A stretch of DNA of 64,000 bases from Candidatus Melainabacteria bacterium 17Bon1m (GTDB lineage: Bacteria; Cyanobacteriota; Vampirovibrionia; Obscuribacterales; Obscuribacteraceae), in assembly GCA_032128875.1 (NCBI GenBank), contig JAVLKG010000007.1:256001-320000 (forward strand), written 5' to 3'. The translations under genes were made by a program, and so were the position numbers. The notes under the pieces are model-generated. The model worked only from the letters and a program-made list of their open reading frames with translations. It ran no database searches and was not told the origin of the DNA. Within the stretch, counting starts at the first letter, position 1; each line of letters opens with the position of its first letter. Below, one piece after another: positions 1 through 64,000 of this stretch.

Positions 1-171
1 TCCCAAACGGCTGTGTGTGCTCGCGGATTGGTGATACCGCTGGTGGTGAAACAGGGTCTTAGAGAAGCACGGAATCGGCGCATTCCGCACTTGAAACTCG
101 CGCAATGTCGCGCTTTCAAACACGCAAGCCGCGCCTCGAGCTTGCTGTAACAACGTATCCAGGAGACTCAC

Positions 172-1152
172 ATGGACCTCGGAATCGGAAGTATCGTAAC
201 CATCTCTCTCATCGTGCTCGGCGGCATCATCCTGCTGTCCGCAGCTATCAGTTCGCTTTTCTCGGTCAGCAACCGCACGGTCAAGATCATCGAGCGCTTC
301 GGCAAATACCAGCGCACTGCCGGCGCCGGTCTGAATGCGAAGATCCCTTTCATCGATACCGTCCGCGCCACGCTCAGCCTGCAGGTCGAGCAGCACACCA
401 TCAATGTCGACTCCATCACCAAGGACAAGGTGTCTGTGCGCGTGAGCTGCACGGTCAACTACAACGTCCTGGAAGGTCGTGAAGCCGACTCGTTCTACAA
501 GCTCGCCACCCCGAAGCAGCAGATCGAGACCTTCGTGTTCGACGTCGTTCGCTCGCAGGTGCCGAAGCTGACGCTGGACGAGATCTTCGACAGCAAGGAC
601 CACATCGCCCAGGCCGTGCGCCAGGAGCTGATGCACGACATGACCGACTTCGGCTACGAGATTGGCAAGGTGCTGGTCACCGAAATCGAGCCGGACGCGA
701 AGGTCAAGGCTGCGATGAACGAGATCAACGCCGCTCAGCGTGAGGCGCAGGCCGCCAACGCTCGCGGTGAAGCCGAGAAGACCCTGCGCGTGAAGAACGC
801 CGAGGCTCAGGCCGAAGCCGACCGCCTCAAGGGTGAAGGTATCGCCGCTCAGCGTCTCGCCATCATCAACGGCGCCAAGCAGTCGGTGGAAGAGCTGAAG
901 TCCGCGTATCCGGGCGTGAGTGAGGAAACCCTCATGAACATGCTCATGATGACGCAGTACTTCGAGACCCTGTCTCAGCTCGGCGGCAAGGCCGGCGACA
1001 AGGTCATCTTCGTGCCCGTCACTCCGGACGGCGTCGGTGCGTTCCGCCAGCAGATCATGGAAGGCCTGGCCGCAACCCCGGCTACCCGTCCGTCTCTCGC
1101 CAAGGGCGACGCGCATGCCCGTGGTGCTGAAGGCGAAGGTCAGAAGAGCTAA
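172..1152 (+). CDS. SPFH/band 7 (stomatin/prohibitin-like) membrane protein
   Basis: N-terminal TM helix; ERFGKY, KIPFID, TKDKVSV, LDEIF and AMNEINAAQR motifs; coiled-coil tail; AGGAG SD upstream. Confidence 0.92.
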   Translation: MDLGIGSIVTISLIVLGGIILLSAAISSLFSVSNRTVKIIERFGKYQRTAGAGLNAKIPFIDTVRATLSLQVEQHTINVDSITKDKVSVRVSCTVNYNVLEGREADSFYKLATPKQQIETFVFDVVRSQVPKLTLDEIFDSKDHIAQAVRQELMHDMTDFGYEIGKVLVTEIEPDAKVKAAMNEINAAQREAQAANARGEAEKTLRVKNAEAQAEADRLKGEGIAAQRLAIINGAKQSVEELKSAYPGVSEETLMNMLMMTQYFETLSQLGGKAGDKVIFVPVTPDGVGAFRQQIMEGLAATPATRPSLAKGDAHARGAEGEGQKS

Positions 1153-1452
1153 GTGCTAAAAGCACTGATCGCGACCCAAACTCAAAGTGGCATAGGCGCT
1201 AGAAGCTGACGGCAAGCGGCAGGTTTTGGTGGTCGTTGGAGTTGCGTAAAGCAGCTCTCTTCGACCATCTTCTCCTGCTGCTTGTTTTACTGACTGCCGA
1301 TACTAAAGCGCGTAGTATAAGCATGATCTGGAAGAACAGGCGAGGTTGCGACTCCGGAGCCGAATGCTTTCGCAATCGGTTATTCCGAAGCACAACCCCG
1401 CCTGCCTTTGTACGCCGTTAATTCAGGCGTCTACGTCAGCAGCGTTCTCTGC

Positions 1453-1962
1453 TTATCGAGGCGTCCCCATCGAGATGGCGACGACTGCGATTGACTGATG
1501 CGCCAGGGCGCGAACGGCGAGAATGAAGGATTCCAGCGCGACGAGGCAGGCTGCCAGTTGATTGGCGGCGCCATCGGCCCGCAATCCAGCTTCCGCGTCC
1601 ACGTAGCCCATCGCAGCGGAATGCTGCGTTTGCTGCAGGATGTCGCGGCGTTGCCGCGCTTGAGTGATGTACCTTTCGGTCATCTGAACCAGCGCACCCG
1701 CCTGAGCATGCACGTAGTCCAGCTGACGCCCGCGAACACTGTGAGCCGACGCCGTATTAGCGGCAGTTTCCCGGGCGCTCACGGCGAGTTCGGATGCCTG
1801 GCGGAACAATTCCGCAGGCGAGGTGCAAGACTCGTGATTCTGATGGTTGTCGCACAGACCCAGTTCGCCGTGCGCGAAGGTCGCACATTGCTCCTGAGCG
1901 GTCAGCGACAAAAGCAACAGCCCGAGTAAATCGGGCTTTGCTTCGTTGGTCTTTTCCGTCAT
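1453..1962 (-). CDS. Hypothetical helical protein
   Basis: Open frame with AAGGA SD before ATG at 1962 and GC3-rich codons; no family recognised. Confidence 0.55.
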   Translation of the reverse strand: MTEKTNEAKPDLLGLLLLSLTAQEQCATFAHGELGLCDNHQNHESCTSPAELFRQASELAVSARETAANTASAHSVRGRQLDYVHAQAGALVQMTERYITQARQRRDILQQTQHSAAMGYVDAEAGLRADGAANQLAACLVALESFILAVRALAHQSIAVVAISMGTPR

Positions 1963-2025
1963 TCTTGTCCTTTGATGCGTTAGCATCTCTGCGCAGTGTG
2001 GTGGTTTTCTTCTCGATGCCGTCGC

Positions 2026-2643
2026 TTACTTCAGGGGCGGTGCGAAAGGTGCGGGCGTGGACAGGTCGCGGGCATGCTCGGCTTGTTTTGCGGCAGCGCT
2101 GACGCTCGGGTCACTGTCCTGCTTGGCGCGCGTGATGAAGTAAGCCGCCTGCGGATAGGTCAGCTGCGCAGCTGCTTCCACAATGCACCGGCGCACGACG
2201 GCGTTCTTCTCCTTGCTGTACGAGGACTCGAGAATCTCAAGCAACTGCGGCTCGACGTTGCGAGCATGTCCAACCGCAGCCGGATTCTGCTTCTGGTTGA
2301 TGGCGATCTGCTTGAAGGCATTCGCGACCGAAGCGCGCACAGTCGGGTCGCTGTCCGTCTGGAGCGCCTGCGCCAGAGTGTTGAGCTCGTTGGTCGACGG
2401 GGTCGTGACGTGCTTGCCGAGCCACGCGACTGCCTGAAGGCGTTCGGTGGTCTGCGTTGAAGTGCTCAGCCTGGTGAGGCTCGAGGTCACCAGCGGCTGC
2501 GACACCTGCACGCGCGACTGTTGGGCGAGGCCGACCAGACTGGGGGAGAATGCCACCAGGGTGACCGCGCTCATGGCGAGGATGACGGCGACGATGCTCA
2601 GCTGGAATCGTTGAGTTTGTTTCGGACTTTGGCTTTGGGCCAT
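2026..2643 (-). CDS. HEAT-repeat protein with N-terminal signal/anchor
   Basis: AGGAG SD; hydrophobic N-terminus; repeats DSDPTVRASVANAF, EKNAVVRRCIVEAA, DSDPSVSAAA. Confidence 0.8.
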   Translation of the reverse strand: MAQSQSPKQTQRFQLSIVAVILAMSAVTLVAFSPSLVGLAQQSRVQVSQPLVTSSLTRLSTSTQTTERLQAVAWLGKHVTTPSTNELNTLAQALQTDSDPTVRASVANAFKQIAINQKQNPAAVGHARNVEPQLLEILESSYSKEKNAVVRRCIVEAAAQLTYPQAAYFITRAKQDSDPSVSAAAKQAEHARDLSTPAPFAPPLK

Positions 2644-3053
2644 ATCTTCTCCTAAAGGTTTGAGTGCCGGTTGCCTCAGCATTGGCACGACCGGGGGAAA
2701 ACTATTGAATCGTCCTTCGTTTTTGTCTTCTCACCAAAAACTCAAAGCACGTGCTCCCCTTGCCACCTGACCGCAGGCGGAAGAAAAAACAAAAGGGAGT
2801 ACAGAACAGAGCTTTGGGTTTGAACGGATACTGGAGGTGAGAGAAAAAACGAATACTAAAAACCTATCCGTAGAACCTGTTTGGCTCAATGAACATCTCT
2901 TGATATGTTGTAAAGTTGTATTTCAACAGTTCGCTTCGCTTGCCGAGCTTGGCGAACTTTTCTTTAGGCGCTTTTCAGCGTGTGTCGAAGAAGCGCATGA
3001 ACAGCCGTTTGCGCTAGGTCTTGTTAAGGAAAACGAAAATTTATTGCTAAGAG

Positions 3054-3620
3054 CTAGTGTCCGCGCCGCTTTCTGCCCTTCGCTTCTTTCATCGGTTTGG
3101 GTTCCGGCCCACCGTAAATGTCTTCGTGGGTTAGACCGTTCACATCCGTGACCCGCGGATAACCCTGCATTTCGGGCGTAAGCTTCAAAGTCATTGTCAG
3201 TGAAAACGGTATAACTTTGTCTGGTTTTCCTTCGACTTTGATGATGTTCTTGCCGGCTACTTTGAAGGGCGTCGATGTCTTATCGATTGGAACCATAGCG
3301 GTTGCAGAAGTGACTTCTACGACATTCCGGCGCTTCTCGTCTTCGGCAATTGTCTTCTCTTTGATGACGTCCAATCCGGCGTTGGGTATCACTTCCAACT
3401 TCGAAAGTTTGGCGATGCAATCATCAGTTAATTCTTGTCCGCGCAAGAAGTTTGTCGATTCAGAGAGAGTCGATGGATCTCTGTCCAGCAAATGTTTTGT
3501 TACCTGAATCGCCATTTTCTTCATCGTCTCAGCACGCTCTTTGGCTTGCTGTTCGGGGCTTTCGCAGCCTGCTAAAAACGATAACGCAATGAGAGCGCTC
3601 AAGGTTTTTATGACTGCCAT
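3054..3620 (-). CDS. Putative lipoprotein
   Basis: MAVIKTLSALIALSFLAGC signal with LAGC lipobox; start chosen from the signal peptide (3650 is an alternative). Confidence 0.7.
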   Translation of the reverse strand: MAVIKTLSALIALSFLAGCESPEQQAKERAETMKKMAIQVTKHLLDRDPSTLSESTNFLRGQELTDDCIAKLSKLEVIPNAGLDVIKEKTIAEDEKRRNVVEVTSATAMVPIDKTSTPFKVAGKNIIKVEGKPDKVIPFSLTMTLKLTPEMQGYPRVTDVNGLTHEDIYGGPEPKPMKEAKGRKRRGH

Positions 3621-3837
3621 TTTGGAGGCTACGGTGATTTTGATTTCCATGACGTGACTTGCTTCAGGTTTGGTGCCGGGGAAGCAATTATCATACGTGC
3701 AGGCTGAAATGTCCTCTCTTGACCATTGGCATGTAAAGCGACTGTTGTAATTGAAGGTGATTTGCAAGATTGTTTGTTTTGCTTGATGCCTTCGGAAACC
3801 TTGATGAATAGCGACGTTTGATAGGTTATCAAATTCA

Positions 3838-4572
3838 ATGACTGCAATTTTTTTGGAAAACCTCACCTGGCTGGAAGCTGAAGAAGTTTTGCGCGAAGAC
3901 TCAATGATCGTCATTCCGCTTGGTGCCGCGCTGAAAGAACACGGCAAACATTTGCCACTCAACAACGACAAATTATTAGTGGACGGTTTGGTCGATAATC
4001 TTGGAAAACGGCTAAACATCGTCGTTATGCCAACGATCGGAACTTCGTTTTACCCAGCCTTTGTCGAATATCCAGGTTCTATTTCGCTTTCATTGGAAAC
4101 ATCCGCAGCTCTTATCGGGGAAACTTGCACTGGACTTGCGCGGTTTGGCTGCAAGAAGATTTACGTTCTGAATACCGGGGTTTCCACATCCCGAGTTCTG
4201 GATAAGGTGAGTGAATTTTTGAAGGAAAACCACCCCGCTCTCAAATTCTCTTACACGGATTTTAAAACGGCGCTCGAGGTTGCCGCACAGGGAATTTCGC
4301 AACAGTCTGGTGGTGGGCACGCCGATGAAATTGAAACATCGATGATGCTTTTTCTTGCACCGCAGGTGGTGCATATGGAGAAGGCAGAAAAGGACTTTCA
4401 TGGAAATGCTCCCGGTCCGCTTCACCGAGATGAGCAAAAGGCGCGCGATGCCAATGCTGTTTATTCACCGACCGGAGCTTGGGGTGATCCTACGCTAGCC
4501 ACTAAAGAGAAGGGTGAAACGATTGTGAACCGACTTCTGGACCGGATTGAGAACGACATCAAAAAAATGTAG
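3838..4572 (+). CDS. Creatininase family amidohydrolase
   Basis: IPLGAALKEHGKHLPLNND, YPGSISL, GGHADEIETS and GAWGDPTLATKEKG motifs. Confidence 0.93.
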   Translation: MTAIFLENLTWLEAEEVLREDSMIVIPLGAALKEHGKHLPLNNDKLLVDGLVDNLGKRLNIVVMPTIGTSFYPAFVEYPGSISLSLETSAALIGETCTGLARFGCKKIYVLNTGVSTSRVLDKVSEFLKENHPALKFSYTDFKTALEVAAQGISQQSGGGHADEIETSMMLFLAPQVVHMEKAEKDFHGNAPGPLHRDEQKARDANAVYSPTGAWGDPTLATKEKGETIVNRLLDRIENDIKKM

Positions 4573-4708
4573 GTGCGATGCCATGCATCGCCCTGGCTGC
4601 GTAATGGCGCATCATATGTAATGTTTCGTAGGGTAAGCGCATGCGTAATGTTTCGTAGGGGAAGCGCATGCACTTCCCTGACCAGGGAGCTGCAGGCGGC
4701 TCCCATAC
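4569..4708. repeat. Cluster of GTAG-type REP-like palindromes with a 27-bp tandem duplication
   Basis: GTAGGTGCGATGCCATGCATCGCCC; duplication 4618-4644/4645-4671; inverted copy 4684-4708. Confidence 0.7.
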
Positions 4709-4710
4709 GA

Positions 4711-5145
4711 TTAGAAACGAACGGGTGACGGTTTGAAATAGCTTGATGAGGCAGGCGCTGCCGGCAGTTCAAAACTGTTTCTGCGAGTCCTCTTGGGCTG
4801 TTGTTGTTTGCTCACGAAGAGACGAAGCACGGCAATCATAATGGCTGGGATGCCGATGCATGCACCGAATACCCCAGTGTACCCATCGAACAAACCATTG
4901 ATAATCGCCGTGCTAGTCAAATCGTTACCCTTTGCCAAATCGTTGATTCCACTGAAATTGCTGTAGTCTTGTACATAAATAGTCTGGCAGCAAACTGGCT
5001 CTGCAAAAGCATTTGGACTAGCGCTAACGCCGTCGATGACCATGTATTGCGCATTTGCTGCAGGTGTGGCAAATGCCACTGCCAGTGATGCCATGAGAAC
5101 AGCCTTGGTGATGTTTTTCTTTGAAATAACAGCGTATGAGTTCAT
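4711..5145 (-). CDS. Secreted/membrane hypothetical protein
   Basis: Signal peptide ending ANA-QY; one hydrophobic helix near the C-terminus; GAGG SD. Confidence 0.6.
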   Translation of the reverse strand: MNSYAVISKKNITKAVLMASLAVAFATPAANAQYMVIDGVSASPNAFAEPVCCQTIYVQDYSNFSGINDLAKGNDLTSTAIINGLFDGYTGVFGACIGIPAIMIAVLRLFVSKQQQPKRTRRNSFELPAAPASSSYFKPSPVRF

Positions 5146-5189
5146 GTCGACCTCAGTGTGAAAGGTGGGTTGGACTGCATTTGAATGTC

Positions 5190-5750
5190 TTAGCTAAAGA
5201 GATTCGCGTCGCGTGCAGAGGCGACCAACCAGTTGATCAGCCCAGGTGTCGCCAGACCGCCGGTTACTCCGCAGCATCCGTGGATGATGCCTTTTACAGC
5301 GTCTTTGCTCCCGGCTGCCATCTTCATGAAGCCGTAAATGAGAGTCGGTCCGCCCCAGGCAACGCCGAGAATTTCCATGCCGTTGGCGATGATATTGAGC
5401 AAAGCTTCCAGGTTGGAGAGGTTGTTTACGCGTACTGTTCCGGCGGTGTTTATGCCTGTGATGTAGGTGGCATCAGCGCCCTGTGGCGCGATTGTTCCAT
5501 TTGTCGCGCCTTGTAGCTTTGGCGCGAGGGCATCCATGAAATGAAAACTTTGTGTTCCGGTATTGCCTTCGTAAGAGCTGGCAAACTGTCCGTGATTGTC
5601 GGCGAATGGATCGAGCGATGGTTGAGAAACGGTTGTGTACTGTGCTTGCGCGGGCGCGGTGCTGAGCAATCCCAGGGTGAAAAGTGAAACCAGAAGAAGA
5701 GAGAATGACAGTTTTTTCTTGCCAGTGTGCTCGCTGTTTTCGCGTCTCAT
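5190..5750 (-). CDS. Exported protein with C-terminal TrbC/VirB2 pilin-like helical hairpin
   Basis: AAGGAG SD; signal peptide ending AQA-QY; two C-terminal hydrophobic helices with a short basic loop. Confidence 0.55.
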   Translation of the reverse strand: MRRENSEHTGKKKLSFSLLLVSLFTLGLLSTAPAQAQYTTVSQPSLDPFADNHGQFASSYEGNTGTQSFHFMDALAPKLQGATNGTIAPQGADATYITGINTAGTVRVNNLSNLEALLNIIANGMEILGVAWGGPTLIYGFMKMAAGSKDAVKGIIHGCCGVTGGLATPGLINWLVASARDANLFS

Positions 5751-6372
5751 TTTCAAACTCCTTGTAGAACCGCTAGCCCGGTGGCTGCCTGTGCCGACTA
5801 ATTTAGTCGCGGGTTGTGGTCTAACTCGGGTCGATCTGTGGCGGACTTGTGGCGGGCAGATTAGAAGGAGTTGAACATCATCGAATTCGGAGTGAAATGA
5901 GAATTGAAGCCTGATCGTCTGGTCCTCGCGCTAACTGGCGAAGTTTCATCCAGGGACAGATGAGAATGTGAGCGATCTAAGAGTTCATGAGGAGTTGTGA
6001 CCTATCACCCCGTAGGCGGCAGTCCGGTCAAGAGCGGAAAGTTTGGGCCCGCTTGCCCATTAAGAACATCTTCACGATGTAAAGAAGAAAAAACTGCAAC
6101 GTTTATATCTTCAGATGCTCAAACTACTTAGGCTCTTAAATGTTCTATTTCTCTTCCCTAAGTCATATGCAGGAATCTTCCTCAGTCACCTAAAAGCGAA
6201 TATTCACCAGGTAAAAGCACTTGGTCATGGGCAAAACGTTGCCTTCGCTGTGGACTGAGGTTTGGTTTTCCAGCTCGAAAGACTGGCTGTATGTGTGTTA
6301 CGGGAATCGTCTCTGGCGCGAGCAGAAGTTCGTGTCCAACATTCACCGAACTCTAAATTCAGGAGCAACGCG

Positions 6373-6837
6373 ATGCAAGAGGTTTTCCTCAACCTCATCC
6401 GCTCAATCTTTGGCGGGCTGACACCACGTCTCGACCTCGATTGCGGCGGCAGCGATTCCGATAGCGGTAACTGCAGCGACTGCGGTGGCAGCGACAGCGA
6501 TAGCGGCGATTCGTCCAAGGGGATCGAAGGCGCCAGCAGCTCTGCCGATGTCTCATCTGATGCAACTGACAGCTCCGACAGCTCCGGCTCGTCGAGCGAC
6601 CGTCGCTCCCGCGACGCTGGTCTGGTAGGTGGTGCCGCTGCCGGTGCCGCCATTGCTCATCAACGTCGCAAGAAGGGACAGCGCAATGCAAATGACGCAA
6701 CCGATGAAGACCTTGCCTCTATCCCCCGTTGCCAGCGAGCTGAATGCCAGCGCAACGGTCGATGCGACTGTGACAACGGCGACGGCGGCGAACCATACGG
6801 CAAGCGCCCCGTCCGTATCCGCCTACGTAAGCGCTAG
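6373..6837 (+). CDS. Ser/Asp/Gly-rich low-complexity protein with Cys-rich tail (may be the 5' part of the next gene)
   Basis: AGGAG SD before ATG 6373; CGGSDSDSG duplicated; GC3-rich codons. Confidence 0.55.
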   Translation: MQEVFLNLIRSIFGGLTPRLDLDCGGSDSDSGNCSDCGGSDSDSGDSSKGIEGASSSADVSSDATDSSDSSGSSSDRRSRDAGLVGGAAAGAAIAHQRRKKGQRNANDATDEDLASIPRCQRAECQRNGRCDCDNGDGGEPYGKRPVRIRLRKR

Positions 6838-7564
6838 TTTCCTCAAGAAGACGGCGTTCATCGTCTGTCTTCTGGCAGCCACCGTCTGCCGTCGGAGCCT
6901 CGCTTTCCTGGCGAGTGTGTTCGAGGCTCTCTTCGGAAAGGTGGAAGCAGGCGGCGAAGAACTGATTCCTGAAAAGGGCTCGTTCGTTCTTGTCGTCAAT
7001 CACTTCCACGGCGCCTGGACGCCCTTTGTTACTGCCGCTGTGCTCGCTGCCCTGAAGCGGCGACGAGCCGATGTTGTCGATGACCTGGCAATGGTCGTCG
7101 GTCAACGCGCCGACACGAAGAAAAAACGCTTCTTTGTCGCTCGGTGGGTGCGCTCGATTGTGATGTGGGTGCTCGAGAGGTGGCAGCACAATGTGCTGCG
7201 CATTCCGCTCGGCAATTCCAATGTCTCGATCGACCAGTTGCGCACTTGGAGGCGGGTAGCCACAGCGCGTCCCTCTCTCGTCTTTCCGGAAGGACTGGCG
7301 AGTATAACTTTCGAAAAGGTGCGTCCGGGCGCTGGACAATTCGTCCGCGCTCTCGGCGTTCCCGTTGTTCCCTGTGCGGTCTGGTATCACCAGGGGCAGT
7401 GGCACGTCGAATTCGACGCACCGATTGCCTGGGCGAAAAGCCCGGAGCTTAGCGATTTGCAGGTTGGGTTGTCGATTGCCCGACTTTTGCCTGCGGATCT
7501 TGCGCCAACTTGGCAGGGGCTTTTGGAGCGCTGGAATCGCGCTCACGATGCACCTGCCGACTAG
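6686..7564 (+). CDS. Lysophospholipid acyltransferase (PlsC-like) family protein
   Basis: VLVVNH block I, VFPEG block III, VPVVPC block IV; start uncertain. Confidence 0.8.
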   Translation: MQMTQPMKTLPLSPVASELNASATVDATVTTATAANHTASAPSVSAYVSASFLKKTAFIVCLLAATVCRRSLAFLASVFEALFGKVEAGGEELIPEKGSFVLVVNHFHGAWTPFVTAAVLAALKRRRADVVDDLAMVVGQRADTKKKRFFVARWVRSIVMWVLERWQHNVLRIPLGNSNVSIDQLRTWRRVATARPSLVFPEGLASITFEKVRPGAGQFVRALGVPVVPCAVWYHQGQWHVEFDAPIAWAKSPELSDLQVGLSIARLLPADLAPTWQGLLERWNRAHDAPAD

Positions 7565-7575
7565 TGGAGATTTCC

Positions 7576-7917
7576 ATGAAATTGGAGGATAAACGTTGCG
7601 CGACTGTGGCAGCCGTAGCTGTGAGCTGGGCTGCTGTCGCGATTGCTATCGAGTATCTGAGCGGCACGCAGCTGTTCACTGGCATCACGATCGGCCTCAT
7701 CGGCTTTATCGTTTCCGCCTTGGTCTGCATGTTCATCTTCGAAAGGCAGGATCGTAGGCGAGCAGCCGACGCCAAGCGCCGCGCCGATGGACTGGCTCGA
7801 GAGCGGCTGGGGCCAGTTTTTGCCCACGTGCCGGGTCCAGGTGAGCCGGGCTACGATCCGAATTACGACCCGGACGAAGACAAGTACGCGCGTCGCTACT
7901 ACCGCGACGACGAATGA
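7576..7917 (+). CDS. Small membrane protein, two TM helices and a charged tail
   Basis: GGAGA SD; two hydrophobic segments. Confidence 0.65.
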   Translation: MKLEDKRCATVAAVAVSWAAVAIAIEYLSGTQLFTGITIGLIGFIVSALVCMFIFERQDRRRAADAKRRADGLARERLGPVFAHVPGPGEPGYDPNYDPDEDKYARRYYRDDE

Positions 7918-7994
7918 ACAATTCGGGAGGCCAGTCTAGACCTCTTACTGCGCCTTCTGAATGAATTCACTCAAATCCCAGAGGGAGATTGTCC

Positions 7995-8615
7995 ATGGGA
8001 GATTTAGTGACGTTTCCGGTCGTGAAACAGCTCGCCCCGACGCCCGCGGATTACGAAAGTGAGACGCAGGTTTTCGAGGTGGCATGGTACAGCCGGAAGT
8101 TCTACCGCCACGAGGCGGAGAAGTTGAAGAAGCATGGCATTCATGCCATGTTCGCTCCAGCCAATCAGTCCTTCTTCGTTATGCGGAAGGACATCGAGCG
8201 TATGTGCGAAATCCTCGGCGCCCGCATCAATGGTATCGTTGATGGTGGCAGCATGTATGCTCGCAAGATGGTTATCGACTCGCGCTCCAGTGCGGACGCT
8301 TCCGTCAACGGCAGCGAACTTCCCTATCTGGTGCGCCAGGACGAAGACCGGTTTCTTGCCGGAAATCCAAACACGTATTTCGATGTGCGCGCTTTCGGGC
8401 GCAAATTGTCGGACTACGAAGTTCGCAAGTTGCGCGGCCACAAGATAACGGTCAGCTTCAGCGTCGTGTCCGACAGCTACCACATCGCCAGGAGCGATAT
8501 GGAAGCCGTTCTGCACATCCTGCAAGCACAGCTTCTCGGTGTCGTCGATTCGAAGACCGCCAAGAAAGTGACCATCGATGTGGGCGCGCTCAAATCCCGG
8601 CGACAGGTTTCATAG
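7995..8615 (+). CDS. Hypothetical protein with an internal domain duplication
   Basis: GAGGGAG SD; two alignable halves. Confidence 0.7.
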   Translation: MGDLVTFPVVKQLAPTPADYESETQVFEVAWYSRKFYRHEAEKLKKHGIHAMFAPANQSFFVMRKDIERMCEILGARINGIVDGGSMYARKMVIDSRSSADASVNGSELPYLVRQDEDRFLAGNPNTYFDVRAFGRKLSDYEVRKLRGHKITVSFSVVSDSYHIARSDMEAVLHILQAQLLGVVDSKTAKKVTIDVGALKSRRQVS

Positions 8616-8649
8616 CACGTCGCCATAACGTTTGAAACAGGAGTTGAAA

Positions 8650-8769
8650 ATGACACTCGATCTCGTTCTCAATCTCGTCGCTCAAGCAGCTGGTTATGCG
8701 TCTCTCGTGACGTTTCCCACCCTGCTGGTGATTCGATTCGTGCGTGACCGTCTTCCGCACAACGCGTAA
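8650..8769 (+). CDS. 39-aa single-TM small protein (below the ORF-track cutoff)
   Basis: CAGGAG SD; MTLDLVLNLVAQAAGYASLVTFPTLLVIRFVRDRLPHNA. Confidence 0.6.
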   Translation: MTLDLVLNLVAQAAGYASLVTFPTLLVIRFVRDRLPHNA

Positions 8770-9097
8770 GGCGTCGCTCTGAGTACTTCATGCAAACTGC
8801 ACGGGTAGCCGTTTTCGATAAGGTTGAGCGGTTGCTTGACTGAGTTCGAACGGTTGCCCGCAGCAGTGCGTTTCAACAACTAAAGCTGTTGGAGTCCGTC
8901 GCAAATGCCGGACTCTGCAGTTTTAGTTCTTGGCGACGCTATACTGAATCGTGTAGTATAATGCGTGCCGAAAGCGATGGAAGAGAAAAGGGAAAGAGCT
9001 AACTTTCCCCTTTCTCCCCACCGCGGAGCCGGTTTCCCGGTAACTGACGGAGGGGAGTTTTCGCCTTGCGGCTTGACTCCCTCTCCTCAGCAGTTGA

Positions 9098-10405
9098 TTA
9101 CTTCTTGTCCCCGCCGGTCGGTCCATTTGTCGGACCCTGCGCATCGTCATCGTTCTTTGCTTCCGGCACGCTGCTCAAGATGGGCAGCAGCAAGAAGCAG
9201 GCGAACGTGAAGCCTGCTGAAACGAGAATCAGCGGGGTCAGGGTATGGAACACATCCACGTACAGACGCGCGCCGATGATGGCGGAAATTTGCGTGAAGG
9301 CGTTCGTGACGGACATCAACGCGGCGAAGGTGAAGCCTTCAGCCTTGGGCGGGCAAGCCTGAGCCGCCAGAGTCAGCGTCGACAGCGTGGCGATCATTGC
9401 AGCAGCACCGAACACGAGGTTGATGCCGATTGCGATTGCCTGGCTGTACGCCGTGGGCGTCAGCAGCAAGAGGTAAGCAAGCGTACCGATTGTGCCGGTG
9501 ACGATGCTAAATGCGAGCTGCTGCTTGAGCGGACGTTTGGCGAAAAACTTGCCGTAAGCGATAGCGCCGAGCACCTGACCGGCAGAGCCGATCGCACCCA
9601 GAATGCCGATGAAGGCCTGGGAGAAGTGCAAGGTGTCCACCTGGTGGTAATACCATGGGCTGCCGAAGCTCGGGCTGAAATACCAGAAAGCCAAGAACGC
9701 GATCACCGCCCAAAGAGTCTTGGAGCGGAAGCCGGCGAACAGGCTCTTGGTGGTCGCTTTCATTTCTGCGACGTTGATCGGGCTCTTCTCCTCGCGGACG
9801 ATGAACCAGCTCGCTGCCATCACTGCAAGCGGCGCGCACATGGTGATGATTGCCGCCACGTGCAAGGCCGTTGTGGGCTCGAAGACCGTACACAGCCAGC
9901 CGCCGAACAGTGAAGTTCCGACGGAAGCGATGTTGATCCACAGCCACTGCACACTCTGGAAACTCGCCGTCATCCCGGTTTTCTTACCGTTTTCCACCAT
10001 GACCGCGTCGATGATGACGTCGGAGGCGGCGGTGCCGAATGCGGTGAGCATCAGCGCCGTGACAATAGTGACCGGGTTATCCAGACCGAATAGCCATAGG
10101 AAGCCACCAGCCGCCAGCGTGTTCGTGACAAGAAGCCACGTTTTGCGCCGGTAGCCGAAGAGGGGGATGAAGTCACTCACCAATCCGTAGAGCGGTTTGA
10201 TTGCCCACGGAAGAGTGAGAATCGCCAGGTACTCTGTGACCTGCGCCGGGTTCAATCCCAAAGCCTGCTTGAAGAAGAACTGCAGCGGCTGAGAGACGAG
10301 TCCGACGTGTTGTCCGATGCCCTGGCAGAAGTAGACCAACCCAAACAGGATGATCAGCCGCCTTGCGTAGGCGGTCAGATCTTGATTGTTGTTGGAGGGC
10401 GTCAT
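9098..10405 (-). CDS. MFS transporter, folate-biopterin (BT1) family
   Basis: About 12 TM helices; LPWAIKPLYGLVSDFIPLFGYRRK, DVIIDA and CPPKAEGFTFAALMS motifs. Confidence 0.88.
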   Translation of the reverse strand: MTPSNNNQDLTAYARRLIILFGLVYFCQGIGQHVGLVSQPLQFFFKQALGLNPAQVTEYLAILTLPWAIKPLYGLVSDFIPLFGYRRKTWLLVTNTLAAGGFLWLFGLDNPVTIVTALMLTAFGTAASDVIIDAVMVENGKKTGMTASFQSVQWLWINIASVGTSLFGGWLCTVFEPTTALHVAAIITMCAPLAVMAASWFIVREEKSPINVAEMKATTKSLFAGFRSKTLWAVIAFLAFWYFSPSFGSPWYYHQVDTLHFSQAFIGILGAIGSAGQVLGAIAYGKFFAKRPLKQQLAFSIVTGTIGTLAYLLLLTPTAYSQAIAIGINLVFGAAAMIATLSTLTLAAQACPPKAEGFTFAALMSVTNAFTQISAIIGARLYVDVFHTLTPLILVSAGFTFACFLLLPILSSVPEAKNDDDAQGPTNGPTGGDKK

Positions 10406-10737
10406 GTTTTCTTTCCTTGCCGCTCCCCGCTCGCTGCTCTATCGACCGCACCATGGGTGGTGCAGGCATATAGCAGCTTTGTCACGGAGAGCGCGCACTT
10501 ACAAACGAGAGGAGATTGCTGTCCTCCTCAGACGTCAGCAAAAAATTCGTCATTGCACACAACCTGTAGTCATTGCTTACATGAGCGCTCAGGAAGGCGG
10601 CGTCAGTCGTGCCTCACGCTTTTACGCCGCTTGGATTTCGAGGAGGCAAAGCTGGGCGGAGATTCAAACCGACGTAACCGTCGACTTGCACCTCCGCTCC
10701 AGCTCATGAATCGCTTGCGCGTTTAAAACGCAGTCGA

Positions 10738-11175
10738 TTACTTCTTCGTCACGACGCAGTCGATCTGCTTGTCGCCGACAAAGAGCTGATACACCGGACA
10801 CTGCTTGGCAGTGGCCTTGATGTCGTCCAGCTCCTGCTGCGTGAGATTGCCGGTCACCTCGATGTCCTCGGTGATGACGGAAATCTTCTTCGTGGCATCC
10901 GCGGGGTCCGTCTGCTTGGTCTCGGTCACGGTGACCTTGACCGTCTGGACGTCCCAGCGCGGCATGTTGGTGGCGGGCAGGACCTTCGATGCACGTGAAA
11001 TGATCGTCATGGCAGTGCAAGCACCGAGCGCACCCAAAGCGAGCTGCTTCGGGTCAAGACCGCTGTCGTCACCACCCGAGGTCGTCGAGACATCGCTGAC
11101 CACGGAGTGATTGCCGTTGCTGATCTTCTGCTGGTACTTCTTACCGGCCACGCTGCTAACAGTTACGCTAGGCAT
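10738..11175 (-). CDS. OsmC/YhfA family protein
   Basis: GGDDSGLDP..L..ALGACTAMT and CPV two-cysteine signature. Confidence 0.88.
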   Translation of the reverse strand: MPSVTVSSVAGKKYQQKISNGNHSVVSDVSTTSGGDDSGLDPKQLALGALGACTAMTIISRASKVLPATNMPRWDVQTVKVTVTETKQTDPADATKKISVITEDIEVTGNLTQQELDDIKATAKQCPVYQLFVGDKQIDCVVTKK

Positions 11176-11319
11176 TGGGTTTTTCTCCCGGTAGATTGGA
11201 AGCCCACATTCATGCGGGCTTCGTATGTGTGTTTCAGGATGAAGCTGATGGGCTGAAGCATTTGTCCCGGCTTAGCGCAAAACCGGCTGTTGCACCGGTA
11301 ATGCGCAGTCCGGACAAAC

Positions 11320-12189
11320 TTACTTCTTCAGCTTCTTCGCCTTCTCGACCTTCTTGAGCGCCAGACGCAGCTCGTGGTTGATCGTCTCCAGGACGCTGAC
11401 GCGGCTGTACCGCTTGTCCTCGCTGGAGATGATGTACCAGGGAGCGTAGTCCGTGCCCGTGCGCAGGAACATCTCGTTCGCGCAGACGGTGTACTCGTCC
11501 CAGTGCTCACGCGCCTCGATGTCGTCGGGCGTGAACTTCCAGGCCTTGTTCTTGCGGCGGTCTTCGAAGCGCTTCCACTGCTCGTCCTTCGTGATGTCCA
11601 GCCAGAACTTCACGACGATGCAGCCCTGCTGCTCGAGCAGCCACTCGAAGGTGCGGATCTCACTGTAGGAGGCGTCGAGCGCTTCCTTGGGAGCGAGCTT
11701 TTTGACGCGCTCGACGAGCAGACGCTCAGCCCAGCTGCGGTCGAAGACACGCATCTGACCCTTGGCGGGCATGCGGTCGTTGCGGAAGAAACGCCAGAGG
11801 TACGGGTGCGCACGCTCTTCTTCGGTCGGCTTCTTGATCGGCACGCCCTGGAAGATGGACATGTCGAAGCCGAGTGCCTCGACGATGCGAGACGTCGCAC
11901 CGGACTTGCCGGCGCCGTCGCGGCCCTGGAAGACGACGATGAGCGCCTTGCCGGACTCTTCCAGCTTGCGGACGAGCTTGTTCAGCTCGATTTCCTGCTC
12001 GGCGAGCTTCTTCTTGTACTTCTTCTTTTTCTTGATGGCGAGGCTGTGGTCTACCTTGGCGAGGTAGTCGAACGCTTTCTCGTCGTGATACTCGTCGGTC
12101 GGAGAATGGAACTGCCGAGCGACTTTGATCGTGCCGTTCGGCATGACCGTGAACTGGTCGCCGAAGGGCTTCTGGAACTTTTTAGCCAT
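11320..12189 (-). CDS. ppk2: Polyphosphate kinase 2 family protein
   Basis: FQGRDGAGKSG P-loop, PTEEERAHPYLWRF, FDRSW, VKFWLDI, APWYII. Confidence 0.93.
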   Translation of the reverse strand: MAKKFQKPFGDQFTVMPNGTIKVARQFHSPTDEYHDEKAFDYLAKVDHSLAIKKKKKYKKKLAEQEIELNKLVRKLEESGKALIVVFQGRDGAGKSGATSRIVEALGFDMSIFQGVPIKKPTEEERAHPYLWRFFRNDRMPAKGQMRVFDRSWAERLLVERVKKLAPKEALDASYSEIRTFEWLLEQQGCIVVKFWLDITKDEQWKRFEDRRKNKAWKFTPDDIEAREHWDEYTVCANEMFLRTGTDYAPWYIISSEDKRYSRVSVLETINHELRLALKKVEKAKKLKK

Positions 12190-12330
12190 GTGAGTTTTCC
12201 TTCTTTCCTCGCGTTTTAACCGCGCTGTTGAAAGACATGAGAGCCATGTGGGCTATGTGAGTAGGACCCAAAACGGGACAGGCAGCCTGTTGCCACCTGC
12301 CCCGCTCGGGAGTGCGAATGATGCAGCCGC

Positions 12331-14358
12331 TTAGCCGGCTACTTCCCCGTAGAGGAGGAAGTAGCGCTTCAGCACGTCGTCCGTAGCTGCACCCGGTCCG
12401 AGAGTTTGTCTGCTCACCACTGTGCCGTTGTTGACGCTCAGGGTGACAATCTCGACCTGGATGAGCTTGCCGGAAGATGAATAGCTGAAGACAGCGTCGA
12501 TGATCGGTCGCTGATGCTCATCGAGTTGGCGAATCCGCTCGATTTTGGTCAAAGATGAGTTCGCCGTGTAAATCGTCCGCCCGCCCGGGAAGCCATTCGG
12601 CTCGTAACGGTTGACGATGATGTTGCGACCGCCGTTTTCGGTGGTCACGATGAGCTGGTAGAGGAAACGCTGGCTGGAGCTGAACTCCATGCGGTTGATC
12701 AAGTCACCGCCGGCGGTGGTGCCGTTGACAGTGATGCCGCACGAATGTGTCACCACGTTCCACGTGTACACGCGCCACCGCACTGAGTTGTTCAGGTGCG
12801 GGACGACTAATGCCGGTTCTGTCTTCGTCGTGCTGGTCGAGATGACCGCGCAAGGTGCGGTAGGAACCGTCGGTGTCACCACCGGCGGTTCGGTCCCGAT
12901 AATGGGAGGCACTGTGGTGCCGCCGCCATTGTCACTGCCGTCCTTGCCAGGCCACAGCCTACCAATTGCGAGGATCGCAAGCACGGCCAAGATAAAAACC
13001 AGTATCGCCAGCAAGCCCTTCTTGCCCTTTGGCTTGTCCGGTCCCGGAGGGGGCGGCGGAGGCGGAGGGGGCGGCGGGGGCGGAGGAGGCGGAGGAGGCG
13101 GAGGAGGCGGTGGAGGTGGAGGAGGCGGAGGCGGGTTCTTGCACTCGCAACCGCAGTCCGGCTTGCATGCGCAGGTGCGCTTGCAGCTTTTGCCGCAGTG
13201 GCAGGTGCAGCCGCATTCGTCCGGCTCCAATTTGCCCGGCTTGCGCTTCACCGACATCTTCACGTCAACGGTGAGTTCGTGCTCGCGGGGCGGGCAGTCG
13301 CTTCCGTCCGTGGCTTTGCCACCGGAGTTGACGGTCATCGTCAGTTTGGCTTCCGCCTCTTTGTGCTCGGTCGAGCCGACGTTGCCCATGCGCGAAAGCG
13401 CTTCCTCGGTGCCGATCTTCCCGAACGTTTCCAAAATTCGGTGGAATTCGGCATCGCGCTGACCATCGCTCATCCCGCTTTCACAGCCGTCCTTGGTGGG
13501 CGGTTGTGGTTCGGGTTCGGGCGTCGGTGTCGGCGGCTCAGGAGTGGGCTCCGGGGTGGGGTCCGGCTCAGGCTCGGGCGAAGGGGCAGGCTTCGGTTCG
13601 GGGCTGGGAGCCGGCGTAGGAGCCGGAGTCGGCTCGTCGCCGCACCCACAATCGTCGCTTGCCTTGCACTTCTCGTTGCGCTCGCGATCGGCTTCTGTAG
13701 CCAGTCGCAGGCACTCGATCGCCTGCGTGCGCAAGTCGTCCAGCGTTCCCGAGTTGTCGATAACCCGGTCAGCCAGCGCGACCTTCTGGTCTTGCGGCAT
13801 CTGCACGGCGATGCGTGCGCGAGCTTCGGGCTCGGTGATACCGTTGCGCGTTTCGTCAGCGACGATACGCTTGATTTGCAGCTCCGGGTCGATGATCAGG
13901 CACCACGTTTCGTGGTAGTCGCCGGTCAGCTTCGACTCGTTGAGCAGTGGCACAAGAACAGCAACCTTCTGCGTTTTGGCAGCCTTGGCCCGGGCGCGAG
14001 TAGCGCGACGAATCTCCGGATGGAGAATGGCTTCCAGTTGCTTGCGGGCGTCCGGTTTGTCTTGTGCGAATACGATAGCGGCCAGCTTCTTGCGATTGAT
14101 GGGACCGCCAGGAGCGTCGACGAGGTCGTTGCCAAAGCAAGCGAGAACCTGGTCATACGCGGGATTTGGGGAGTTGAGCAGCTCGTGCGCGATGTGGTCT
14201 GTGTCAAGCACAGTTACACCGAGCGCAGCAAGCGTCTTCCCGAGCGTCGATTTGCCGGCACCCATCACCGAAGTGATGCCGATCAGGTACGGACCATCAC
14301 AATCAGTGCTGCGCGGGCCTTTACCAGCATTCGACAGATGCTCTTCATTTGTGCTCAT
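12331..14358 (-). CDS. coaE: Dephospho-CoA kinase domain fused to a Pro-rich linker, Cys cluster, poly-Pro, TM helix and external domain
   Basis: IGITSVMGAGKST, DTDHIAHEL, INRKKLAAIVF, LEAILHPEI, VPLL.E, ADRVIDNSG in the first ~220 aa; GGAG SD. Confidence 0.85.
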   Translation of the reverse strand: MSTNEEHLSNAGKGPRSTDCDGPYLIGITSVMGAGKSTLGKTLAALGVTVLDTDHIAHELLNSPNPAYDQVLACFGNDLVDAPGGPINRKKLAAIVFAQDKPDARKQLEAILHPEIRRATRARAKAAKTQKVAVLVPLLNESKLTGDYHETWCLIIDPELQIKRIVADETRNGITEPEARARIAVQMPQDQKVALADRVIDNSGTLDDLRTQAIECLRLATEADRERNEKCKASDDCGCGDEPTPAPTPAPSPEPKPAPSPEPEPDPTPEPTPEPPTPTPEPEPQPPTKDGCESGMSDGQRDAEFHRILETFGKIGTEEALSRMGNVGSTEHKEAEAKLTMTVNSGGKATDGSDCPPREHELTVDVKMSVKRKPGKLEPDECGCTCHCGKSCKRTCACKPDCGCECKNPPPPPPPPPPPPPPPPPPPPPPPPPPPPPPGPDKPKGKKGLLAILVFILAVLAILAIGRLWPGKDGSDNGGGTTVPPIIGTEPPVVTPTVPTAPCAVISTSTTKTEPALVVPHLNNSVRWRVYTWNVVTHSCGITVNGTTAGGDLINRMEFSSSQRFLYQLIVTTENGGRNIIVNRYEPNGFPGGRTIYTANSSLTKIERIRQLDEHQRPIIDAVFSYSSSGKLIQVEIVTLSVNNGTVVSRQTLGPGAATDDVLKRYFLLYGEVAG
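13045..13134 (-). repeat. Coding repeat of 30 consecutive Pro codons
   Basis: 90-nt (CCN)30 run using mixed synonymous codons. Confidence 0.95.
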
Positions 14359-14823
14359 ACTGGATTTCTCCGTTCAGTTAGTTAGCGAAAAGAGACAGAT
14401 GCACTTCATTTGAAATGCATCCCTTACAACAAGGCGTGCGCCACTTATGAGCTCCTAGAAAGCACATTAAGGGCGCGCATCTTGATTGCTGCTTAGTTCA
14501 GAGTTTGAATCTGAAGTTTGTTCAGGTGGAGATTTGGAATAAATGGAAACTTGAAAAAACTAGCCAACACCAGTTCTTGAATTCAAGAGTATTAAAAAAC
14601 GTTCTTACTAGAACTAAGCGCGAGTTAAGTATCTCCGTAAACGCTTGAGGTTGCGGGGCTTCTGACGGTTTGGTGAAACCTGATCATGGGTCGCGCAAAG
14701 TCATTGTCGACCGCAAGAAGGCGGCAACAAGACAAGTGCTAACTAGCCGCGCCAGCTGTTTAGTGCTTGATAAGCGGCTGCACATCTAAGGTTTTCAGAG
14801 CAAAGCAGTCAGTACAAGCCGCC

Positions 14824-15033
14824 TTAGAAAACGGCAGTCGGATAGTTGAGGTCTAGCCAGCGGCACACAAAAAAGACAGCCAAAACCAAGCCGAATACAA
14901 GCAAAAACCAGTCTAGGAATGTCATTCGCTCTGGGTCTAACACGTGGATACCTGCTTTACGATCTCGGACGGGTTGGCCAGTCTCTACCCTTATGCCGCT
15001 ATAATCTGTTTTCTGTTTTAGCGGAGCGTCCAT
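14824..15033 (-). CDS. Small single-TM hypothetical protein
   Basis: 69 aa with a C-terminal hydrophobic helix. Confidence 0.45.
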   Translation of the reverse strand: MDAPLKQKTDYSGIRVETGQPVRDRKAGIHVLDPERMTFLDWFLLVFGLVLAVFFVCRWLDLNYPTAVF

Positions 15034-15081
15034 CTGGCGAAAAGCTGGGTCGTTCCAAATTCGAGCATAAAGGTGACAATA

Positions 15082-15498
15082 ATGAGCAACGCTCCCCAGC
15101 TACTCGGTATTTTACTCTGTGAGCGCGTTTTGCAGGATGTGCTACGTCGCGATGCTATTTCGCTGATCAACATTCACAATGGCATCAGCTCTCAATCATT
15201 CCCCACACTCATTCCATTGCTTTATGCCTTCGCTCAATTGTCGGCCTCAAGCAGCCAATTCAAGTATCAGTTCAAGGTTCTTGATGCGCGCGGAACCGTC
15301 ATTACAGCTTCGCCTATCGCACAAGTAGAGCCGCTTACAAACGGCGAAAGCACCCACAAAGTAATGAGTGCCTTCACTGGTTTGATCTTCCCGTCGGAAG
15401 GCTCATACAGAGTCACTCTGGAAGTTGAAGAGAGAGAAATCGGCAGCCTTCCTTTCCAAGTTGTGAAGATCGCACAACCCGAAACAGCTAACGCTTAA
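15082..15498 (+). CDS. DUF6941-like beta-sandwich protein
   Basis: ILLCERV..D...ISLINI and FPSEGSYRV.L patterns. Confidence 0.65.
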   Translation: MSNAPQLLGILLCERVLQDVLRRDAISLINIHNGISSQSFPTLIPLLYAFAQLSASSSQFKYQFKVLDARGTVITASPIAQVEPLTNGESTHKVMSAFTGLIFPSEGSYRVTLEVEEREIGSLPFQVVKIAQPETANA

Positions 15499-15524
15499 GT
15501 TTTTACGCGAAGCTTTGAGTGGCG

Positions 15525-17993
15525 CTAACGCGTTATAAATCCCGGTACTGGCGATTTCTTCGCTGGTACCGTATTTGTTTTTGGCTTTGCAACTGGCGGT
15601 TTTGTGTCAATTGGTTTGCTCTTCGCGTCAAATCTAGCAGCGCCGGCAGATGTGGCTGATTTGGCTTGGACCTTTTTCGTACTCAGAGCTTTTACTTCGT
15701 CAGCTTGTGGGTAATAGTGTCGCAGTTGTTCGGCGACTAACCTGGCTACGTCAGTTTGTCCTGTTGCTGTAGCCAGACGGTATTTAGCCCAGAGCCCCTG
15801 CCAGTTCGTAGGCTCCAATGTGAGTGCCTGGTTGAACACCTTTTCGGCCATATCATTGTGATTCAATTGCACTAGAATCAATCCGGCTGCCACCATCACT
15901 AGTGGCTCGGTCGGGCCTAGCTTTGCAGCGGCACCAAGTGTTTTTCTTGACGCAACAAAGTCTTCTTGCGATTTTGCGTGCTTCAGGCGAGACATGCTCA
16001 TGATCGATGCGACTTGTGCTTGCACTTTTGCGTCGCGTGTACTCTCGGCTAGTTTCATCGCATCGTCAAAGCGCTTCAAGGCAATTTCCTGCCCTTCTGT
16101 GTCCTTCTTGGCTGCTGCTACATCCCATTCGATGGCGGCCGAACTCGCCTTGGCCAGGGCTTCTATGGTCGGAAAGCCCAGGTCTTTTGCGTCTTCGGCG
16201 ACTCGCAAAACTGCTTTGATATTGTTGGTACTGGATGTGGTATCGGGGTGATTAAGCTGCTGCTGCAGAATTGCCTCCATGCGGGCCGTCAATTCGTTTG
16301 CCTTGCGCTTTTCAGGAGTGGTCTCTAAGAGCAATCTCTGACCGCGGTAATCTACGGTCATGCGATAGCGGCTCCAAAATGGATTGCCTAATACAGCTAA
16401 TTTAGTGCCTCCCGAGAATATTCCTGCCGGCACTGCTGCATTCTGTGAAGCCACTGAGAAGACCGGGTTGTTGACCGAAATCGGTCCTAGTTTGATGTTG
16501 TTGAACCTTACAGAGCTGGTTTTGATGCGGCGACCGTCTAATCCGAGCACGTCGCCCATGGGAAGAAGCGAGCTTGGCAAAATTGATTTGACTACGCCTT
16601 CGGAAATATTGTTGAATGCAGCTCCTGTATCCACCAGGCATGTCACAGGGACAGCACCATCCAAGATACCTTCCACGGCCAGACCTGAAACGCCCAGAGC
16701 GGGTTTTGTCTTGACGATTTCCACATTCGTCAAATCCGGTGTTTCTGAAGGATCTCGCAGTGTAAGCGTCTTTTTCTCGTAATCAAAAGTGATCAAAAAT
16801 CGCTTCAAAATATTGGCGCCAATCAGTCCGGCCGGGCGTGCGCCGATCAAGTGATCGAAGCTAGCCAAGCTGGTTACGGCAAAGGGGACATTGCTAAGTG
16901 AAACATCTCCCAAAGCAACTTTATCCAAGTTCATGTAGTTCATTGCCACGCTGCCCGCGCCCGTGGTCATAGAAATATTGGAAGCTTTGAACTTGCCTAA
17001 AGTGCCCGCTACATCTTGATCGAGAATGCTTTGTGTAGCGCCTGTATCTACCAGGAATCTCAAAGTTTGACTGTCGTTGAGCGTGACGCGCACCACTATT
17101 TCATTGGACAGATATTCAAATGGAATTGTCACCGGGCCTTTTTTTAGCCTGGCGATGGGTCTTTCCGTGGGGATGCTGAAAATTGAATCTTCTACATCTA
17201 CCTGCGCGATAGATTTGATATCAGTCTCGGCAGATTTCTTGTCGTTGCTGAATTCTGTGATGTGATAAGGCATTACAGAACCAAGAATTGGTCGATTGTC
17301 TTTGTATTCGCAAATTTTTGAAGAGGCGATACCTTGTTCTAGATCAGTGCCCATATAGTCGCTGCGCAAGATCAGATGAGTTTCGTCGTCAGCGTAAAAG
17401 GTTGATGGTTTGCCATCTTCCGCATAAATCTTCAAGCCTGAGCAAGGCCGTCCGTTTACTTCCCTTCTGTCCGCTGCTTCGATTCGGGCATTCGGTTCTC
17501 CCAGTTTGAGCAGCAGCACCATGCCGTGTTTCACTTCTTCGACGATTCTCTGAGTCGTGGTTTCATCGGCCGGAAAAACATGCTCACCTTGCTGAATCCA
17601 GCATTGCTTGCCATCATATCCGGTGACCATCGGTTGACCCATCAACTCGATTTTCGAGCGCATCATCTCGCCTTTAGAGATGGTCTCAGTTTCAAAATTA
17701 TTGCAGGCGCCGGAAATCGTAGAGAATTGCTTTAAGTCCCCAACACTTTTGAAAGCCATTGCGTCCAGCTCTTTCATTTTGGCGTAACCGCCATAAGCGT
17801 CCAAAATCTGCTTCGAGAGTTCTTTTACATTGATAGGCGAAGTCGAGCGATGCTTCGCGGCGCTGCTCGTGTCTGCTGAGTTGAATGCTTCCTGTTTGTC
17901 CTGAGCGGACCAAACTGGAGGAGCAGAGGTGCTAACAAGTAAAGAGAAAAAAACTAAAAGAGCACTCGCTCGCCGAATACGGTACTTAACCAT
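15525..17993 (-). CDS. Exported tandem retropepsin-like aspartyl protease with C-terminal TPR region
   Basis: Signal peptide; FLVDTGA and CLVDTGA; GLIGANILKRF and VLGNPFWSRY; TPR-like helices. Confidence 0.88.
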   Translation of the reverse strand: MVKYRIRRASALLVFFSLLVSTSAPPVWSAQDKQEAFNSADTSSAAKHRSTSPINVKELSKQILDAYGGYAKMKELDAMAFKSVGDLKQFSTISGACNNFETETISKGEMMRSKIELMGQPMVTGYDGKQCWIQQGEHVFPADETTTQRIVEEVKHGMVLLLKLGEPNARIEAADRREVNGRPCSGLKIYAEDGKPSTFYADDETHLILRSDYMGTDLEQGIASSKICEYKDNRPILGSVMPYHITEFSNDKKSAETDIKSIAQVDVEDSIFSIPTERPIARLKKGPVTIPFEYLSNEIVVRVTLNDSQTLRFLVDTGATQSILDQDVAGTLGKFKASNISMTTGAGSVAMNYMNLDKVALGDVSLSNVPFAVTSLASFDHLIGARPAGLIGANILKRFLITFDYEKKTLTLRDPSETPDLTNVEIVKTKPALGVSGLAVEGILDGAVPVTCLVDTGAAFNNISEGVVKSILPSSLLPMGDVLGLDGRRIKTSSVRFNNIKLGPISVNNPVFSVASQNAAVPAGIFSGGTKLAVLGNPFWSRYRMTVDYRGQRLLLETTPEKRKANELTARMEAILQQQLNHPDTTSSTNNIKAVLRVAEDAKDLGFPTIEALAKASSAAIEWDVAAAKKDTEGQEIALKRFDDAMKLAESTRDAKVQAQVASIMSMSRLKHAKSQEDFVASRKTLGAAAKLGPTEPLVMVAAGLILVQLNHNDMAEKVFNQALTLEPTNWQGLWAKYRLATATGQTDVARLVAEQLRHYYPQADEVKALSTKKVQAKSATSAGAARFDAKSKPIDTKPPVAKPKTNTVPAKKSPVPGFITR

Positions 17994-18123
17994 CGAAATC
18001 AAACCTTTTTCTAGTTCCCCATTAGATTTACCCGTGGCAACCGAGTGCATCTATCGATATACTTTCACACTTCATTAGTTATATGTACTTTCCGATTTGC
18101 CTGAAGCACCCTGCCCGGAAAAG

Positions 18124-18157
18124 TGCTATAGTGACTTGACTGCAATTTGTAATCAAG
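18124..18157 (+). promoter_or_regulatory. Extended -10 element followed by an imperfect inverted repeat (candidate operator)
   Basis: TGCTATAGT, then CTTGACTGCAA-T-TTGTAATCAAG (9/11 symmetric). Confidence 0.4.
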
Positions 18158-18167
18158 CAACTACAAT

Positions 18168-18761
18168 ATGGCTGAAAAGACTTCAAATATTAGCCTCCGC
18201 ATCCCGGACGAGTACCGAAAGCGCCTCCAGCTTCAAGCTGATAAGAAGGGTATAAGCTTTAATGCTCATCTGTTGCGAGTTATGGAGATTCATTTGATGA
18301 ACTCCGGCTTCGGTCCGACGTCACTGACATCCGCGTCAGGGCGCCTTTTCCAGATACGTTGCGAACCCTACATTGACAACATAGATGAAACTACTTGGGC
18401 TTATTTTATAGATGAGCCGAAATTTGAAAAGGAAAGAGCATATTATTTGATTGGCATTGGACGAACCATCCTTCGAGATTGGCAAGTGAAGGATAAGGGT
18501 CAAGTGTCGAAAGAAGTTGGTTTGGCTTTGCTTAGTTACTACACCAAGCGAGGTATGGAAGCAGACCGGCTTGTGTGGAATCAGTACCCTGGTCCGGAAA
18601 ACGACGGACGCAGGGTCCTGCAAGTCGCTGAAGTGCCTGAAACGCTTGAGCAATTGCTGGACCTTCTCATGACCGACAATTGGGTCGACAAATATGTCTC
18701 CCAGGATGAAAAGAGCCAGGACATTCGGAGAGGTCGCCCAGAGTCAGCGCTGTATCGCTGA
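18168..18761 (+). CDS. Ribbon-helix-helix (Arc/HicB-like) DNA-binding protein with unknown C-terminal domain
   Basis: ISLRIPDEYRKRLQLQADKKGISFN RHH pattern. Confidence 0.75.
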   Translation: MAEKTSNISLRIPDEYRKRLQLQADKKGISFNAHLLRVMEIHLMNSGFGPTSLTSASGRLFQIRCEPYIDNIDETTWAYFIDEPKFEKERAYYLIGIGRTILRDWQVKDKGQVSKEVGLALLSYYTKRGMEADRLVWNQYPGPENDGRRVLQVAEVPETLEQLLDLLMTDNWVDKYVSQDEKSQDIRRGRPESALYR

Positions 18762-18783
18762 GTAATTCGGATCGAGGTCATTA

Positions 18784-19644
18784 ATGCTGGAATTTATCAC
18801 AGTCTTCTTAGTCAGCTACGTACTCCACGCTTGTGGAATCACGATTGGCTATCACCGTCTTCTTTCGCACCGTTCTTTCACGTGCCCGAAGCCGGTCGAG
18901 TACTTCTGGGTTTTTATGGGCTTGCTGGCGTTTGAAGGTTCACCAATCTGGTGGGCTACTATTCACCGCGCTCACCACCGCTGGACCGACACCGAAAAGG
19001 ATCCGCATTCACCGCGCAACGGTTTGATGTACTCCCTCACTGGTTGGTTGAGTGAAAAGGAATACTTGCCGCATCTCGATCCGCACACCCAGTGCAAAGA
19101 TTTGTTCAAGGATCCGATCTACAGATTCATGGAATGCAACGGCAACTTGCCTGCTGGTCACGCGCTTTCCTTCGCCATCGGCTTTGGCTTCAGAGGTATT
19201 CTCTGGGCGCTGTTTGGTTGGCAGGTTGCGCTTGCAAGTTTGCTTGCGGGATTTGCCGTACTGACTATTCCGCTGATGCTCAACGTAGTTTGCCACCTGC
19301 CGGCTCTCGGTTACAAGCTCTACGCCAGTGATGACGACAGCGTAAATGTCTGGTGGGTTGGACTTCTCGCCATGGGCGAAGGTTGGCACAACAATCACCA
19401 TGCTTCACCTGGTTCTGCCAGAACCGGCATGATGCCTTGGGAATTCGACCTTTCCTGGCTGATCATCAAAACCATGCACAAGTTCAAGCTTGTAACACGC
19501 ATGAACGTTGCTACCCACTATCAGCTGTATCGCGCATCAATGAAGCGTCAGTTGATCCAGGCGCGTGCAGGCAAAGTCCCGGCACATCGTCCGATCGACG
19601 TTACATCGCGCAAGCGCAAACGGGCTCGCGTACGGGCTTCCTGA
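18784..19644 (+). CDS. Acyl-lipid/acyl-CoA delta-9-type fatty acid desaturase
   Basis: His boxes GYHRLLSHRSF, HRAHH and GEGWHNNHH; DPHSP. Confidence 0.93.
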   Translation: MLEFITVFLVSYVLHACGITIGYHRLLSHRSFTCPKPVEYFWVFMGLLAFEGSPIWWATIHRAHHRWTDTEKDPHSPRNGLMYSLTGWLSEKEYLPHLDPHTQCKDLFKDPIYRFMECNGNLPAGHALSFAIGFGFRGILWALFGWQVALASLLAGFAVLTIPLMLNVVCHLPALGYKLYASDDDSVNVWWVGLLAMGEGWHNNHHASPGSARTGMMPWEFDLSWLIIKTMHKFKLVTRMNVATHYQLYRASMKRQLIQARAGKVPAHRPIDVTSRKRKRARVRAS

Positions 19645-19689
19645 GGCGGGTTGCATAGTCTGGGGTTGCAAACCCCATCAAAGATTCAG

Positions 19690-19715
19690 AAAGCCGGCGG
19701 TAAGCCGGCTTTTTT
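19690..19715 (+). terminator. Rho-independent terminator
   Basis: AAAGCCGGC-GGTAA-GCCGGC followed by TTTTTT. Confidence 0.85.
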
Positions 19716-20070
19716 GTGTTTGTTTTTCCTGTGCCAAAGTTCAGTCACAGTTTCATCATAAGTAGCCGGTAGATTGACAGTGGGAGTGATGACAGCCCAT
19801 CACTCCGATTTCTTGACCGGTCGTTCCACTTCTTGTTCGGGCAAATGGCGAGTCCCTCCCACCGGACTTGCTTTCGCCTTTGAGCGCGTTTTAAACGCCT
19901 CTCAAACGCCTCTCAATTGCGTCTCAAAGGGGTCTCAAGCGCTTCTGGTCCTGTTTTGAGTGCGTCTCGGTTGATACTTGAGTAATTGCGCTCGGTGAAG
20001 GACAATAGCTGACTTGGTATAACTGACTTTCCGGTCTTGCCGAGAGGTGGTTTTGATTTTGGAAAATGCA

Positions 20071-20937
20071 ATGTCGCCTGTGAAAACGCAAGTGCTCGAC
20101 AGCATCGATGCAGTTCGCCTCTGGCGCCGCGCGGCCAGTGTCGCCGGAGAAAGAGTTGGTTTTGTGCCAACGATGGGCGCCCTTCATGAAGGGCATCTGA
20201 CCCTCATGCGCGCTGCACGCAAAGAATGCGACAGAGTTATTGCTTCCATTTTCGTCAACCCGTTGCAGTTCGCCCCTCACGAAGATTTCGGCAAATATCC
20301 GCGCACTTTCGATCGTGACCTCGAACTGATGAGTCAGGAAGGTGTGGACGCTGTCTTTTATCCCAATGAAAAGGAAATGTATCCAGAAGGCCGCGAGTCG
20401 GTCACCAGGGTCATGCCTCCGACAGAATTGGCTGATTGCCTGGAAGGACATTTCCGCCCCGGTTTTTTTGTCGGCGTAGCCACCGTTGTGGCCAAGCTTT
20501 TCAACATTGTTCTTCCTGAAGCGGCCTTCTTTGGTGAAAAGGATTATCAACAATTGCTGGTCGTAAAACGCATGGTGCATGATTTGAACTTGCCGATTCA
20601 GGTCACTCCGGTTGCGACTGTTCGCGAGAATGACGGATTAGCGCTCAGCAGCCGTAATGTTTATCTCTCCGATGCAGAAAGAAAAGTCGCGCCGCTACTA
20701 AATCGCACGCTCAATTTTGTAAAAGACTCGGCGCAATCTGGACAGTTGAGTCTGGAAGCGGCGCTGGAAAAAGGCCGCAATGACTTGCTGGCGTTGGAGG
20801 GGGTCGAACTGCAGTATTTGGAAGCGAGGCATGGCGAGACTTTCCAGCCTGCCACTCAGTTTGAATTGCCGACAGTCATTTTGCTCGCGGCAAAACTGAA
20901 GAGCGTGCGTTTGATTGATAATGTCGTGGCACGCTGA
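20071..20937 (+). CDS. panC: Pantoate--beta-alanine ligase
   Basis: VGFVPTMGALHEGH, SIFVNPLQF, FGEKDYQQ, DGLALSSRN, RLIDN; start may lie up to 24 nt upstream. Confidence 0.97.
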   Translation: MSPVKTQVLDSIDAVRLWRRAASVAGERVGFVPTMGALHEGHLTLMRAARKECDRVIASIFVNPLQFAPHEDFGKYPRTFDRDLELMSQEGVDAVFYPNEKEMYPEGRESVTRVMPPTELADCLEGHFRPGFFVGVATVVAKLFNIVLPEAAFFGEKDYQQLLVVKRMVHDLNLPIQVTPVATVRENDGLALSSRNVYLSDAERKVAPLLNRTLNFVKDSAQSGQLSLEAALEKGRNDLLALEGVELQYLEARHGETFQPATQFELPTVILLAAKLKSVRLIDNVVAR

Positions 20938-21821
20938 TGGACGAAATCAAGTCACTGGCTGTAATTGGTCCTGGAAGAGTTGGGACTGCAATCGCTGTTG
21001 CAGCTAGGCGTGCCGGAATTCGCGAAATTTACTTGGGTGGACGTCATCTCGATAAAGTCGAGCAGTCCGCACGATTGGTAGAAGGTGCAAAGGCGTGGCG
21101 TATGGCGGAAGCCGCTCATCACGCGGATATTGTTCTTATTTCAGTAAGCGACAGTTCAGTTGAATTGGTGGCGAAACAGCTCGCTGAGGAAGACGCCTTT
21201 CGCAAGGGAGCTGTAGTCGCGCATTTGAGCGGTGCACTCGATAGCAGCGTTTTGAAGCCTGCTAAGACGTTGTGCGGCGCATTTATTGCTTCTGCGCATC
21301 CATTGAATACATATCCGTCCGTTGCGGCTGCGGTTGATGAAAAGCCCGGTACGCACTGGTTTTTGGAAGGGGACGCCGAAGCAATTGAGAAGCTTTCTCG
21401 ATTAATTTCTGTGATTGGTGATTTGCCTCATGCCATCACCGGTGAAGGCAAAGCTATCTATCATGCTGCTTCTGTTGTTGCCTGCAACTATCTCTCAACC
21501 CTTATGGATACTGCGCTCGAGATGATGGTCCAAGCAAAAGTAGAGAAGGACGTCGCCTGGAAGGCTTTGAGACCGCTTGTATTTGCCACTATGAGCAATA
21601 TCGATAATATCGGTCCCCAAGCAGCTCTCACGGGACCCATAGCGCGTGGTGATGAAGTCACTGTGGAGAAACACATGCAAGCAATGCACAATTCTTCAGA
21701 AGAGCAAAGAAGGCTTTATGCTGCTCTGGGATTGAAAACAGTGGATCTTGCTTTGCGCAAAGGAAGCATCGACGAAAATGCGGCCAATAAAATCACGCAA
21801 AAGTTGAAGCAAATGTTTTAA
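20937..21821 (+). CDS. Rossmann-like/DUF2520 oxidoreductase (candidate PanG-type ketopantoate reductase)
   Basis: IGPGRVG, HLSGA, HPL, YHAASVVACNY, ALTGPIARGD; start overlaps the panC stop. Confidence 0.85.
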   Translation: MDEIKSLAVIGPGRVGTAIAVAARRAGIREIYLGGRHLDKVEQSARLVEGAKAWRMAEAAHHADIVLISVSDSSVELVAKQLAEEDAFRKGAVVAHLSGALDSSVLKPAKTLCGAFIASAHPLNTYPSVAAAVDEKPGTHWFLEGDAEAIEKLSRLISVIGDLPHAITGEGKAIYHAASVVACNYLSTLMDTALEMMVQAKVEKDVAWKALRPLVFATMSNIDNIGPQAALTGPIARGDEVTVEKHMQAMHNSSEEQRRLYAALGLKTVDLALRKGSIDENAANKITQKLKQMF

Positions 21822-22341
21822 CAATTTCCCTTTGCGCTACATTAAACGAAAGGTCCAGCCTGTCAGCTTTTATAAAGAATCAACATTTGTCCTTTCGTTC
21901 GGTTACGAAGTTCAAAATTTGTCGAATTCATTGCATATTTGCGACATATTCATTGAAACTGGCTTGGGCTGTTGATTTGAAAAGATGAAACGCGAATTTC
22001 GACTCTTTCAGAAAAATTCTTAGCGCAGAGTAATTTGATCGTTTGTATATACGCCCTGGGGCGTCTTTGGCGACTCTTGGACCTCTTTATGCTTATGCGA
22101 ACGTGTTGCATTTTGGTCTCATCGGGAAATTACAAATGAGGTTAAACCTTGCCTGAAGGGGTTGTCATCCTCATTAGACGCGTTTAGACTTGTGGAGTTA
22201 AGCGCGATGTTTCATTGCCATGCATTAAATCAAGTACCGGCCTGGTTGCGGGCTGTGTGCCGGATTCTTCGCGCCAACTTCCAGGGTTTCAGAATCGCAC
22301 TGTTATAGCGTTCTGAATGAGAGCTAGAGAAAGGGGTTTTT

Positions 22342-23547
22342 ATGCTGATCTCGACTGCTAACTTCGCGAGCAGCGCTGGCAGTGTAACGAGCATTGCTCC
22401 AAAGCCTTATGTTTCTGTGCAAGCAGAGATTAGTGCTGCCACCGCGACACGCATGAGCGTGCTTATTGATGGTGATGCGGCGCTTGCTGTTTCCTGCCTT
22501 CTAGCGCAGAACGGTCACTCAGTGCGTGTTTGTGCTTTGAATAAAACAGCGCAAACACCTGCCGAATTTGAAATCAGAACCCGTCATGCCAGTGTTGGAA
22601 GTTTTCGTGGCAGAGTCCCTTATAGAAGTATAGAGACTGATATCGAGAAGGTTTTCTACGAGTCTGATGCAATCATTATTTCCAGCCCTGCCACTGAATA
22701 TGGTGCAATGGTTGAGAAGATTGTTTCTCATCTGCGTCATCAGCAAACCATTCTTTTAGTAAATGCTCCGCTGGGAGCTGGTATGCAATTTGCTCATGCC
22801 ATCAAAGCGACTGGAGCCGATTTACAGCTCAATATTGTGGAGATGGGCACGCTTTTCGATTGCGCAAAAGTGGAAGCCGATGTTCTCCTTATCACCGGAT
22901 TGCGAGACAACGTAAGTGTTTCTGCCAACAAGCGCAATGAAATGCGCAGAGGCTTGTTTGTCGCTAACGCAGTGGCAAAAGGGCTTGTGCCTTCATCGAA
23001 TTCTATCGAGCGTGGACTTTCCGATGTGGAGCGTATGCTTCGCCCGACACTCCTGGTGGCAGGTATGCTCGGCGGAAGAGATGTTTCTCTTGACAATATT
23101 CAATCTTGGTTGAACCCTTCTCTGGTATCGATCGTTTCTCGCTTGGACGCCGAAATACAGGGTCTTGCCAGGGTTTTCAAGGGTGTTGTGCCATCCTTCT
23201 CGCGAGCTCTGCGAGAGTTTGCAATCAATGCACCTATTGCAGAGATCGGCGCGACCGAAGAGTTGGAGCCACTTTTGCTCAAACTCGGGCAGAGCATGTT
23301 TGATACCGCCGATGGAGTTGACCTCGGTACGGTCAATGAGTTTGTAAAACGCGATATCGTTGAAACCCTGATTCTAATTGCCGATTTTGCCCGCTTGGCA
23401 AGATATCAAATGCCTGTACTGCAGAGCGTTATTCAACTTGGCGAAGTAATTCTGGGCAGCGAATTTGCAAAAGAAGGTCGTAAGCTTGAAGACCTCGGTC
23501 TGGTCGGCTTCGACATCGATGAGATTGTGGAACTGTTTAACGCCTAG
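22342..23547 (+). CDS. Divergent opine/octopine dehydrogenase family protein
   Basis: Rossmann-like N-half; RLDAE, MPVLQSVIQL and FAKEGRKLEDLGL in the C-domain; GxGxxG absent. Confidence 0.65.
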   Translation: MLISTANFASSAGSVTSIAPKPYVSVQAEISAATATRMSVLIDGDAALAVSCLLAQNGHSVRVCALNKTAQTPAEFEIRTRHASVGSFRGRVPYRSIETDIEKVFYESDAIIISSPATEYGAMVEKIVSHLRHQQTILLVNAPLGAGMQFAHAIKATGADLQLNIVEMGTLFDCAKVEADVLLITGLRDNVSVSANKRNEMRRGLFVANAVAKGLVPSSNSIERGLSDVERMLRPTLLVAGMLGGRDVSLDNIQSWLNPSLVSIVSRLDAEIQGLARVFKGVVPSFSRALREFAINAPIAEIGATEELEPLLLKLGQSMFDTADGVDLGTVNEFVKRDIVETLILIADFARLARYQMPVLQSVIQLGEVILGSEFAKEGRKLEDLGLVGFDIDEIVELFNA

Positions 23548-23558
23548 TGGCAAGAATT

Positions 23559-23585
23559 GCGGGCGAGCCGCCCGCGCTCCCAGGT
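23559..23585. repeat. Short REP-like palindrome downstream of the gene
   Basis: GCGGGCGAGCCGCCCGCGCTCCCAGG. Confidence 0.45.
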
Positions 23586-24093
23586 TTGTACACCATTGAG
23601 AGAGTGCGGCCAGCTACGTCACAACTTGCGCCAGTTAGCTTCAATTCGCAGTGAAAACGGCTAAAAATCGGCTGGGTTGGCATTTCACCCGCGCTAGTTA
23701 AACTGCCTCTTTTGATCTTTGGTTTTCAAGGTGATTGAACCGTGATAGCTGAAGCTAATAGCCTATGGAAGTTTTGCTGCCATATGTTTCTCCAGGAGTC
23801 CCCTTTAACTTAGTTTCCCGATAAAAGTCTCTGTTTCCCATACAGGTCTTTGGATGCGTCCCCCGCGGGATGTGATGGAAACGTGGTTCAAGTGGCGCTG
23901 CTTGATTGGAGCAAAATTCAGAAAAGTTCTGGTGTGGCCCTGAAGATGTGCTCGCGCAACGACGATGTACGCGCGCTCATGTCTTTTGGTCCTGGATGCG
24001 CAGATTTGCCGACTGATGCTCAGTTCGCAGATGCTGCCCCTCCCGCACCACAAAAATAACAGCCGACTTTTAGTCGTGCGAGGAATCCCAACT

Positions 24094-25140
24094 ATGGTCA
24101 AATTCATAACTCCGGAGGTCCTCGACCGTCTGGGCTACAGCCGTGTGTCCGAGATAACCGATGAGGAAATCTGGGACACCCTGATCACGCCTATGACCAA
24201 AGGACTTCTAGGCAAAATCCTGCGCAAGGATGCGCCCAAACTGATGGAGACCGTTGCCGGCAAGTTCCCTGGCGACGAGGTCACGAACTTGAACAACCAC
24301 CTGCTCTACGGGCAGCCTGGTTTCGTTCGTTACCCCTACCTGCACACCTTCTGGAAGACCCGCCACGGAGCCGTCGTCATCAAACGCGACCGCCTGAAAT
24401 TCGAGGTCCTCTGCTGGTACGGTGATGTCGAAAAAAATCGCGGCGAGTTGATTTACAAAGCTGGTCTGCGCGATCGCCGTTTTGACGGCACTCCGCAGGC
24501 AAACGATTGTGCTCTGCTCGACTTTCCGTACGACGACCCAGTCTTCAACCGCCAGATAGCACCCGGCCTTCGCTCGGTCGAGCTGTCTGTCTACGGTTTT
24601 ATGCCCGGGTCGAAGATTTCGGAGGGCGATGGCGACACTGAGTTCGAGAGCTTTATTCAGCAGCCCTTCCAGTTCCTGGACCGCCCTGAGAAATTCATGG
24701 CGCTGTTCAAGCGAGCCTGGAAAGGTCGCCGAGCTCCCGGACAATACGGCAAGCCGATCGATGACATCAGTGAAGATGTGCTTCCTGCCTTTGAACAGCT
24801 AGCGGCAAAGTACGGTTTCGACATGATCGAAGCTGCTCCAAGTCACTACCACGTTGCTCGATGGGTGCTCAACAATGGGTATACCTTCGCGTCCGCTGAG
24901 GACAAGGCGACGTTCAATGGCTTCTCCGAGGGACTGGAGCGCATTCGCGCTTCCGGCACTCCCCTGACTCGCCAACAGCAGTCCTGGGTGTGCGTGATTC
25001 AAAGCCTGAAACCGGCCGAACTCATTCCTCAGGAGCTTCAGCTTCCGGGGTTGGTTTGGCCTCAGGACAATCTCAGCAAGCGCTGCCTCTGGCTTTACCG
25101 GCCAATCTCCGAGGCGGCGAAGGCGCTAAAACTTTCCTAG
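24094..25140 (+). CDS. Uncharacterised protein, tandem paralogue 1
   Basis: AGGA SD; full-length alignment with the next gene. Confidence 0.85.
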   Translation: MVKFITPEVLDRLGYSRVSEITDEEIWDTLITPMTKGLLGKILRKDAPKLMETVAGKFPGDEVTNLNNHLLYGQPGFVRYPYLHTFWKTRHGAVVIKRDRLKFEVLCWYGDVEKNRGELIYKAGLRDRRFDGTPQANDCALLDFPYDDPVFNRQIAPGLRSVELSVYGFMPGSKISEGDGDTEFESFIQQPFQFLDRPEKFMALFKRAWKGRRAPGQYGKPIDDISEDVLPAFEQLAAKYGFDMIEAAPSHYHVARWVLNNGYTFASAEDKATFNGFSEGLERIRASGTPLTRQQQSWVCVIQSLKPAELIPQELQLPGLVWPQDNLSKRCLWLYRPISEAAKALKLS

Positions 25141-25281
25141 CAACAGCAAATTTACTTGCTTCATCGCTTAGAGGAAGGCGGGATAACAGCACCAGGTGGT
25201 GCCGGTTCTCGCCTCCAACTTCACGCGTGTGTGGACCTCAAGTCTCCTCTCGCGTGTTGAAAAATCTAAAGGAGACCCCCT

Positions 25282-26343
25282 ATGTCCAATGCATTTCCAT
25301 CTGCAAACTTTACTGAAATGCTGGGCATTACACCGATCGCGCTGGTCTCAGATCAGCAGATTTGGGACGAGCTCCTGACACCACAGGTGAAGGCATTCCT
25401 GGGAGAAATCCAGGGAGCGCCGACTGTGCGTGTCCAGGAGACCGTGTCTGGTGAGTTTCCCGGCGATGAGGTCACCAATTTGAACGGACACCTCCTGTAC
25501 GGAAAGCCTGGCTACGTCCGGTTTCCGTACATTCAGACCGTCTACCGTACCAAGTACGGTTGCGTGATCATCAAGCGTGATGGTCTGAAGTTCAAAGTGA
25601 CAGCCTGGGTTGGCAAACGCGGCAAGCAGGAGCTCATCTTCCGAGCTTCTCTGCGTGACCGGCGCTACGACGGGACGAAGAGGGCGGACGACAGTTCGCT
25701 TCTCGACTTCACGTACGCGGACGCCATTAACGCACCGCTTCAGAAAGACGGCAAGTCGATCGACGCAAAGTCGGTCGAGCTGTCGATCTACGCGTTTATG
25801 CCTGGCTCCAAGATCGCCTCGGCGTGTGGTGACAATGCGTTCGAAGAATTCGTGCGCAATCCCTACACCTTCCTCGACCGTCCGAAGCTCTTCATCAAGT
25901 ACTTCCGGAAGGCGTGGAAAACCGAGCGGTCGCCGGGTCAGGTTGCTAACCCGATCCCCGACGTGTCCGGTATCACTCCCGCTGTTTTCGAAAAGTTCGC
26001 TACCGAAGCGGGCTACGATTTCATCGAGAACTCCTCGAGCCACTACCACATCGCAATGTGGGGTGTTTCGCTGGGCTACCGTTACACCCTGCCTGAGAAC
26101 GCCAAGGTGCTCGCCGCTTTTACTGCTGGAATCAAGCAGCTGAAGGCGAGCGGCATCGAACTGACGCGTCCTCAGGAGTCGTGGGTATGCGTCCTGCAGA
26201 GTCTGCCCAAAGAACATCTTCCCAAGGACCTCAAGGTCCTGGACCTCGCTGGTCCGGTTTGGCCCCAGGACAACATCGGTCCTGCCAACCTGTGGATGAA
26301 CAAACCGCTTACAGAGCGGGCAAAGCAGCTTCTGCCAGAGTGA
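25282..26343 (+). CDS. Uncharacterised protein, tandem paralogue 2
   Basis: AAGGAG SD; shares FPGDEVTNLN, LRDRR, FMPGSKI, PGQ, SHYH, SWVCV and WPQDN with the previous gene. Confidence 0.85.
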   Translation: MSNAFPSANFTEMLGITPIALVSDQQIWDELLTPQVKAFLGEIQGAPTVRVQETVSGEFPGDEVTNLNGHLLYGKPGYVRFPYIQTVYRTKYGCVIIKRDGLKFKVTAWVGKRGKQELIFRASLRDRRYDGTKRADDSSLLDFTYADAINAPLQKDGKSIDAKSVELSIYAFMPGSKIASACGDNAFEEFVRNPYTFLDRPKLFIKYFRKAWKTERSPGQVANPIPDVSGITPAVFEKFATEAGYDFIENSSSHYHIAMWGVSLGYRYTLPENAKVLAAFTAGIKQLKASGIELTRPQESWVCVLQSLPKEHLPKDLKVLDLAGPVWPQDNIGPANLWMNKPLTERAKQLLPE

Positions 26344-26464
26344 CACAACCCGGGCGAATGCGAAAGTATTCACCCCCCAGACGTGTAATGCGTCACCTCG
26401 GCTCACCGAGGTTCACTCTAGAAAACGGTGCAGCCTGAGAAATGCACTGCTCTCTTATCGATTC

Positions 26465-26510
26465 AGAACCGGGTTTCTCTCAGGCGGAAACCCGGTTCTT
26501 CTTTCTTTTT
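26465..26510 (+). terminator. Rho-independent terminator
   Basis: AGAACCGGGTTTC / GAAACCCGGTTCT stem followed by a T-rich tract. Confidence 0.8.
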
Positions 26511-27218
26511 GAGAGGATACTATATAAAAGCGTAGAACGAACTTTCTCTGTTTTCATGCGGCTTTCGTTTGAGGCAGATTTCTTCTTGATTTAGTTCTAC
26601 GCAATTCTCGTTTTCCTTCATGCGCGTTCGTCTTGTGCATTGTTTTTCTGAATGCAGTGATTAGCGCAGGAATGGGAAAGTATCTCGGAGGACACTGCGT
26701 ATCCGGTGCGTAACTGCCTTCGATTATTTCAACAATCTTTCGACTAAAACTGTGTTGTTTTGACGTCAATAACTATTATGAGAAGCCTGTCTTAGGGCTT
26801 ACGACTCGCACTAGCTATGACACTGTATTTGGTGCATCTGTTTTGGTCTTTTCAATGATGCTGCAACATTAAATGGAGTGGAGAGCCGCTTGGAAAGCTC
26901 GATATTGCAGCGGCAGTAGCCTGTTTCAGCCTTGATGTAATTTTGATGTCGGAACTTTCAACAAGCATTCAAAGCAGGTGCTGGCCTTGCGTTGGAGGAT
27001 TGCGAAGTCTAGGGTGAAAATATTGTTTTTCAGTTTTTCAATTTTCCAGAAACCCTTTACCAACCCAAAGTCCGCACTATAACAGCATCTACCAAGCAAA
27101 CCTTTCGGTTTGCTGTCGCACTGCTTGCGTTTGACTTGCGTCTTTTCGCGTCATGCAGGCATTGAATCACCGTTGTTAAGCGGTAAAACCCAACGTCACA
27201 ATTGAGAAAGGTGGACAT

Positions 27219-28208
27219 ATGTTCTTAGGATATGGCATTGCTATTGCCATCATCATCGAGTGGTGGCGCCGTCGCAAAGACCGTTTCAAAGATCCATCCG
27301 CAAGCTGGATGACAGATTTTGTTCGCGATGAATTGCTTCCAGTTGATGAATCAAAATTGTCTGCAGAGGCTAAGTACGAGCGTTTCCTAAAACGCTACAA
27401 CAGACAATGGCGTGACAAATACGGTAGTGAGTCAATCTATCGCGTCACAACTATTGCCAATCTTGTCGAGCTGTATATCAGTCAGAGGCGGTATTACGAG
27501 GCTCGCGGGTGGCAAAACCTGGTCATCCAAATTATGGAATTTAACGGCGTCGATAAGGACAAACTGGCTTCTGCGTATGAGAAGCTGGCGGTTCTCGAGC
27601 TTCACATGGGACGCGTCATTGAAGCTTCTCTGAACTATCGCAAGGCAGCAGTTATTTATCGAAGTGTGCAAAATTTCAAGGCACTTTCAGAGTGTCTGAT
27701 TGCTCACTTTGACACCATCGCCAACCGCGAAATGTCTGAGGAAGCATTGGCTATAAGCTGCGAGCTTATTGATGTTTTTGAGATCTTGTATGGACCTACG
27801 TCGATGCAAGTTGAGACGCATCTCTTGCACGCAGAGGCTTCGCTTGAGCGTGATAAGACTCCCGCCCACCGGCGTCAGTTGCTTCAACTGCTGATTTCCT
27901 TGCACGTCAGTGAAGATGCACTTGGCAAAGATCATTACGCGGTCGCGGGCGACTTGAGGCGATTGTCGGCGTTTTTTGCAACTCAAGGAAAAGTCATTGC
28001 CGCCGCCGATCTTGCTGAGCGTTCTGGCAAAATCATGCTTTTGAATAAAGTCGACGGTGTCGATTATCCGGGCATCGAGCGAGACTTGCTTGAGGTAGCA
28101 GATTGGCTCGAGCAGCGGAATCAGGACGCCGATCGCACGGTTGCGTTTCACATGCGTAAGCGTGCAGAGCGTATTGCAGAAAAACGCCTTTCCAAAGGAA
28201 AGAGGTAA
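27219..28208 (+). CDS. Membrane-anchored TPR-like protein
   Basis: N-terminal hydrophobic anchor; kinesin-light-chain-like repeats (LYGPTS, LGKDHYAVAGDL); AAGGTGG SD. Confidence 0.75.
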   Translation: MFLGYGIAIAIIIEWWRRRKDRFKDPSASWMTDFVRDELLPVDESKLSAEAKYERFLKRYNRQWRDKYGSESIYRVTTIANLVELYISQRRYYEARGWQNLVIQIMEFNGVDKDKLASAYEKLAVLELHMGRVIEASLNYRKAAVIYRSVQNFKALSECLIAHFDTIANREMSEEALAISCELIDVFEILYGPTSMQVETHLLHAEASLERDKTPAHRRQLLQLLISLHVSEDALGKDHYAVAGDLRRLSAFFATQGKVIAAADLAERSGKIMLLNKVDGVDYPGIERDLLEVADWLEQRNQDADRTVAFHMRKRAERIAEKRLSKGKR

Positions 28209-28212
28209 TCGA

Positions 28213-28713
28213 ATGAAGACGAAGAATTTCCCCGCGGGGCTGCGCTCCGATTTGCTTATCGTTGTGTCCAAGCGCCTCGATGAGCTTCTGGTTGACGCAA
28301 ATCTTGATGCGTTTCTGTTCGGCGAGCTGCGCAGATCTTTTCAAAAGCTCGACATGCTCGTCGTTGTTTCATACGATCCGTGGAGCAAGTGGCCTTGGAA
28401 GCGCACGCCGGTGTCGTTCCATTCTGATTTGTATGAACGCACTCAGCGGCAGCGCATAACTGATCTTGTCGCACCACAGATTGTTGATTTGATGTTGCGT
28501 GAGATGTCTGAGAATTCGCAGAAGGTCTTGTTTCACTTGAGAAAAGAGAATCTTCTGGCAGCGCTCAATCGCTTTTACATCAACCAATTCACCGGTGATG
28601 CAGTGGCTCGTCTGATTCTGCAAATGGCGGTGGATAGTGTCATGGAAGAGGAGGGAGTGCTCACGCGGGAAGCTTTGAACGAGATGTTCTCTTCGGAGAG
28701 TAGCGACCTCTAA
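28213..28713 (+). CDS. Hypothetical protein
   Basis: GAGGT SD; starts 4 nt after the previous stop. Confidence 0.6.
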   Translation: MKTKNFPAGLRSDLLIVVSKRLDELLVDANLDAFLFGELRRSFQKLDMLVVVSYDPWSKWPWKRTPVSFHSDLYERTQRQRITDLVAPQIVDLMLREMSENSQKVLFHLRKENLLAALNRFYINQFTGDAVARLILQMAVDSVMEEEGVLTREALNEMFSSESSDL

Positions 28714-28991
28714 GGCTCAAAGTGTTGACAGTGCCATAGAGCGCTGGAAAGGGCGAGACTGCGTTTAGACAGAAGTAGTCTGCATGCAGTGGGTTTGTGG
28801 AGTGTTTGGGCTAATGCCGCCTCCATTTTTTTTCGCGCCTTTGATACTAAAGTTTATAGTTAACCCTGCGGAACTTAGAAGCCTTAGCTCCGTCGACATC
28901 TGGGAGCTGCGAGGGCAGCTCTTTTCATTGTTTACATCAGTAAATGCCTGAATGGCGGATACATCGGAGCCCCGGAGAAAGGACCTTTTTT

Positions 28992-29792
28992 ATGGGATTT
29001 GTTGCAGAGTTCAAAAAATTCGCCTTGCGCGGAAACCTTATGGACATGGCGGTCGGATTCACAGTGGGCGCCGCTTTTAGCACCATTGCCAAATCGCTGG
29101 TAGACAACGTGATTATGCCGCCGGTTGGTTTGGCGATTGGCAAAGCCGACTTCTCAGACTTCTATGTATTACTCAAGGCGGGCACCAAAGTGGCGCCTCC
29201 TTACGCGACTTTGGAAAAGGCACAGGCAGCTGGAGCTGTAACACTTAACTATGGTTTATTTATCAACAGCGTTATCGCATTTTTGCTTGTCGCTCTGGCG
29301 ATGTTCGTCATCATCAGAGTGTTCAACAAATTGGACAAGAGCCTGGAGCATTCATTCCTTACATCAAATGTTGAAGAAGGCAAAGAGCCCGAGAACAAGA
29401 AGTGTCCGTACTGCGTCTCTACAGTTCCCTTTAAGGCTGTACGCTGTCCTTTCTGTTGCTCTGATTTAGCCGATGAGCAGAAAATACTGACTGAATCGAA
29501 AGTCGGTCAGGAGGTCGTTGCGAAGGCGCAGGCTGCTCTTGCTGAGAGCGAGGCGGCGGCTGCCGAGGCTGCTAAAGGTATCGACGACGAGGACAAGGCA
29601 AAAGTTGTCGCTGCGAAAGCGAAGGAAGCGGCTGAGAAGGCACACAATATGCCGATTGCACCAGAACTCGTTCTTGCAAAGGCCTGCGGGGAGGAAGTCT
29701 GTCAACCTGAAAAGAATGGTGATGGTGCGCAAAAAGAGGTGAAGATGATCGAAACATCGAAACCTCCGGCAGATGCGCGAAAAAGCGCTTAG
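28992..29792 (+). CDS. mscL: Large-conductance mechanosensitive channel with zinc ribbon and long C-terminal tail
   Basis: EFKKFALRGNLMDMAVG, SLVDNVIMPPVG, LNYGLFINSVIAF; CPYC..CPFC. Confidence 0.95.
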   Translation: MGFVAEFKKFALRGNLMDMAVGFTVGAAFSTIAKSLVDNVIMPPVGLAIGKADFSDFYVLLKAGTKVAPPYATLEKAQAAGAVTLNYGLFINSVIAFLLVALAMFVIIRVFNKLDKSLEHSFLTSNVEEGKEPENKKCPYCVSTVPFKAVRCPFCCSDLADEQKILTESKVGQEVVAKAQAALAESEAAAAEAAKGIDDEDKAKVVAAKAKEAAEKAHNMPIAPELVLAKACGEEVCQPEKNGDGAQKEVKMIETSKPPADARKSA

Positions 29793-29831
29793 TTCGCCGC
29801 GGCGCATGGCTTTCCTCTCAATGAGAGTTGT

Positions 29832-30500
29832 TTAGTGAACTTCAACAACTGTGTCTCCGGCCAAGACATAGATACGTTCGCTGCCTGTCGGTTCTAAGTC
29901 TGCACAGCCGGTAAAGCTTCCGAATGCAGGCAAAGTGCCGATGTGGTCGTCAAAAACGTAGCACGGCAGCCTCAGACTCTTTTGTCCGGCGCCGTGTAAT
30001 CGCACAGCAGGATGGGTATGCCCGCACAAAACGTACCCCGCGGAGTCTTTCTCTGGGTGGTGTTTGAGTGCGAATGGCTGCATGACTAGCGGTTCTTCCA
30101 CGATATCGAGGCGCATCAATTCCGCAATCGATGGAATTTTTCTATCGTGATTACCGCGGACAAGTGTGATTTTAATTTCGCTATGATGCTCTCTCCATGC
30201 CAGTATCAAGGAGCAGGTTCTGTCTGTCAGTCCACGTTTGTTGTGTACGAGATCGCCTAGAAAAATCAAATGTTCAGCGCCCGTCTTAACGATCAGTTCT
30301 GACAAGGCCTGCAAATCCTTTTCTGTGGTTCCTGTTGGAACCGCGATGTTGTGTGCGCGAAAAGTGGCTGCTTTACCGAGGTGTGCGTCGGCCACCAGCA
30401 GAGTTTTATTCTTCTGCCAGTAAATTGCACGTTGAGGCAGAAGAATCAATGATTCGCCTTGAATTTCTATTTCGAGGTGTCCACTAATTTTTGTTTGCAT
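29832..30500 (-). CDS. pdeM: Ligase-associated DNA damage response endonuclease (metallophosphoesterase)
   Basis: ADAHLGK, LGDLVH, RGNHD, GHTHP, LPAFGSFTG; operon context. Confidence 0.9.
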   Translation of the reverse strand: MQTKISGHLEIEIQGESLILLPQRAIYWQKNKTLLVADAHLGKAATFRAHNIAVPTGTTEKDLQALSELIVKTGAEHLIFLGDLVHNKRGLTDRTCSLILAWREHHSEIKITLVRGNHDRKIPSIAELMRLDIVEEPLVMQPFALKHHPEKDSAGYVLCGHTHPAVRLHGAGQKSLRLPCYVFDDHIGTLPAFGSFTGCADLEPTGSERIYVLAGDTVVEVH

Positions 30501-30502
30501 TG

Positions 30503-33205
30503 TTAGGAGACTTTAGAACCCTGCTCTTGTGCGGCTTTTTTCAACATTGTCTTCTGTGTGATTTTCGTTTTTGCGATCGGTGTGCGAGTAGCTTTTGGTG
30601 GTTTTTTCGTCAGGGCTAATTGCATGCGTGACACCCGTTGTGCGATTGTTTCAGAACTCACTTTGCCTCTCCACGATTCGACTAAGAGCGGCAGTGCCAT
30701 TGGAGATGGGCGTTGCAGTTCAACTGAAATCAGACGACTTTTCGACAATCGTTTCATCGCATTGCGCAAGCGACTCTCTTCCAGTTGCTGCTCCAAGACC
30801 TCTCTTTGAGCTTGATGCAGCAATAGATTCTCAGGATCGTATTCGGAGAAAACATCGAATAAAAGCCCGCTCGATACCTGCACTTGGCGGCTTGTTTTGG
30901 ATTTGCCTGGATAGCCGGAGAAGACGAGACCGGCAACCCGAGCGATTTCGCGAAAGCGTCGACGAGCCATCTCTGAGGCATTCATGCTACGCAGAATGTC
31001 GTCGGCTAGGTTTTCCGGATTGAACAAGTGGTGCTCGGAAAGCATTTCGACAGGAATATCGATGTTTGAAACCATCTCAAAGCCATAATCGTTGATGGAC
31101 AAACTGAACGTTGCCGGAGTGAGTCGAGACATGCGATATGCAAGCAGTGCAGCCAGCCCTTCGTGTACGAGCCTTCCTTCGAATGGATAAATGAAGAGGT
31201 GATAGCCTTCGCGCGACTGCATGTGCTCGACGAGAACAGACTTTTCATCAGGTATTTGCGACCAGGTCTCTTGCAATCTCAAGAGCGGCTCGACCAGTTT
31301 CATTTCCTCTGATTCGTATCTGCCTTGCGCGGTAATGCCGAGCTCCTCACGTACAGCTTCGGAAAGTTCTGAAGACAAAGGCATGCGCCCGCCCATCCAG
31401 CGTGGCACAGTTCCGCCTTTTGCAGGAGCCAGTCGGACAAATGCTTTCATGTCTTTTGTGCGGACGAGTTCTAAACATCTTCCTGCAAAGACGAAGCGGT
31501 CGCCCGGTCGCAAGCGCGCAATGAATGATTCTTCGAGCGATCCGATGCGCTCTCCCGACATGAAGACGACATTCATGCTGTCGTCACTGGTGATTGTTCC
31601 TATCGACATACGATGTCTTTGACGCACGGAGTCACTCTCGACAATGTAGTACCCATCGTACTCTTGTACCTTGCAGTACTCGGGGTATGCACCCAGTGCG
31701 CGCCCACCCTTAGTAATGAAATTGAGCACCCAATCGAATTCGATGTCGCTCAAGTTTCTGTACGAGTAAGCGCTGCGAATTTCCGCAACAACGCTTTCCA
31801 ACCTGAATCCGCCACCGACGGCAAGTGTGACCAAATGTTGGCTGAGCACGTCCAGGGGTTTTGGCAACGGTCTTCTCGATTCTATTTTTTCTGCTGCCAA
31901 TGCCTTTCTCGCAGCCGCAAATTCCACAATTTCGAATGCGTGTGTCGGTACACAAACCACCGAGCTGAGAGCGCCCGGTTTGTGTCCGCTTCGACCGGCA
32001 CGTTGAAGCAAGCGTGCTACACCTTTGGCACTGCCGAGCTGCAAGACCTGCTCTACCGGGGCGAAGTCGACGCCGAGGTCAAGGCTTGAAGTACAAACAA
32101 CGCAGCGCAATTTGCTGTCCCGCACTGCATCTTCTACGAATTTGCGCGTCTCTCGATCTAGTGAACCATGATGCAGCGCGATTTCTCCGGCCCATTCCGG
32201 TCGGACTATAAGCAGTGCTTGGTACCACATTTCACACTGGGAGCGTGTATTGGTAAACACCAGCGATGTTTTCGCTTTTTCGATTGTTTGAGCGACTTGC
32301 TCCACCATGGGCAAGCCGAGGTGCCCCGCCCATGGGAAATTCTCCACTGATTCCGGCAGCAGTGATACAAAGCTGATTTCTTTGTCGATGTTTGACGTAA
32401 TGCGGCGGGTCGTGCTGGCATTGATTCCGCACAGTGTGTGCATAGCCTCGTCTGTATTGCCCAGGGTTGCGGACATTCCCCACGTTCGCAGATTAGGATT
32501 GAGCACTCGCAATCGAGCAAGCGCCAGCTCTGTCATTGTGCCGCGCTTTGTTCCCATGAGTTCATGCCATTCATCAACTACTACGAGTTTTAAATTCGCA
32601 AACATCTTCTGATTGTCTGCGTATGAAAGCAGCAGCGACAGACTCTCGGGTGTTGTGATCAAAGCCGAAGGCAATTCTTTCTTTTGGCGAGCTTTGATGC
32701 TTGCAGAGGTATCACCGGTGCGTGTTTCCAGCGACCAATTCAGAGATAATCCGTCCAGCATCTCTCGCAATGACTTTTCTGTGTCGCCGGCAAGTGCACG
32801 CAGTGGAGTCAACCAGAGCACTGTTAGTGGTGGCGTCGTGACTTCTGTAGCGCCACTAGAAAGCGACTCCTCAAGCCATTCGATCAGTGGTGCCGGCCAG
32901 ATGGCGAAGGTTTTTCCTGTGCCGGTAGATGAATGAATCAATCCACTTTCGCCTTTTAGATACGCGTCCCATGTTTCCTTCTGGAATTGAAACGGCTCCC
33001 AGCCTTGCCGCGAAAACCAGTCTTCGACAAGCTCTCGCCCTCCGCTTGTTTGCTTGCTGATACTCTCTAGTGCAACAGTAGTTGTGCGTTTCTTTCTGCT
33101 GTTGCTTGGTTTGCGCGAAAGCTCCTCCCTTTTTCGTTGAAGCTCTTCTCTCTTCTTGAACATGTTTGGTCGCTTTCTTCGCCTATTGCCCATCGGTTCG
33201 TTCAT
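30503..33205 (-). CDS. Ligase-associated DEXH-box helicase (Lhr-core)
   Basis: TGTGKT, TPLRAL, VDEWHEL, SAT, LHHGSL, QRAGRSGH. Confidence 0.93.
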   Translation of the reverse strand: MNEPMGNRRRKRPNMFKKREELQRKREELSRKPSNSRKKRTTTVALESISKQTSGGRELVEDWFSRQGWEPFQFQKETWDAYLKGESGLIHSSTGTGKTFAIWPAPLIEWLEESLSSGATEVTTPPLTVLWLTPLRALAGDTEKSLREMLDGLSLNWSLETRTGDTSASIKARQKKELPSALITTPESLSLLLSYADNQKMFANLKLVVVDEWHELMGTKRGTMTELALARLRVLNPNLRTWGMSATLGNTDEAMHTLCGINASTTRRITSNIDKEISFVSLLPESVENFPWAGHLGLPMVEQVAQTIEKAKTSLVFTNTRSQCEMWYQALLIVRPEWAGEIALHHGSLDRETRKFVEDAVRDSKLRCVVCTSSLDLGVDFAPVEQVLQLGSAKGVARLLQRAGRSGHKPGALSSVVCVPTHAFEIVEFAAARKALAAEKIESRRPLPKPLDVLSQHLVTLAVGGGFRLESVVAEIRSAYSYRNLSDIEFDWVLNFITKGGRALGAYPEYCKVQEYDGYYIVESDSVRQRHRMSIGTITSDDSMNVVFMSGERIGSLEESFIARLRPGDRFVFAGRCLELVRTKDMKAFVRLAPAKGGTVPRWMGGRMPLSSELSEAVREELGITAQGRYESEEMKLVEPLLRLQETWSQIPDEKSVLVEHMQSREGYHLFIYPFEGRLVHEGLAALLAYRMSRLTPATFSLSINDYGFEMVSNIDIPVEMLSEHHLFNPENLADDILRSMNASEMARRRFREIARVAGLVFSGYPGKSKTSRQVQVSSGLLFDVFSEYDPENLLLHQAQREVLEQQLEESRLRNAMKRLSKSRLISVELQRPSPMALPLLVESWRGKVSSETIAQRVSRMQLALTKKPPKATRTPIAKTKITQKTMLKKAAQEQGSKVS

Positions 33206-34833
33206 TGAGAGCTGCCTCCGTTAATGAGAGAGGACAGCGTTTCGAGTGAATCAGCTTCTTGCATCGGCTTGTCCGTGCGCCATCTGGCGATGCGGGGGAA
33301 ACGCACTGCTACACCGGATTTGTGGCGGGGGGAATGTTGGATGCCTTCGAAGGCAATTTCGAAAACCAGCTCTGGCTTTACGGTGCGAACCGGTCCGAAT
33401 TTCTCCAAGGTGTTCTGCCGTATGAATGCATCGACTTGGCGAATTTCGGCGTCATCCAGCCCGGAATAAGCTTTTGCGACAGGTACTAGTTTGCCGTCGT
33501 GCCAGACGCCGAATGTGTAATCGGTGTAAAGACTCGCTCGTTTGCCGTGTCCCCGTTGTGCGTAGATGAGCACGGCGTCGATGGAAAACGGATTCACTTT
33601 CCACTTCCACCAGTCGCCTTTGCGTCTCCCGACACCGTACGCGGAATCGGCACGCTTGAGCATAATGCCTTCCACTTTCAAATCGCGACTGTTTGTGCGC
33701 GATTCGGCGAGTTCGTCCCAGGTGGCAACCATAAGGCTTGGCGATACACGAAATATCGGATTCATTTGTCCTCGACAGCTTGGTGCTGCATCGAGAGCGC
33801 CAGGCGTCAGGAGTTGCACCAGCATTTTTCGACGTTGGCTCATTGGCTGGCTGCGCACGTCAATGCCGTTGTGCTCGAGAATGTCGTAAGCCATCAGGGC
33901 TACTGGAATTTCTTGCAATAGTTTTTTGCTTAGCGATTTGCGTGTGATGCGCTTTTGCAGAAGGTTGAACGGCAGCACTTCTCCTTCTGCCCAAGCAAGA
34001 ATCTCTCCGTCAATCACTGTTCCATCCGGTAATTGCTCGGCTGCCTCCATAAGCTCCGGGAAGCGCTCGCTGATAAGTTCTTCGCCCCGTGACCAGATGA
34101 ATGTTTTTCCTTCTCGCCGAATTAACTGCGAGCGAATACCGTCCCACTTCCACTCCGCCAGCCAATCCGAAATTTCGCCAAGTGCCTCCGGCTCTTGCTC
34201 GAGCGGATAGGCGAGGTAGAAGGGATATGGTCTGCTGGCGTCGGCGTCTTGAGTGTCGGAAGAAAATAGTCCAGTGAAAAACTCTTCAGTGGGGCTCCAG
34301 TCGCCCATCAAGCGATGCGCGATCGTCGGCTCGTCAACGCCGGACGTTTTGCTCAGAGCCTTAACCACGAGGAGTTGCGACACTCCAATGCGAAAGCTGC
34401 CTGTGATGATCTTGTTCATCACCAAACGTTCCGATGTGGAAAGCTCATTCCAATATTTGACCAAAAGTTGTTTCTGCTCTGCCTCTGGTTTTGAACGCAA
34501 CGGCATGAGGCGGTCTTCCACCCATTCTCTGAGTGGAACATCAGAATTGTTGGTTGGCGGGGGCAAGAGCAGAGCGATTGTTTCTGCCAGGTCTCCAACT
34601 GCATCGTATGACTCTCCGAAGAGCCAGTCGGAGAGCCCGGCCTGTTCTTTGACGCACTCAGCCAAACGTGCAGTCGGAACAAGCTGTCTGAGTTTTCTGC
34701 CAGTCAATAAATACACTGTCCATGCGCCATCTGCTGGTGTGCAGGTAGAGAAATACTCGCTCATGGCGGTGACTTTTTCCGTTGTTTTTGTTGTTTCGTC
34801 CAGAGCGACGAAAAGTCTGGTGAAGTGCTTCAT
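33202..34833 (-). CDS. ATP-dependent DNA ligase
   Basis: EWKWDGIR motif I, DGEI, EGIMLK, WWKWK, VRFPRI. Confidence 0.95.
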   Translation of the reverse strand: MKHFTRLFVALDETTKTTEKVTAMSEYFSTCTPADGAWTVYLLTGRKLRQLVPTARLAECVKEQAGLSDWLFGESYDAVGDLAETIALLLPPPTNNSDVPLREWVEDRLMPLRSKPEAEQKQLLVKYWNELSTSERLVMNKIITGSFRIGVSQLLVVKALSKTSGVDEPTIAHRLMGDWSPTEEFFTGLFSSDTQDADASRPYPFYLAYPLEQEPEALGEISDWLAEWKWDGIRSQLIRREGKTFIWSRGEELISERFPELMEAAEQLPDGTVIDGEILAWAEGEVLPFNLLQKRITRKSLSKKLLQEIPVALMAYDILEHNGIDVRSQPMSQRRKMLVQLLTPGALDAAPSCRGQMNPIFRVSPSLMVATWDELAESRTNSRDLKVEGIMLKRADSAYGVGRRKGDWWKWKVNPFSIDAVLIYAQRGHGKRASLYTDYTFGVWHDGKLVPVAKAYSGLDDAEIRQVDAFIRQNTLEKFGPVRTVKPELVFEIAFEGIQHSPRHKSGVAVRFPRIARWRTDKPMQEADSLETLSSLINGGSSQ

Positions 34834-35948
34834 TCCTGCACCTCAATTTTGTAGTCGGCAGTTTCTGTTTCATCTGCGGAATCTCTTACATCTCCAAAAG
34901 CAGCGTCCCCTGCGGGTTTGAAATCTGGATCAGTACTAGTTTCCTCTGCAGCAGATGTTTCTTCCTCGCCTTCGTATTGAGTCGATAGCGTGCCGGCGTT
35001 AAGCCCCTGGTCCTGCAAATAGCGAACGAGAATTTGTGAGTAGCCGTGCGTGACGAGTATATTTTCAGCACCGGTGAGATGAATAGCTTTCAGCAAGGAC
35101 TGCCAATCGCAGTGGTCGGAGACGGGAAAGCCTTTGTCCAGTGAGCGCCTGCGGCGAATGCCTCGCACGCGCATCCAGCCGGATGCGAAGGCGGCAGAGA
35201 CTGGATTGAGTTGCCTTTGCCAGGGTGTGCCATATGCCGAAGGCGGAGCTAAAACAAGCGCACCTGCGAACTTTGTGCCCCGCGTCATTGACGATAGCCG
35301 TGCAGTTTCGGGCAGCGCGACGCCGGAACTCAAATATACTTGATTCAGTGATTCCACTGCGCCGTGAGTGTAAATTGGTCCGATTGAAGTGTCGACGCCT
35401 TTGAGCAGCCGCTGTGCTTTCCCGAGCGCGTATGCCAGCAGCAGGCTCGTCTTTCCATCTCGCTTGTTTTTCTCCCACCAGGCATTGATGTCGGTGAAGA
35501 GTTCGTCATTGGATTGCCACGCATAGATTGGCAGGCCGAAAGTCGACTCTGTGATAAACGTATGGCAGCGAACAGGTTCGTACGGCGCGCAGGTCGGGTC
35601 CGGGTCGAGTTTGTAGTCGCCAGAAACCGCCCAGACTTCGCCCTTTCGCTCAACACGAATTTGCGACGAGCCCAGTATGTGCCCGGCGGGGTGGAACGAG
35701 ACGGTGGTGTCATTGAGAGTGAGTTTTTGCCCGTAGGGGACGGATTCAATCGGCGCTTCCTGGCCGATGCGATGGCGTAACACCTTGGCGCCCGGCTCGG
35801 CGCAGAGGTATTTGTTGCTGCCCCAGCGCGCATGGTCCGAATGGGCATGCGTCACGATTGCGCGCTCGACTGGGCGCCACGGGTCGATGTAAAAATCGCC
35901 TGCCTCGCAGTAAAGTCCCTTGTCGGTGGCGTAAATAAGCTTACTCAC
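34830..35948 (-). CDS. Ligase-associated DNA damage response exonuclease (MBL fold)
   Basis: THAHSDH, PAGHILGS, SGDYK, ESTFGLP, SDHCD. Confidence 0.92.
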   Translation of the reverse strand: MSKLIYATDKGLYCEAGDFYIDPWRPVERAIVTHAHSDHARWGSNKYLCAEPGAKVLRHRIGQEAPIESVPYGQKLTLNDTTVSFHPAGHILGSSQIRVERKGEVWAVSGDYKLDPDPTCAPYEPVRCHTFITESTFGLPIYAWQSNDELFTDINAWWEKNKRDGKTSLLLAYALGKAQRLLKGVDTSIGPIYTHGAVESLNQVYLSSGVALPETARLSSMTRGTKFAGALVLAPPSAYGTPWQRQLNPVSAAFASGWMRVRGIRRRRSLDKGFPVSDHCDWQSLLKAIHLTGAENILVTHGYSQILVRYLQDQGLNAGTLSTQYEGEEETSAAEETSTDPDFKPAGDAAFGDVRDSADETETADYKIEVQE

Positions 35949-36233
35949 AACCCTAATTTAAGCGTCTTGTCTGACCAGTTGGTGAACACGTCATTCTTTG
36001 ATCAGTTTTTGTTGCCTCGTTTGCTGCCTCGATGAAATGACAGAGTTGGTCGATGCTTGTTCCTTATACTAAAGAAAACAGTAGAGATCGGCGAAAAAAT
36101 GAAAACGGTCGATTCTGTCGGGGTTTTCGAGCCCAGAGCAAAATCGACCGTTTCGTTGAAGTGGAGGGGTGCGAATTGGAAAACAAACTCGTTAGAGCTG
36201 TTTTCAGAAATCGCGCATTGCCGTCAGTCGATG

Positions 36234-36629
36234 CTACTTGCCGCATGTGCAAGTGCATTTACCGCAAGGCAGATAGACAGGCGATGACGTCGGCTCCGGA
36301 AGTTTTGCAGCTTCGGGGTTGCGAACGTCTGACTGCCTGGTGCCCGTGTGGGGGACTTCGGCGACAGGAGCTGAGGCTTGAGCGTTTTCCTGGGAAACAT
36401 CAGCAGAGACAGACGCCGAGACTTTGTCTTCAGCAGTCTTTCGCTTTCTGGGTTTCCTGGGAGGTTTGCCCGCCGCTTGCTCCAAGATTTCCTTCGCATA
36501 CTTTGCACAGGTGCCGCACTGAGTTCCGACCTTGAGTTCTTGGGTCATCTTCTTCCAGGCGCAGCCGTGCTGTTTTGCGAATTCTTTGATCATGCCGTCG
36601 GTGACGGCGTGGCAGCTACATATCCACAT
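36234..36629 (-). CDS. Bfd-like [2Fe-2S] protein with C-terminal extension
   Basis: MWICSCHAVT ... VGTQCGTC; GAGGA SD. Confidence 0.85.
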   Translation of the reverse strand: MWICSCHAVTDGMIKEFAKQHGCAWKKMTQELKVGTQCGTCAKYAKEILEQAAGKPPRKPRKRKTAEDKVSASVSADVSQENAQASAPVAEVPHTGTRQSDVRNPEAAKLPEPTSSPVYLPCGKCTCTCGK

Positions 36630-37439
36630 AGCATTTTCCTCTGCTTAACGAGCGCGGCGCCTAATGTTTCCGTGCAGGAATCAATAACGGCAGCTTTACC
36701 CAAAATCAAAATCGGTTCTTCTGGCAGTGACCGGTCGAGTCGCAGCTATGCCAACGAGATTTCCAACTTGCACGTCGGTTGCACTCCGCAAGGCGGATAA
36801 CTAAATGCAAGGCTGGAGCGTCGGTGTTGCGGTCTGTGTTGAGGTCTTGAAGTCGGAGGTGAAAAAGAAGAACGCTATTACCCTAGAAGATCTCTTCTGG
36901 AATTCAAAAAGCGCTGTACGGGTTTAACAAAGCTCAAGACTGTAATCCTGTCTGGAAAAACGTTTCCGGCTTTTACCGGAGCCAAAATCAAGGAAAACTC
37001 TGAGCCAAAGCTAATTGATAACAGACTCGCGCGTTAGCTCATTTGTGTGCATCGCGTTACTTTGTAACGGACCATTTCATGCTGTGCCAGCTTTCGCGGT
37101 CTCTTGACATAAATTGCGCGCACGAGCCGGTTCATGAGTTTTCAAATCGGCGACTGCGAGATTCTCAACAGGAGTAAAACATGATTGAACAAATTGCTCT
37201 TACTGATAGAGCCAGGTCAGGATTTTCTGCAAAACAGGACGCCAAAGCCCGGGGTCAAAGCGGCAATATAAATGTAGCGCCGAATGCTCTTTTTCAAGGA
37301 CTGGTATGCGTTTTGCGGGTTTCAAAGGGTTTCGTGTTTTCCCCATTGAAAGCGGAAGGGCAAACTTTCATACTGCTGTCATCGCATAGGCTGAATGCGA
37401 TGCCATCCTCCCTCCTAAAAATCTCACGGTATTAAAAAC

Positions 37440-39701
37440 ATGGTAGAACAAACCTCTGCGCTCGGCAGGGGTCAGCAGTCTGCTGCCCTCGACGTGCCAT
37501 CCAATCAGCCCGAAAAGTCTTCCAACATAATCAATGAATTCGCCTCCGGAGTCTGGCAAGGCTCAGTAACCAACAAGGTGAACGGAGTAGCTCAACTGTT
37601 CGGCGCCGACGTCAAAACGCCGGAAGTAAAACGAAACACCGCACAGACAGTGGCTCACACTGCAGGTGAAGTGACCGGCGACTTGATCGACTTCATGATC
37701 ATGACCAAATTCGCTGGCAACGCTCTCGCCAAATTCGCACCCGAAATCGCAGCAACCAGCAAGGTTGGCGAGTATGTTGCACTCAATCCAGTCGGACGCA
37801 ATATGGCTGTTGGTGGAACAGTGGGTCTCGTCAACGGCATGATCTTGACGCCTACAAAAGAAGGCGAAAGCGGTTGGAACAGACTCGGTCGTGGCGTCAC
37901 AGATGCTGCCACCTTTGCCACTCTTGGTGGTGTCGCTACAAAACTCGCGCCGATGGCTGAAGGAACAGGCTTCATGGGTCGCATGAAGATGAACGCCTAC
38001 TCCGGTGCCGCCGCCGGTGTAGTCAACTCCGAAGTCGATGGTTTGACGCACGGACGTCAGGTCGGGCTCGGTGAGATGGCGACCAACACCGCCGCCTGGA
38101 CACTCGGTAACGTCGCATTCGGTGAAGCACTCCACGGACTCGGCGCTGCCAGCAAGAAATTCATGCCGAAGCATGAGCCTTTCGAAGCTAGCGTGAGCAA
38201 TATGTCTGGTCTGAAAGACTGGGAAGTCAACGTCATGAAACGGGACATCGAAGCTGCCAGAGCCAAGGTTGCTGCCAGCACTGGCGCGTCCGAAGCTGCT
38301 GCAAGCACCGGCGCCACCGCCGAAGCTACAGTGATGAGAAGTGTGGCGCACGAACCGCAAGATCCGAAGTTGCTCGAAGGAATTCGCGCAGCGTCTAAGG
38401 GTCACGTCGAAGACGGACATTCGCATGGCGCCGGCAAAGGCGATTTCAAATCGGTAGTCGAAGAAGGAGCAGCGGTAGATCCTGCCAATCCGCGCCGACT
38501 TCAACCTGGCGAGTCTGCCAAAGTCACTGAAGTAAACGGCGGAGAGCCTGTCGATGGCGCACGCGGTGAGAATACTCTTCCCGCCCTGCGTGTAGCAGTT
38601 GCTCCCAAAGAAGGCGAAGTAAAAGTTGCTGTTGAAGGCGACGCTGCCGGTGCTAAGAAGGGCGAAGGCGTTGAAGGCGAAGTCGCGCAGACAAGAGATC
38701 GCACTCGCAACAACGTCATGCTCGACAAGGGCGAAACCTTGAGTATGAGAGAGCTGTACGCTAAAAATCCTGATGAAGCAGACAAACTACTTGCAGAATA
38801 CATGGGCAAACTCGAGAAAGCATTCCCTCTGGAAGGAGAAATCGAGTCGGCTGCAGTCTACAAAGAGTATCTCACCAAGCCGGGCGGAACCTGGGATATG
38901 GTGGTTCTCAGAGACAAAGCGCAGAACATCGTCGGCGGTATTCAGTATCAAGTCATCGATGTAAACGGTCAGCAGATCGGCAAAGCCGCATGGGGCGAGC
39001 ACATCTGGTTGGATGAAGCTTCCAGAAATGCGCCCAACTTCTACGGCTTGCTCAGCATCGCTCGCGAAAGCATTCAAAAAGCGAAAGGCGAAATCGTCTT
39101 CATGGAGTTCAACAACCCAGATAAGATGAGCGTCGAGCAAATGCTCATGGACGAGGCTGCCGGACTATCTGCCAAAGACAGAGAAAAAATCTGGGGTCGC
39201 ACAGGCATTCACGTGCTCGTGGACAGCAAAGGAAAGGTTCTCGAGTATGGTCAACCGGCGATGTCCTCTGAGGATCCGCCCGTTATGTTCCTCTCGCTCG
39301 GTTTCATCTCGACCAAGCCCCTGGGCGGTCAGATGTTGCCGAAAGAAGACTACCTCAAGCTCATGCATGCCGCACACAAGACCATTCCGTCGGTCAATAT
39401 CGAAACTGACGCGACCGTGAAGTGGTACACCGATGCAGTCAATGCGACGGGCGAAAATGCTTTTACCTATGTTCCGTTGAACGCATTGGGAATTGCTCGC
39501 GAGGCTGGTCAAAAGGCTGCTCAAGAAGCGATGCAGAGAGAAACTGCAAAGCACATCGCCAAAGTAATGAGCACGACAGAGCTGAAGGATGCGATCGCCA
39601 AGCTGGTCGCAGAAAACAGAGCAACGCCGGAAGCGCTGCAAGCTCTCGTCGAGCAAGCTGCATTGCAATCAATGCTGGCTGGCGCACGCAAAGGAAAATA
39701 G
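37440..39701 (+). CDS. Large protein: Gly-rich hydrophobic N-terminus and C-terminal GNAT-like domain
   Basis: AFP..E, IVGG, VFMEF..P, REKIWG, YGQP..PV pattern. Confidence 0.65.
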   Translation: MVEQTSALGRGQQSAALDVPSNQPEKSSNIINEFASGVWQGSVTNKVNGVAQLFGADVKTPEVKRNTAQTVAHTAGEVTGDLIDFMIMTKFAGNALAKFAPEIAATSKVGEYVALNPVGRNMAVGGTVGLVNGMILTPTKEGESGWNRLGRGVTDAATFATLGGVATKLAPMAEGTGFMGRMKMNAYSGAAAGVVNSEVDGLTHGRQVGLGEMATNTAAWTLGNVAFGEALHGLGAASKKFMPKHEPFEASVSNMSGLKDWEVNVMKRDIEAARAKVAASTGASEAAASTGATAEATVMRSVAHEPQDPKLLEGIRAASKGHVEDGHSHGAGKGDFKSVVEEGAAVDPANPRRLQPGESAKVTEVNGGEPVDGARGENTLPALRVAVAPKEGEVKVAVEGDAAGAKKGEGVEGEVAQTRDRTRNNVMLDKGETLSMRELYAKNPDEADKLLAEYMGKLEKAFPLEGEIESAAVYKEYLTKPGGTWDMVVLRDKAQNIVGGIQYQVIDVNGQQIGKAAWGEHIWLDEASRNAPNFYGLLSIARESIQKAKGEIVFMEFNNPDKMSVEQMLMDEAAGLSAKDREKIWGRTGIHVLVDSKGKVLEYGQPAMSSEDPPVMFLSLGFISTKPLGGQMLPKEDYLKLMHAAHKTIPSVNIETDATVKWYTDAVNATGENAFTYVPLNALGIAREAGQKAAQEAMQRETAKHIAKVMSTTELKDAIAKLVAENRATPEALQALVEQAALQSMLAGARKGK

Positions 39702-40176
39702 ACGGCAACCACGCATTCACTCTAAGAGGAAAGTAGTTCACCAAAGATCAAATAGAGATCTAGATCTGCGGATTCGCAGATCGGCAGATCCGCAGAATTT
39801 GACGGACCGACCTAGGTCATGTCCAGTTGAAGTCAGGCACGCGACAAATAATAAGAGGGTCGAGAAATCGACCCTTTTGCATTGAGATTTAACGACTTCA
39901 AAATCTCATGTCGAGAAAATGCCAAAACAAAATGCGAAAGTTAAAACATCGCACAATTGCTGCTAAACCCCAACTGGTTGGGAGTTTGCTCCAATTGCCC
40001 GCAAGTTTTCCGAAGGAACACGTAAGCCAGGAGAAAGCGTTGAAAGCCACCAAAGTTCGCACATTTAACCGAAAAGTGGGATTTTCACGTATTAACACTC
40101 CCGCAAAATTTCCATACCATAGGTTCCTAAGGACCGCTCTTGCGGATTTCCATCCCCCATCACCTTCGAGAAAAAT

Positions 40177-42360
40177 ATGACTGAAAATGCACCCGCGGTA
40201 CGCCATACCGCGAGAACCCACTTTGCGGGTTTTAGATCAGGTGGAGATAGCTCTCTGGGCTCCAGTAGCGCTGGAAGCGATTCTACAGGTTCGGTAAGTG
40301 CCGAAGTCGGTGGCGAATTGACGTCCCTCACGGGCAACCGTCGCTTTGGTCTTCGCAGCAGCGAGAAGGTGGCCAAGGCCGAAACAACTCCAGTCCGCGA
40401 CTGGCGCACCAACAATCTTTTGGCCGAACAAATCGGCGGTGACATGACACTCACGCCGCTTAACGGCGAATACAATTCAATCTACTCGGCGGCAAACCAG
40501 CTCGGCAAAAGAAAAGCTGGGGATCAAGCGACAGCGCAAACAAGCGATCGCGCGGAGCCGAATCTATACGCATTCAACGGCGCCAAGACCGAAGGTAAAT
40601 TCGATCCGAAGAAGTCGGTAGCAGAGCTGCTTACTGATGCTTCCCTTCAAGGCAAGTTGCGCATCGCCGACCAAGTAGCAAATCCGAACGACGCTGCAAG
40701 AATTGCCGATAGGCTCGGACCTGGCGACAAGCCAAACATCAAGGTTGTCTATCAAGATCATTCAGACAACAACCCTAATAAGCCGCAAGCTGATTTCATC
40801 GTCAAGAAAGATGGAACCATTCAGGTCGTCAACGATCATGAAAGAAATCCCGACAAAGAAATCTGCGTTGTTGTTGAACGCGCCAAGGGTGAAACCGACG
40901 CACCGCCGGCAGCACAGCAAAAAGCAACCGACGAACTGGTCGATTACCTTGCGCAAAGACTGACCGACAAATTCCCCTACCCGCAAGGTGTAGGACCTGA
41001 TGGTAAGCCGCTTGCGCAGGTGCCAATCGAAGACAAACAAAATCTTGTTTCAGACAATCTCGAGAAAAAATTCGGCAATGGCAACAAGCCTGAGGCGCCA
41101 AGCTTGCCTCAAGCTCCCGATATGCCGCAGCCCGCACGTGATATGTCTGATGCGATGAATCGTACCGCAGGCAGTGGTGGCAGCCGCAATTTTGATCGCG
41201 GGGCCGTCGATAACAACTACCCGCAACGCGATGTTCCGCAGGCAGTCAATGAATCTAATGCGGTCAATTCAGTGAAGAACGCGGTTGCTTCAGTGTTCCG
41301 CGGAGAGAACGATACTGTTAGAAAACGCAGCGATGGACGTCACCAAGTCGGGCGATACGGCATGAGTTCTGGGCACTTTGGTGGCTGGCTCGGCGACTTG
41401 CTTGGCTTGGATCTCGGTGATCCGCCGGATATGGCTAAACTGCGCGAATTGCTGAAGAATAATCCAGAACTGCGTCAAAAACTTGCTGCGGCAATGAAGA
41501 AAGCACAGCAGGGTGGGCAAGACGGAAAGGGCACCAAGTTGCCTGAAGGATTTGCAGACAAATTCCAAGTCGGTGCCGACGGCAATTTCAAAGATCAGAA
41601 ATTTGTCGATGGCTTCATGAACTTCGGCGACAAGCTATCCGGCACGAAGGGCGACATCACGAGCGCTGAAGTCAATCAGTTCATGCCGAAAGAACTTCAA
41701 GATATCATGGCGACGGATCGCGTCGAGAAGTACGCTCGCGACATGGGTGTTCAAGACCCGAGCAAAATGACCAAAGAGCAAGCCGGCGTTGTTGGCGTCG
41801 CTATGTACCTTGGTCGCATGCCGAATCAACAAGAAATGCAAGATCCTTCGTACCAAAAATACGCTTCGGATTTCGCGAACATGTATCAGATGGACCGCGC
41901 ACGGGCAACCGGTTTGGGCGACGTCAACGTGTCCGATGCCAACGGCAAAATCACTGCTTTGGCAAATGGCATGGTCGGTCAAAGACTGTGGGCTCAGACC
42001 AAGTACCGCAATTCTGTCGAAGGTGGCAACCTGGGTTGCGCCGCGTCCGTGTCGAAGGTTTTGCAAGATGCAGGATTCAGCTACGCTGACTCTGCCGGCG
42101 TTAACGACCTGGCTGCAAAACTGCAAAGACACGGTTGGCAGCGTGTTTCTGTCAATCAAGCTCAACCGGGCGACGTTATCTACGGTATGAGCGGTGCACG
42201 CCACGGTCACATCGGTATTGTCGGACCAAATGGCATTGCTTACAACAACAGCTCAAGAACCGGTCAGTGGACGGCAGGCACAGTGAGCGGGACATTCACC
42301 CGCAGATTTGGCGGCGCCACCACCGTGCTTCGTCCGCCAGATGCCAACCGCGCTGCATAA
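40177..42360 (+). CDS. Multidomain protein with C-terminal NlpC/P60-superfamily peptidoglycan hydrolase
   Basis: LGCAASVSKVL, PGDVI, HGHIGIV; start uncertain. Confidence 0.75.
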   Translation: MTENAPAVRHTARTHFAGFRSGGDSSLGSSSAGSDSTGSVSAEVGGELTSLTGNRRFGLRSSEKVAKAETTPVRDWRTNNLLAEQIGGDMTLTPLNGEYNSIYSAANQLGKRKAGDQATAQTSDRAEPNLYAFNGAKTEGKFDPKKSVAELLTDASLQGKLRIADQVANPNDAARIADRLGPGDKPNIKVVYQDHSDNNPNKPQADFIVKKDGTIQVVNDHERNPDKEICVVVERAKGETDAPPAAQQKATDELVDYLAQRLTDKFPYPQGVGPDGKPLAQVPIEDKQNLVSDNLEKKFGNGNKPEAPSLPQAPDMPQPARDMSDAMNRTAGSGGSRNFDRGAVDNNYPQRDVPQAVNESNAVNSVKNAVASVFRGENDTVRKRSDGRHQVGRYGMSSGHFGGWLGDLLGLDLGDPPDMAKLRELLKNNPELRQKLAAAMKKAQQGGQDGKGTKLPEGFADKFQVGADGNFKDQKFVDGFMNFGDKLSGTKGDITSAEVNQFMPKELQDIMATDRVEKYARDMGVQDPSKMTKEQAGVVGVAMYLGRMPNQQEMQDPSYQKYASDFANMYQMDRARATGLGDVNVSDANGKITALANGMVGQRLWAQTKYRNSVEGGNLGCAASVSKVLQDAGFSYADSAGVNDLAAKLQRHGWQRVSVNQAQPGDVIYGMSGARHGHIGIVGPNGIAYNNSSRTGQWTAGTVSGTFTRRFGGATTVLRPPDANRAA

Positions 42361-42458
42361 GCGACAGGTAGCATTCTCCGCCAATCGCGAAACTGCTGGA
42401 TCGAATTTCCGAGCTGTCGCATAACCGAGCGGTTGCATGACTGCAAATCAAAACCATC

Positions 42459-42640
42459 CATGTACTCCGAAAAAAACTGGTTTTTCGGAGTACATGCTTT
42501 TGTGAGATTGGGCGCTGGTAAGGCTTTTGGTAATCGGCTTTTTTGAGCGCGCCCGCATAGATTTTTGGATTGTCAGCCTGTGGGCGTCTTAGGCTCGCGC
42601 ATCCACTCCGAAAAACCGGGATTTTTCGGAGTGGATGCGC
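42459..42640. repeat. Pair of related long palindromes
   Basis: 42459-42496 and 42597-42640 share the ACTCCGAAAAA..TTTTTCGGAGT core. Confidence 0.85.
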
Positions 42641-42692
42641 ATATCTAAATCCAGAGGGCATAAGTTAACTAAGCTGCTTGGGGTGACCCAAA

Positions 42693-43682
42693 ATGGTTTC
42701 TGAAAAACTTACAGAGTATTCGGTAAACGTAATGGCGTTGGCGCGCATGGAAGCCGAACGCACCGGCAGCGCGAGTGTTGATGTTGAACATATTTTTTTG
42801 GGTCTGCTAGGCGAGGCGTATGGTGTTGCGTCTGAGGTGTTGCGCAAGAATGGACTTCAATTGCACGGTGTTCGAGAGCAAATGTGCGAACAAACAAAAG
42901 AAGAACGTTTGGCTCAAAAAGGCAATTATTCTTTCAGCATTAAAGCTGCGAAAATCCTCAATTCTGCGCTTGAATTTGCGGTTCAAATGGAGAATGAAAA
43001 CATAGACACAGAGCACCTCTTGCTTGCTGTTCTTGCGGAAAAGAATTGGAAAGTTCAGAGAATATTTGACGACTTTGGGGTTGACGCAAATAGGTTGCGC
43101 AGTGATGTTGGGAAGGTTGTGCATGAGCGAGAGTTGAATCCGGCATCCGCTGAGGATGCTGGTTTTGAAGAAGCGCCTCGCAAGAAGAGAGCAATATCTC
43201 CGACCGCGGAGTATTCTTGGCCTTCTACAACGCCGATGTTCTCTCACTTTAATGACTCTGCGATTAAAGTGGTTATGAGGGCGCAAGAAGAAGCAAGGCG
43301 CCTCGGCCACAATTTTGTTGGTACGGAGCAGCTATTGCTTGGTGTTATACCGGACAATGGTTTAGCGGGTAAAGTATTTCGAGATTTAGGCATCACCCTT
43401 ATTGCTGCTCGTCGTGAAGTTGAGAAAATCATCGGACACGGTTCTGGTTTTGTTGCTGTAGAAATACCTTTCACTCCGCGTGCCAAGGGGCTTTTGGTCG
43501 GTGCAATAGACGAAGCTCGCAGTCGTGGTTCTGAAATAATCGGAGCAGAACATATTTTGCTGTCGTTACTCGCCGAGGAAAATTGTGTTAGTACTCATGT
43601 CTTGCAAAATCTAGATGTGGACGCTGGAAAAGCCCGTGGAAACTTGCACAATGCTATGCGACGACCTGTTGTGGATGAGTGA
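42693..43682 (+). CDS. Clp N-terminal-domain-only protein (2 N-domains)
   Basis: [43 protein letters not shown]; no Walker A/B. Confidence 0.9.
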
Positions 43683-44526
43683 CTCAATGTTCGATAAATT
43701 CAGCAAGGATGCAATTAAAGTGGTCATGCAAGCGCTTGATGAGGCGCGCGTGTTTAAGCACAAAGAAGTAGGATCAGAGCATCTGCTTCTGGGTGTTTTC
43801 GCCTTTTGTGGCGATTCTATTTCGAAGGGTTTTCCGTACCTGGAAGGTGTCGATCTCGATCAACTGCGTGATGCAGTTAGAAATGTGAATCCGAAGGGCT
43901 CCAAAGCTAGCCCCGCCGAGCTTCCATTTAGTGACGAAGCCAAGGAGATACTCGTAAGTGCTTATCAAAAGTCTGGTCACAGCTTGATTTACTCACGACA
44001 CATTTTACTTTCGATGCTTGATAAGCAGAATAGTGTTGGAGTAAAGGTTCTCGAAATGCTTGGCGTTGACCTGGCTCCAGGAGCCGGGGGAAGCGAAGAC
44101 GAGCAGTCCGCAGCTGTCCTTAAATGTGCTCGGGAGGAGGCTCGAAGACTCGGACACAATTTTGTAGGTACTGAGCAGATTTTGCTCGGATTGATACTTT
44201 GCAGGGGAAGTGTCGGCGCGGTTTTAAGTAGGTTTGGAATTGAGGTTGGGTGGGCTCGACAAGAAGTCGAAAAGATCATTGGTCGCGGCTCTGGTTTTGT
44301 GTCCGTCGAAATTCCATTCACTCCGCGAGCCAGGAAAGTGCTGGAATTTGCCTGGGATGAGGCTCGTCAACTAGGACACAATTACATTGGAAATGAACAT
44401 TTGATGCTTGGGATTCTTCGTGATGATACCAGCGTTGCGGCTCAGATTTTGAAAGCGGCTCAAGTCAACACCGAGGAATTAAGAGCTGCTATCCTTGCTC
44501 TTTTCGATCAGCCAGAGGAAGCGTGA
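43675..44526 (+). CDS. Clp N-terminal-domain-only protein (2 N-domains)
   Basis: [53 protein letters not shown]; start overlaps the previous stop (43687 is an alternative). Confidence 0.9.
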
Positions 44527-44535
44527 GGCGATTCC

Positions 44536-45444
44536 GTGTTCGATAAATTTAGCAAGGATGCAATCAAAGTGATTATGCAAGCGCAGGAAGAAGCGCGCAT
44601 GCTGAAACAGCAAGAAGTAGGTTGCGAGCATTTGCTACTGGGAGCTTTTGCTTCTGAAGTGGATTGTTTGCCTGTAGAGTCTGCCAACTCTCGTGACGGT
44701 ACCCTAGAGAAACTTAGGGCTTCGTTTTCGCAACGAGTGAAGAAGGGCGCCAAGCCTAGCCCGAAAGAATTACCGTTTGACGATGATGCAAAGCGCGTGC
44801 TAGTCAGTGCGTATCAAATTTCAGGGCACAAAACGATTTGTGCAAGTCACATTTTTCTGGCGCTGTTTGATTTTCCAGCAATACTGAATGTCTTTCGCGA
44901 TACGAAAATTGACGCGAACGAGTTGCGCTACGCCCTGGTTTATCAAACGCAATTCCACGGGGGGCTGCAAGTTGTTGATGGTTCCTCTGTTTCGCAGCAA
45001 GAAGCCATGGAGCTCTGTCGAGATATCTCAGATGTGATTAGCTTTGCAGTTGCTGAAAGACATAATTTCAAGCAGAAGCATTTGAGTTCTGAGCTCCTTT
45101 TGCTTGGACTTATTCATGCTGGTGGCATGCCCGCTAAAATTTTGGAGAACGCTGGAGTTACGCTGGATTCGGCGCGCGAGCATTTTGTGAAACTGATTGG
45201 TGAAGCTGCTGAACCAGCAGTGGTGGAAGTAAAACTGCAGTTTACTCCGCGTGCCAAGAAGCTATTGCACAATGCCAAGGAAGAAGCGTTTCAGTTGGGA
45301 CAGGATAAACTGAAAGGACTGCACCTTTTGCTCGGATTCACCCATGAGCAAGATGGTGTTGCTTGGCAAGTCTTGCGAGAAAATGGCGTAGATTTAGCAG
45401 CATTGCGAGCGTCTGTGCTAGCTTTATTTGAGGAGACACGTTAG
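44536..45444 (+). CDS. Clp N-terminal-domain-only protein (2 N-domains)
   Basis: [38 protein letters not shown]. Confidence 0.88.
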   Translation: MFDKFSKDAIKVIMQAQEEARMLKQQEVGCEHLLLGAFASEVDCLPVESANSRDGTLEKLRASFSQRVKKGAKPSPKELPFDDDAKRVLVSAYQISGHKTICASHIFLALFDFPAILNVFRDTKIDANELRYALVYQTQFHGGLQVVDGSSVSQQEAMELCRDISDVISFAVAERHNFKQKHLSSELLLLGLIHAGGMPAKILENAGVTLDSAREHFVKLIGEAAEPAVVEVKLQFTPRAKKLLHNAKEEAFQLGQDKLKGLHLLLGFTHEQDGVAWQVLRENGVDLAALRASVLALFEETR

Positions 45445-45455
45445 GGATTTCGCTG

Positions 45456-45905
45456 GTGTTAAAAAACTACACTGAAAGAGCTACATACTCGATTCGGCGG
45501 GCTGAGGAAGAGTCGCGTAAGATGCGACATAACTACATCGGCACTGGCATGATTCTTCTTGGAATTTTGGAAGAAGGCGGCGCGGCAAGTCGGCTACTCA
45601 ATAGTTTTGGTATTACCTACGCGGCTGCACATGAAGAGCTTGAAGCGCTCATTGGGCGAGGCTCTGGTAATCTCGCGGCTGACATTCCGTTTTCACCAAA
45701 TGCGCAAGAGGCACTGGCATTTGCGCGCAAAGAAGCAGAGTCTCGAGAGATAAAAGATGTCGCTGTTCCGCATCTGCTTTATGCGTTGCTGCATGGTAAA
45801 GATACAATGGCTATGCGCGTTTTCGATGTGATGGGAATCAACTTTGATGTGATCAGAAAAAAGGTTGCTGAAGAACTCGATAAGAATTACGGCTCGCGAA
45901 ATTAG
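45456..45905 (+). CDS. Clp N-terminal-domain-only protein (1 N-domain)
   Basis: YTERA, HNYIGT, IGRGSG, IPFSPNA, HLLYALL. Confidence 0.88.
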   Translation: MLKNYTERATYSIRRAEEESRKMRHNYIGTGMILLGILEEGGAASRLLNSFGITYAAAHEELEALIGRGSGNLAADIPFSPNAQEALAFARKEAESREIKDVAVPHLLYALLHGKDTMAMRVFDVMGINFDVIRKKVAEELDKNYGSRN

Positions 45906-45925
45906 TTCGTTCGCGACTTCTTATT

Positions 45926-46195
45926 CTATTTCTTCCGGTCGAACTCTTGATAGGCTGCGCTGTCATTACGGTTTCCGACGACTGTGACATACAGCACAGA
46001 CGAATCAAATCGATAGATAATGCGAAATTCTCCAACGTCTTTCCGGAAATGTTTGCCGTTTCCCATTGATATTGAATCAGTGGGACGTGGTTCATCGCAC
46101 AACTCAGTAATTGCTTTTAGTATCTGCAAAAACTGTTTGTTGTCGCGCTTTTTCAAGAAACGCATTGCGTCATTTGTTAGGTCTGGTTTTAGCAT
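45926..46195 (-). CDS. RelE/ParE family toxin
   Basis: 89 aa; PRP..S, FRKDVGEFRIIY, VGNR; overlaps the antitoxin. Confidence 0.88.
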   Translation of the reverse strand: MLKPDLTNDAMRFLKKRDNKQFLQILKAITELCDEPRPTDSISMGNGKHFRKDVGEFRIIYRFDSSVLYVTVVGNRNDSAAYQEFDRKK

Positions 46196-46442
46196 CGCGA
46201 GTCAGTTTTTCCTTGATGAAACTGGCAGTCGCTTCGGTACCAATGTAACCAGTCTTTTCTGCTACTTCGATTCGTGCCAACCAATAGTCGTTTTCAAGCT
46301 GCATCAGATGCTCGTAATCGGCCTGAGCGATCATAACTGCAACAGGGCGGCCATTTTTCTCGATTGAGATTGGCTCCTTTTGTGCCGCGGCAATCGCTTC
46401 ACTCGTTTTGTTTTTTAGTTCTGTTGCGGTGATTCGTTTCAT
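46170..46442 (-). CDS. Phd/YefM family antitoxin
   Basis: ITATELKNK, PISIEKNGRPVAVMI. Confidence 0.9.
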   Translation of the reverse strand: MKRITATELKNKTSEAIAAAQKEPISIEKNGRPVAVMIAQADYEHLMQLENDYWLARIEVAEKTGYIGTEATASFIKEKLTRDAKTRPNK

Positions 46443-46482
46443 TTAAGTCGGACTATCAAGTTGCCTGTTGTGTATATATTGT

Positions 46483-46513
46483 CTATTTTGTTCAAAATAG
46501 CTATTTATGTCAA
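46483..46513 (-). promoter_or_regulatory. TA promoter with overlapping palindromic operator
   Basis: Minus strand TTGACA-17 nt-CAAAAT; CTATTTTG-TT-CAAAATAG palindrome at 46483-46500. Confidence 0.55.
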
Positions 46514-46578
46514 ATTTATTGCACCGCCTGACTTTTGGGGTTTAACCTGGATACTAAGCGTGATAGTAATACGAGGGG

Positions 46579-46625
46579 CAAAAAAAGAGGTGTCGCGTGT
46601 AGATTGCTCCACAAACGACACCCCT
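46579..46625 (-). terminator. Rho-independent terminator of the icd operon
   Basis: Minus strand GGGGTGTCG...CGACACCTC followed by TTTTTTT. Confidence 0.75.
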
Positions 46626-46729
46626 TTGCCAGGTTTGGCTGAAACTCCATCAACCTGACGCTTCATGTGGTTAGTCTAAAGCGATGCGTCAGGTTGACGT
46701 GTCAGCGTGCCGAGGGCTCAGCTTGAGCT

Positions 46730-47083
46730 TTAGCCAGCATTCGCGTCCAGCTCGGCGATGAGGCGCTCGAGCTTTTCGACGCGTTTGCAAGCGGCGGTAT
46801 ACGCACCCTGCGCGGCCGCATAGCGGACGCGATAGGGATTGTGCCGATAGCCCCATTTGAAGCTCGAGTAGAGCCTCGTCATGTGGGCGCGGTGCTCGCG
46901 AGCGACTGCGCGATCGGTCTTCGCCTTGATGAGTGCCTCGCGCCGTTCGGCGGAGTTCATCGCACGGAAGCGAGCCGTTTCGGCTTCGTCAGCCTTGCGG
47001 TACTCGCGTTCGAGGTAGAAGTGAAAACCGACCAGCGCCGCTACAGGGAGCAGCGCGGCGGCGATGATGAAGATTGTGGTCAT
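46730..47083 (-). CDS. Single-TM hypothetical protein
   Basis: GGGAG SD; N-terminal TM; helical basic tail. Confidence 0.7.
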   Translation of the reverse strand: MTTIFIIAAALLPVAALVGFHFYLEREYRKADEAETARFRAMNSAERREALIKAKTDRAVAREHRAHMTRLYSSFKWGYRHNPYRVRYAAAQGAYTAACKRVEKLERLIAELDANAG

Positions 47084-47099
47084 GTTGTTATGCTCCCGT

Positions 47100-47678
47100 T
47101 CAGAGTGTGAGTTCGTAGCAATTGAGCACGCGCTTGCGACCCTTGTACGTTCCGACCTGCTTGAAGCCGAAGCGAGGGTAGTAGGCGTTGCTGCGCATGC
47201 CGATTGGTGTCTTGAGCGCGACTTTCTCCATGCCGCGTTTACGCGACGCGGTAATCAGTTCGGTGAGGAGAAAGCTGCCGATGCCGCTGCTCTGCATGTC
47301 TTCGGCAACGCCGATTTCATGAAGAGTGGTGGCACCATCTTGGCGGTGGTAGGCGCGCAAGAAGGCGACGATGCGCCCGTCTGCGTCGACCACCACGCGA
47401 ATGCGGTGTTGCGATTTCTCGCCGTCGGCGTTTTGATTTTTCACCGCGTCTTCGACCACCACCCTCGGCAGATAGCCGAAGGATGCGCGATTGTTCTTGC
47501 TGTTGATGATCTTGCGGATGCCGACGTAGTCTTCGACCTGGGCGTCACGCACCGTCAACTTCGTCGAGATTGTCTTCGAAGCGTTAGTTGCGCCTGTCCG
47601 GATCGTCGTCGGCAGCTTGCTGCGATGGGCGATGCAGGAAGGCCCACCAGCAAGAAGTCCGAGTTTTGATTTCGCCAT
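47100..47678 (-). CDS. GNAT family N-acetyltransferase
   Basis: EIGVAEDMQSSGIGSFLL motif A; SNAYYPRFGF motif B; AGGAG SD. Confidence 0.88.
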   Translation of the reverse strand: MAKSKLGLLAGGPSCIAHRSKLPTTIRTGATNASKTISTKLTVRDAQVEDYVGIRKIINSKNNRASFGYLPRVVVEDAVKNQNADGEKSQHRIRVVVDADGRIVAFLRAYHRQDGATTLHEIGVAEDMQSSGIGSFLLTELITASRKRGMEKVALKTPIGMRSNAYYPRFGFKQVGTYKGRKRVLNCYELTL

Positions 47679-47693
47679 TGTCGTCTCCTCTGG

Positions 47694-48332
47694 TTAGCCT
47701 TCGAGCGCCGCTGCGAGCATGCGGTCGTAGGTGACGCGCCGTTCGTAGTCCGTCTTGGGCGGGTTGTAGGGCAGCGCATCCGTGTAGATACGGGCGAAGT
47801 CGCCGGCTTGCGCCTTGCGAATTCGAGCGTTCCACACCTTGATGAGCTGGGCGGCGCAGGCGTCGGGCAGCGGTTCGCGGCGAGTGCGAAACTTGCTGGC
47901 GAAGCGACCCATCCAGCCGTTGCGGCGGACGTTCTCGAAGATTTGAACAATCTCGGGCACGTCGCTCACGCCGGCGGTGCTGATGATGAAGGGCGCCTTC
48001 TCATAGCGGAACGGCATGGTGCTGCCGTTTGCGCCGGGGGCGTCGGAATTTTGTGCGACTTGCCAGCGAATCTCGCTGCGATCGGAGTAGGGAAACGGTG
48101 TCACCGGCGGTGTCAGGTAAACCAGCTTGAAGCCGGCGTCACCACCCTGGACAAACGCGATGCGAGCGCCTTTCAGCTCGTGCACCTTCTTGGGGTGCAT
48201 GAGGTTGGTCTTGTGGCATCCGGTCAAACCGAAGCTGCCGAATTCCCAAAAGGGATCCGAGCGCATCTCGGTGGGGCGCTCCATGTGCGGCTGCCGGAGC
48301 AGCGCGACGAGCACTGTCTGCTTCTTGGGCAT
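47694..48332 (-). CDS. Uncharacterised protein (RSDPFWEFGSFGLTGCH motif)
   Basis: GGAGAG SD; GC3-rich; operon position. Confidence 0.75.
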   Translation of the reverse strand: MPKKQTVLVALLRQPHMERPTEMRSDPFWEFGSFGLTGCHKTNLMHPKKVHELKGARIAFVQGGDAGFKLVYLTPPVTPFPYSDRSEIRWQVAQNSDAPGANGSTMPFRYEKAPFIISTAGVSDVPEIVQIFENVRRNGWMGRFASKFRTRREPLPDACAAQLIKVWNARIRKAQAGDFARIYTDALPYNPPKTDYERRVTYDRMLAAALEG

Positions 48333-48435
48333 GTTTCTCTCCATGAGTTTGTTATGAAAGGAGAGCCACCGCGACTTAACGCGATGGCTCTCGGTTACTT
48401 AGACAAACCGCACAGAGAGGCGCTCTGCGCGATTA

Positions 48436-49989
48436 CTACGCTTCTTTGGCGGCGTTTTCGCCCACCTTCTCCACCTTCTCGGCGACCTTCTCGGCGACGA
48501 TGACGCCGGTCGTGTCCGGGAATGGCACCGCCGCACCGAGCTTTCCGTCTGCATCTTCGAGCAGCCAGCAGTGCCCGTTGTAGCGGTTTTCCTCGATCCA
48601 CGGATTGAGGTAGCTGTCGCAGTGCACGACTTTGTAGCCGAGCGCGACCAGCTCTTTGTGCCATTCGTCGGTGGTCCAGACGCCGAACTCCTCGTTGACT
48701 TCCATCGCCCAGTTGGCGAGGTAGTCTTTCTTCGAGAGGAATTCGTTGGCTTCGTGCAGCGTCATGCGGAAGTGCGTGACGCCGTCGAAGACTCGCTCGT
48801 CGTAAGCGAAGCCGGGTTTCGCCGACTTGCCTTTGAACTCGCGGGCGAACTTGCGGAAGCGCTCCTCGAGTTCTGCGTCCTTGCAACGCAGCCAAACAAG
48901 GCGGTCGCCGTTTTCTGGTTTCACACCATCGCGAATGATGATGCGCCCACCCACCATCAGTTCCAACCAGGCGTTCTTCAACGCCAGCCGGATCTGGTCA
49001 CGGTCGTAGCCGTTGTACGAGTACACCTCGTGCATGACCGACGAGAAGATGATGGTCGACACCGTCCCTTCAGCGAAGCGCTTGTGGATGATGTTGCCCA
49101 TCACAACTGCGACGTTGTGGTTGGGATAATGCTGACCTTCCGAGCGGTGCAGCAGGTCACGCGACAGGTCCATGCCGACGATCTGCGCCTTCGGATAGAG
49201 GTTCGACAGATGAATCAGCAGGGTGCCAGTGCCGCAGCCTTTGTCGACGATGTAGCCGCCGACAATCCAGGGGCAAATGTCCTGAATCTTCACCGATAAG
49301 CTGGCGTCCATGCCCTCGCTGTAGACGGCGAAGTCACGACCGTGCGACAGTTCGCCGTCGTCGTTGAGCAGCACGTCGCTGAAGAGCGTAGCGATACGCT
49401 CTTCGACTTGGTGGCTTTCGAAGACCGCAGCAGTCTCTGCCGTTGCCAGCTTTCGCCAGTCGCCGCGAGTCGCCACTGCCTGAAGCAGGTCGATGGGCAG
49501 CTTGCCGGCGGTGCTGGGCACGATCGCCTTGTAACCCGCTTTGGCGAAGTGCTTGTTGACGTCCGCGTTGGACGAGACGAGCACCGTGTTGGCGGGCGTG
49601 AGGACGGTCGTTTCGTCCGACTCCGACTTCACGACGTCGCAGATGTGCGCCGTCCAAGCCAGTGAATCGGGGATATCCGCGGCAGCATGGATTTCGTACG
49701 GGCGCCCGAGCTTCTTCGCGAAGCCCTCAGCGATGAGCTTGCGCTCGTTGCTGTAGAGCGGGTGCCGCTTGGTGCCGCCTTGCCCGTCCGCCGTGATGAC
49801 GAAGACCAGCTTGCCGGGAACGTGCTTGAGGGCACGCTTGAGCGAGCGTTCCTGGTCTTTGGTGACGCCATGCCAGCGTCCCACGAGGAGCAGATACTCG
49901 GGCTTCACGCCGAGGGCTGCGGTTATCGCCGTGCCGAGAGCTCCCTTCGGAGCGGGTCGGGGCGATTTCTTTACATGAGTCGTGCGCAT
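48436..49989 (-). CDS. Nucleotidyltransferase-like domain fused to class I SAM methyltransferase
   Basis: N-terminal VGRWH..T and TKRHPL...ER (NadM-like layout); C-terminal VDKGCGTG, GMDLS, SSVMHE, GGRIIIRDG; CAGGAG SD. Confidence 0.8.
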   Translation of the reverse strand: MRTTHVKKSPRPAPKGALGTAITAALGVKPEYLLLVGRWHGVTKDQERSLKRALKHVPGKLVFVITADGQGGTKRHPLYSNERKLIAEGFAKKLGRPYEIHAAADIPDSLAWTAHICDVVKSESDETTVLTPANTVLVSSNADVNKHFAKAGYKAIVPSTAGKLPIDLLQAVATRGDWRKLATAETAAVFESHQVEERIATLFSDVLLNDDGELSHGRDFAVYSEGMDASLSVKIQDICPWIVGGYIVDKGCGTGTLLIHLSNLYPKAQIVGMDLSRDLLHRSEGQHYPNHNVAVVMGNIIHKRFAEGTVSTIIFSSVMHEVYSYNGYDRDQIRLALKNAWLELMVGGRIIIRDGVKPENGDRLVWLRCKDAELEERFRKFAREFKGKSAKPGFAYDERVFDGVTHFRMTLHEANEFLSKKDYLANWAMEVNEEFGVWTTDEWHKELVALGYKVVHCDSYLNPWIEENRYNGHCWLLEDADGKLGAAVPFPDTTGVIVAEKVAEKVEKVGENAAKEA

Positions 49990-50137
49990 AGTTTTTCTCC
50001 TGCAAAGGAATACGGCATTTTCGTGCCGAATTAGACACGACACCGATGGAGCAAATTCATCGCTGAACTTGCAACCATCGGGTCGTATCCGGTGGTCGTC
50101 CTGGCGGACCTGACGACCACCCGGTCGCAGGCTCGCC

Positions 50138-51448
50138 TTACTTGCGAATCGCCTTCTTGCCCTTCAGCGCGGCTTCCACCGTGCGTCGGGTCGGCTTCAC
50201 CATGTTGGCGATGACCGCGTCCGTGAACTTCACCGTGCCGACCTGGTTGCCGTTCTTCATGAACCGCGCCAGATCTCCGGTGGCAGTCTTCGAACGCAGC
50301 GTCTTCTCGATGGCGCGAGTGACGCACACGGCGGCCTCGTCCCAGTCGATGTACTCCAGCATCATGACGCCGGAGAGGGTGAGCGAGCAGGGGTTCGAGA
50401 TACCCTTGCCGGCGATGTCGGGCGCGGTGCCGTGCGTGGCTTCGAACATGGCGCTCTTGGCGCCGATGTTGGCGCCCGGAGCGATGCCCAGTCCGCCCAC
50501 TTGACCGGCTGCGTCGTCCGAGATGTAGTCGCCGTTGAGGTTCGTGGTCGCGATGACCGAGAACTGAGTCGGCTTGCAGAGCAGCTCGTAGAACGTGGCG
50601 TCGGCGATGCGGTGGTTGAGCAGGATCTTGCCTTCCGGCAGCTTGCCGCCATGCACCTTCCAGAGGTCGTCCTCCGACACCATGATGTCGCCGAACTCCT
50701 CAGCCGCAAGCTCCAGACCCCACTTCAGGAACGCGCCTTCGGTGTGCTTCTGGATGTTGCCCTTGTGTACGATGGTCACGACTTTGCGGCCATGGTCGAT
50801 GGCGAACTCGATTGCTGCACGCACGATGCGGCGCGAAGCATACTTCGAAATCGGCTTGATGCCGATGCCGGAGTCTTCGCGGATTTCGTGACCGTACTTG
50901 CGAGCAACGGCGATGATCTCTCGCGCGCCTTCGGAGCCGGCCTCGAACTCGATGCCCGCATACACGTCTTCCGTGTTCTCGCGGAAGATGACCACGTCCA
51001 GGTCCTGCGGGCGCTTCACCACGGACACGATGCCCTTGAAGTAGCGCACAGGACGGACGCAGCTGTACCAGTCGAAGTGCTGGCGCATGGTCACGTTCAG
51101 GCTGCGGATGCCGCCGCCGGTGGGTGTGCCGAGTGGTCCCTTCATGCCGATGCCGTAGTAGTCGAGCATCTCCAGGGTTTCGGCCGGCAGGGGGCTGCCG
51201 AACTTCGCCACTGCTGCGTCACCAGCGTAAGCCGGCAACCAGGTGATGCTTCGTTTGTCGCCATAGCATTTCGCCACGGCGGCGTTGATGATGCGACGAG
51301 TCGCTTCCGAGATTTCCGAGCCGATGCCATCGCCGTCGATGAACGGAATGATGGGGCGGGTCGGTTTCACGGCTTTGCCGTCCACGAGCTGGATGATTTC
51401 ACCAGCCGGGGCGGGCTCGCCGTAGAACTTTCTGACAGGTTTTGACAT
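50138..51448 (-). CDS. icd: Isocitrate dehydrogenase, homodimeric, NAD-type signature
   Basis: IPFIDGDGIG, TPTGGGIRSLNV, RENTEDVYAGIE, VHKGNI, NLNGDYISD, EATHGTAPDIAG. Confidence 0.95.
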   Translation of the reverse strand: MSKPVRKFYGEPAPAGEIIQLVDGKAVKPTRPIIPFIDGDGIGSEISEATRRIINAAVAKCYGDKRSITWLPAYAGDAAVAKFGSPLPAETLEMLDYYGIGMKGPLGTPTGGGIRSLNVTMRQHFDWYSCVRPVRYFKGIVSVVKRPQDLDVVIFRENTEDVYAGIEFEAGSEGAREIIAVARKYGHEIREDSGIGIKPISKYASRRIVRAAIEFAIDHGRKVVTIVHKGNIQKHTEGAFLKWGLELAAEEFGDIMVSEDDLWKVHGGKLPEGKILLNHRIADATFYELLCKPTQFSVIATTNLNGDYISDDAAGQVGGLGIAPGANIGAKSAMFEATHGTAPDIAGKGISNPCSLTLSGVMMLEYIDWDEAAVCVTRAIEKTLRSKTATGDLARFMKNGNQVGTVKFTDAVIANMVKPTRRTVEAALKGKKAIRK

Positions 51449-51851
51449 TTTTCGGACTCCTTTCGTCAGAGTTTTTCAACGAAGAACAGTTGGTCCGTTG
51501 TGACTCGCGTAAGGACGCGCGAGCTGAACAACGGACCGGACAGGCTTTCAGCTAATGGTCGATAGTCAACGCTCGGAGGAATACCCGAGAGAATTGCCGA
51601 AACGATGGTTGGGACTACGTTGTCGGTGTTTGTCTGACTAAAAGCTCCAAGAGTTGAAAGAAAAGAGATACAGCTATGACCCTAGTAGGTTTTAGGCAAT
51701 GTCAAGCAATGCTTATTGCCTAATAATTTACGCAAGCCCGCGCGAAACTTTGAAATCTTAGATTTCTGGGTTCACTTAGCTGCGATAGCTCTTTGAACTG
51801 GGCTAAGTTGAGCTGGTCTTAAGAGAGGTCTAGGGTGGGTATCATGTTGGC

Positions 51852-52190
51852 ATGTTGCCAGCCAATCGCGACCCTTCTGAAAACAATTCCGTCGGTTTTC
51901 CGCTTCCCGCTGAAACGCGTCGGCTATCTGTCTCCTTGCGAAATTTCAATGCTGTTGTGGTGGTAATTTTGCTGTCGGTGGCCGTTTGGTATTGCAACCA
52001 AATTCATATCTGGGAACTCGGAAAGGGCACTATTTGGGCATTTTTTTTGCATCGATACTGGGGCATAATCCCAATAGTTTTTGCGGTGTTGCCGGTAGCG
52101 GCATGGAGCGTGCCGATGCTCTATCTGCAAGACAAAGCGCAGAAGAAAAAACTGATCGTTGAATATCGCGATATTCCAAAACTTCGATAA
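51852..52190 (+). CDS. Small membrane protein, two TM helices
   Basis: Two hydrophobic segments. Confidence 0.45.
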   Translation: MLPANRDPSENNSVGFPLPAETRRLSVSLRNFNAVVVVILLSVAVWYCNQIHIWELGKGTIWAFFLHRYWGIIPIVFAVLPVAAWSVPMLYLQDKAQKKKLIVEYRDIPKLR

Positions 52191-52331
52191 ATCCAGTCAT
52201 AGGCGTGATCCACACCTAGACTAACCTCCCTTCAAAAGCATTTGATGTTTTTACCGAAAGGCTTCTGAAGGGTCCACCTAACGCAGTTGTGTAGAATGGA
52301 AATGAGAGCAACGATCGAAGGGTGACGATTC

Positions 52332-52676
52332 ATGTGGCGAACCTCCACACGAGTCCTACAAAGCACAGCCTGCCTTTTGGCTGTTTTGTGCTTCGTTTTC
52401 GTTCGCACAACGGTGCTCGCGCCGCACAATAGCGAGGGCGTGATCAAAGCCTGTGGGGAGATTTTGCACGTTTGCGTGTCCGGCTCTCCAGAGATTTTGC
52501 TGGACAGCAAGCCGCACAAAATTTCAAAAATCCACTCTCCGATTGGGACTCGAATTCACCATAAACCTGTCGATCAAATCGCAAACCGGTTTGAGCGATT
52601 TCAGCTGTTTTCGAGGGCGAACGTTCTCGAAAGCAAACAGCCGATCTGGCTGATAAATCAAGCTTTGTTGATTTAG
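52332..52676 (+). CDS. Small exported/leader-like protein
   Basis: Signal-like N-terminus, Cys/His residues, IWLINQALLI C-terminus. Confidence 0.5.
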   Translation: MWRTSTRVLQSTACLLAVLCFVFVRTTVLAPHNSEGVIKACGEILHVCVSGSPEILLDSKPHKISKIHSPIGTRIHHKPVDQIANRFERFQLFSRANVLESKQPIWLINQALLI

Positions 52677-52800
52677 TCACGGTATCAGGAACTGAAACTA
52701 AAGCTGGTGGCATCTTCTCTTTCGGGAGAAGAGAAAACCGTAGGTGGTAACTCATGGTGGCAAAAGAACGCCGGAGTTTAGGTGGACTTAGGAGTTTTTG

Positions 52801-54858
52801 ATGACGGAACTTGCTCTAATTGGTGATTTGGCTTTGATCTGGATCGTTGCGGCGGTCGCAGGTTATATCTGCGCGCGTCTGAAGATACCGCTGATCGCCG
52901 GTTATACAGGAGTGGGAATTCTTATTGGTCCACACGGTTTGAAGTGGATAGCCGAACCGGGTGATGTTCATGTTCTCGCTGAGATGGGCGTCGCATTGCT
53001 TCTTTTCGCGCTCGGGGTGGAAGTTTCACTGCGCCAGATTCTCAAATGTTCTATAAAAGTTGTCGGTACTGCGATCTTGCAAATTGGCTTCACTGTTCTC
53101 GCCGCCTGGTCTGTGGCACGCCTTTTCGGCTTTGCGACCACCCCTGCTGCCGGCATTCTCTTCGGATGGATTTGCGCTCTGTCCAGTACTGTTGTTGTAA
53201 CGAAAACCCTGATGGATCGCGGCGAAATCGACGCTATACATGGAAGGATGTTATTGCCTGTTCTTATTGTGCAAGACTTGAGTCTTGTTCCAGTAATAGC
53301 ACTGCTGCCTGCATTTCAAGGCGCCGGTGGAGACAATTTGTCGTCCGTGGTGTTAATTGCGTTGGCAAAAGCTGTTCTTCTGATAGGTGGTGTTCTCGTA
53401 GGTGCATACACTGTCGTGCCGGCGCTTTTGAAACCGATCGTCAAATCACAGCATCGTGAACTGTTCTTACTTACCATATTAGGTTTGTGTCTCGGTGTCG
53501 CAGTAACCAGTGACCGTGCTGGTTTGTCGCTTGCCCTGGGAGCTTTCCTTGCCGGGATTATGGTTAGTGAATCTCCGTATGGATCTCAGGCGCTCGTTGA
53601 TGTAATGCCTCTTCGAGACCTGTTTGCCGTCGTGTTCTTTGTATCGATCGGTATGTTGTTGAATCCCGTGTTTCTCGCCTCACATGTTGTCGAAGTGTTG
53701 GCATTCGTTGGATTGCTTTTGCTGATGAAGGTCATCATTGGCACCGCCAGCGCGTTTTTGTCTACTAGTAATTGGTGGAGCGCGCTTCTCTTCGGTGTGG
53801 GAATTGCTCAGATCGGAGAATTCTCCTTCGTGCTGGCGATGCTTGGCTATCAAGCAAAACTATTGGAAGAGTCGCTCTACAACCTCTTTTTCGCTGCTGC
53901 TGTTGTAACCCTGGTTCTGTCTCCGATTCTTATGAATGCTGTTCCAAAATTGCTGGGACGTTTTGCATCTGCCAAGGCGCGGCAAGAAGCTGGTGTCACG
54001 GGCGATGGCGTCGAAGAGCATGGATTGAACCTGTCCGGGCATGTAATTATTTGCGGCTTTGGCAGAACTGGACGCAATTTGGGCTTGGTCTTGAACGGAG
54101 TGAATATTCCCTATGCAGTTGTTGAATTGAACGCCAGCATATTGGAAGAACTCGACGCCGAAGATATTCCTCACGTATTTGGTGATTCGGTCAGTCACCT
54201 TGTGCTGCAACGTGCCGGTCTTCTCAGAGCAAAGGTTCTCATCATTACGGTTCCTGATCCACTTGCTGCACTCACTATCAGTAATATGGCTAGAGAAATG
54301 AATCCGGATGTGAAAATTATCGTGCGCGCTCACCGCTCCGAAGATATAAATGTCTTGCGTGCGGCTGGCGCAAATGCTGTGGTACAGCCAGAGTTTGAAG
54401 CGAGCATCGAGATTTCTCGTCTGACTCTTATGAGTTTGAACATGGGCGATCCAATTATCCAGAGAGCGCTGCAAGATGTTAGAACCCAGCGATATCGGCT
54501 GTTTCAGCCGGATGTGGCCGAAGCTTCATTGGCTCAGCTCATCGGGTTTGCGCATGATGAGTTTATTGGAACCTGGTTTGTCGTTTCCAAATCTCCAATT
54601 GTTGGGCAGAGTTTGCAACAGCTGGACATCCGCCGCCTGACGGGCGTAACTATCTCTGCTGCGCGCCGAGGCAACAATCTTGTCGTGCATCCTGATCCGA
54701 CTTTCGCATTGGCTGAGGGCGACGAATTGTACGTTGTTGGAACGCAAGACCAGCTCGTAGAATTCGAAGACACGTATCAGATAACGCGCTTCTGCCCGAC
54801 ATCCGAATATACAAGTGATGAGATCAGCCCATCTCGCCTGTTGCTGGAAGAAGCGTAA
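52801..54858 (+). CDS. CPA2 cation:proton antiporter with TrkA-N and TrkA-C (RCK) domains
   Basis: AEMGVALLLFALGVE, LSST, IVQDL, LGAFLAG, QIGEFSF, IICGFGRTG; AGGAG SD. Confidence 0.93.
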   Translation: MTELALIGDLALIWIVAAVAGYICARLKIPLIAGYTGVGILIGPHGLKWIAEPGDVHVLAEMGVALLLFALGVEVSLRQILKCSIKVVGTAILQIGFTVLAAWSVARLFGFATTPAAGILFGWICALSSTVVVTKTLMDRGEIDAIHGRMLLPVLIVQDLSLVPVIALLPAFQGAGGDNLSSVVLIALAKAVLLIGGVLVGAYTVVPALLKPIVKSQHRELFLLTILGLCLGVAVTSDRAGLSLALGAFLAGIMVSESPYGSQALVDVMPLRDLFAVVFFVSIGMLLNPVFLASHVVEVLAFVGLLLLMKVIIGTASAFLSTSNWWSALLFGVGIAQIGEFSFVLAMLGYQAKLLEESLYNLFFAAAVVTLVLSPILMNAVPKLLGRFASAKARQEAGVTGDGVEEHGLNLSGHVIICGFGRTGRNLGLVLNGVNIPYAVVELNASILEELDAEDIPHVFGDSVSHLVLQRAGLLRAKVLIITVPDPLAALTISNMAREMNPDVKIIVRAHRSEDINVLRAAGANAVVQPEFEASIEISRLTLMSLNMGDPIIQRALQDVRTQRYRLFQPDVAEASLAQLIGFAHDEFIGTWFVVSKSPIVGQSLQQLDIRRLTGVTISAARRGNNLVVHPDPTFALAEGDELYVVGTQDQLVEFEDTYQITRFCPTSEYTSDEISPSRLLLEEA

Positions 54859-54870
54859 AACCATTCTGTT

Positions 54871-54924
54871 GTAGGCGAGCCGCATGCGGCTCCCTGAGCA
54901 GGAAGGCACATGTGACTCCCCTAC
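54871..54924. repeat. Inverted pair of GTAG-type REP-like palindromes
   Basis: GTAGGCGAGCCGCATGCGGCTCCCTG followed by CAGGAAGGCACATGTGACTCCCCTAC. Confidence 0.7.
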
Positions 54925-54937
54925 TTTCGCTTATGAT

Positions 54938-56131
54938 TTAACCGCCGAGATACTGGCGGGCGCATTCTGCCAATAGTGCAGAACCCAGCGGCAGTGCGTT
55001 TTCGTCGATGTCGAATTGCGGGGTATGAATTGCACGCGGCGAATCTTCGATTTTGGTTCCGAGGAAGAAGAAGGCGCCGGGTACAACTTGCGACATGAAG
55101 CTGAAGTCTTCCGCGCCCATTTCGTAGTTGGATTCGATGACGTTTTCCTTGCCCAGAATGCGGGCTGCGACCGAGCGAACGACGTTGTTTATCTGCGGAT
55201 CATTGGTGACCGCCGGATTATCCTTCGTGCGCTTTATCTCGAAAGAACCCCCCATCGCCTCAACAACTGATAACGCTTTCTTGAGTTCTTCAAAAATCAA
55301 TTCGCCGATTTCGTTCTCGAAATAGCGTGAAGTGCCGATTAGTTGAACTTCTTCGGCGACAATGTTTGGTCGATAGGTAGTGCTCTTGATGCCGCCAAAC
55401 GTGAGAACAGCAGGCTCCAGCGCGGATTTCCTACGCGATATCACAGTCTGAATCGCTTGTACTGCCTGGGCTGCAAGGATAACAGCGTCGATGCCATATT
55501 GGGGATAAGCGCCGTGAGTGGGAATGCCTCGGATGCTGATTTCGAAGGTGTCGCAGGCAGCGAGCATGGCTCCGTCTTTGACTTTGATTTTGCCGACCGA
55601 TGTCTTGGGATCGCAATGCAATGCGAAAACAGCATCTACATCGTGCATGCAGCCCTGCTCGATCATCAATGTGGCGCCTGATTTGCCGTCGTCGTTGACC
55701 ATTTCCTCGGCGGGTTGGAAGAGGAAGCGGACCCGTCCGTTTTTGGGAGGGTCTTGAGCCAAAAGCATTGCTGCGCCGAGTGCGCAGGCTGTGTGAGCGT
55801 CGTGACCACATGCATGCATAACGCCGGTGTTCGATGAGCAATACTCTTTGGGGTTCTCTTCTGTTATGGGAAGCGCGTCCATGTCGGCTCTCAGCGCGAC
55901 TGTTCGTCCGGCGCTCGCATCGCCGATTTCGGCGACGACGCCTGTGCCGCCCACCCCGGGTCGCACATCGTAGCCTAGTTTGCGCATTCTATCTGCGACA
56001 AGTTTGCCCGTATTTGCTTCGTCGAAACTCAGCTCGGGATGCTTGTGGATGTGGCGGCGCAGTTCGACAATTTCGGACTTGAACTTCTCGACCTGTGAGA
56101 GGACGGGCGCTTGCTCGACTTTGCTTGACAT
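54938..56131 (-). CDS. M20D family amidohydrolase
   Basis: RRHIHKHPELS, LRADMDALP, MHACGHD, FQPAEE, GAEDFS. Confidence 0.95.
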   Translation of the reverse strand: MSSKVEQAPVLSQVEKFKSEIVELRRHIHKHPELSFDEANTGKLVADRMRKLGYDVRPGVGGTGVVAEIGDASAGRTVALRADMDALPITEENPKEYCSSNTGVMHACGHDAHTACALGAAMLLAQDPPKNGRVRFLFQPAEEMVNDDGKSGATLMIEQGCMHDVDAVFALHCDPKTSVGKIKVKDGAMLAACDTFEISIRGIPTHGAYPQYGIDAVILAAQAVQAIQTVISRRKSALEPAVLTFGGIKSTTYRPNIVAEEVQLIGTSRYFENEIGELIFEELKKALSVVEAMGGSFEIKRTKDNPAVTNDPQINNVVRSVAARILGKENVIESNYEMGAEDFSFMSQVVPGAFFFLGTKIEDSPRAIHTPQFDIDENALPLGSALLAECARQYLGG

Positions 56132-56307
56132 TGGCGTGTACAACCTTCTATCGAACGCGTTGACGCGTTCCTCAGGGACAAACCCGCAGATCATACACCG
56201 CGCGCTGGCAAAGGATACGTGGTTCTTGATAATGTGAATCAATAGGCGCACCCGGTGGTATAGGAATACTGGGGGCTATTCGCTTTGCGGCTGGGGGGAG
56301 ACTGGTT

Positions 56308-56922
56308 ATGGTTAAACGTGCTTTGTCGGGCGGATTGTTTGGTCTGGCGGCTTGTTTGTTAATCGCTGGCGCGGCTTTTGCGCAAGGAGCGCCCGGGAAC
56401 ACCGGCGGTGGTGGGGGCGACGACCTGAATGCTCGTATCCACAGGCAGTTTCAGCGCATCGAGCGGGGAGTGAGAATCGGAGCGATTAACGCTGATCAAG
56501 CAAACAAGCTCAAGGCCTCCGTTCAAAGTTTGCAGGGGCAGGTGGCCGCAAAACGGCAAGCGGACGGATCTTTGAAGAAAGAAGATCTCACGCTTTTGGA
56601 AAATTTGTTCAATCAAAACAGCAACATGATTCATTCGACGATTGGCGCCGGAGAGCACAAGGCTGACGGCTCAGCGGCTGTCGGACCAGCTTGGACACCC
56701 GGAAAGGATGGGGCGCAAAACTCGCAATCGTTGCTCAAGGAAATGAAGATTGAGAACCGCCGTGAGTTGCGTCAGGAGCGCCAGGCAATCGAGCAAAAGA
56801 TCGAGCAACAGCAGCTAGACTACGAGCATAAGATGATCCCTGAACTTGCCAATCAAAAGAAAGCAATCTTGAATGGCAAACAGCAGTTGAAGGACATCAG
56901 GAAAGAACAGAACGCCAATTAG
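56308..56922 (+). CDS. Secreted helical hypothetical protein
   Basis: Signal peptide ending AFA; coiled-coil tail; GGAG SD. Confidence 0.7.
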   Translation: MVKRALSGGLFGLAACLLIAGAAFAQGAPGNTGGGGGDDLNARIHRQFQRIERGVRIGAINADQANKLKASVQSLQGQVAAKRQADGSLKKEDLTLLENLFNQNSNMIHSTIGAGEHKADGSAAVGPAWTPGKDGAQNSQSLLKEMKIENRRELRQERQAIEQKIEQQQLDYEHKMIPELANQKKAILNGKQQLKDIRKEQNAN

Positions 56923-56955
56923 GAATTCAAAAAACTGCTTAGATAATTTCCGTGC

Positions 56956-57324
56956 CTACTTTTCTGCAGGCGCAGAAGATTCCTGCTCTGTAGGGCTTTT
57001 CTTCATCGTATCTTCTACTGAAGCATCTTCTTTTCCAGCATCTTCTTTTCCGGCTTCTTCTTTTGTCGGTTGTTCAGTGTCGATTGCGGCAGGTGTCTCA
57101 GTTTTTGGCTCGGTGCTCGAATCGGTCTTTTCTTCGGTCTTTGTTGCTGGTTGTGTGACTTTTGCCGGAGACGCTTCGTCCGAATGTTTCGTCTGATGGT
57201 CCTGCCAATACTGCCAAAGTGATACCATCAGCAGTGGCGTAAGAATGAGAGCCGAGACAAGTAAAATTTCAACCCACAGCGGGAAGCCGCGGGGGTGAAG
57301 CTCGGGTTGGTCGAATTTAGTCAT
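56956..57324 (-). CDS. Single-TM protein with acidic low-complexity tail
   Basis: N-terminal TM; KEEAG/KEDAG repeats. Confidence 0.6.
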   Translation of the reverse strand: MTKFDQPELHPRGFPLWVEILLVSALILTPLLMVSLWQYWQDHQTKHSDEASPAKVTQPATKTEEKTDSSTEPKTETPAAIDTEQPTKEEAGKEDAGKEDASVEDTMKKSPTEQESSAPAEK

Positions 57325-57722
57325 TTTCTTCTTTGGTGCAGGGCGCCTGGCGTAACCTCAAGTCTACATTCCTTTGCGTCATTCTGAGGAAAAGATCTCG
57401 AACTTTTGCGCGTATTAGCTGAATTTGAACTCTTACAATTGGTGGCTTTTTTGTGCAATACTAAAACGCATAGTATGTATGACGTAAACAATGAAAAAGG
57501 CTGAAGGGGGTCAATGGGACGAGATTTGCAGAAACGCTGGCACGAGAGAGAGTGGGGTTTTGATTCCGACTTTCTCTCGTGTTTGCGCACGTTGCTTATA
57601 CCGATTGGTGCAGACTCCAAGAACAAGCCGCGAAGAAGCACCAATTGCTTGATGATTCATTCGCAGCTTGGCTTGGGCGAGAAGTCAGAGTGCAGACGAC
57701 ATTACGTCAGACCAGAGCCGAA

Positions 57723-58034
57723 TTACTTGCGGTTCTTGTCGTCGGTGTCGTCGCCAGGCTGACCTGAATTTCTGTCGTCACGGTTGGTACCGTCACCGTT
57801 TTCCCCATCGCGATTGCGCGGGCGGTTGGCACGAGCAAGCGCACCAGCGAGCTCATAGAGCCCCCAGGTGCTGAAGATCATGACCACGAACGCCAGCTTG
57901 ATGCAGTCGACTGCATAAGCAACTGCATCGCCGCCGGTACCGATTGTCCAGAGGACACCGAGACCGAAAGCCGGACCCATGATGGAGATTGTGACGATAA
58001 GACCGTAGAAAAACGATTGCCAGAAGCGATTCAT
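57723..58034 (-). CDS. Small membrane protein with Asp/Gly-rich tail
   Basis: AAGGAG SD; two hydrophobic helices. Confidence 0.7.
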   Translation of the reverse strand: MNRFWQSFFYGLIVTISIMGPAFGLGVLWTIGTGGDAVAYAVDCIKLAFVVMIFSTWGLYELAGALARANRPRNRDGENGDGTNRDDRNSGQPGDDTDDKNRK

Positions 58035-59012
58035 AACGGTGCTCCTTCAGTTTATGGAAGCGCATGGATATGCGTTCCTATCAGCCGTTTTCGAAATTGC
58101 GGCCGATTGGTTGTGTAACTAGCTACCGCGAGACTGCTACTCGTGATCTCAAATACTTGGTCTTGCCAAAACGCATCTTCAATCCGACGAACAACACCGG
58201 GTCGCTTTCGCGGCCGTAAGGTAATTGCTGGCAGGAGAAGAATTTGGCTGGGAAGCTGGGGGTTTGGGATCAAGAGGGGTAGTTAGAAAGCAATCCGAGG
58301 TTAAAACTAATAAGCAACTACGATCAAGAACTCATGACTGAAGCCTAAAAAGGCCGTTTAAAAATGTGCACGGTGCAAGTCCTAGAAGGTGCAACCGGCT
58401 GGGCTCCTGCTTGGTTGGTGAAGAAGTAGCGCAACTGATGGCAGCGAGTTGAGAATTAGCGCGGCTCGTAGACGGACTGCTTTGTGGTTGTAATGAGTTC
58501 TTCTGTAATTGGTTTTGAGTTATCAACATCGCTTCTTTTGGAGAGTTGGCTGTCGATGACGACCGATGACAAGAGGTTGTGCGAGCCTTGTAAACCATGA
58601 CAAGCTCGTTATTTCAAGGTTTCAAAACCAATTCGTAGGCTCCGTCAATGCCTAGGACTTTCAGTCACTATCAAAAATTTTCGTCGAGAATTCATTTTGT
58701 TTTGGGAAGCTGTCGACTTTGAGTGACGTGCCATCACAATTGGTGCTGATAATGTTTTGATGCGGTGGCACATTCGCACTGTATATGGTGGTTGATCATA
58801 AAAAGATGGATGTCAGTATGAAAAACGCGGGAACTTTGTAAACTGCCATATAGTCAACGCTTTCAGCCCTGTTTGTATTCGAAGTGGTACCGCCGGTGCC
58901 ATCGCGAAAATAAAAAGGATAGACGGTTGATTTTTTATACGACATCATTATGATAATGTTTTAGAATCTTGCAAAAAGAAATTCTGTTTAGCGCCACTAG
59001 AAGGAGCGATCG

Positions 59013-59732
59013 ATGAAGAGGACAGGTCTTAACGCAATCGTCGCGGGTGTTCTGTCCATTGGACTGGTTCTACCTGCGGTAGCACAAAGCTACAACGGTC
59101 AACAATTACAAGGACGTGTTACTTATGTTCCAGCCGGAACATCTGTTGACGCAGTACTTACAAGTCCAATCGACAGTGGAGTCGCCAAAGCCGGCGATCT
59201 CTTCAGTGCTAAGTTGTATACCCCGATGTATCTTGGTACCGACCTGGTGCTTCCCGGCAACACGGCTCTCGAAGGGCAAATGGTATCCGTCGATAAGAGC
59301 GGATTGGCCGGAAGCAACGGCAAAATGACCCTGAGACTGACCGGTGCTGTTACTCCTGATGGAGTCAGATATCCGTTGTCTGCAGTTATTACTGCAAACC
59401 AAACAGCTTCGGTTGTACATGAAACAAAAGATGGTCAAAGTCTCAAAGGCAGAACCACTTCCAGCACCGTTAAGAGCGGCGTTGTAAGAACCGGTCTTTG
59501 GACCGCAGGCGGTACCTTGCTGGGTATCTGCTTCGCGCCGATCGTCGGTGGAGCAGTCGGAGCCGGAGCTATCGCTGGTGTCGCAACTGGTGGCGCAGTC
59601 GGACTGGGAAGCAACTTGTGGCGTAAGGGCAAGGATGTAAAAATCCCAAGCGGCACACGCATCCAATTCGCTCTCGATCAGCCGATGTCGCTTACTCAAA
59701 GCGTAGCCGGCGGTCCTGCGAACTATCGTTAG
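59013..59732 (+). CDS. Secreted TrbI/VirB10-like beta-barrel protein with glycine zipper
   Basis: AAGGAG SD; signal peptide; VPAGT, IDS..AKAGD.F, KGKDVKIPSGT. Confidence 0.65.
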   Translation: MKRTGLNAIVAGVLSIGLVLPAVAQSYNGQQLQGRVTYVPAGTSVDAVLTSPIDSGVAKAGDLFSAKLYTPMYLGTDLVLPGNTALEGQMVSVDKSGLAGSNGKMTLRLTGAVTPDGVRYPLSAVITANQTASVVHETKDGQSLKGRTTSSTVKSGVVRTGLWTAGGTLLGICFAPIVGGAVGAGAIAGVATGGAVGLGSNLWRKGKDVKIPSGTRIQFALDQPMSLTQSVAGGPANYR

Positions 59733-59780
59733 GAACGTGACTTCAGCATATTGAAGTCTGTTAGGTTAGGGGAAACAGGT

Positions 59781-59814
59781 AACGAGGGATCGAAAGGTCC
59801 CTCGTTTCTTCTTT
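59781..59814 (+). terminator. Rho-independent terminator
   Basis: AACGAGGGATC-GAAA-GGTCCCTCGTT followed by TCTTCTTT. Confidence 0.8.
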
Positions 59815-59940
59815 GGGCGTGGTGGCGCATCGAAAGGCCCCTCGTTTCTTCTTTGGGCGTGGGGGCGCGTTGCACGCGCCCATTTTTGTAGGGGCGATGC
59901 CATGCATCACCCGGCGGGCGGCATTAATGCCGCCCCTGCA
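59789..59940. repeat. 40-bp tandem duplication followed by three REP-like palindromes
   Basis: 59789-59828 resembles 59829-59868; GTAGGGGCGATGCCATGCATCACCC closely matches the 4569 copy. Confidence 0.75.
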
Positions 59941-59970
59941 GCTGAGAGAGGCTATCAACCGGACGAGCTG

Positions 59971-60021
59971 ACTTCTTCGAAATTACTTTTTCGAAATTAC
60001 TTCTTCGAATCTACTTCTTCG
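59971..60021. repeat. 14-bp tandem repeat, about 3.5 copies
   Basis: ACTTCTTCGAAATT units overlapping the TPR gene stop. Confidence 0.85.
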
Positions 60022-61162
60022 CTTTGACAGCTGCTGTCTTTGGTGCAGCGGCTTCCTTGAGCGGGCGCAGTGACGGAAGAGCAGCTTTGTCTTGAGTCTT
60101 GACCAGTACGGCGACTACTTCGCGCAGTTTCCCGTCGTTTTTCATTTCCTGGTAGGTCTTTGCCAGTCCAATGTTGAAAGCGGTGTTTTCGGTCGAACCT
60201 GTGTATTTCTGTGCGCCGCTTTTGAATTGGAATTCTGCCTGCAGATAGTGCTTTGCTCGCAATTGCTTGCATGCTTCACGGTACTCTTTGACCCACTGAT
60301 CTGGATTGTTGGCGTCTTTGTCATTCCATCCGCAACCGCACGAAACGCCACCGGTCCCACCTATTTCCAGCTTTGCGCCACCGTCAGTCACACTTATTTG
60401 AGGTGGGGATTTTTTCCAAAGAGAGTTCAAATCTGTAACAACTTGCTCTTTGACGAAAAATTTTGCAAGTGCTCTTTCGGCCTTCTTCATCTCGCTGGAA
60501 GAGCCTTCTGCCTTTGCTTTGGAAATAGCCTTCAAGTACCAAGGTTTGGCTTCGTCATACCTTTGCTGCATGGCATACCACTCACCTGCTCCTAGCAATT
60601 CTGCCGAAAAACATTGCCCAACTGATTCGTTCTGTTTCAGTGTTTCCTTCAACAAATGCTCTGCCTGTGAGATGTTGTTCTCCTTGGTGTAGCACTCGAT
60701 AAGATCGAATTTTAGTTTGTGTTTGACGTCATACTCGCTGGCAAGTGGGATCAGTTTTGCAAGCAATTCTTCTGCCTTTTGATAATCTCCCGCTTGGTAG
60801 GCGGCTTCAGCATAGCCTGTTAGCTCGTTCTTGTATTCTTCGCTCAAATGGTCGCCGAGTGATTCACGAATTGCCATGACCTTTTTGAAATACTCGATCG
60901 ATTGCTGTCGGTCCGGTGTGTTGCGCAAAAGTAAAGCCAATGCGCTTAAAAGTGGCAGGGTGTCGCGATCGGATGCATGTGTTTCTTCCAAATGTTGCAA
61001 GTGTTTTTTCAGCATCTCGACAGCTTGTTTGTCGAGTTGAAGTTCTTTCTCTTCGTAAAAAAGTGAAGGTTTTTGCGGCGCCATACCTTGTGCTACCGTC
61101 ACTGTTGTCGCTGTGTTTAAGCAGATCGCGGCAATCAGAGTATGCAGTAACAATCGTCGCAT
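60011..61162 (-). CDS. Secreted TPR protein
   Basis: CAGGAG SD; signal peptide; YQAGDYQKAEELL and QQRYDEAKPWYLKAI repeats. Confidence 0.85.
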   Translation of the reverse strand: MRRLLLHTLIAAICLNTATTVTVAQGMAPQKPSLFYEEKELQLDKQAVEMLKKHLQHLEETHASDRDTLPLLSALALLLRNTPDRQQSIEYFKKVMAIRESLGDHLSEEYKNELTGYAEAAYQAGDYQKAEELLAKLIPLASEYDVKHKLKFDLIECYTKENNISQAEHLLKETLKQNESVGQCFSAELLGAGEWYAMQQRYDEAKPWYLKAISKAKAEGSSSEMKKAERALAKFFVKEQVVTDLNSLWKKSPPQISVTDGGAKLEIGGTGGVSCGCGWNDKDANNPDQWVKEYREACKQLRAKHYLQAEFQFKSGAQKYTGSTENTAFNIGLAKTYQEMKNDGKLREVVAVLVKTQDKAALPSLRPLKEAAAPKTAAVKAKK

Positions 61163-61549
61163 CGAAAACTCCTGGGTTGAAATAATTTGGGAAGGTTTCA
61201 AAACCAAACTGCCAGAATGCCACTGTATACGGTGGCGGATGGGGATTTCGCGTTTATCTGACGGGCCGTCCCATCTCTGTCGACCAATGATATGCCACTT
61301 TTTCTTCGATTCACTGTCAGATTAAATTTGGGAATTTCCCTACGTACTTCCACGATAAGACAACTCGCCAACAGGCTTGACTTTTGGTACATTGTCAAGC
61401 ACCTAAAAGCTCCTTGCGATTATTCCATTTGTTTTCGGCTATCCAGCTGCGTTGAACCTCACAGTTCGCGCCTGGGTCTATGAAACAGTTTTTCGAGACT
61501 TATCTCTTTGGCATTCGAAGCATTTCCCACAGGTAATCTTTCCAGCTAT

Positions 61550-64000
61550 ATGGTCGCCCAGGCCACAGATGTGGGCGGCGGCGAGCACAAGCCCGAGCAA
61601 CACAAGCCCGAGCAGCAAAAGTCCGAACAACAAAAGTCAGAACAACCAACCGCGGAGCAGACTAAAGACCACGGTGGGCTCTTAACCGAAATATTTGGCG
61701 ACCGCAAAGAACGTACCCTGGCTGGATGCGTCATTGGGTCGGTCAGAGACGTATTCTCCAGCAAATTGACCGAAGAAGAAAAGGTCAAACGTGCCGAAGG
61801 CAATGACTTTGCTGCCACGATAGTTGCCGACACCGCTGCCATGATGAGCAAGAAAGTGGCGGTGGGTGGACTTGTACGTGCCACAATGATGGCGGACACA
61901 AAAGGCGATGCCCGCGATTTTGCTCTCGGGTTCTTGAAAGACGGGCTCGAGGGTGTAGGTCTCAACTACATCGGGAAGATGGCGCAGCCTGGCTCCAGAG
62001 CATTTGAGTATGCCGGCGCCAGACTAGGCACCGGTTTGAAGCAGGAAATAGCTCTACATGCCGGCTCCGGCGCACTTTTCGGAGCACTGAAGGCAGGTTC
62101 TGACCCGATGGCGTGGCGCGATCAGGACGGGCACTTTTCATTCCAGGGCGGCCTGAATAATCTTACAGATTTGAAGAAAATGTCGACCGCTACTTTGTCC
62201 GGCGCCGTTATTAACGTCCCAGCGGGCATGCTCGGTTTTCGGATCGCCAAGTCATCGACCTTGTCTGTTGCCAACCGTACGGGTTCTGAAGCCCTCGGCA
62301 CAGTAGCCGGTGGCGTACTCTCTGGTGGCGGCTCCGGCGCAATCTTCGGCGGTCTGGATGCAGTTGTGCATGGCAAGAGTCTTAGCGAAATCGGCAAGAG
62401 CACCTTAGACGGTATGCTCATTGGCGCGGGCACTGGGGGAGCGATGTCCGGCTGGCATGCCTTCAGGCCTGGTCAAAAGGCTCCACTAGAAACTCAACTA
62501 CAGGAAAAGCTTCAACCGAAGTCTCAGGATGCTGGGCGCGAGCAGTTGGCGCAAGAAAGGCAAGTTCGTACGGTGCAAGACGGGCAAGAGCGTTTGTTGG
62601 CTGAAGGTGAATTGCCTGCAATCTCTGAAGCTAGCCGCGTCAAACTGACCGACAAAGTAGAGTCTCTGACACCGCTGCAGCAGCAAAAGATGTTCGATGC
62701 GCATGATGCGGTTTCATTTGTCTCGGCGCCGAAAGAGGGCGTTCGTGAGCTCAATAGCCAGCTAGTCTTGGAGAAAAAGGGCGTTGTGACTATTACGCGA
62801 GTCAAGGATGACCCGAATATTCCTAAGACTTTCAAGGACGATGCTGAGTTTAGAAATTGGACGGAAAACCATGTTGAGCAAGCGCGCATTTATCGAATCG
62901 ATGGCACCGACGTCAAAATAGTCGTGCCCGAAGCTTATGCTCAGAAGCTCGATAAGGTTCGAGAACTGAGATTCTGGGCAGAAATTGACACGCCTTCATT
63001 CAACAGCAAGCCGATAATTGAGCAGCGTGTTTTGCGCAAAGCGATTCTGGAAGGCGATATGGAACTTGCCAGAGCTGCATTCGGAGATAAAGCCGACAAT
63101 ATTGCGCGTATTATCAAAGCCCGCAATGAGATAGATTCTCTTCTCGCTAATCAAAGAGCTCTGCCCGAAGATTTCGTTGGAGCGGTGAAAGAGCTGCCAG
63201 ATCCAAGTTTGATCAAGGAGATAATTCTTCTCGACGAACCATCGCACAGAGATGTCTTTAAGCGCTCGCAGGCAGATGAATTGGGCAACAGTTCGTACAG
63301 TGCCGGAGCAAATGCCGATCGCAACGGAATCATCACTTTCTTTGAAGCCTACAATTCACGCAAGAAAGGTGACACTACGGGCGGAACAATCAACGGCTAC
63401 CTCGCTCACGAGTGGTCTCACCTGGTTAAGTTCAAGCTTAAAGAACACAGTGCTTTGTTCAATGAAACTGCTGAAATAGAGACGGATTGGTACATTCGTG
63501 AGTACGCGAGACGGCAATATCCGGATAGTCCAGAACTGCAACATCACGAAAATTTCGCCGTGCACCTTGGTGATGAATTGATGGCGGCTGACGCCGACCG
63601 CTTCTTCATCACGGCTCATAATGCACCTGTTCGAACCACAATGCTGGCTAAGGCGCTGCTTGAAGCAATGATTCCTCAAACAAAAGAGGTCGTTGTACAT
63701 CCCGCTGATTTCCTCAAGCGCATCGATCAAATACCGGAAAACATGCCCAATCGCGAATCGCACGTGGCTCGTCTGAAATACATTGCGGAGGAGATTGTCC
63801 CGGTTGCTAGGGAGAAGCTGGTCGAAACCATCAACTCAGGCAACTTGAATGAAAGAGTGCGCGCGTCTCTATTGTTGGGACGCATGGGGCATAAAAGCGA
63901 CATCGCGCGTGTTCAGGAAACGCTTGATACCATCACAGACCCATTGCTGAAGAGAACGCTTTTTAGCTCGGTGTCGAATATCTACGATAACAGTCTGACC
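61550..64000 (+). CDS. Large protein (3' truncated) with Gly-rich N-terminus and HExxH metallopeptidase domain
   Basis: Frame open from ATG 61550 to the window end (817 codons, missing from the ORF track); LAHEWSH at 63401 and a downstream ENFA. Confidence 0.8.
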   Translation, partial: MVAQATDVGGGEHKPEQHKPEQQKSEQQKSEQPTAEQTKDHGGLLTEIFGDRKERTLAGCVIGSVRDVFSSKLTEEEKVKRAEGNDFAATIVADTAAMMSKKVAVGGLVRATMMADTKGDARDFALGFLKDGLEGVGLNYIGKMAQPGSRAFEYAGARLGTGLKQEIALHAGSGALFGALKAGSDPMAWRDQDGHFSFQGGLNNLTDLKKMSTATLSGAVINVPAGMLGFRIAKSSTLSVANRTGSEALGTVAGGVLSGGGSGAIFGGLDAVVHGKSLSEIGKSTLDGMLIGAGTGGAMSGWHAFRPGQKAPLETQLQEKLQPKSQDAGREQLAQERQVRTVQDGQERLLAEGELPAISEASRVKLTDKVESLTPLQQQKMFDAHDAVSFVSAPKEGVRELNSQLVLEKKGVVTITRVKDDPNIPKTFKDDAEFRNWTENHVEQARIYRIDGTDVKIVVPEAYAQKLDKVRELRFWAEIDTPSFNSKPIIEQRVLRKAILEGDMELARAAFGDKADNIARIIKARNEIDSLLANQRALPEDFVGAVKELPDPSLIKEIILLDEPSHRDVFKRSQADELGNSSYSAGANADRNGIITFFEAYNSRKKGDTTGGTINGYLAHEWSHLVKFKLKEHSALFNETAEIETDWYIREYARRQYPDSPELQHHENFAVHLGDELMAADADRFFITAHNAPVRTTMLAKALLEAMIPQTKEVVVHPADFLKRIDQIPENMPNRESHVARLKYIAEEIVPVAREKLVETINSGNLNERVRASLLLGRMGHKSDIARVQETLDTITDPLLKRTLFSSVSNIYDNSLT

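Follow-up and report, generated by a model that had tools for sequence, protein, structure and literature searches.

An array of motor-less ClpC-type N-domain genes in Obscuribacteraceae: putative trans-acting paralogues of the ClpC receptor domain

The N-terminal domain of ClpC is a hub for adaptors, degrons, phage factors, and several classes of antibiotics. Motor-less copies of this domain are, to our knowledge, known as single genes only, namely ClpC2/ClpC3 of actinobacteria and ClpT of plastids. Four genes composed of such domains lie side by side at positions 42693-45905 of the window, the whole stretch of 64,000 nucleotides analyzed here, which raises the question of what purpose an entire panel of ClpC receptor domains might serve. 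The window belongs to the MAG of an uncultured member of the Obscuribacteraceae (Melainabacteria), a non-photosynthetic relative of cyanobacteria, whose genome is 93.2% complete. The original prediction, made from the sequence of the window, had proposed an operon of adaptors or decoys related to ClpC.

The four genes are co-oriented on the forward strand and closely packed, in agreement with both the prediction and the list of open reading frames. A ClpC-type N-domain consists of two Clp_N repeats (PF02861) of ~53 residues each and comprises ~145 residues in total. An HMM of the whole N-domain, which defines all domain limits given here, resolves seven complete domains in the predicted arrangement (2+2+2+1). 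The first gene, g1 (42693..43682; 329 aa), encodes a class 1A domain (aa 1-143, 42693-43121) and a class 1B domain (aa 182-322, 43236-43658) that are separated by a charged linker of 38 aa. In g2 (43687..44526; 279 aa from the likely start), a class 2A domain (aa 1-131, 43687-44079) is followed by a linker of only 6 aa and a class 2B domain (aa 138-273, 44098-44505). The two domains of g3 (44536..45444; 302 aa, GTG start) belong to class 3A (aa 1-135, 44536-44940) and class 3B (aa 161-298, 45016-45429) and are connected by 25 aa. The last gene, g4 (45456..45905; 149 aa, GTG start), encodes a single class 4 domain (aa 1-141, 45456-45878) and a conserved tail (EELDKxYGxR).

The intergenic gaps of 9 nt (g2-g3) and 11 nt (g3-g4) had been correctly predicted. 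The overlap claimed for g1 and g2 exists only if g2 starts with the ATG at 43615 but gives way to a 4-nt gap with the ATG at 43687, which is the likely start because it begins an N-terminus that is conserved in g3 and all orthologues. Shine-Dalgarno-like motifs are located within the 3' end of each preceding gene. The DNA similarity between the 5' ends of g2 and g3 is real (51/60 and 44/60 identical positions in the first two 60-nt blocks; overall identity 0.64 vs. at most 0.54 among 50 shuffles) and supports the proposed origin of the two genes by tandem duplication, with g3 being a paralogue of g2 in the A domain. Upstream of g1, a terminator scan detected a terminator-like palindrome with a 16-bp stem and a T-rich tail (42459..42496; no strand assigned), which probably marks the upstream boundary of the predicted transcription unit of the array. 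A second, REP-like copy (42600..42638; no strand assigned) is located 55 nt upstream of g1. Their core (CTCCGAAAAA-N6-7-TTTTTCGGAG) is present in 15 copies in the genome and represents a dispersed REP-like family; a function as operators, as in the promoter of clpC2, was rejected because both palindromes are members of this family.

Clp_N is the only recognizable content of the four proteins. Pfam detects 4, 4, 3, and 2 repeat stretches in g1, g2, g3, and g4 (E = 3.7e-44, 4e-41, 2.4e-25, and 2.1e-21), all above the cut-off of 20.7 bits, and no AAA family; the scores with NCBIfam are far below the cut-offs. A single sub-threshold match to DUF630 was noted in g3. As predicted, the array genes contain no Walker A/B motif, and the AAA+ module with these motifs that characterizes the unfoldases of the Hsp100/Clp type is absent. 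A tblastn search of the region with residues 161 to the end of ClpC yielded no match in any frame (E <= 10), and also AAA_2 has no match in the array region.

The AF2 model of g3 (mean pLDDT 79.4) comprises two helical N-domains with a low-confidence linker between them. Its top matches in Foldseek are ClpC N-domains (TM-scores to the target mostly 0.84-0.88, some 0.75-0.82), with an rmsd of 1.4-2.5 Å (3.5 Å in one match) to N-domain structures of ClpC/ClpC1 that include complexes with phospho-arginine, MecA, YjbA, cyclomarin, rufomycin, ecumicin, and lassomycin. The all-helical, pseudo-twofold fold typical of ClpC is therefore predicted for g3, the one protein whose model was examined. ClpC N-domains are also the best matches in a sequence search of the PDB (E = 4.8e-44 for g2 and 1.3e-26 for g4).

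The host ClpC (G000, contig C7, 116431-119205) carries its N-domain on two AAA+ modules. All seven domains of the array are closer to this N-domain (32-59% identity) than to that of ClpB (19-27%), and as far as can be judged from the sequences, the N-domain of the host ClpC is their evident ancestor. The original prediction that the second domains of g1 and g2 closely track ClpC is borne out by identities of 58% (1B) and 59% (2B) and by the presence of the full ClpC signature (GTEQ/FTPRA/xEH) in both domains; the remaining five domains share 32-40% identity with host ClpC (1A 32%). The motifs it had listed are all present (GTEQ/FTPRA in 1B, GSEH/FSDEA in 2A, GCEH/FDDDA in 3A, and YTERA/GTGM in g4). 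However, the diverged domains have not merely drifted, because every class holds its own signature that is conserved across orthologues. The domain tree comprises six classes (1A, 1B, 2A/3A, 2B, 3B, and 4), each monophyletic with its orthologues, and the differing pocket residues of these conserved classes agree with the postulated diversified panel.

Some of the positions considered here are residues that we take to form the ligand pocket. The others follow the assignment in PMC13345244, as far as it is given there. Both glutamates of the pocket are retained in classes 1B (10/10), 2B (6/6), and 1A (11/12), whereas the second glutamate is absent from all seven representatives of 3B and present in only three of the nine representatives of 2A/3A. 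In class 4, both canonical glutamates are replaced (GTGM, VAVPH-type) in 9/9 orthologues, which rules out g4 as a mere duplicate of the ClpC pocket.

The array occupies one fixed syntenic slot, in which the number of such genes ranges from 1 to 5 among ten related loci, and the region of 36-52 kb around it is syntenic as a whole among the relatives. All related loci that extend to the downstream flank or the end of the array contain g4, always in the last position. By contrast, g2 is absent from four loci (G006, G002, L061, and L060), and only its B domain is left in G007. In G000, the genome of the window, a toxin-antitoxin pair of the Phd/YefM type has inserted beside the array; in G009, it lies inside the array.

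The slot is a sharp divergence hot spot. In a comparison of G000 with G011, the proteins encoded in the flanks are 89-99.5% identical (dS 0.12-0.45), whereas those of the array share 85, 78, 53, and 57% identity (dS 0.9 to saturated); nucleotide identity is 88-98% in the flanks and decreases across the array, first to 84% and then to 55%. The N-domain of the host ClpC, however, is frozen within the family. It is 100% identical in all eight same-family genomes among the twelve compared and 91-98% identical in the four more distant ones, with 123 of 145 columns invariant among 13 sequences, whereas for the array copies, the differences within the genus amount to 15-47%. The array genes have intact frames and are under purifying selection, with dN/dS ratios of 0.07-0.30 in five out of seven gene-genome comparisons (g1 vs. 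G011, 0.07; g2, 0.14; g3, 0.27-0.30); dS was saturated and provided no ratio in the case of g1 vs. G007 and g4 vs. G011. In g4, 45 of 149 columns are invariant (13 sequences).

Multivalency is a trait of the family Obscuribacteraceae and is more pronounced in other genera than in that of the window. Polyproteins of 1620 aa with nine N-domains and 1750 aa with ten N-domains, in which Pfam finds Clp_N alone, correspond domain by domain between two genera. Such genes are linked to clpC in two other genera: in genome G194, clpC is immediately preceded by a four-domain and a three-domain gene of the same orientation, and in G218, a total of 15 N-domains is encoded by four genes that are co-oriented with clpC and located upstream of it, with two unknown ORFs intervening. 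In a family sample of 61 genomes, only two genomes among the matches listed have N-domain genes within ~13 kb of clpC; the array of the window is located ~180 kb from clpC. A second ClpC-like ATPase is encoded 47-58 kb from the array and has orthologues in six of twelve congeners, but nothing can be concluded from its co-occurrence with the array, given this distance and the incompleteness of the MAGs.

Beyond the genus, a search for related loci with g1 retrieves mostly true clpC genes. TIR_2, EAD1, EAD7, and AAA_16 occur as fusion partners in g1 homologues, and N-domain homologues are fused also to zf-C4_ClpX, UVR, and Roadblock/LC7; labels of PF18152 in the precomputed domain set turned out to be spurious overlaps with Clp_N. 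Clp_N-only proteins are present in the databases by the thousands, including unannotated ones in cyanobacteria and Chloroflexota. The Pseudarthrobacter plasmid pPA-B-2242 carries four genes for a "Clp protease N-terminal domain-containing protein" within 4.3 kb, and gp251 of Mycobacterium phage Myrna is another motor-less N-domain gene. The claimed novelty of the array thus stands with respect to the published literature, in which no description of motor-less N-domain arrays was found, but is limited by the abundance of Clp_N-only proteins and the four genes on the plasmid. The architecture of these other clusters, including the polyproteins and Myrna gp251, differs from that of the array, and unknown genes are interspersed on the plasmid.

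The interpretation that we favor, although it falls somewhat short of an even chance, is that the array encodes trans-acting, motor-less paralogues of the ClpC receptor domain that would bind ClpC-type ligands as decoys, holdases, or sorters. The four genes would form one translationally coupled operon and give rise to four cytoplasmic proteins with a total of seven ClpC-type receptor domains; no signal peptide is apparent in the sequences of the array proteins. Each domain class would bind its own ligand via the surface at which adaptors, degrons, and cyclic peptides bind to ClpC. The ClpC-like domains 1B and 2B probably have ligands in common with ClpC and would therefore compete with it as a sponge, decoy, or holdase, whereas the diverged classes (1A, 2A/3A, 3B, and 4) probably recognize other partners. 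The net effect would be that the input of ClpC is buffered, held, or sorted, which would expand the role demonstrated for ClpC2/ClpC3 of mycobacteria to a multi-gene, multivalent panel. We infer ligand binding, competition with ClpC, and any physiological effect from the analogy with ClpC2/ClpC3, which also guides the choice between a decoy, an adaptor, or another role. Phospho-arginine, which had been considered among the ligands, is a doubtful degron in this host, because no McsB-type arginine kinase (PF00217) was detected in the 93.2%-complete genome, although the Bacillus subtilis control was positive.

According to the accounts available for mycobacteria, ClpC2 and ClpC3 are motor-less homologues of the ClpC N-domain that share the ligand site of ClpC1 and compete with it; ClpC2 acts as a sponge for cyclomarin and rufomycin and binds phospho-arginine (PMC10030653; PMC13345244; PMC10864484). 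ClpC2 is a single gene with an N-terminal dimerization part and one N-domain-like module, and it represses its own promoter. The array, by contrast, comprises four genes from another phylum, each with one or two N-domains and no other module, and none of them combines an N-terminal dimerization/regulatory part with a single module. Moreover, the array matches true ClpC N-domains (E = 4.8e-44) far better than ClpC2 (E = 7.7e-15). The greater similarity to ClpC and the different architecture indicate that array and ClpC2 are independent derivations rather than orthologues. Points against the favored interpretation are the lack of the regulatory DNA-binding part of ClpC2, the distance of ~180 kb from clpC, the small number of genomes with N-domain genes near clpC, and the loss of the two pocket glutamates in the only constant member of the slot, g4.

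Multivalent, diversified panels of N-domains (up to ten per protein and 15 per locus) are carried by the entire family. Their turnover is much more rapid than that of the remaining genome, whereas ClpC stays unchanged. If these panels compete with or feed ClpC, they would represent a new layer of control in regulated proteolysis and offer a natural collection of modified ligand pockets. Decoys, on the other hand, would point to undiscovered ClpC-targeting molecules in the habitats of the hosts. In either case, a working hypothesis would become available for the unannotated Clp_N-only proteins that cyanobacteria and Chloroflexota contain by the thousands.

The rapid turnover of the panels is also compatible with a role in conflict, where mimics of the ClpC receptor would trap or detect hijackers employed by phages or competitors and diversify in an arms race, but we consider such a panel of decoys or sensors unlikely. 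Kept alongside the frozen ClpC receptor domain, a fast-turnover library of mimics (operons of 1-5 genes and polyproteins of up to ten domains) might then serve as innate decoys or sensors, and at the same low likelihood, the library could correspond, on the bacterial side, to the "integrated decoy" principle of plant immune receptors, with the TIR- and EAD-fused relatives as its signaling versions. Apart from the hot spot, its varying gene number, and the contrast with an invariant ClpC N-domain, such a role would agree with the toxin-antitoxin insertions at the array, the fusions of g1 homologues to TIR_2, EAD1, EAD7, and AAA_16, the presence of motor-less N-domain genes on phage Myrna and actinobacterial plasmids, and the targeting of ClpC by Gp53 of phage SPO1, as reported in PMC6873191. 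ClpN repeats, N-domain pairs without a Clp motor, occur also in vWA-MoxR conflict systems, where they are presumed to be a recognition module in the account of Kaur et al. (2020, PMC7159879). However, the conflict-system and fusion proteins carry vWA, TIR, or EAD domains as effectors or adaptors, whereas there is no effector domain in or beside the array, and PADLOC-DB assigned no family to the nine proteins searched (g1, g3, g4, and six neighbors). In addition, dN/dS is below 1 throughout, each class has a conserved instead of a hypervariable pocket signature, and the elevated dS is indicative of old alleles or recombination and not of positive selection alone.

Other explanations are even less probable. 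Proteins that reuse the N-domain fold as a general peptide-binding module or scaffold would require no functional tie to Clp, which is consistent with the low identity of five of the seven domains to ClpC, the fusions to unrelated modules (Roadblock/LC7, TIR), and the location of the array away from clpC in this genome. We regard this explanation as improbable, because 1B and 2B retain both high identity and the full ClpC signature, arrays adjoin clpC in G194 and G218, and homologues are fused to parts of the Clp machinery (zf-C4_ClpX, UVR). Plastids are of cyanobacterial descent, and accessory factors that dock onto the ClpP/ClpR core and assist in assembly or substrate delivery have a precedent there in ClpT1 and ClpT2, motor-less, stand-alone, N-domain-like proteins of a cyanobacterium-derived Clp system that bind to the ClpP ring (PMC7966870). 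It is nevertheless very unlikely that the array functions in the same manner. ClpT1 and ClpT2 are single-domain proteins that the same source lists for the plastids of algae and plants only, and the similarity of the array to ClpT1 (E = 1.3e-06 for g2 and 1.6e-10 for g4) and ClpT2 (1.9e-04 for g4) is weak compared to that to ClpC N-domains (1e-26 to 5e-44); the structure of ClpT2 ranks only 44th with the g3 model, and a variable panel of 1-5 genes is poorly suited to a core assembly factor. A still smaller chance is given to a role as chaperone, immunity factor, or regulator of the 727-aa protein with a CHAP/Amidase_5-like C-terminus encoded upstream. Its gene lies upstream of the array in the same orientation in each of the eleven related loci that reach that far, but this adjacency says little because the whole region is syntenic. 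This protein and a 753-aa protein encoded upstream, which are not mutual paralogues (weak Pfam match to Amidase_5 only; Atlas leads at 0.80 to peptidoglycan hydrolases), were dropped as partners on account of the synteny, the two terminator-like palindromes that separate the 727-aa gene from the array, the lack of signal peptides in the array proteins, and the stable identity of the 727-aa protein (72-97%) next to an array that varies between 1 and 5 genes. That the array is a decaying remnant of a duplicated clpC would explain the ClpC-derived domains and the absent motor but has a negligible probability; pseudogenes or a broken clpC are contradicted by intact frames, low dN/dS ratios, and the lack of an AAA remnant in any frame, and orthologues with class-specific invariant residues are present in at least ten loci.

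Three sequencing runs labeled as RNA contain 99% of the sampled words. Their contigs across the region are 16-17 kb long and cover the genes of both strands evenly, and the longest records reach 72-148 kb. Because contigs of such length and even coverage of both strands resemble those obtained from DNA, these runs were rejected as evidence of transcription. The contigs of all three runs break at the palindrome at 42600..42638, which is spanned by the contig of the DNA run.

The four genes of the array (g1 to g4; 42693-45905, + strand) contain Clp_N as their only Pfam family (E 3.7e-44 to 2.1e-21), apart from one additional, sub-threshold match to DUF630 in g3; NCBIfam models of ClpB, ClpA, and ClpK match just with their N-terminal portions and far below the cut-offs. 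A whole-domain HMM built from host ClpC, host ClpB, and two single-domain proteins detected seven complete N-domains, which bears out the 2+2+2+1 arrangement of motor-less genes in the original prediction: two in g1 (42693-43682, 329-aa ORF; aa 1-143 and 182-322), two in g2 (43615-44526 as listed; aa 1-131 and 138-273), two in g3 (44536-45444, 302 aa, GTG start; aa 1-135 and 161-298), and one in g4 (45456-45905, 149 aa, GTG start; aa 1-141). A hidden AAA+ module in another frame did not come to light: Walker motifs are absent from g1 to g4, the ClpC motor has no counterpart in any frame of the array region at E ≤ 10, and a genome-wide AAA_2 search had no match there. AlphaFold2 models g3, the two-domain member that has diverged most, as a pair of helical N-domains connected by a linker of low confidence (mean pLDDT 79.4). 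The best structural neighbors of this model are the N-domains of ClpC/ClpC1 (TM to target mostly 0.84-0.88, some 0.75-0.82), with ClpD, ClpT2, and ClpC2 far lower; the best solved relatives by sequence are also ClpC N-domains.

Translation of g2 most likely begins at ATG 43687, because the N-terminus from there is common to g3 and every orthologue. With this start, the gaps between successive genes are 4, 9, and 11 nt; the two longer ones had been given correctly, whereas the reported overlap of g1 and g2 exists only with the listed start at 43615. The short gaps, together with a purine-rich Shine-Dalgarno-like motif within the 3' end of each preceding array gene, match the arrangement of an operon with translational coupling; the unit stops after g4 because the downstream genes are convergent. 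The two copies of a dispersed REP-like palindrome upstream of g1 (42459-42496, with a T-rich tail, and 42600-42638) probably terminate the preceding transcription unit. The family (core CTCCGAAAAA-N6-7-TTTTTCGGAG, stem 16-19 bp) has 15 copies genome-wide, often bordered by CATCCA/TGGATG. Contigs from three RNA-labelled runs end at the second palindrome.

Trees of 51 and 64 domains resolved six classes, named by gene and domain position (1A, 1B, 2A/3A, 2B, 3B, and 4), each common to orthologues in related genomes. The sister position of the 2A and 3A domains confirms the predicted tandem duplication of g2 and g3, whose first 120 nt share 51/60 and 44/60 identities in consecutive 60-nt blocks. 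Class signatures were read at the positions aligned with the ClpC motifs FTEKA / VGTEQ / FTPRA / IGTEH, which we take to line the ligand pocket. This assignment comes in part from an excerpt of PMC13345244. Both pocket glutamates are kept in classes 1B (10/10) and 2B (6/6), whose signatures are ClpC-like, and in 11 of 12 domains of class 1A (LTEYS / VDVEH / FSxKA / IDTEH). The second glutamate is kept in three of nine 2A/3A domains and in none of seven 3B domains; all nine class 4 domains have lost both (FTERA / GTGM / FSxNA / VAVPH), and the C-terminal EELDKxYGxR of this class is invariant. Since each class holds its own conserved signature across orthologues, the differences are specializations and not, as had been proposed for the less ClpC-like domains, the result of drift.

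The 36-52 kb neighborhood of the array is syntenic throughout in relatives, where the same slot, with a 727-aa protein (C-terminus CHAP/Amidase_5-like) on one side and a convergent block (117-aa protein, GNAT, 216-aa protein, and methyltransferase) on the other, holds a variable number of N-domain genes across ten distinct loci. There is one gene in L059/L060, three in G006 and G002, at least three in G004 (where the contig ends), four in the genome studied here (G000), G011, G009, and L061, and five in G007 and L062. The class 4 gene is last in every case; gene order otherwise differs, with the g3 type preceding the g2 type in G009. Between G000 and G011, protein identity is 89-99.5% in the flanks vs. 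85, 78, 53, and 57% in the array, dS is 0.12-0.45 vs. 0.9 to saturated, and nucleotide identity is 88-98% vs. 84% dropping to 55%. Among the protein-database relatives of g4, one has 97% identity and the next at most 61%. True ClpC shows the opposite pattern: within the genus, identity over its first 560 residues is 99-100%, and its N-domain (123 of 145 columns invariant) is 100% identical in eight of eight same-family genomes and 91-98% in four more distant ones (12 compared). Because dS is raised together with dN, the divergence of the array points to old alleles or exchange with diverged lineages; under either origin, the locus and its surroundings are not treated alike.

Directly after g4, G000 carries a Phd/YefM-type toxin-antitoxin pair (45926-46442, - strand), in which the genes for the antitoxin (46170-46442) and an 89-aa toxin-like protein (45926-46195) overlap. 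G011 lacks the pair, which is an insertion relative to that genome; in G009 the same pair (toxins 93% identical) is located within the array (L041 3782-4424). Two large A-rich genes upstream of the array (37440-39701, 753 aa; 40177-42360, 727 aa), to which searches assigned no family, are conserved across the genus (dN/dS 0.03-0.14). The C-terminus of the 727-aa protein is a CHAP/Amidase_5/NlpC-P60-like Cys-His domain, with peptidoglycan hydrolases as Atlas neighbors at a score of only 0.80. The G+C content of the array (47-49%) is in line with the genome average; that of 46500-52000 and 6000-14000 is 57-62%, compared with 49-50% for the genome.

When 61 Obscuribacteraceae genomes were searched with a profile and three loci in other genera were inspected, the motor-less N-domain theme proved wider and stronger elsewhere in the family. 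In G194, proteins of 619 and 523 aa (four and three N-domains) are encoded directly upstream of a complete clpC on the same strand; in G218, proteins of 372, 166, 547, and 1620 aa (two, one, three, and nine) are followed by two ORFs and then clpC, all on one strand. G231 encodes proteins of 361, 151, and 1750 aa (two, one, and ten). The two giants contain only Clp_N by Pfam, their domains correspond one to one across genera, and each combines strongly diverged domains (21-36% identity) with one or two that are ClpC-like (45-65%). The two co-oriented ORFs between the 15-N-domain cluster and clpC in G218 (L081 5685-9061; 546 and 579 aa) have no Pfam match. Genomes of gut Melainabacteria have 9-14 Clp_N repeat matches, and at least two (G031 and G037) encode ORFs of ~455 aa spanned by N-domain matches. 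A search with g1 retrieved at least 5925 proteins of 180-576 aa (E ≤ 0.001); among the matches listed, the few with organism names come from cyanobacteria and Ktedonobacteria, apart from a single ClpA-like entry from a plant, and their annotation goes no further than "Clp protease N-terminal domain-containing protein". Fusions to TIR_2, EAD1, EAD7, AAA_16, Roadblock/LC7, zf-C4_ClpX, and UVR were confirmed (10 re-scanned of 120 listed). A Pseudarthrobacter plasmid carries four motor-less N-domain genes in 4.3 kb, and Mycobacterium phages Myrna (gp251; L078) and Phabba carry one, annotated as "Clp family protein, ATPase domain", whose match is confined to the N-domain (38% identity to g2) and which, at 235 aa, is too short to include a motor.

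ClpC receives its ligands through the N-domain, which, by structure titles, has been solved in complex with phospho-arginine, MecA, YjbA, and four antibiotic classes, among others. According to excerpts of three reports (PMC10030653; PMC13345244; PMC10864484), the motor-less ClpC2/ClpC3 of mycobacteria have the same site as ClpC1 and compete with it, soak up cyclomarin and rufomycin, bind phospho-arginine, and are proposed to hold marked proteins. Because of the analogy to these likewise motor-less receptor-domain proteins and the linkage to clpC in two genera, the array most likely represents a set of trans-acting receptor domains. Classes 1B and 2B would share ligands with ClpC, resulting in buffering or competition, and the remaining classes (1A, 2A/3A, 3B, and 4) may bind different partners. 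Multivalency (seven domains here, up to ten per chain elsewhere) would provide avidity for ligands that are oligomeric or carry several marks. Phospho-arginine itself is unlikely to be bound, because no McsB-type arginine kinase was found in the genome (93% complete); candidates are ClpS, further adaptors, and foreign factors. Among motor-less ClpC receptor-domain proteins, the array is notable for being multivalent, for varying in copy number, and for diverging while ClpC stays frozen.

The main rival explanation, a decoy or sensor panel driven by conflict, would account for the divergence hot spot, the toxin-antitoxin insertions beside or inside the arrays of G000 and G009, the homologues fused to immune-type domains, and the N-domain genes on phages and plasmids; an excerpt of PMC6873191 provides a precedent in a phage adaptor-like protein that acts on ClpC. 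We nevertheless consider it improbable, given that PADLOC had no matches among g1, g3, g4, and six neighbors, that no effector gene adjoins the array, that pocket signatures are conserved within classes, and that dN/dS is below 1. The values obtained with two congeners are 0.07 for g1, 0.14 for g2, 0.27-0.30 for g3, and 0.13 for g4, with saturated dS precluding a ratio in two of seven comparisons (g1 vs. G007 and g4 vs. G011). The array genes thus appear to be functional, and their interpretation as pseudogenes is weaker. The same grade applies to a scaffold unrelated to Clp, to partners of the upstream 727-aa protein, and to a ClpT-like accessory of a ClpP/ClpR core. A review that compares the Clp systems of cyanobacteria and plastids, in the part available (PMC7966870), gives ClpT for plastids only and no N-domain-only component for cyanobacteria. 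The rare ClpN-repeat variants in vWA-MoxR systems, described in an excerpt of Kaur et al. 2020 (PMC7159879), differ from the array proteins in carrying effector or adaptor domains. In line with the initial impression of novelty, a search of full-text literature turned up no account of motor-less N-domain genes in arrays or of poly-N-domain proteins; supplementary tables may list more architectures.

The host genome (7.55 Mb, 35 contigs) encodes ClpC, ClpB, a single ClpS, a ClpA split in the assembly, and a second ClpC-like ATPase, whose N-domain is degenerate. A genome-wide Clp_N search, as originally suggested, yielded 26 repeat matches, compared with 4-14 in 150 other genomes sampled across the phylum. 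The single-copy clpS forms an operon with clpA (C2:698588-701444 for the two), and ClpA is divided between a 176-aa ORF for the N-domain and a 666-aa ORF for the motor in a different frame, by either frameshift or assembly error; the ClpA ORFs of congeners are intact (822-841 aa). The second ClpC-like double-AAA+ ATPase (C7:239358-241820), located ~16 kb before the window, is too diverged in its N-terminal 150 residues for the Clp_N model; orthologues (≥86% identity) are present in six of 12 congeners, 47-58 kb from the array wherever both are on one contig. Besides the detached ClpA N-domain, five additional motor-less N-domain ORFs lie outside the array (C3:258773-259981; C2:780480-780905; C4:29067-29858, 144627-145046, and 377733-378173). 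They include a 264-aa protein whose C-terminal part matches no identified family and a 403-aa protein that has two N-domains and is probably membrane-anchored by its hydrophobic C-terminal tail.

Follow-up and report, generated by a model that had tools for sequence, protein, structure and literature searches.

Organisation and composition of the block

The window, meaning the whole analysed stretch of 64,000 nucleotides from Candidatus Melainabacteria bacterium 17Bon1m, belongs to an Obscuribacteraceae genome of 49.9 % GC. Five co-oriented genes lie on its minus strand at 46730-51448, in the 5' to 3' order icd, fusion protein, motif protein, GNAT and membrane protein. The features considered here are listed below.

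46590..51600, no strand: GC-rich and GC3-rich block of ~5 kb
50138..51448, minus: icd, isocitrate dehydrogenase of the homodimeric type, cofactor residues of the NAD type, 436 aa (Pfam Iso_dh)
49990..50137, minus: structured spacer between icd and the methyltransferase gene, three hairpins, MFE -76.4 kcal/mol
48436..49989, minus: fusion protein, degenerate NMNAT-like domain and class I SAM methyltransferase (Methyltransf_25) with a conserved C-terminal module
48324..48439, minus: conserved leader ahead of the motif-protein gene, two kept segments
47694..48344, minus: motif protein with an invariant motif, predicted PUA-like (EVE/YTH/ASCH-class) from its AF2 fold
47100..47678, minus: GNAT acetyltransferase (Acetyltransf_1), 192 aa, 15 nt past the motif protein
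46730..47083, minus: small basic membrane protein, 117 aa, pI 9.9, 16 nt past GNAT
46580..46627, minus: intrinsic terminator, a long hairpin followed by U7

The GC content of the block (60.6 %) was reached by 0.85 % of 7400 genomic segments of 5 kb. GC3 ranged from 0.73 to 0.84 in the five genes (genome mean 0.529, sd 0.076), and only 3.2 % of the 4450 genome ORFs of at least 200 aa displayed values of 0.73 or higher. These GC3-rich ORFs were clustered on a few contigs; Pfam matches, obtained for 15 of 20 others, corresponded to accessory enzymes (peptidases M1/M4/M16/S41, acyl-CoA dehydrogenase, PPK2, AMP-binding and others) and not to ribosomal-type genes. In composition the block is foreign to this genome. 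It probably arrived by horizontal transfer from another bacterium, at a time preceding the diversification of the genus.

Shine-Dalgarno-like sequences (AGGAG, GGAGA, GAGGAG or GGGAG) were located 6-9 nt ahead of all five starts. From icd onward, spacers were 148, 91, 15 and 16 nt long. The first two, together with the 150 nt past the last gene, which the terminator closes, folded far more stably than shuffled sequences (z of -6.80, -8.12 and -6.34, respectively), native folding being equalled by none of 200 shuffles in each region. The 148-nt spacer displayed no clear U-tract, and only its first hairpin and the SD region were conserved among nine sequences of the genus. A simple terminator scan gave no enrichment (8 found, 8.9 expected) and did not list the site at ~46580-46627. 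Computation bore out every structural trait reported in the first-pass annotation, namely co-orientation, a common GC3-rich style, SD sites, structured spacers and one terminator; its domain calls also stood, Iso_dh, class I methyltransferase and GNAT all being matched in Pfam.

The two upstream enzymes

The icd product matched Iso_dh (E 1.4e-89, 301 bits), barely exceeded the cut-off of NF005425 (491.1 for 490) and stayed under that of TIGR00183 (513.5 for 567.3). Its substrate and metal site motifs (GGGIRSLNV, RPVRY, FRENTEDVYAGIE, VHKGNI and NLNGDYxSD) were conserved in alignment with PDB 2iv0 and 1hqs, the catalytic assignment of residues within them being presumed. Where the E. coli enzyme binds the NADP 2'-phosphate, it displayed 'HGTAPDIAG' and 'TGDLA', as do 2d4v, an NAD-dependent homodimeric isocitrate dehydrogenase, and 1iso, an engineered E. 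coli enzyme; 2iv0, 1hqs and 3dms carry 'APKYAG' at the position of 'APDIAG'. NADP-specific E. coli isocitrate dehydrogenase has Lys-Tyr after 'HGTAP' and the Tyr of 'TYD' at positions 344, 345 and 391. With Asp-Ile and Gly at these diagnostic positions, the block copy departs from the NADP-specific E. coli type; the Arg at E. coli position 395 was retained. A second icd on another contig of this genome (C4), 56 % identical, reads 'APKYAD...TYDLER' and thus has Lys-Tyr and Tyr. Most family genomes displayed a single icd type, ~52-58 % identical to the block copy, and an additional copy at least 60 % identical to it occurred in ~13 out of 60. The block gene would accordingly appear, from its sequence, to be a second, NAD-preferring paralogue and the C4 copy an NADP-type housekeeping enzyme. 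The NADH product proposed in the first-pass annotation agrees with these residues.

The fusion ORF was listed as 48436-50043; its likely start is ATG 49989, giving 517 aa (database cluster P0137). The protein matched Methyltransf_25 (37.1 bits, cut-off 27), and the glycine-rich motif I, DKGCGTG, was invariant across 20 family members. Its last 280 residues matched the C-terminal half of the Bacillus methyltransferase PRK06922 (E 2.2e-31). Residues 52-220 matched nearly the full model of the archaeal-type NMNAT PRK01153 (E 0.003, 17.2 bits for a cut-off of 127), and both PRK scores fell far under their curated cut-offs. Canonical NMNAT or HIGH-type nucleotidyltransferases carry the motifs (H/T)xGH and ISxTxxR. 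In the family alignment, HxGH was replaced by GRxHxxTxxQ (TxxQ at the corresponding site), HPLxxxER was kept as in the 'xPLxxxER' of PRK01153, and the later motif lacked its Arg, so that no ISxTxxR-like motif remained. NMN adenylyltransferase or HIGH-motif nucleotidyltransferase activity, which the first-pass annotation had raised as a possibility, is thus not supported; since the residues for adenylyl transfer are gone, the domain more likely just binds a nucleotide-like ligand. With 222 relatives, among them Bacillus plasmid genes 29-35 % identical, the protein is a member of a widespread, uncharacterised family. No PDB sequence relative was found at E<=0.01, and PADLOC 2023 returned a single weak match, mad2 on the methyltransferase domain (21.3 bits).

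The motif protein, its leader and its neighbours

The likely start of the motif protein is ATG 48332, giving 212 aa (cluster P0001). It was matched by nothing in Pfam, NCBIfam, PADLOC or PHROGs, and Pfam at E<=0.01, EVE and ASCH included, also gave nothing for three other solo members. The family comprised 349 representative clusters at E<=0.001, with 40 invariant alignment columns and the invariant motif LRxP...E.R.DPFW..GSFG...CH, and was basic (pI 8.8-10.6 in 22 out of 22 members).

EVE, YTH, ASCH and McrB N-terminal domains are PUA-like readers of m5C or m6A. Sequence similarity to them was not detectable in the motif protein. Its AF2 model (pLDDT 86.8) resembled them in VIA, where the top 17 rows were all EVE, YTH, McrB-N, ASCH or THYN1 (Z 4.5-6.9, among them PH1033 6.9, Mmi1 YTH 6.8, McrB-N 5.8, ASCH 5.6 and VcaM4I 5.6), values under 8 for which the tool warns that a common arrangement may be reflected; the best Foldseek E-value was 0.26. 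The nearest ESM Atlas clusters included a 'putative EVE domain' (score 0.90). Beyond these domains, the protein has an additional C-terminal helical region (~130-215) and an invariant Cys-His-containing motif of its own. The ASCH class also includes, by the title of PDB 9kyf, an ac4C amidohydrolase. The model suggests a new family with a predicted PUA-like fold, shaped like readers of modified DNA or RNA bases, which may recognise a modified base or nucleotide; the invariant F32, W33, F35 and F38 are candidate aromatic-pocket residues.

The leader ahead of this gene retained two segments, CTCTGTGCGGTTTG and ACAAA(T)CTCATGGAGA, in 11 distinct sequences of the genus, separated by a variable stretch of ~40 to ~110 nt. 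The two segments are mutually complementary and cover the SD; alternatively, the 5' segment can pair with the upstream CGCGCAGAG. No further copy was found in the genome, nor any Rfam match.

GNAT matched Acetyltransf_1 with 48 bits (cut-off 20.7). Its acetyl-CoA motif QxxGxG (QSSGIG; Q129, G132, G134) was invariant across 11 orthologues, and the nearest NCBIfam entry was ArsN1a (45.5 bits, cut-off 170). The membrane protein displayed one N-terminal hydrophobic helix (best 19-residue stretch, residues 4-22); it matched no family in Pfam, NCBIfam, PADLOC or PHROGs, and its relatives (52-88 % identity) were confined to the genus.

Association with Nmad3 in other genomes

Beyond the Obscuribacter-like group, the motif-protein family was represented in metagenomes by 76 loci, 27 of which extended 1.5 kb on both sides. 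Nmad3 was encoded on the upstream side at 30 loci, on the downstream side at 11 and within the same protein at 10, and tblastn added two more. PF18754 (Nmad3, 'Nucleotide modification associated domain 3') matched 15 out of 16 longer relatives of the motif protein and was confirmed for two fused proteins. The motif protein corresponds to the family of the C-terminal half of these ~455-aa fusions (40-49 % identity). It is a partner of Nmad3 and not one of its members: it had no PF18754 match, and hhalign of the two family alignments (probability 0.1 %) gave no sequence relation. The Nmad3 model (pLDDT 75) matched the same PUA-like set at Z 5.1-6.4, again under 8. Three further genera of Obscuribacteraceae had Nmad3 after the motif protein, in the slot that GNAT occupies here. 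In this genome (93 % complete), 19 Nmad3 sequences gave no tblastn match at E<=0.01; a family search also gave none, its controls likewise matching nowhere.

Pairs of Nmad3 and motif protein adjoined tyrosine integrases (nine loci), type III restriction res (seven) and mod (four) genes, as well as Mrr and a TIR-STAND gene. Neighbours of solo members were varied (two cytidine/dCMP deaminases, one methyltransferase and others).

Distribution and synteny of the block

The complete set was found together in one genus alone, with identical flanks in every contig that was long enough: a Kef-type exchanger and an M20 peptidase on one side, a Clp_N array on the other. This restriction indicates that linkage there is inherited. 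At none of the 76 outside loci was any neighbour homologous to icd, fusion protein, GNAT or membrane protein (tblastn E<=1e-3). For the full set, conservation of the neighbourhood, the check proposed in the first-pass annotation, held across the genus and not outside it, close to the lack of co-occurrence named there as evidence against a five-gene operon of joint function.

Within Obscuribacteraceae, the genes were scattered independently of each other. Among 61 family genomes, motif protein and fusion protein were each present in 10 and both in five, three of these belonging to one genus. Partial adjacencies were encountered: a second genus (G226/L026/L157 as well as L031) had icd, fusion protein and motif protein side by side, and a third (G110) had icd next to a methyltransferase-only form. 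At five loci from two other genera, the fusion protein stood without icd or motif protein, next to an RNase_T exonuclease, or to an MFS transporter with a NAD kinase nearby.

The spacing between motif protein and GNAT varied from ~19 to 88 nt in relatives. In another genus (G015), the gene lying 114 nt past a motif-protein homologue encodes a distinct GNAT that shares 25 % identity with the block GNAT. A third genus (G058), which lacks both motif protein and fusion protein, has an orthologue of the block GNAT (53 % identity by tblastn, 56-58 % in genome searches) 11 nt past a 173-aa ORF and ahead of a 115-aa hydrophobic ORF; the 173-aa product had no Pfam match, and all seven of its weak PDB matches were ASCH proteins (E 0.046-0.33). 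Orthologues from two further genera had no PUA-like neighbour: GNAT was preceded by a 425-aa unknown protein in G102, and in G215 GNAT, possibly broken, and motif protein were on different contigs. The partnership with GNAT thus amounts to three instances in one bacterial family.

Proposed explanation and alternatives

Of the five genes, the last three alone look like one working unit. Our best reading, held tentatively and at somewhat below an even chance, is a module of reader, acetyltransferase and membrane protein that stands beside two loosely linked enzymes in an acquired block. The first of two loosely joined parts would comprise the NAD-preferring isocitrate dehydrogenase paralogue and the SAM-dependent methyltransferase. 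In the second, motif protein, GNAT and the single-pass membrane protein would be tightly coupled under their own conserved structured leader; the basic PUA-like protein would recognise a modified base or nucleotide and direct GNAT as effector. This second part may function as the GNAT-EVE/ASCH modules predicted for prokaryotic conflict systems would, only split into separate genes; in most lineages elsewhere, Nmad3, with its predicted PUA-like fold, takes the place of GNAT as the paired or fused partner of this reader family. The block proteins would then bind such ligands, acetyl could be transferred to nucleic acid, aminoacyl-tRNA or a nucleotide, and some link between the two parts may exist.

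It is rather unlikely that unrelated acquired genes landed together without functional link and were held within the genus by descent alone. Synteny that includes both flanks, the clustering of equally GC3-rich ORFs (~3 %) on few contigs and the patchy distribution across the family all agree with this. The 15-16 nt spacers joining the last three genes, the leader, and the recurrence in two other genera of a PUA-like ORF directly 5' of GNAT, built from non-orthologous parts, argue against it.

The first-pass annotation considered all five genes as one pathway. In such a pathway, a mark written by the methyltransferase would be recognised by the PUA-like protein and GNAT would add a second one, with the NAD-type dehydrogenase supplying 2-oxoglutarate or NADH or being itself the regulated target. 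The shared GC3 style and terminator, the partial adjacencies in the second genus and in G110, and an unrelated class I methyltransferase following a distant solo motif protein (L036) are in line with this proposal. It is improbable in view of the co-occurrence in only five of 61 genomes, the five solitary fusion loci, the empty outside census and the hairpin-rich 148- and 91-nt spacers that part icd and fusion protein from the remainder; moreover, no adjacency was seen beyond this bacterial family, and all of them may go back to one inherited event. What finds support is a possible unit of the last three genes and, through the predicted reader-like fold and the Nmad3 partner, a possible connection with base or nucleic-acid modification; the single pathway is borne out only in part.

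An equally doubtful proposal makes the last three genes a toxin-antitoxin-like or anti-phage module with GNAT as toxin (e.g. acetylating charged tRNA). The PUA-like protein would sense or neutralise it, and the membrane protein would serve as effector or anchor. The integrases and restriction genes beside Nmad3 pairs point this way, PMC13092281 counts an unspecified nucleotide-modification-associated domain among predicted defence domains, and GNAT-EVE proteins are predicted in PMC7641849 to act as toxins or in defence. Against it, no PADLOC model fitted motif protein, GNAT, membrane protein, Nmad3 or the neighbours of Nmad3; tblastn searches of 72,556 plasmid and 50,697 phage records gave no match to the motif protein; neighbours within the window were housekeeping-like, a nearby Phd/YefM pair excepted; and the block is stably inherited across a genus.

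With similarly low probability, the motif-protein family and Nmad3 could jointly make up a sensor not described before, in which two PUA domains detect modified nucleotides or bases and which moves with islands rich in integrase and restriction genes. In Obscuribacter-like bacteria it would have been rewired to GNAT and membrane protein, with the methyltransferase as 'writer' and the NAD-type dehydrogenase upstream. If true, this would be a new type of system for marking and reading nucleic acids, or for conflict, controlled by an RNA leader switch of its own.

Comparison with known systems

The closest counterparts of the three-gene unit are the (PIN)-GNAT-EVE proteins, whose original description is reportedly that of Iyer et al. 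2013. The block does not hold a true module of this kind and resembles it in logic only: reader and GNAT are separate genes, the reader family lacks an EVE or ASCH match in Pfam, and the window contains no PIN domain, AAA_17 ATPase or second PUA-like gene, whereas a membrane protein is added. For the published GNAT-EVE fusions, Bell et al. 2020 (PMC7641849) place ASCH genes within the same operons. Common to both systems is a GNAT linked to a domain of the modified-base-reader class, whose PUA-like fold is a prediction for the motif protein; functions are predicted, and family members are encountered in defence or mobile contexts.

Gene content, signals and composition of the block

The block at 46730-51448 comprised the following features, in gene order:

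within 46730-51448, minus strand: icd, ORF of 436 aa
48436-49989, minus strand: fusion protein (NMNAT-like domain and methyltransferase), 517 aa, product corresponding to database cluster P0137; likely start ATG 49989 (listed ORF: GTG at 50043)
48324-48439, minus strand: conserved leader between the fusion-protein and motif-protein genes
47694-48344, minus strand: motif protein, 212/216 aa, no family assigned
within 46730-51448, minus strand: GNAT, ORF of 192 aa
within 46730-51448, minus strand: small membrane protein, 117 aa, with a single N-terminal hydrophobic helix

The domain calls were borne out by Pfam, NCBIfam, PADLOC and PHROGs, in which the motif protein and the small membrane protein had no match; PADLOC and PHROGs held nothing useful for the uncharacterised proteins of the block. 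All five starts carried an upstream Shine-Dalgarno-like sequence (AGGAG ahead of ATG 49989 for the fusion-protein gene) and the intergenic gaps were, in gene order, 148, 91, 15 and 16 nt. Folding z values were -6.8 and -8.1 for the two long spacers and -6.3 for the 3' tail (none of 200 shuffles as good), and the tail closed with a long hairpin followed by U7. No Rfam match was obtained over 46300-52000 at E<=0.1. The GC content was 60.6 %, a level attained in 0.85 % of 7400 windows of the genome (49.9 % overall), and GC3 of the five genes ranged from 0.73 to 0.84 against a genomic mean of 0.529. The first-pass annotation of five co-oriented genes with a GC3-rich style, Shine-Dalgarno sites, structured spacers and a terminator was thus upheld by ORFs, GC3, folding z and the hairpin with U7.

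Three runs labelled RNA (X2-X4) from the probable source sample contained the entire stretch inside 17-kb contigs, with flat depth across convergent genes. A fourth run gave short pieces only, some belonging to relatives. Over 45800-52300, runs X2-X4 behaved like DNA and were uninformative on transcripts.

A foreign-looking gene fraction

The assembly consisted of 7.55 Mb in 35 contigs and was 93 % complete, with a contamination estimate of 4.5 %. About 3 % of its ORFs of at least 200 aa formed a separate GC3-rich tail (GC3 of at least 0.73; mode near 0.52), concentrated on four contigs (C7, C5, C8 and C13), and the five block genes were part of this foreign-looking fraction. Pfam matches were found in 15 of the 20 GC3-rich ORFs scanned and included peptidases, acyl-CoA dehydrogenase, PPK2, MoxR and AMP-binding enzyme. 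High GC3 as a mark of high expression was rejected, since these other genes encoded accessory enzymes and not classic highly expressed products. The icd-methyltransferase pair of a sister genus also displayed 61-63 % GC inside a region of 51 % GC. A foreign gene fraction is thereby documented in Obscuribacteraceae, non-photosynthetic relatives of cyanobacteria. Numerous transfers from a GC-rich donor may account for the GC3-rich ORFs, as may foreign contigs within the bin.

An additional isocitrate dehydrogenase

Two good icd copies were present in the genome. The copy in the window retained intact substrate-site motifs and displayed the motif HGTAPDIAG...TGDLA, the same as in PDB 2d4v and 1iso, a natural NAD-dependent enzyme and the engineered NAD-specific E. 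coli enzyme, respectively; the copy on contig C4 displayed APKYAD...TYDLER, resembling the NADP enzymes 2iv0, 1hqs and 3dms. In the majority of family genomes the sole icd copy was ~52-58 % identical to that of the window, and an additional copy at least 60 % identical to it occurred in ~13 of 60. From these residues and this copy pattern, the window icd is an extra paralogue, probably NAD-linked, rather than the housekeeping TCA enzyme, which documents a second, probably NAD-linked, isocitrate dehydrogenase in Obscuribacteraceae.

The fusion protein

The fusion protein had 222 relatives from several phyla (according to source names and Atlas taxa) and no sequence relative was found for it in PDB. 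Its C-terminal part corresponded to a class I methyltransferase carrying an additional conserved module also present in Bacillus PRK06922-type genes, and its N-terminal part aligned with archaeal-type NMNAT. When 20 aligned family members were compared with the canonical NMNAT motifs, HxGH was replaced by TxxQ and the late Arg-containing motif was lost. Because of this loss the N-domain was not classed as a nucleotidyltransferase, and the activity initially proposed for it was not confirmed; it may bind a nucleotide.

In loci L126 and L127 of genus g26, an MFS transporter adjoined the fusion protein and a NAD kinase gene lay ~2.6 kb off. Alongside the NMNAT-like domain and the NAD-type isocitrate dehydrogenase, these neighbours made a faint NAD theme.

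Conservation of the block

On same-genus contigs of sufficient length, the entire block recurred with identical flanks: genes for a Kef-type exchanger and an M20 peptidase bordered it at one end, and a Clp_N array at the other. Such synteny inside a genus is inherited and tells little about function. In the window, the array was composed of four tandem genes (42693-45905, plus strand) for proteins consisting only of Clp_N repeats (two to four each) without ATPase domain; it was found in all same-genus loci with variable copy number. At 45926-46442 (minus strand), a low-GC Phd/YefM antitoxin gene overlapped an 89-aa partner without Pfam match. This pair lay inside the Clp_N array in the relative L025 and was absent from L012, which marks it as a toxin-antitoxin-like pair that is mobile and does not belong to the block.

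Outside the genus, the five-gene set broke up. Matches were found in 10 of 61 family genomes for the motif protein and likewise in 10 for the fusion protein; both occurred in five, three of which belonged to one genus. Orthologues of the window's GNAT were found in 13 of 104 family genomes (four genera); at E<=1e-15, none turned up in another 400 genomes of the phylum. The icd, fusion-protein and motif-protein genes adjoined in one further genus (G226/L026, and L031), and in a third genus icd adjoined a methyltransferase-only form. At five loci, from two further genera, the fusion protein had unrelated neighbours. An apparent icd-methyltransferase duplication in genome G110 was discarded: contigs C4 and C6 (L130, L158) were colinear over 17 kb and 92-98 % identical, and most likely represent two strains that share a bin.

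A metagenome scan for the motif protein, from which the best 80 of 247 relatives were kept, gave 82 loci with the addition of two genome loci. Six of these were Obscuribacter-like and carried some of the other block genes. None of the remaining 76 carried any, only 27 of them having 1.5 kb on both sides. The genes had been read as one operon for a single modification pathway or regulatory system. The three-gene adjacency in one more genus agreed with this reading, the 76 outside loci did not, and a single pathway is unproven and rather unlikely. One style and co-orientation in five genes need not mean one pathway, a caution for operon-based inference.

A conserved leader ahead of the motif protein

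The leader contained two segments that differed little or not at all among 11 distinct sequences of the genus, separated by a stretch varying in length and content. The two segments could pair with each other, covering the Shine-Dalgarno site of the motif protein; in a mutually exclusive pairing, the 5' segment and an upstream stretch formed a hairpin just past the fusion-protein stop codon. Covariation was lacking because both sides were invariant. The leader had no match in Rfam and no other copy in the genome, where motif matches sat in unrelated sequence. This arrangement suggests separate regulation for the last three genes and for those upstream.

Family and fold of the motif protein

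With 191 near-length relatives and 349 representative clusters among 1.84 billion proteins, the motif-protein family was small and tight. Its alignment displayed 40 invariant columns, including LRxP, E.R.DPFW..GSFG and CH, and all 22 aligned members had a pI of 8.8-10.6. In a fold search against 48,161 chains with the AlphaFold model (pLDDT 86.8, pTM 0.85), the top 17 rows were all EVE, YTH, McrB N-domain, EVE-HNH, ASCH or THYN1 (Z 4.5-6.9). Foldseek gave the same proteins, none under E 0.26, and the ESM Atlas led to 'putative EVE' clusters at 0.90. A PUA-like fold class is probable, not proven. No match was obtained by tblastn in plasmids and phages.

Two unrelated solo motif-protein loci were adjoined by a cytidine/dCMP deaminase gene (L032:388-975; L090:8626-9150 and L090:9392-10042), one of them also by a uracil-DNA glycosylase. 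These neighbours may hint at cytosine-related chemistry.

Nmad3, the usual partner

Nmad3 (PF18754) was fused to the motif protein in 15 of its 16 longer relatives. Of the 76 outside loci, 30 had it upstream, 11 downstream and 10 as a fusion, with two more detected by tblastn; 11 loci were too short to judge and 12 with room on both sides lacked it. In three sister genera the motif protein was followed by Nmad3, which was not found in the window's genome. Neighbours of the pairs included tyrosine integrases (nine loci), type III res (seven) and mod (four), as well as Mrr and a TIR-STAND protein.

The model of Nmad3, a domain described solely as associated with nucleotide modification, takes the form of a PUA-like barrel: built from L152:2268-3110 (pLDDT 75), it matched the same PUA-like set as the motif protein (Z 5.1-6.4). 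No sequence relation was found between the two families. Residues R7, D11, H70, D72, D109 and H169 were invariant in the Nmad3 alignment (A3). In the full texts searched, no paper dealt with the function of Nmad3. Nmad3, so far a name only, acquires a constant partner in the motif-protein family, together with a probable class of fold, and since both proteins resemble modified-base readers the pair is directly testable by binding assays.

A proposed three-gene unit and known systems

In the window, the GNAT occupied the place that Nmad3 holds in the sister genera. In genome G015, the gene after a motif-protein homologue encoded a different GNAT, with 25 % identity to that of the window, and two phosphatase genes, NIF and His_Phos_1, preceded this pair. 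In G058, where neither motif protein nor fusion protein was present, the GNAT orthologue came after an ASCH-like ORF (seven out of seven PDB sequence matches were ASCH proteins, all weak) and was followed by a hydrophobic 115-aa ORF. Two other GNAT orthologues had no PUA-like neighbour. A complex prediction for motif protein and GNAT scored 0.01, which counts neither for nor against pairing. Adjoining a possibly broken GNAT orthologue of G215, an ORF with TPR repeats (L163:2054-3181, minus strand) looks like the carrier of a metalloprotease-related domain, given a Pfam match, weak at 29.4 bits (cut-off 27.4), to the family of anthrax lethal factor N/C-terminal domains.

The best-supported reading, still a tentative one, places a reader-GNAT-membrane unit of the GNAT-PUA kind behind an NAD-type isocitrate dehydrogenase paralogue and a methyltransferase, all within a foreign block. 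The last three genes would then form a small unit open to experiment. According to Bell et al. (PMC7641849), GNAT-EVE fusions are nearly always accompanied by an ASCH gene in the operon and are predicted as toxin, defence or counter-defence. The reader family of the motif protein can exchange Nmad3 for a GNAT, which ties it to these predicted GNAT-EVE/ASCH modules. They are the closest known kind to the last three genes of the block, from which the GNAT-EVE fusions differ in that the window's unit is split and uses a new reader family.
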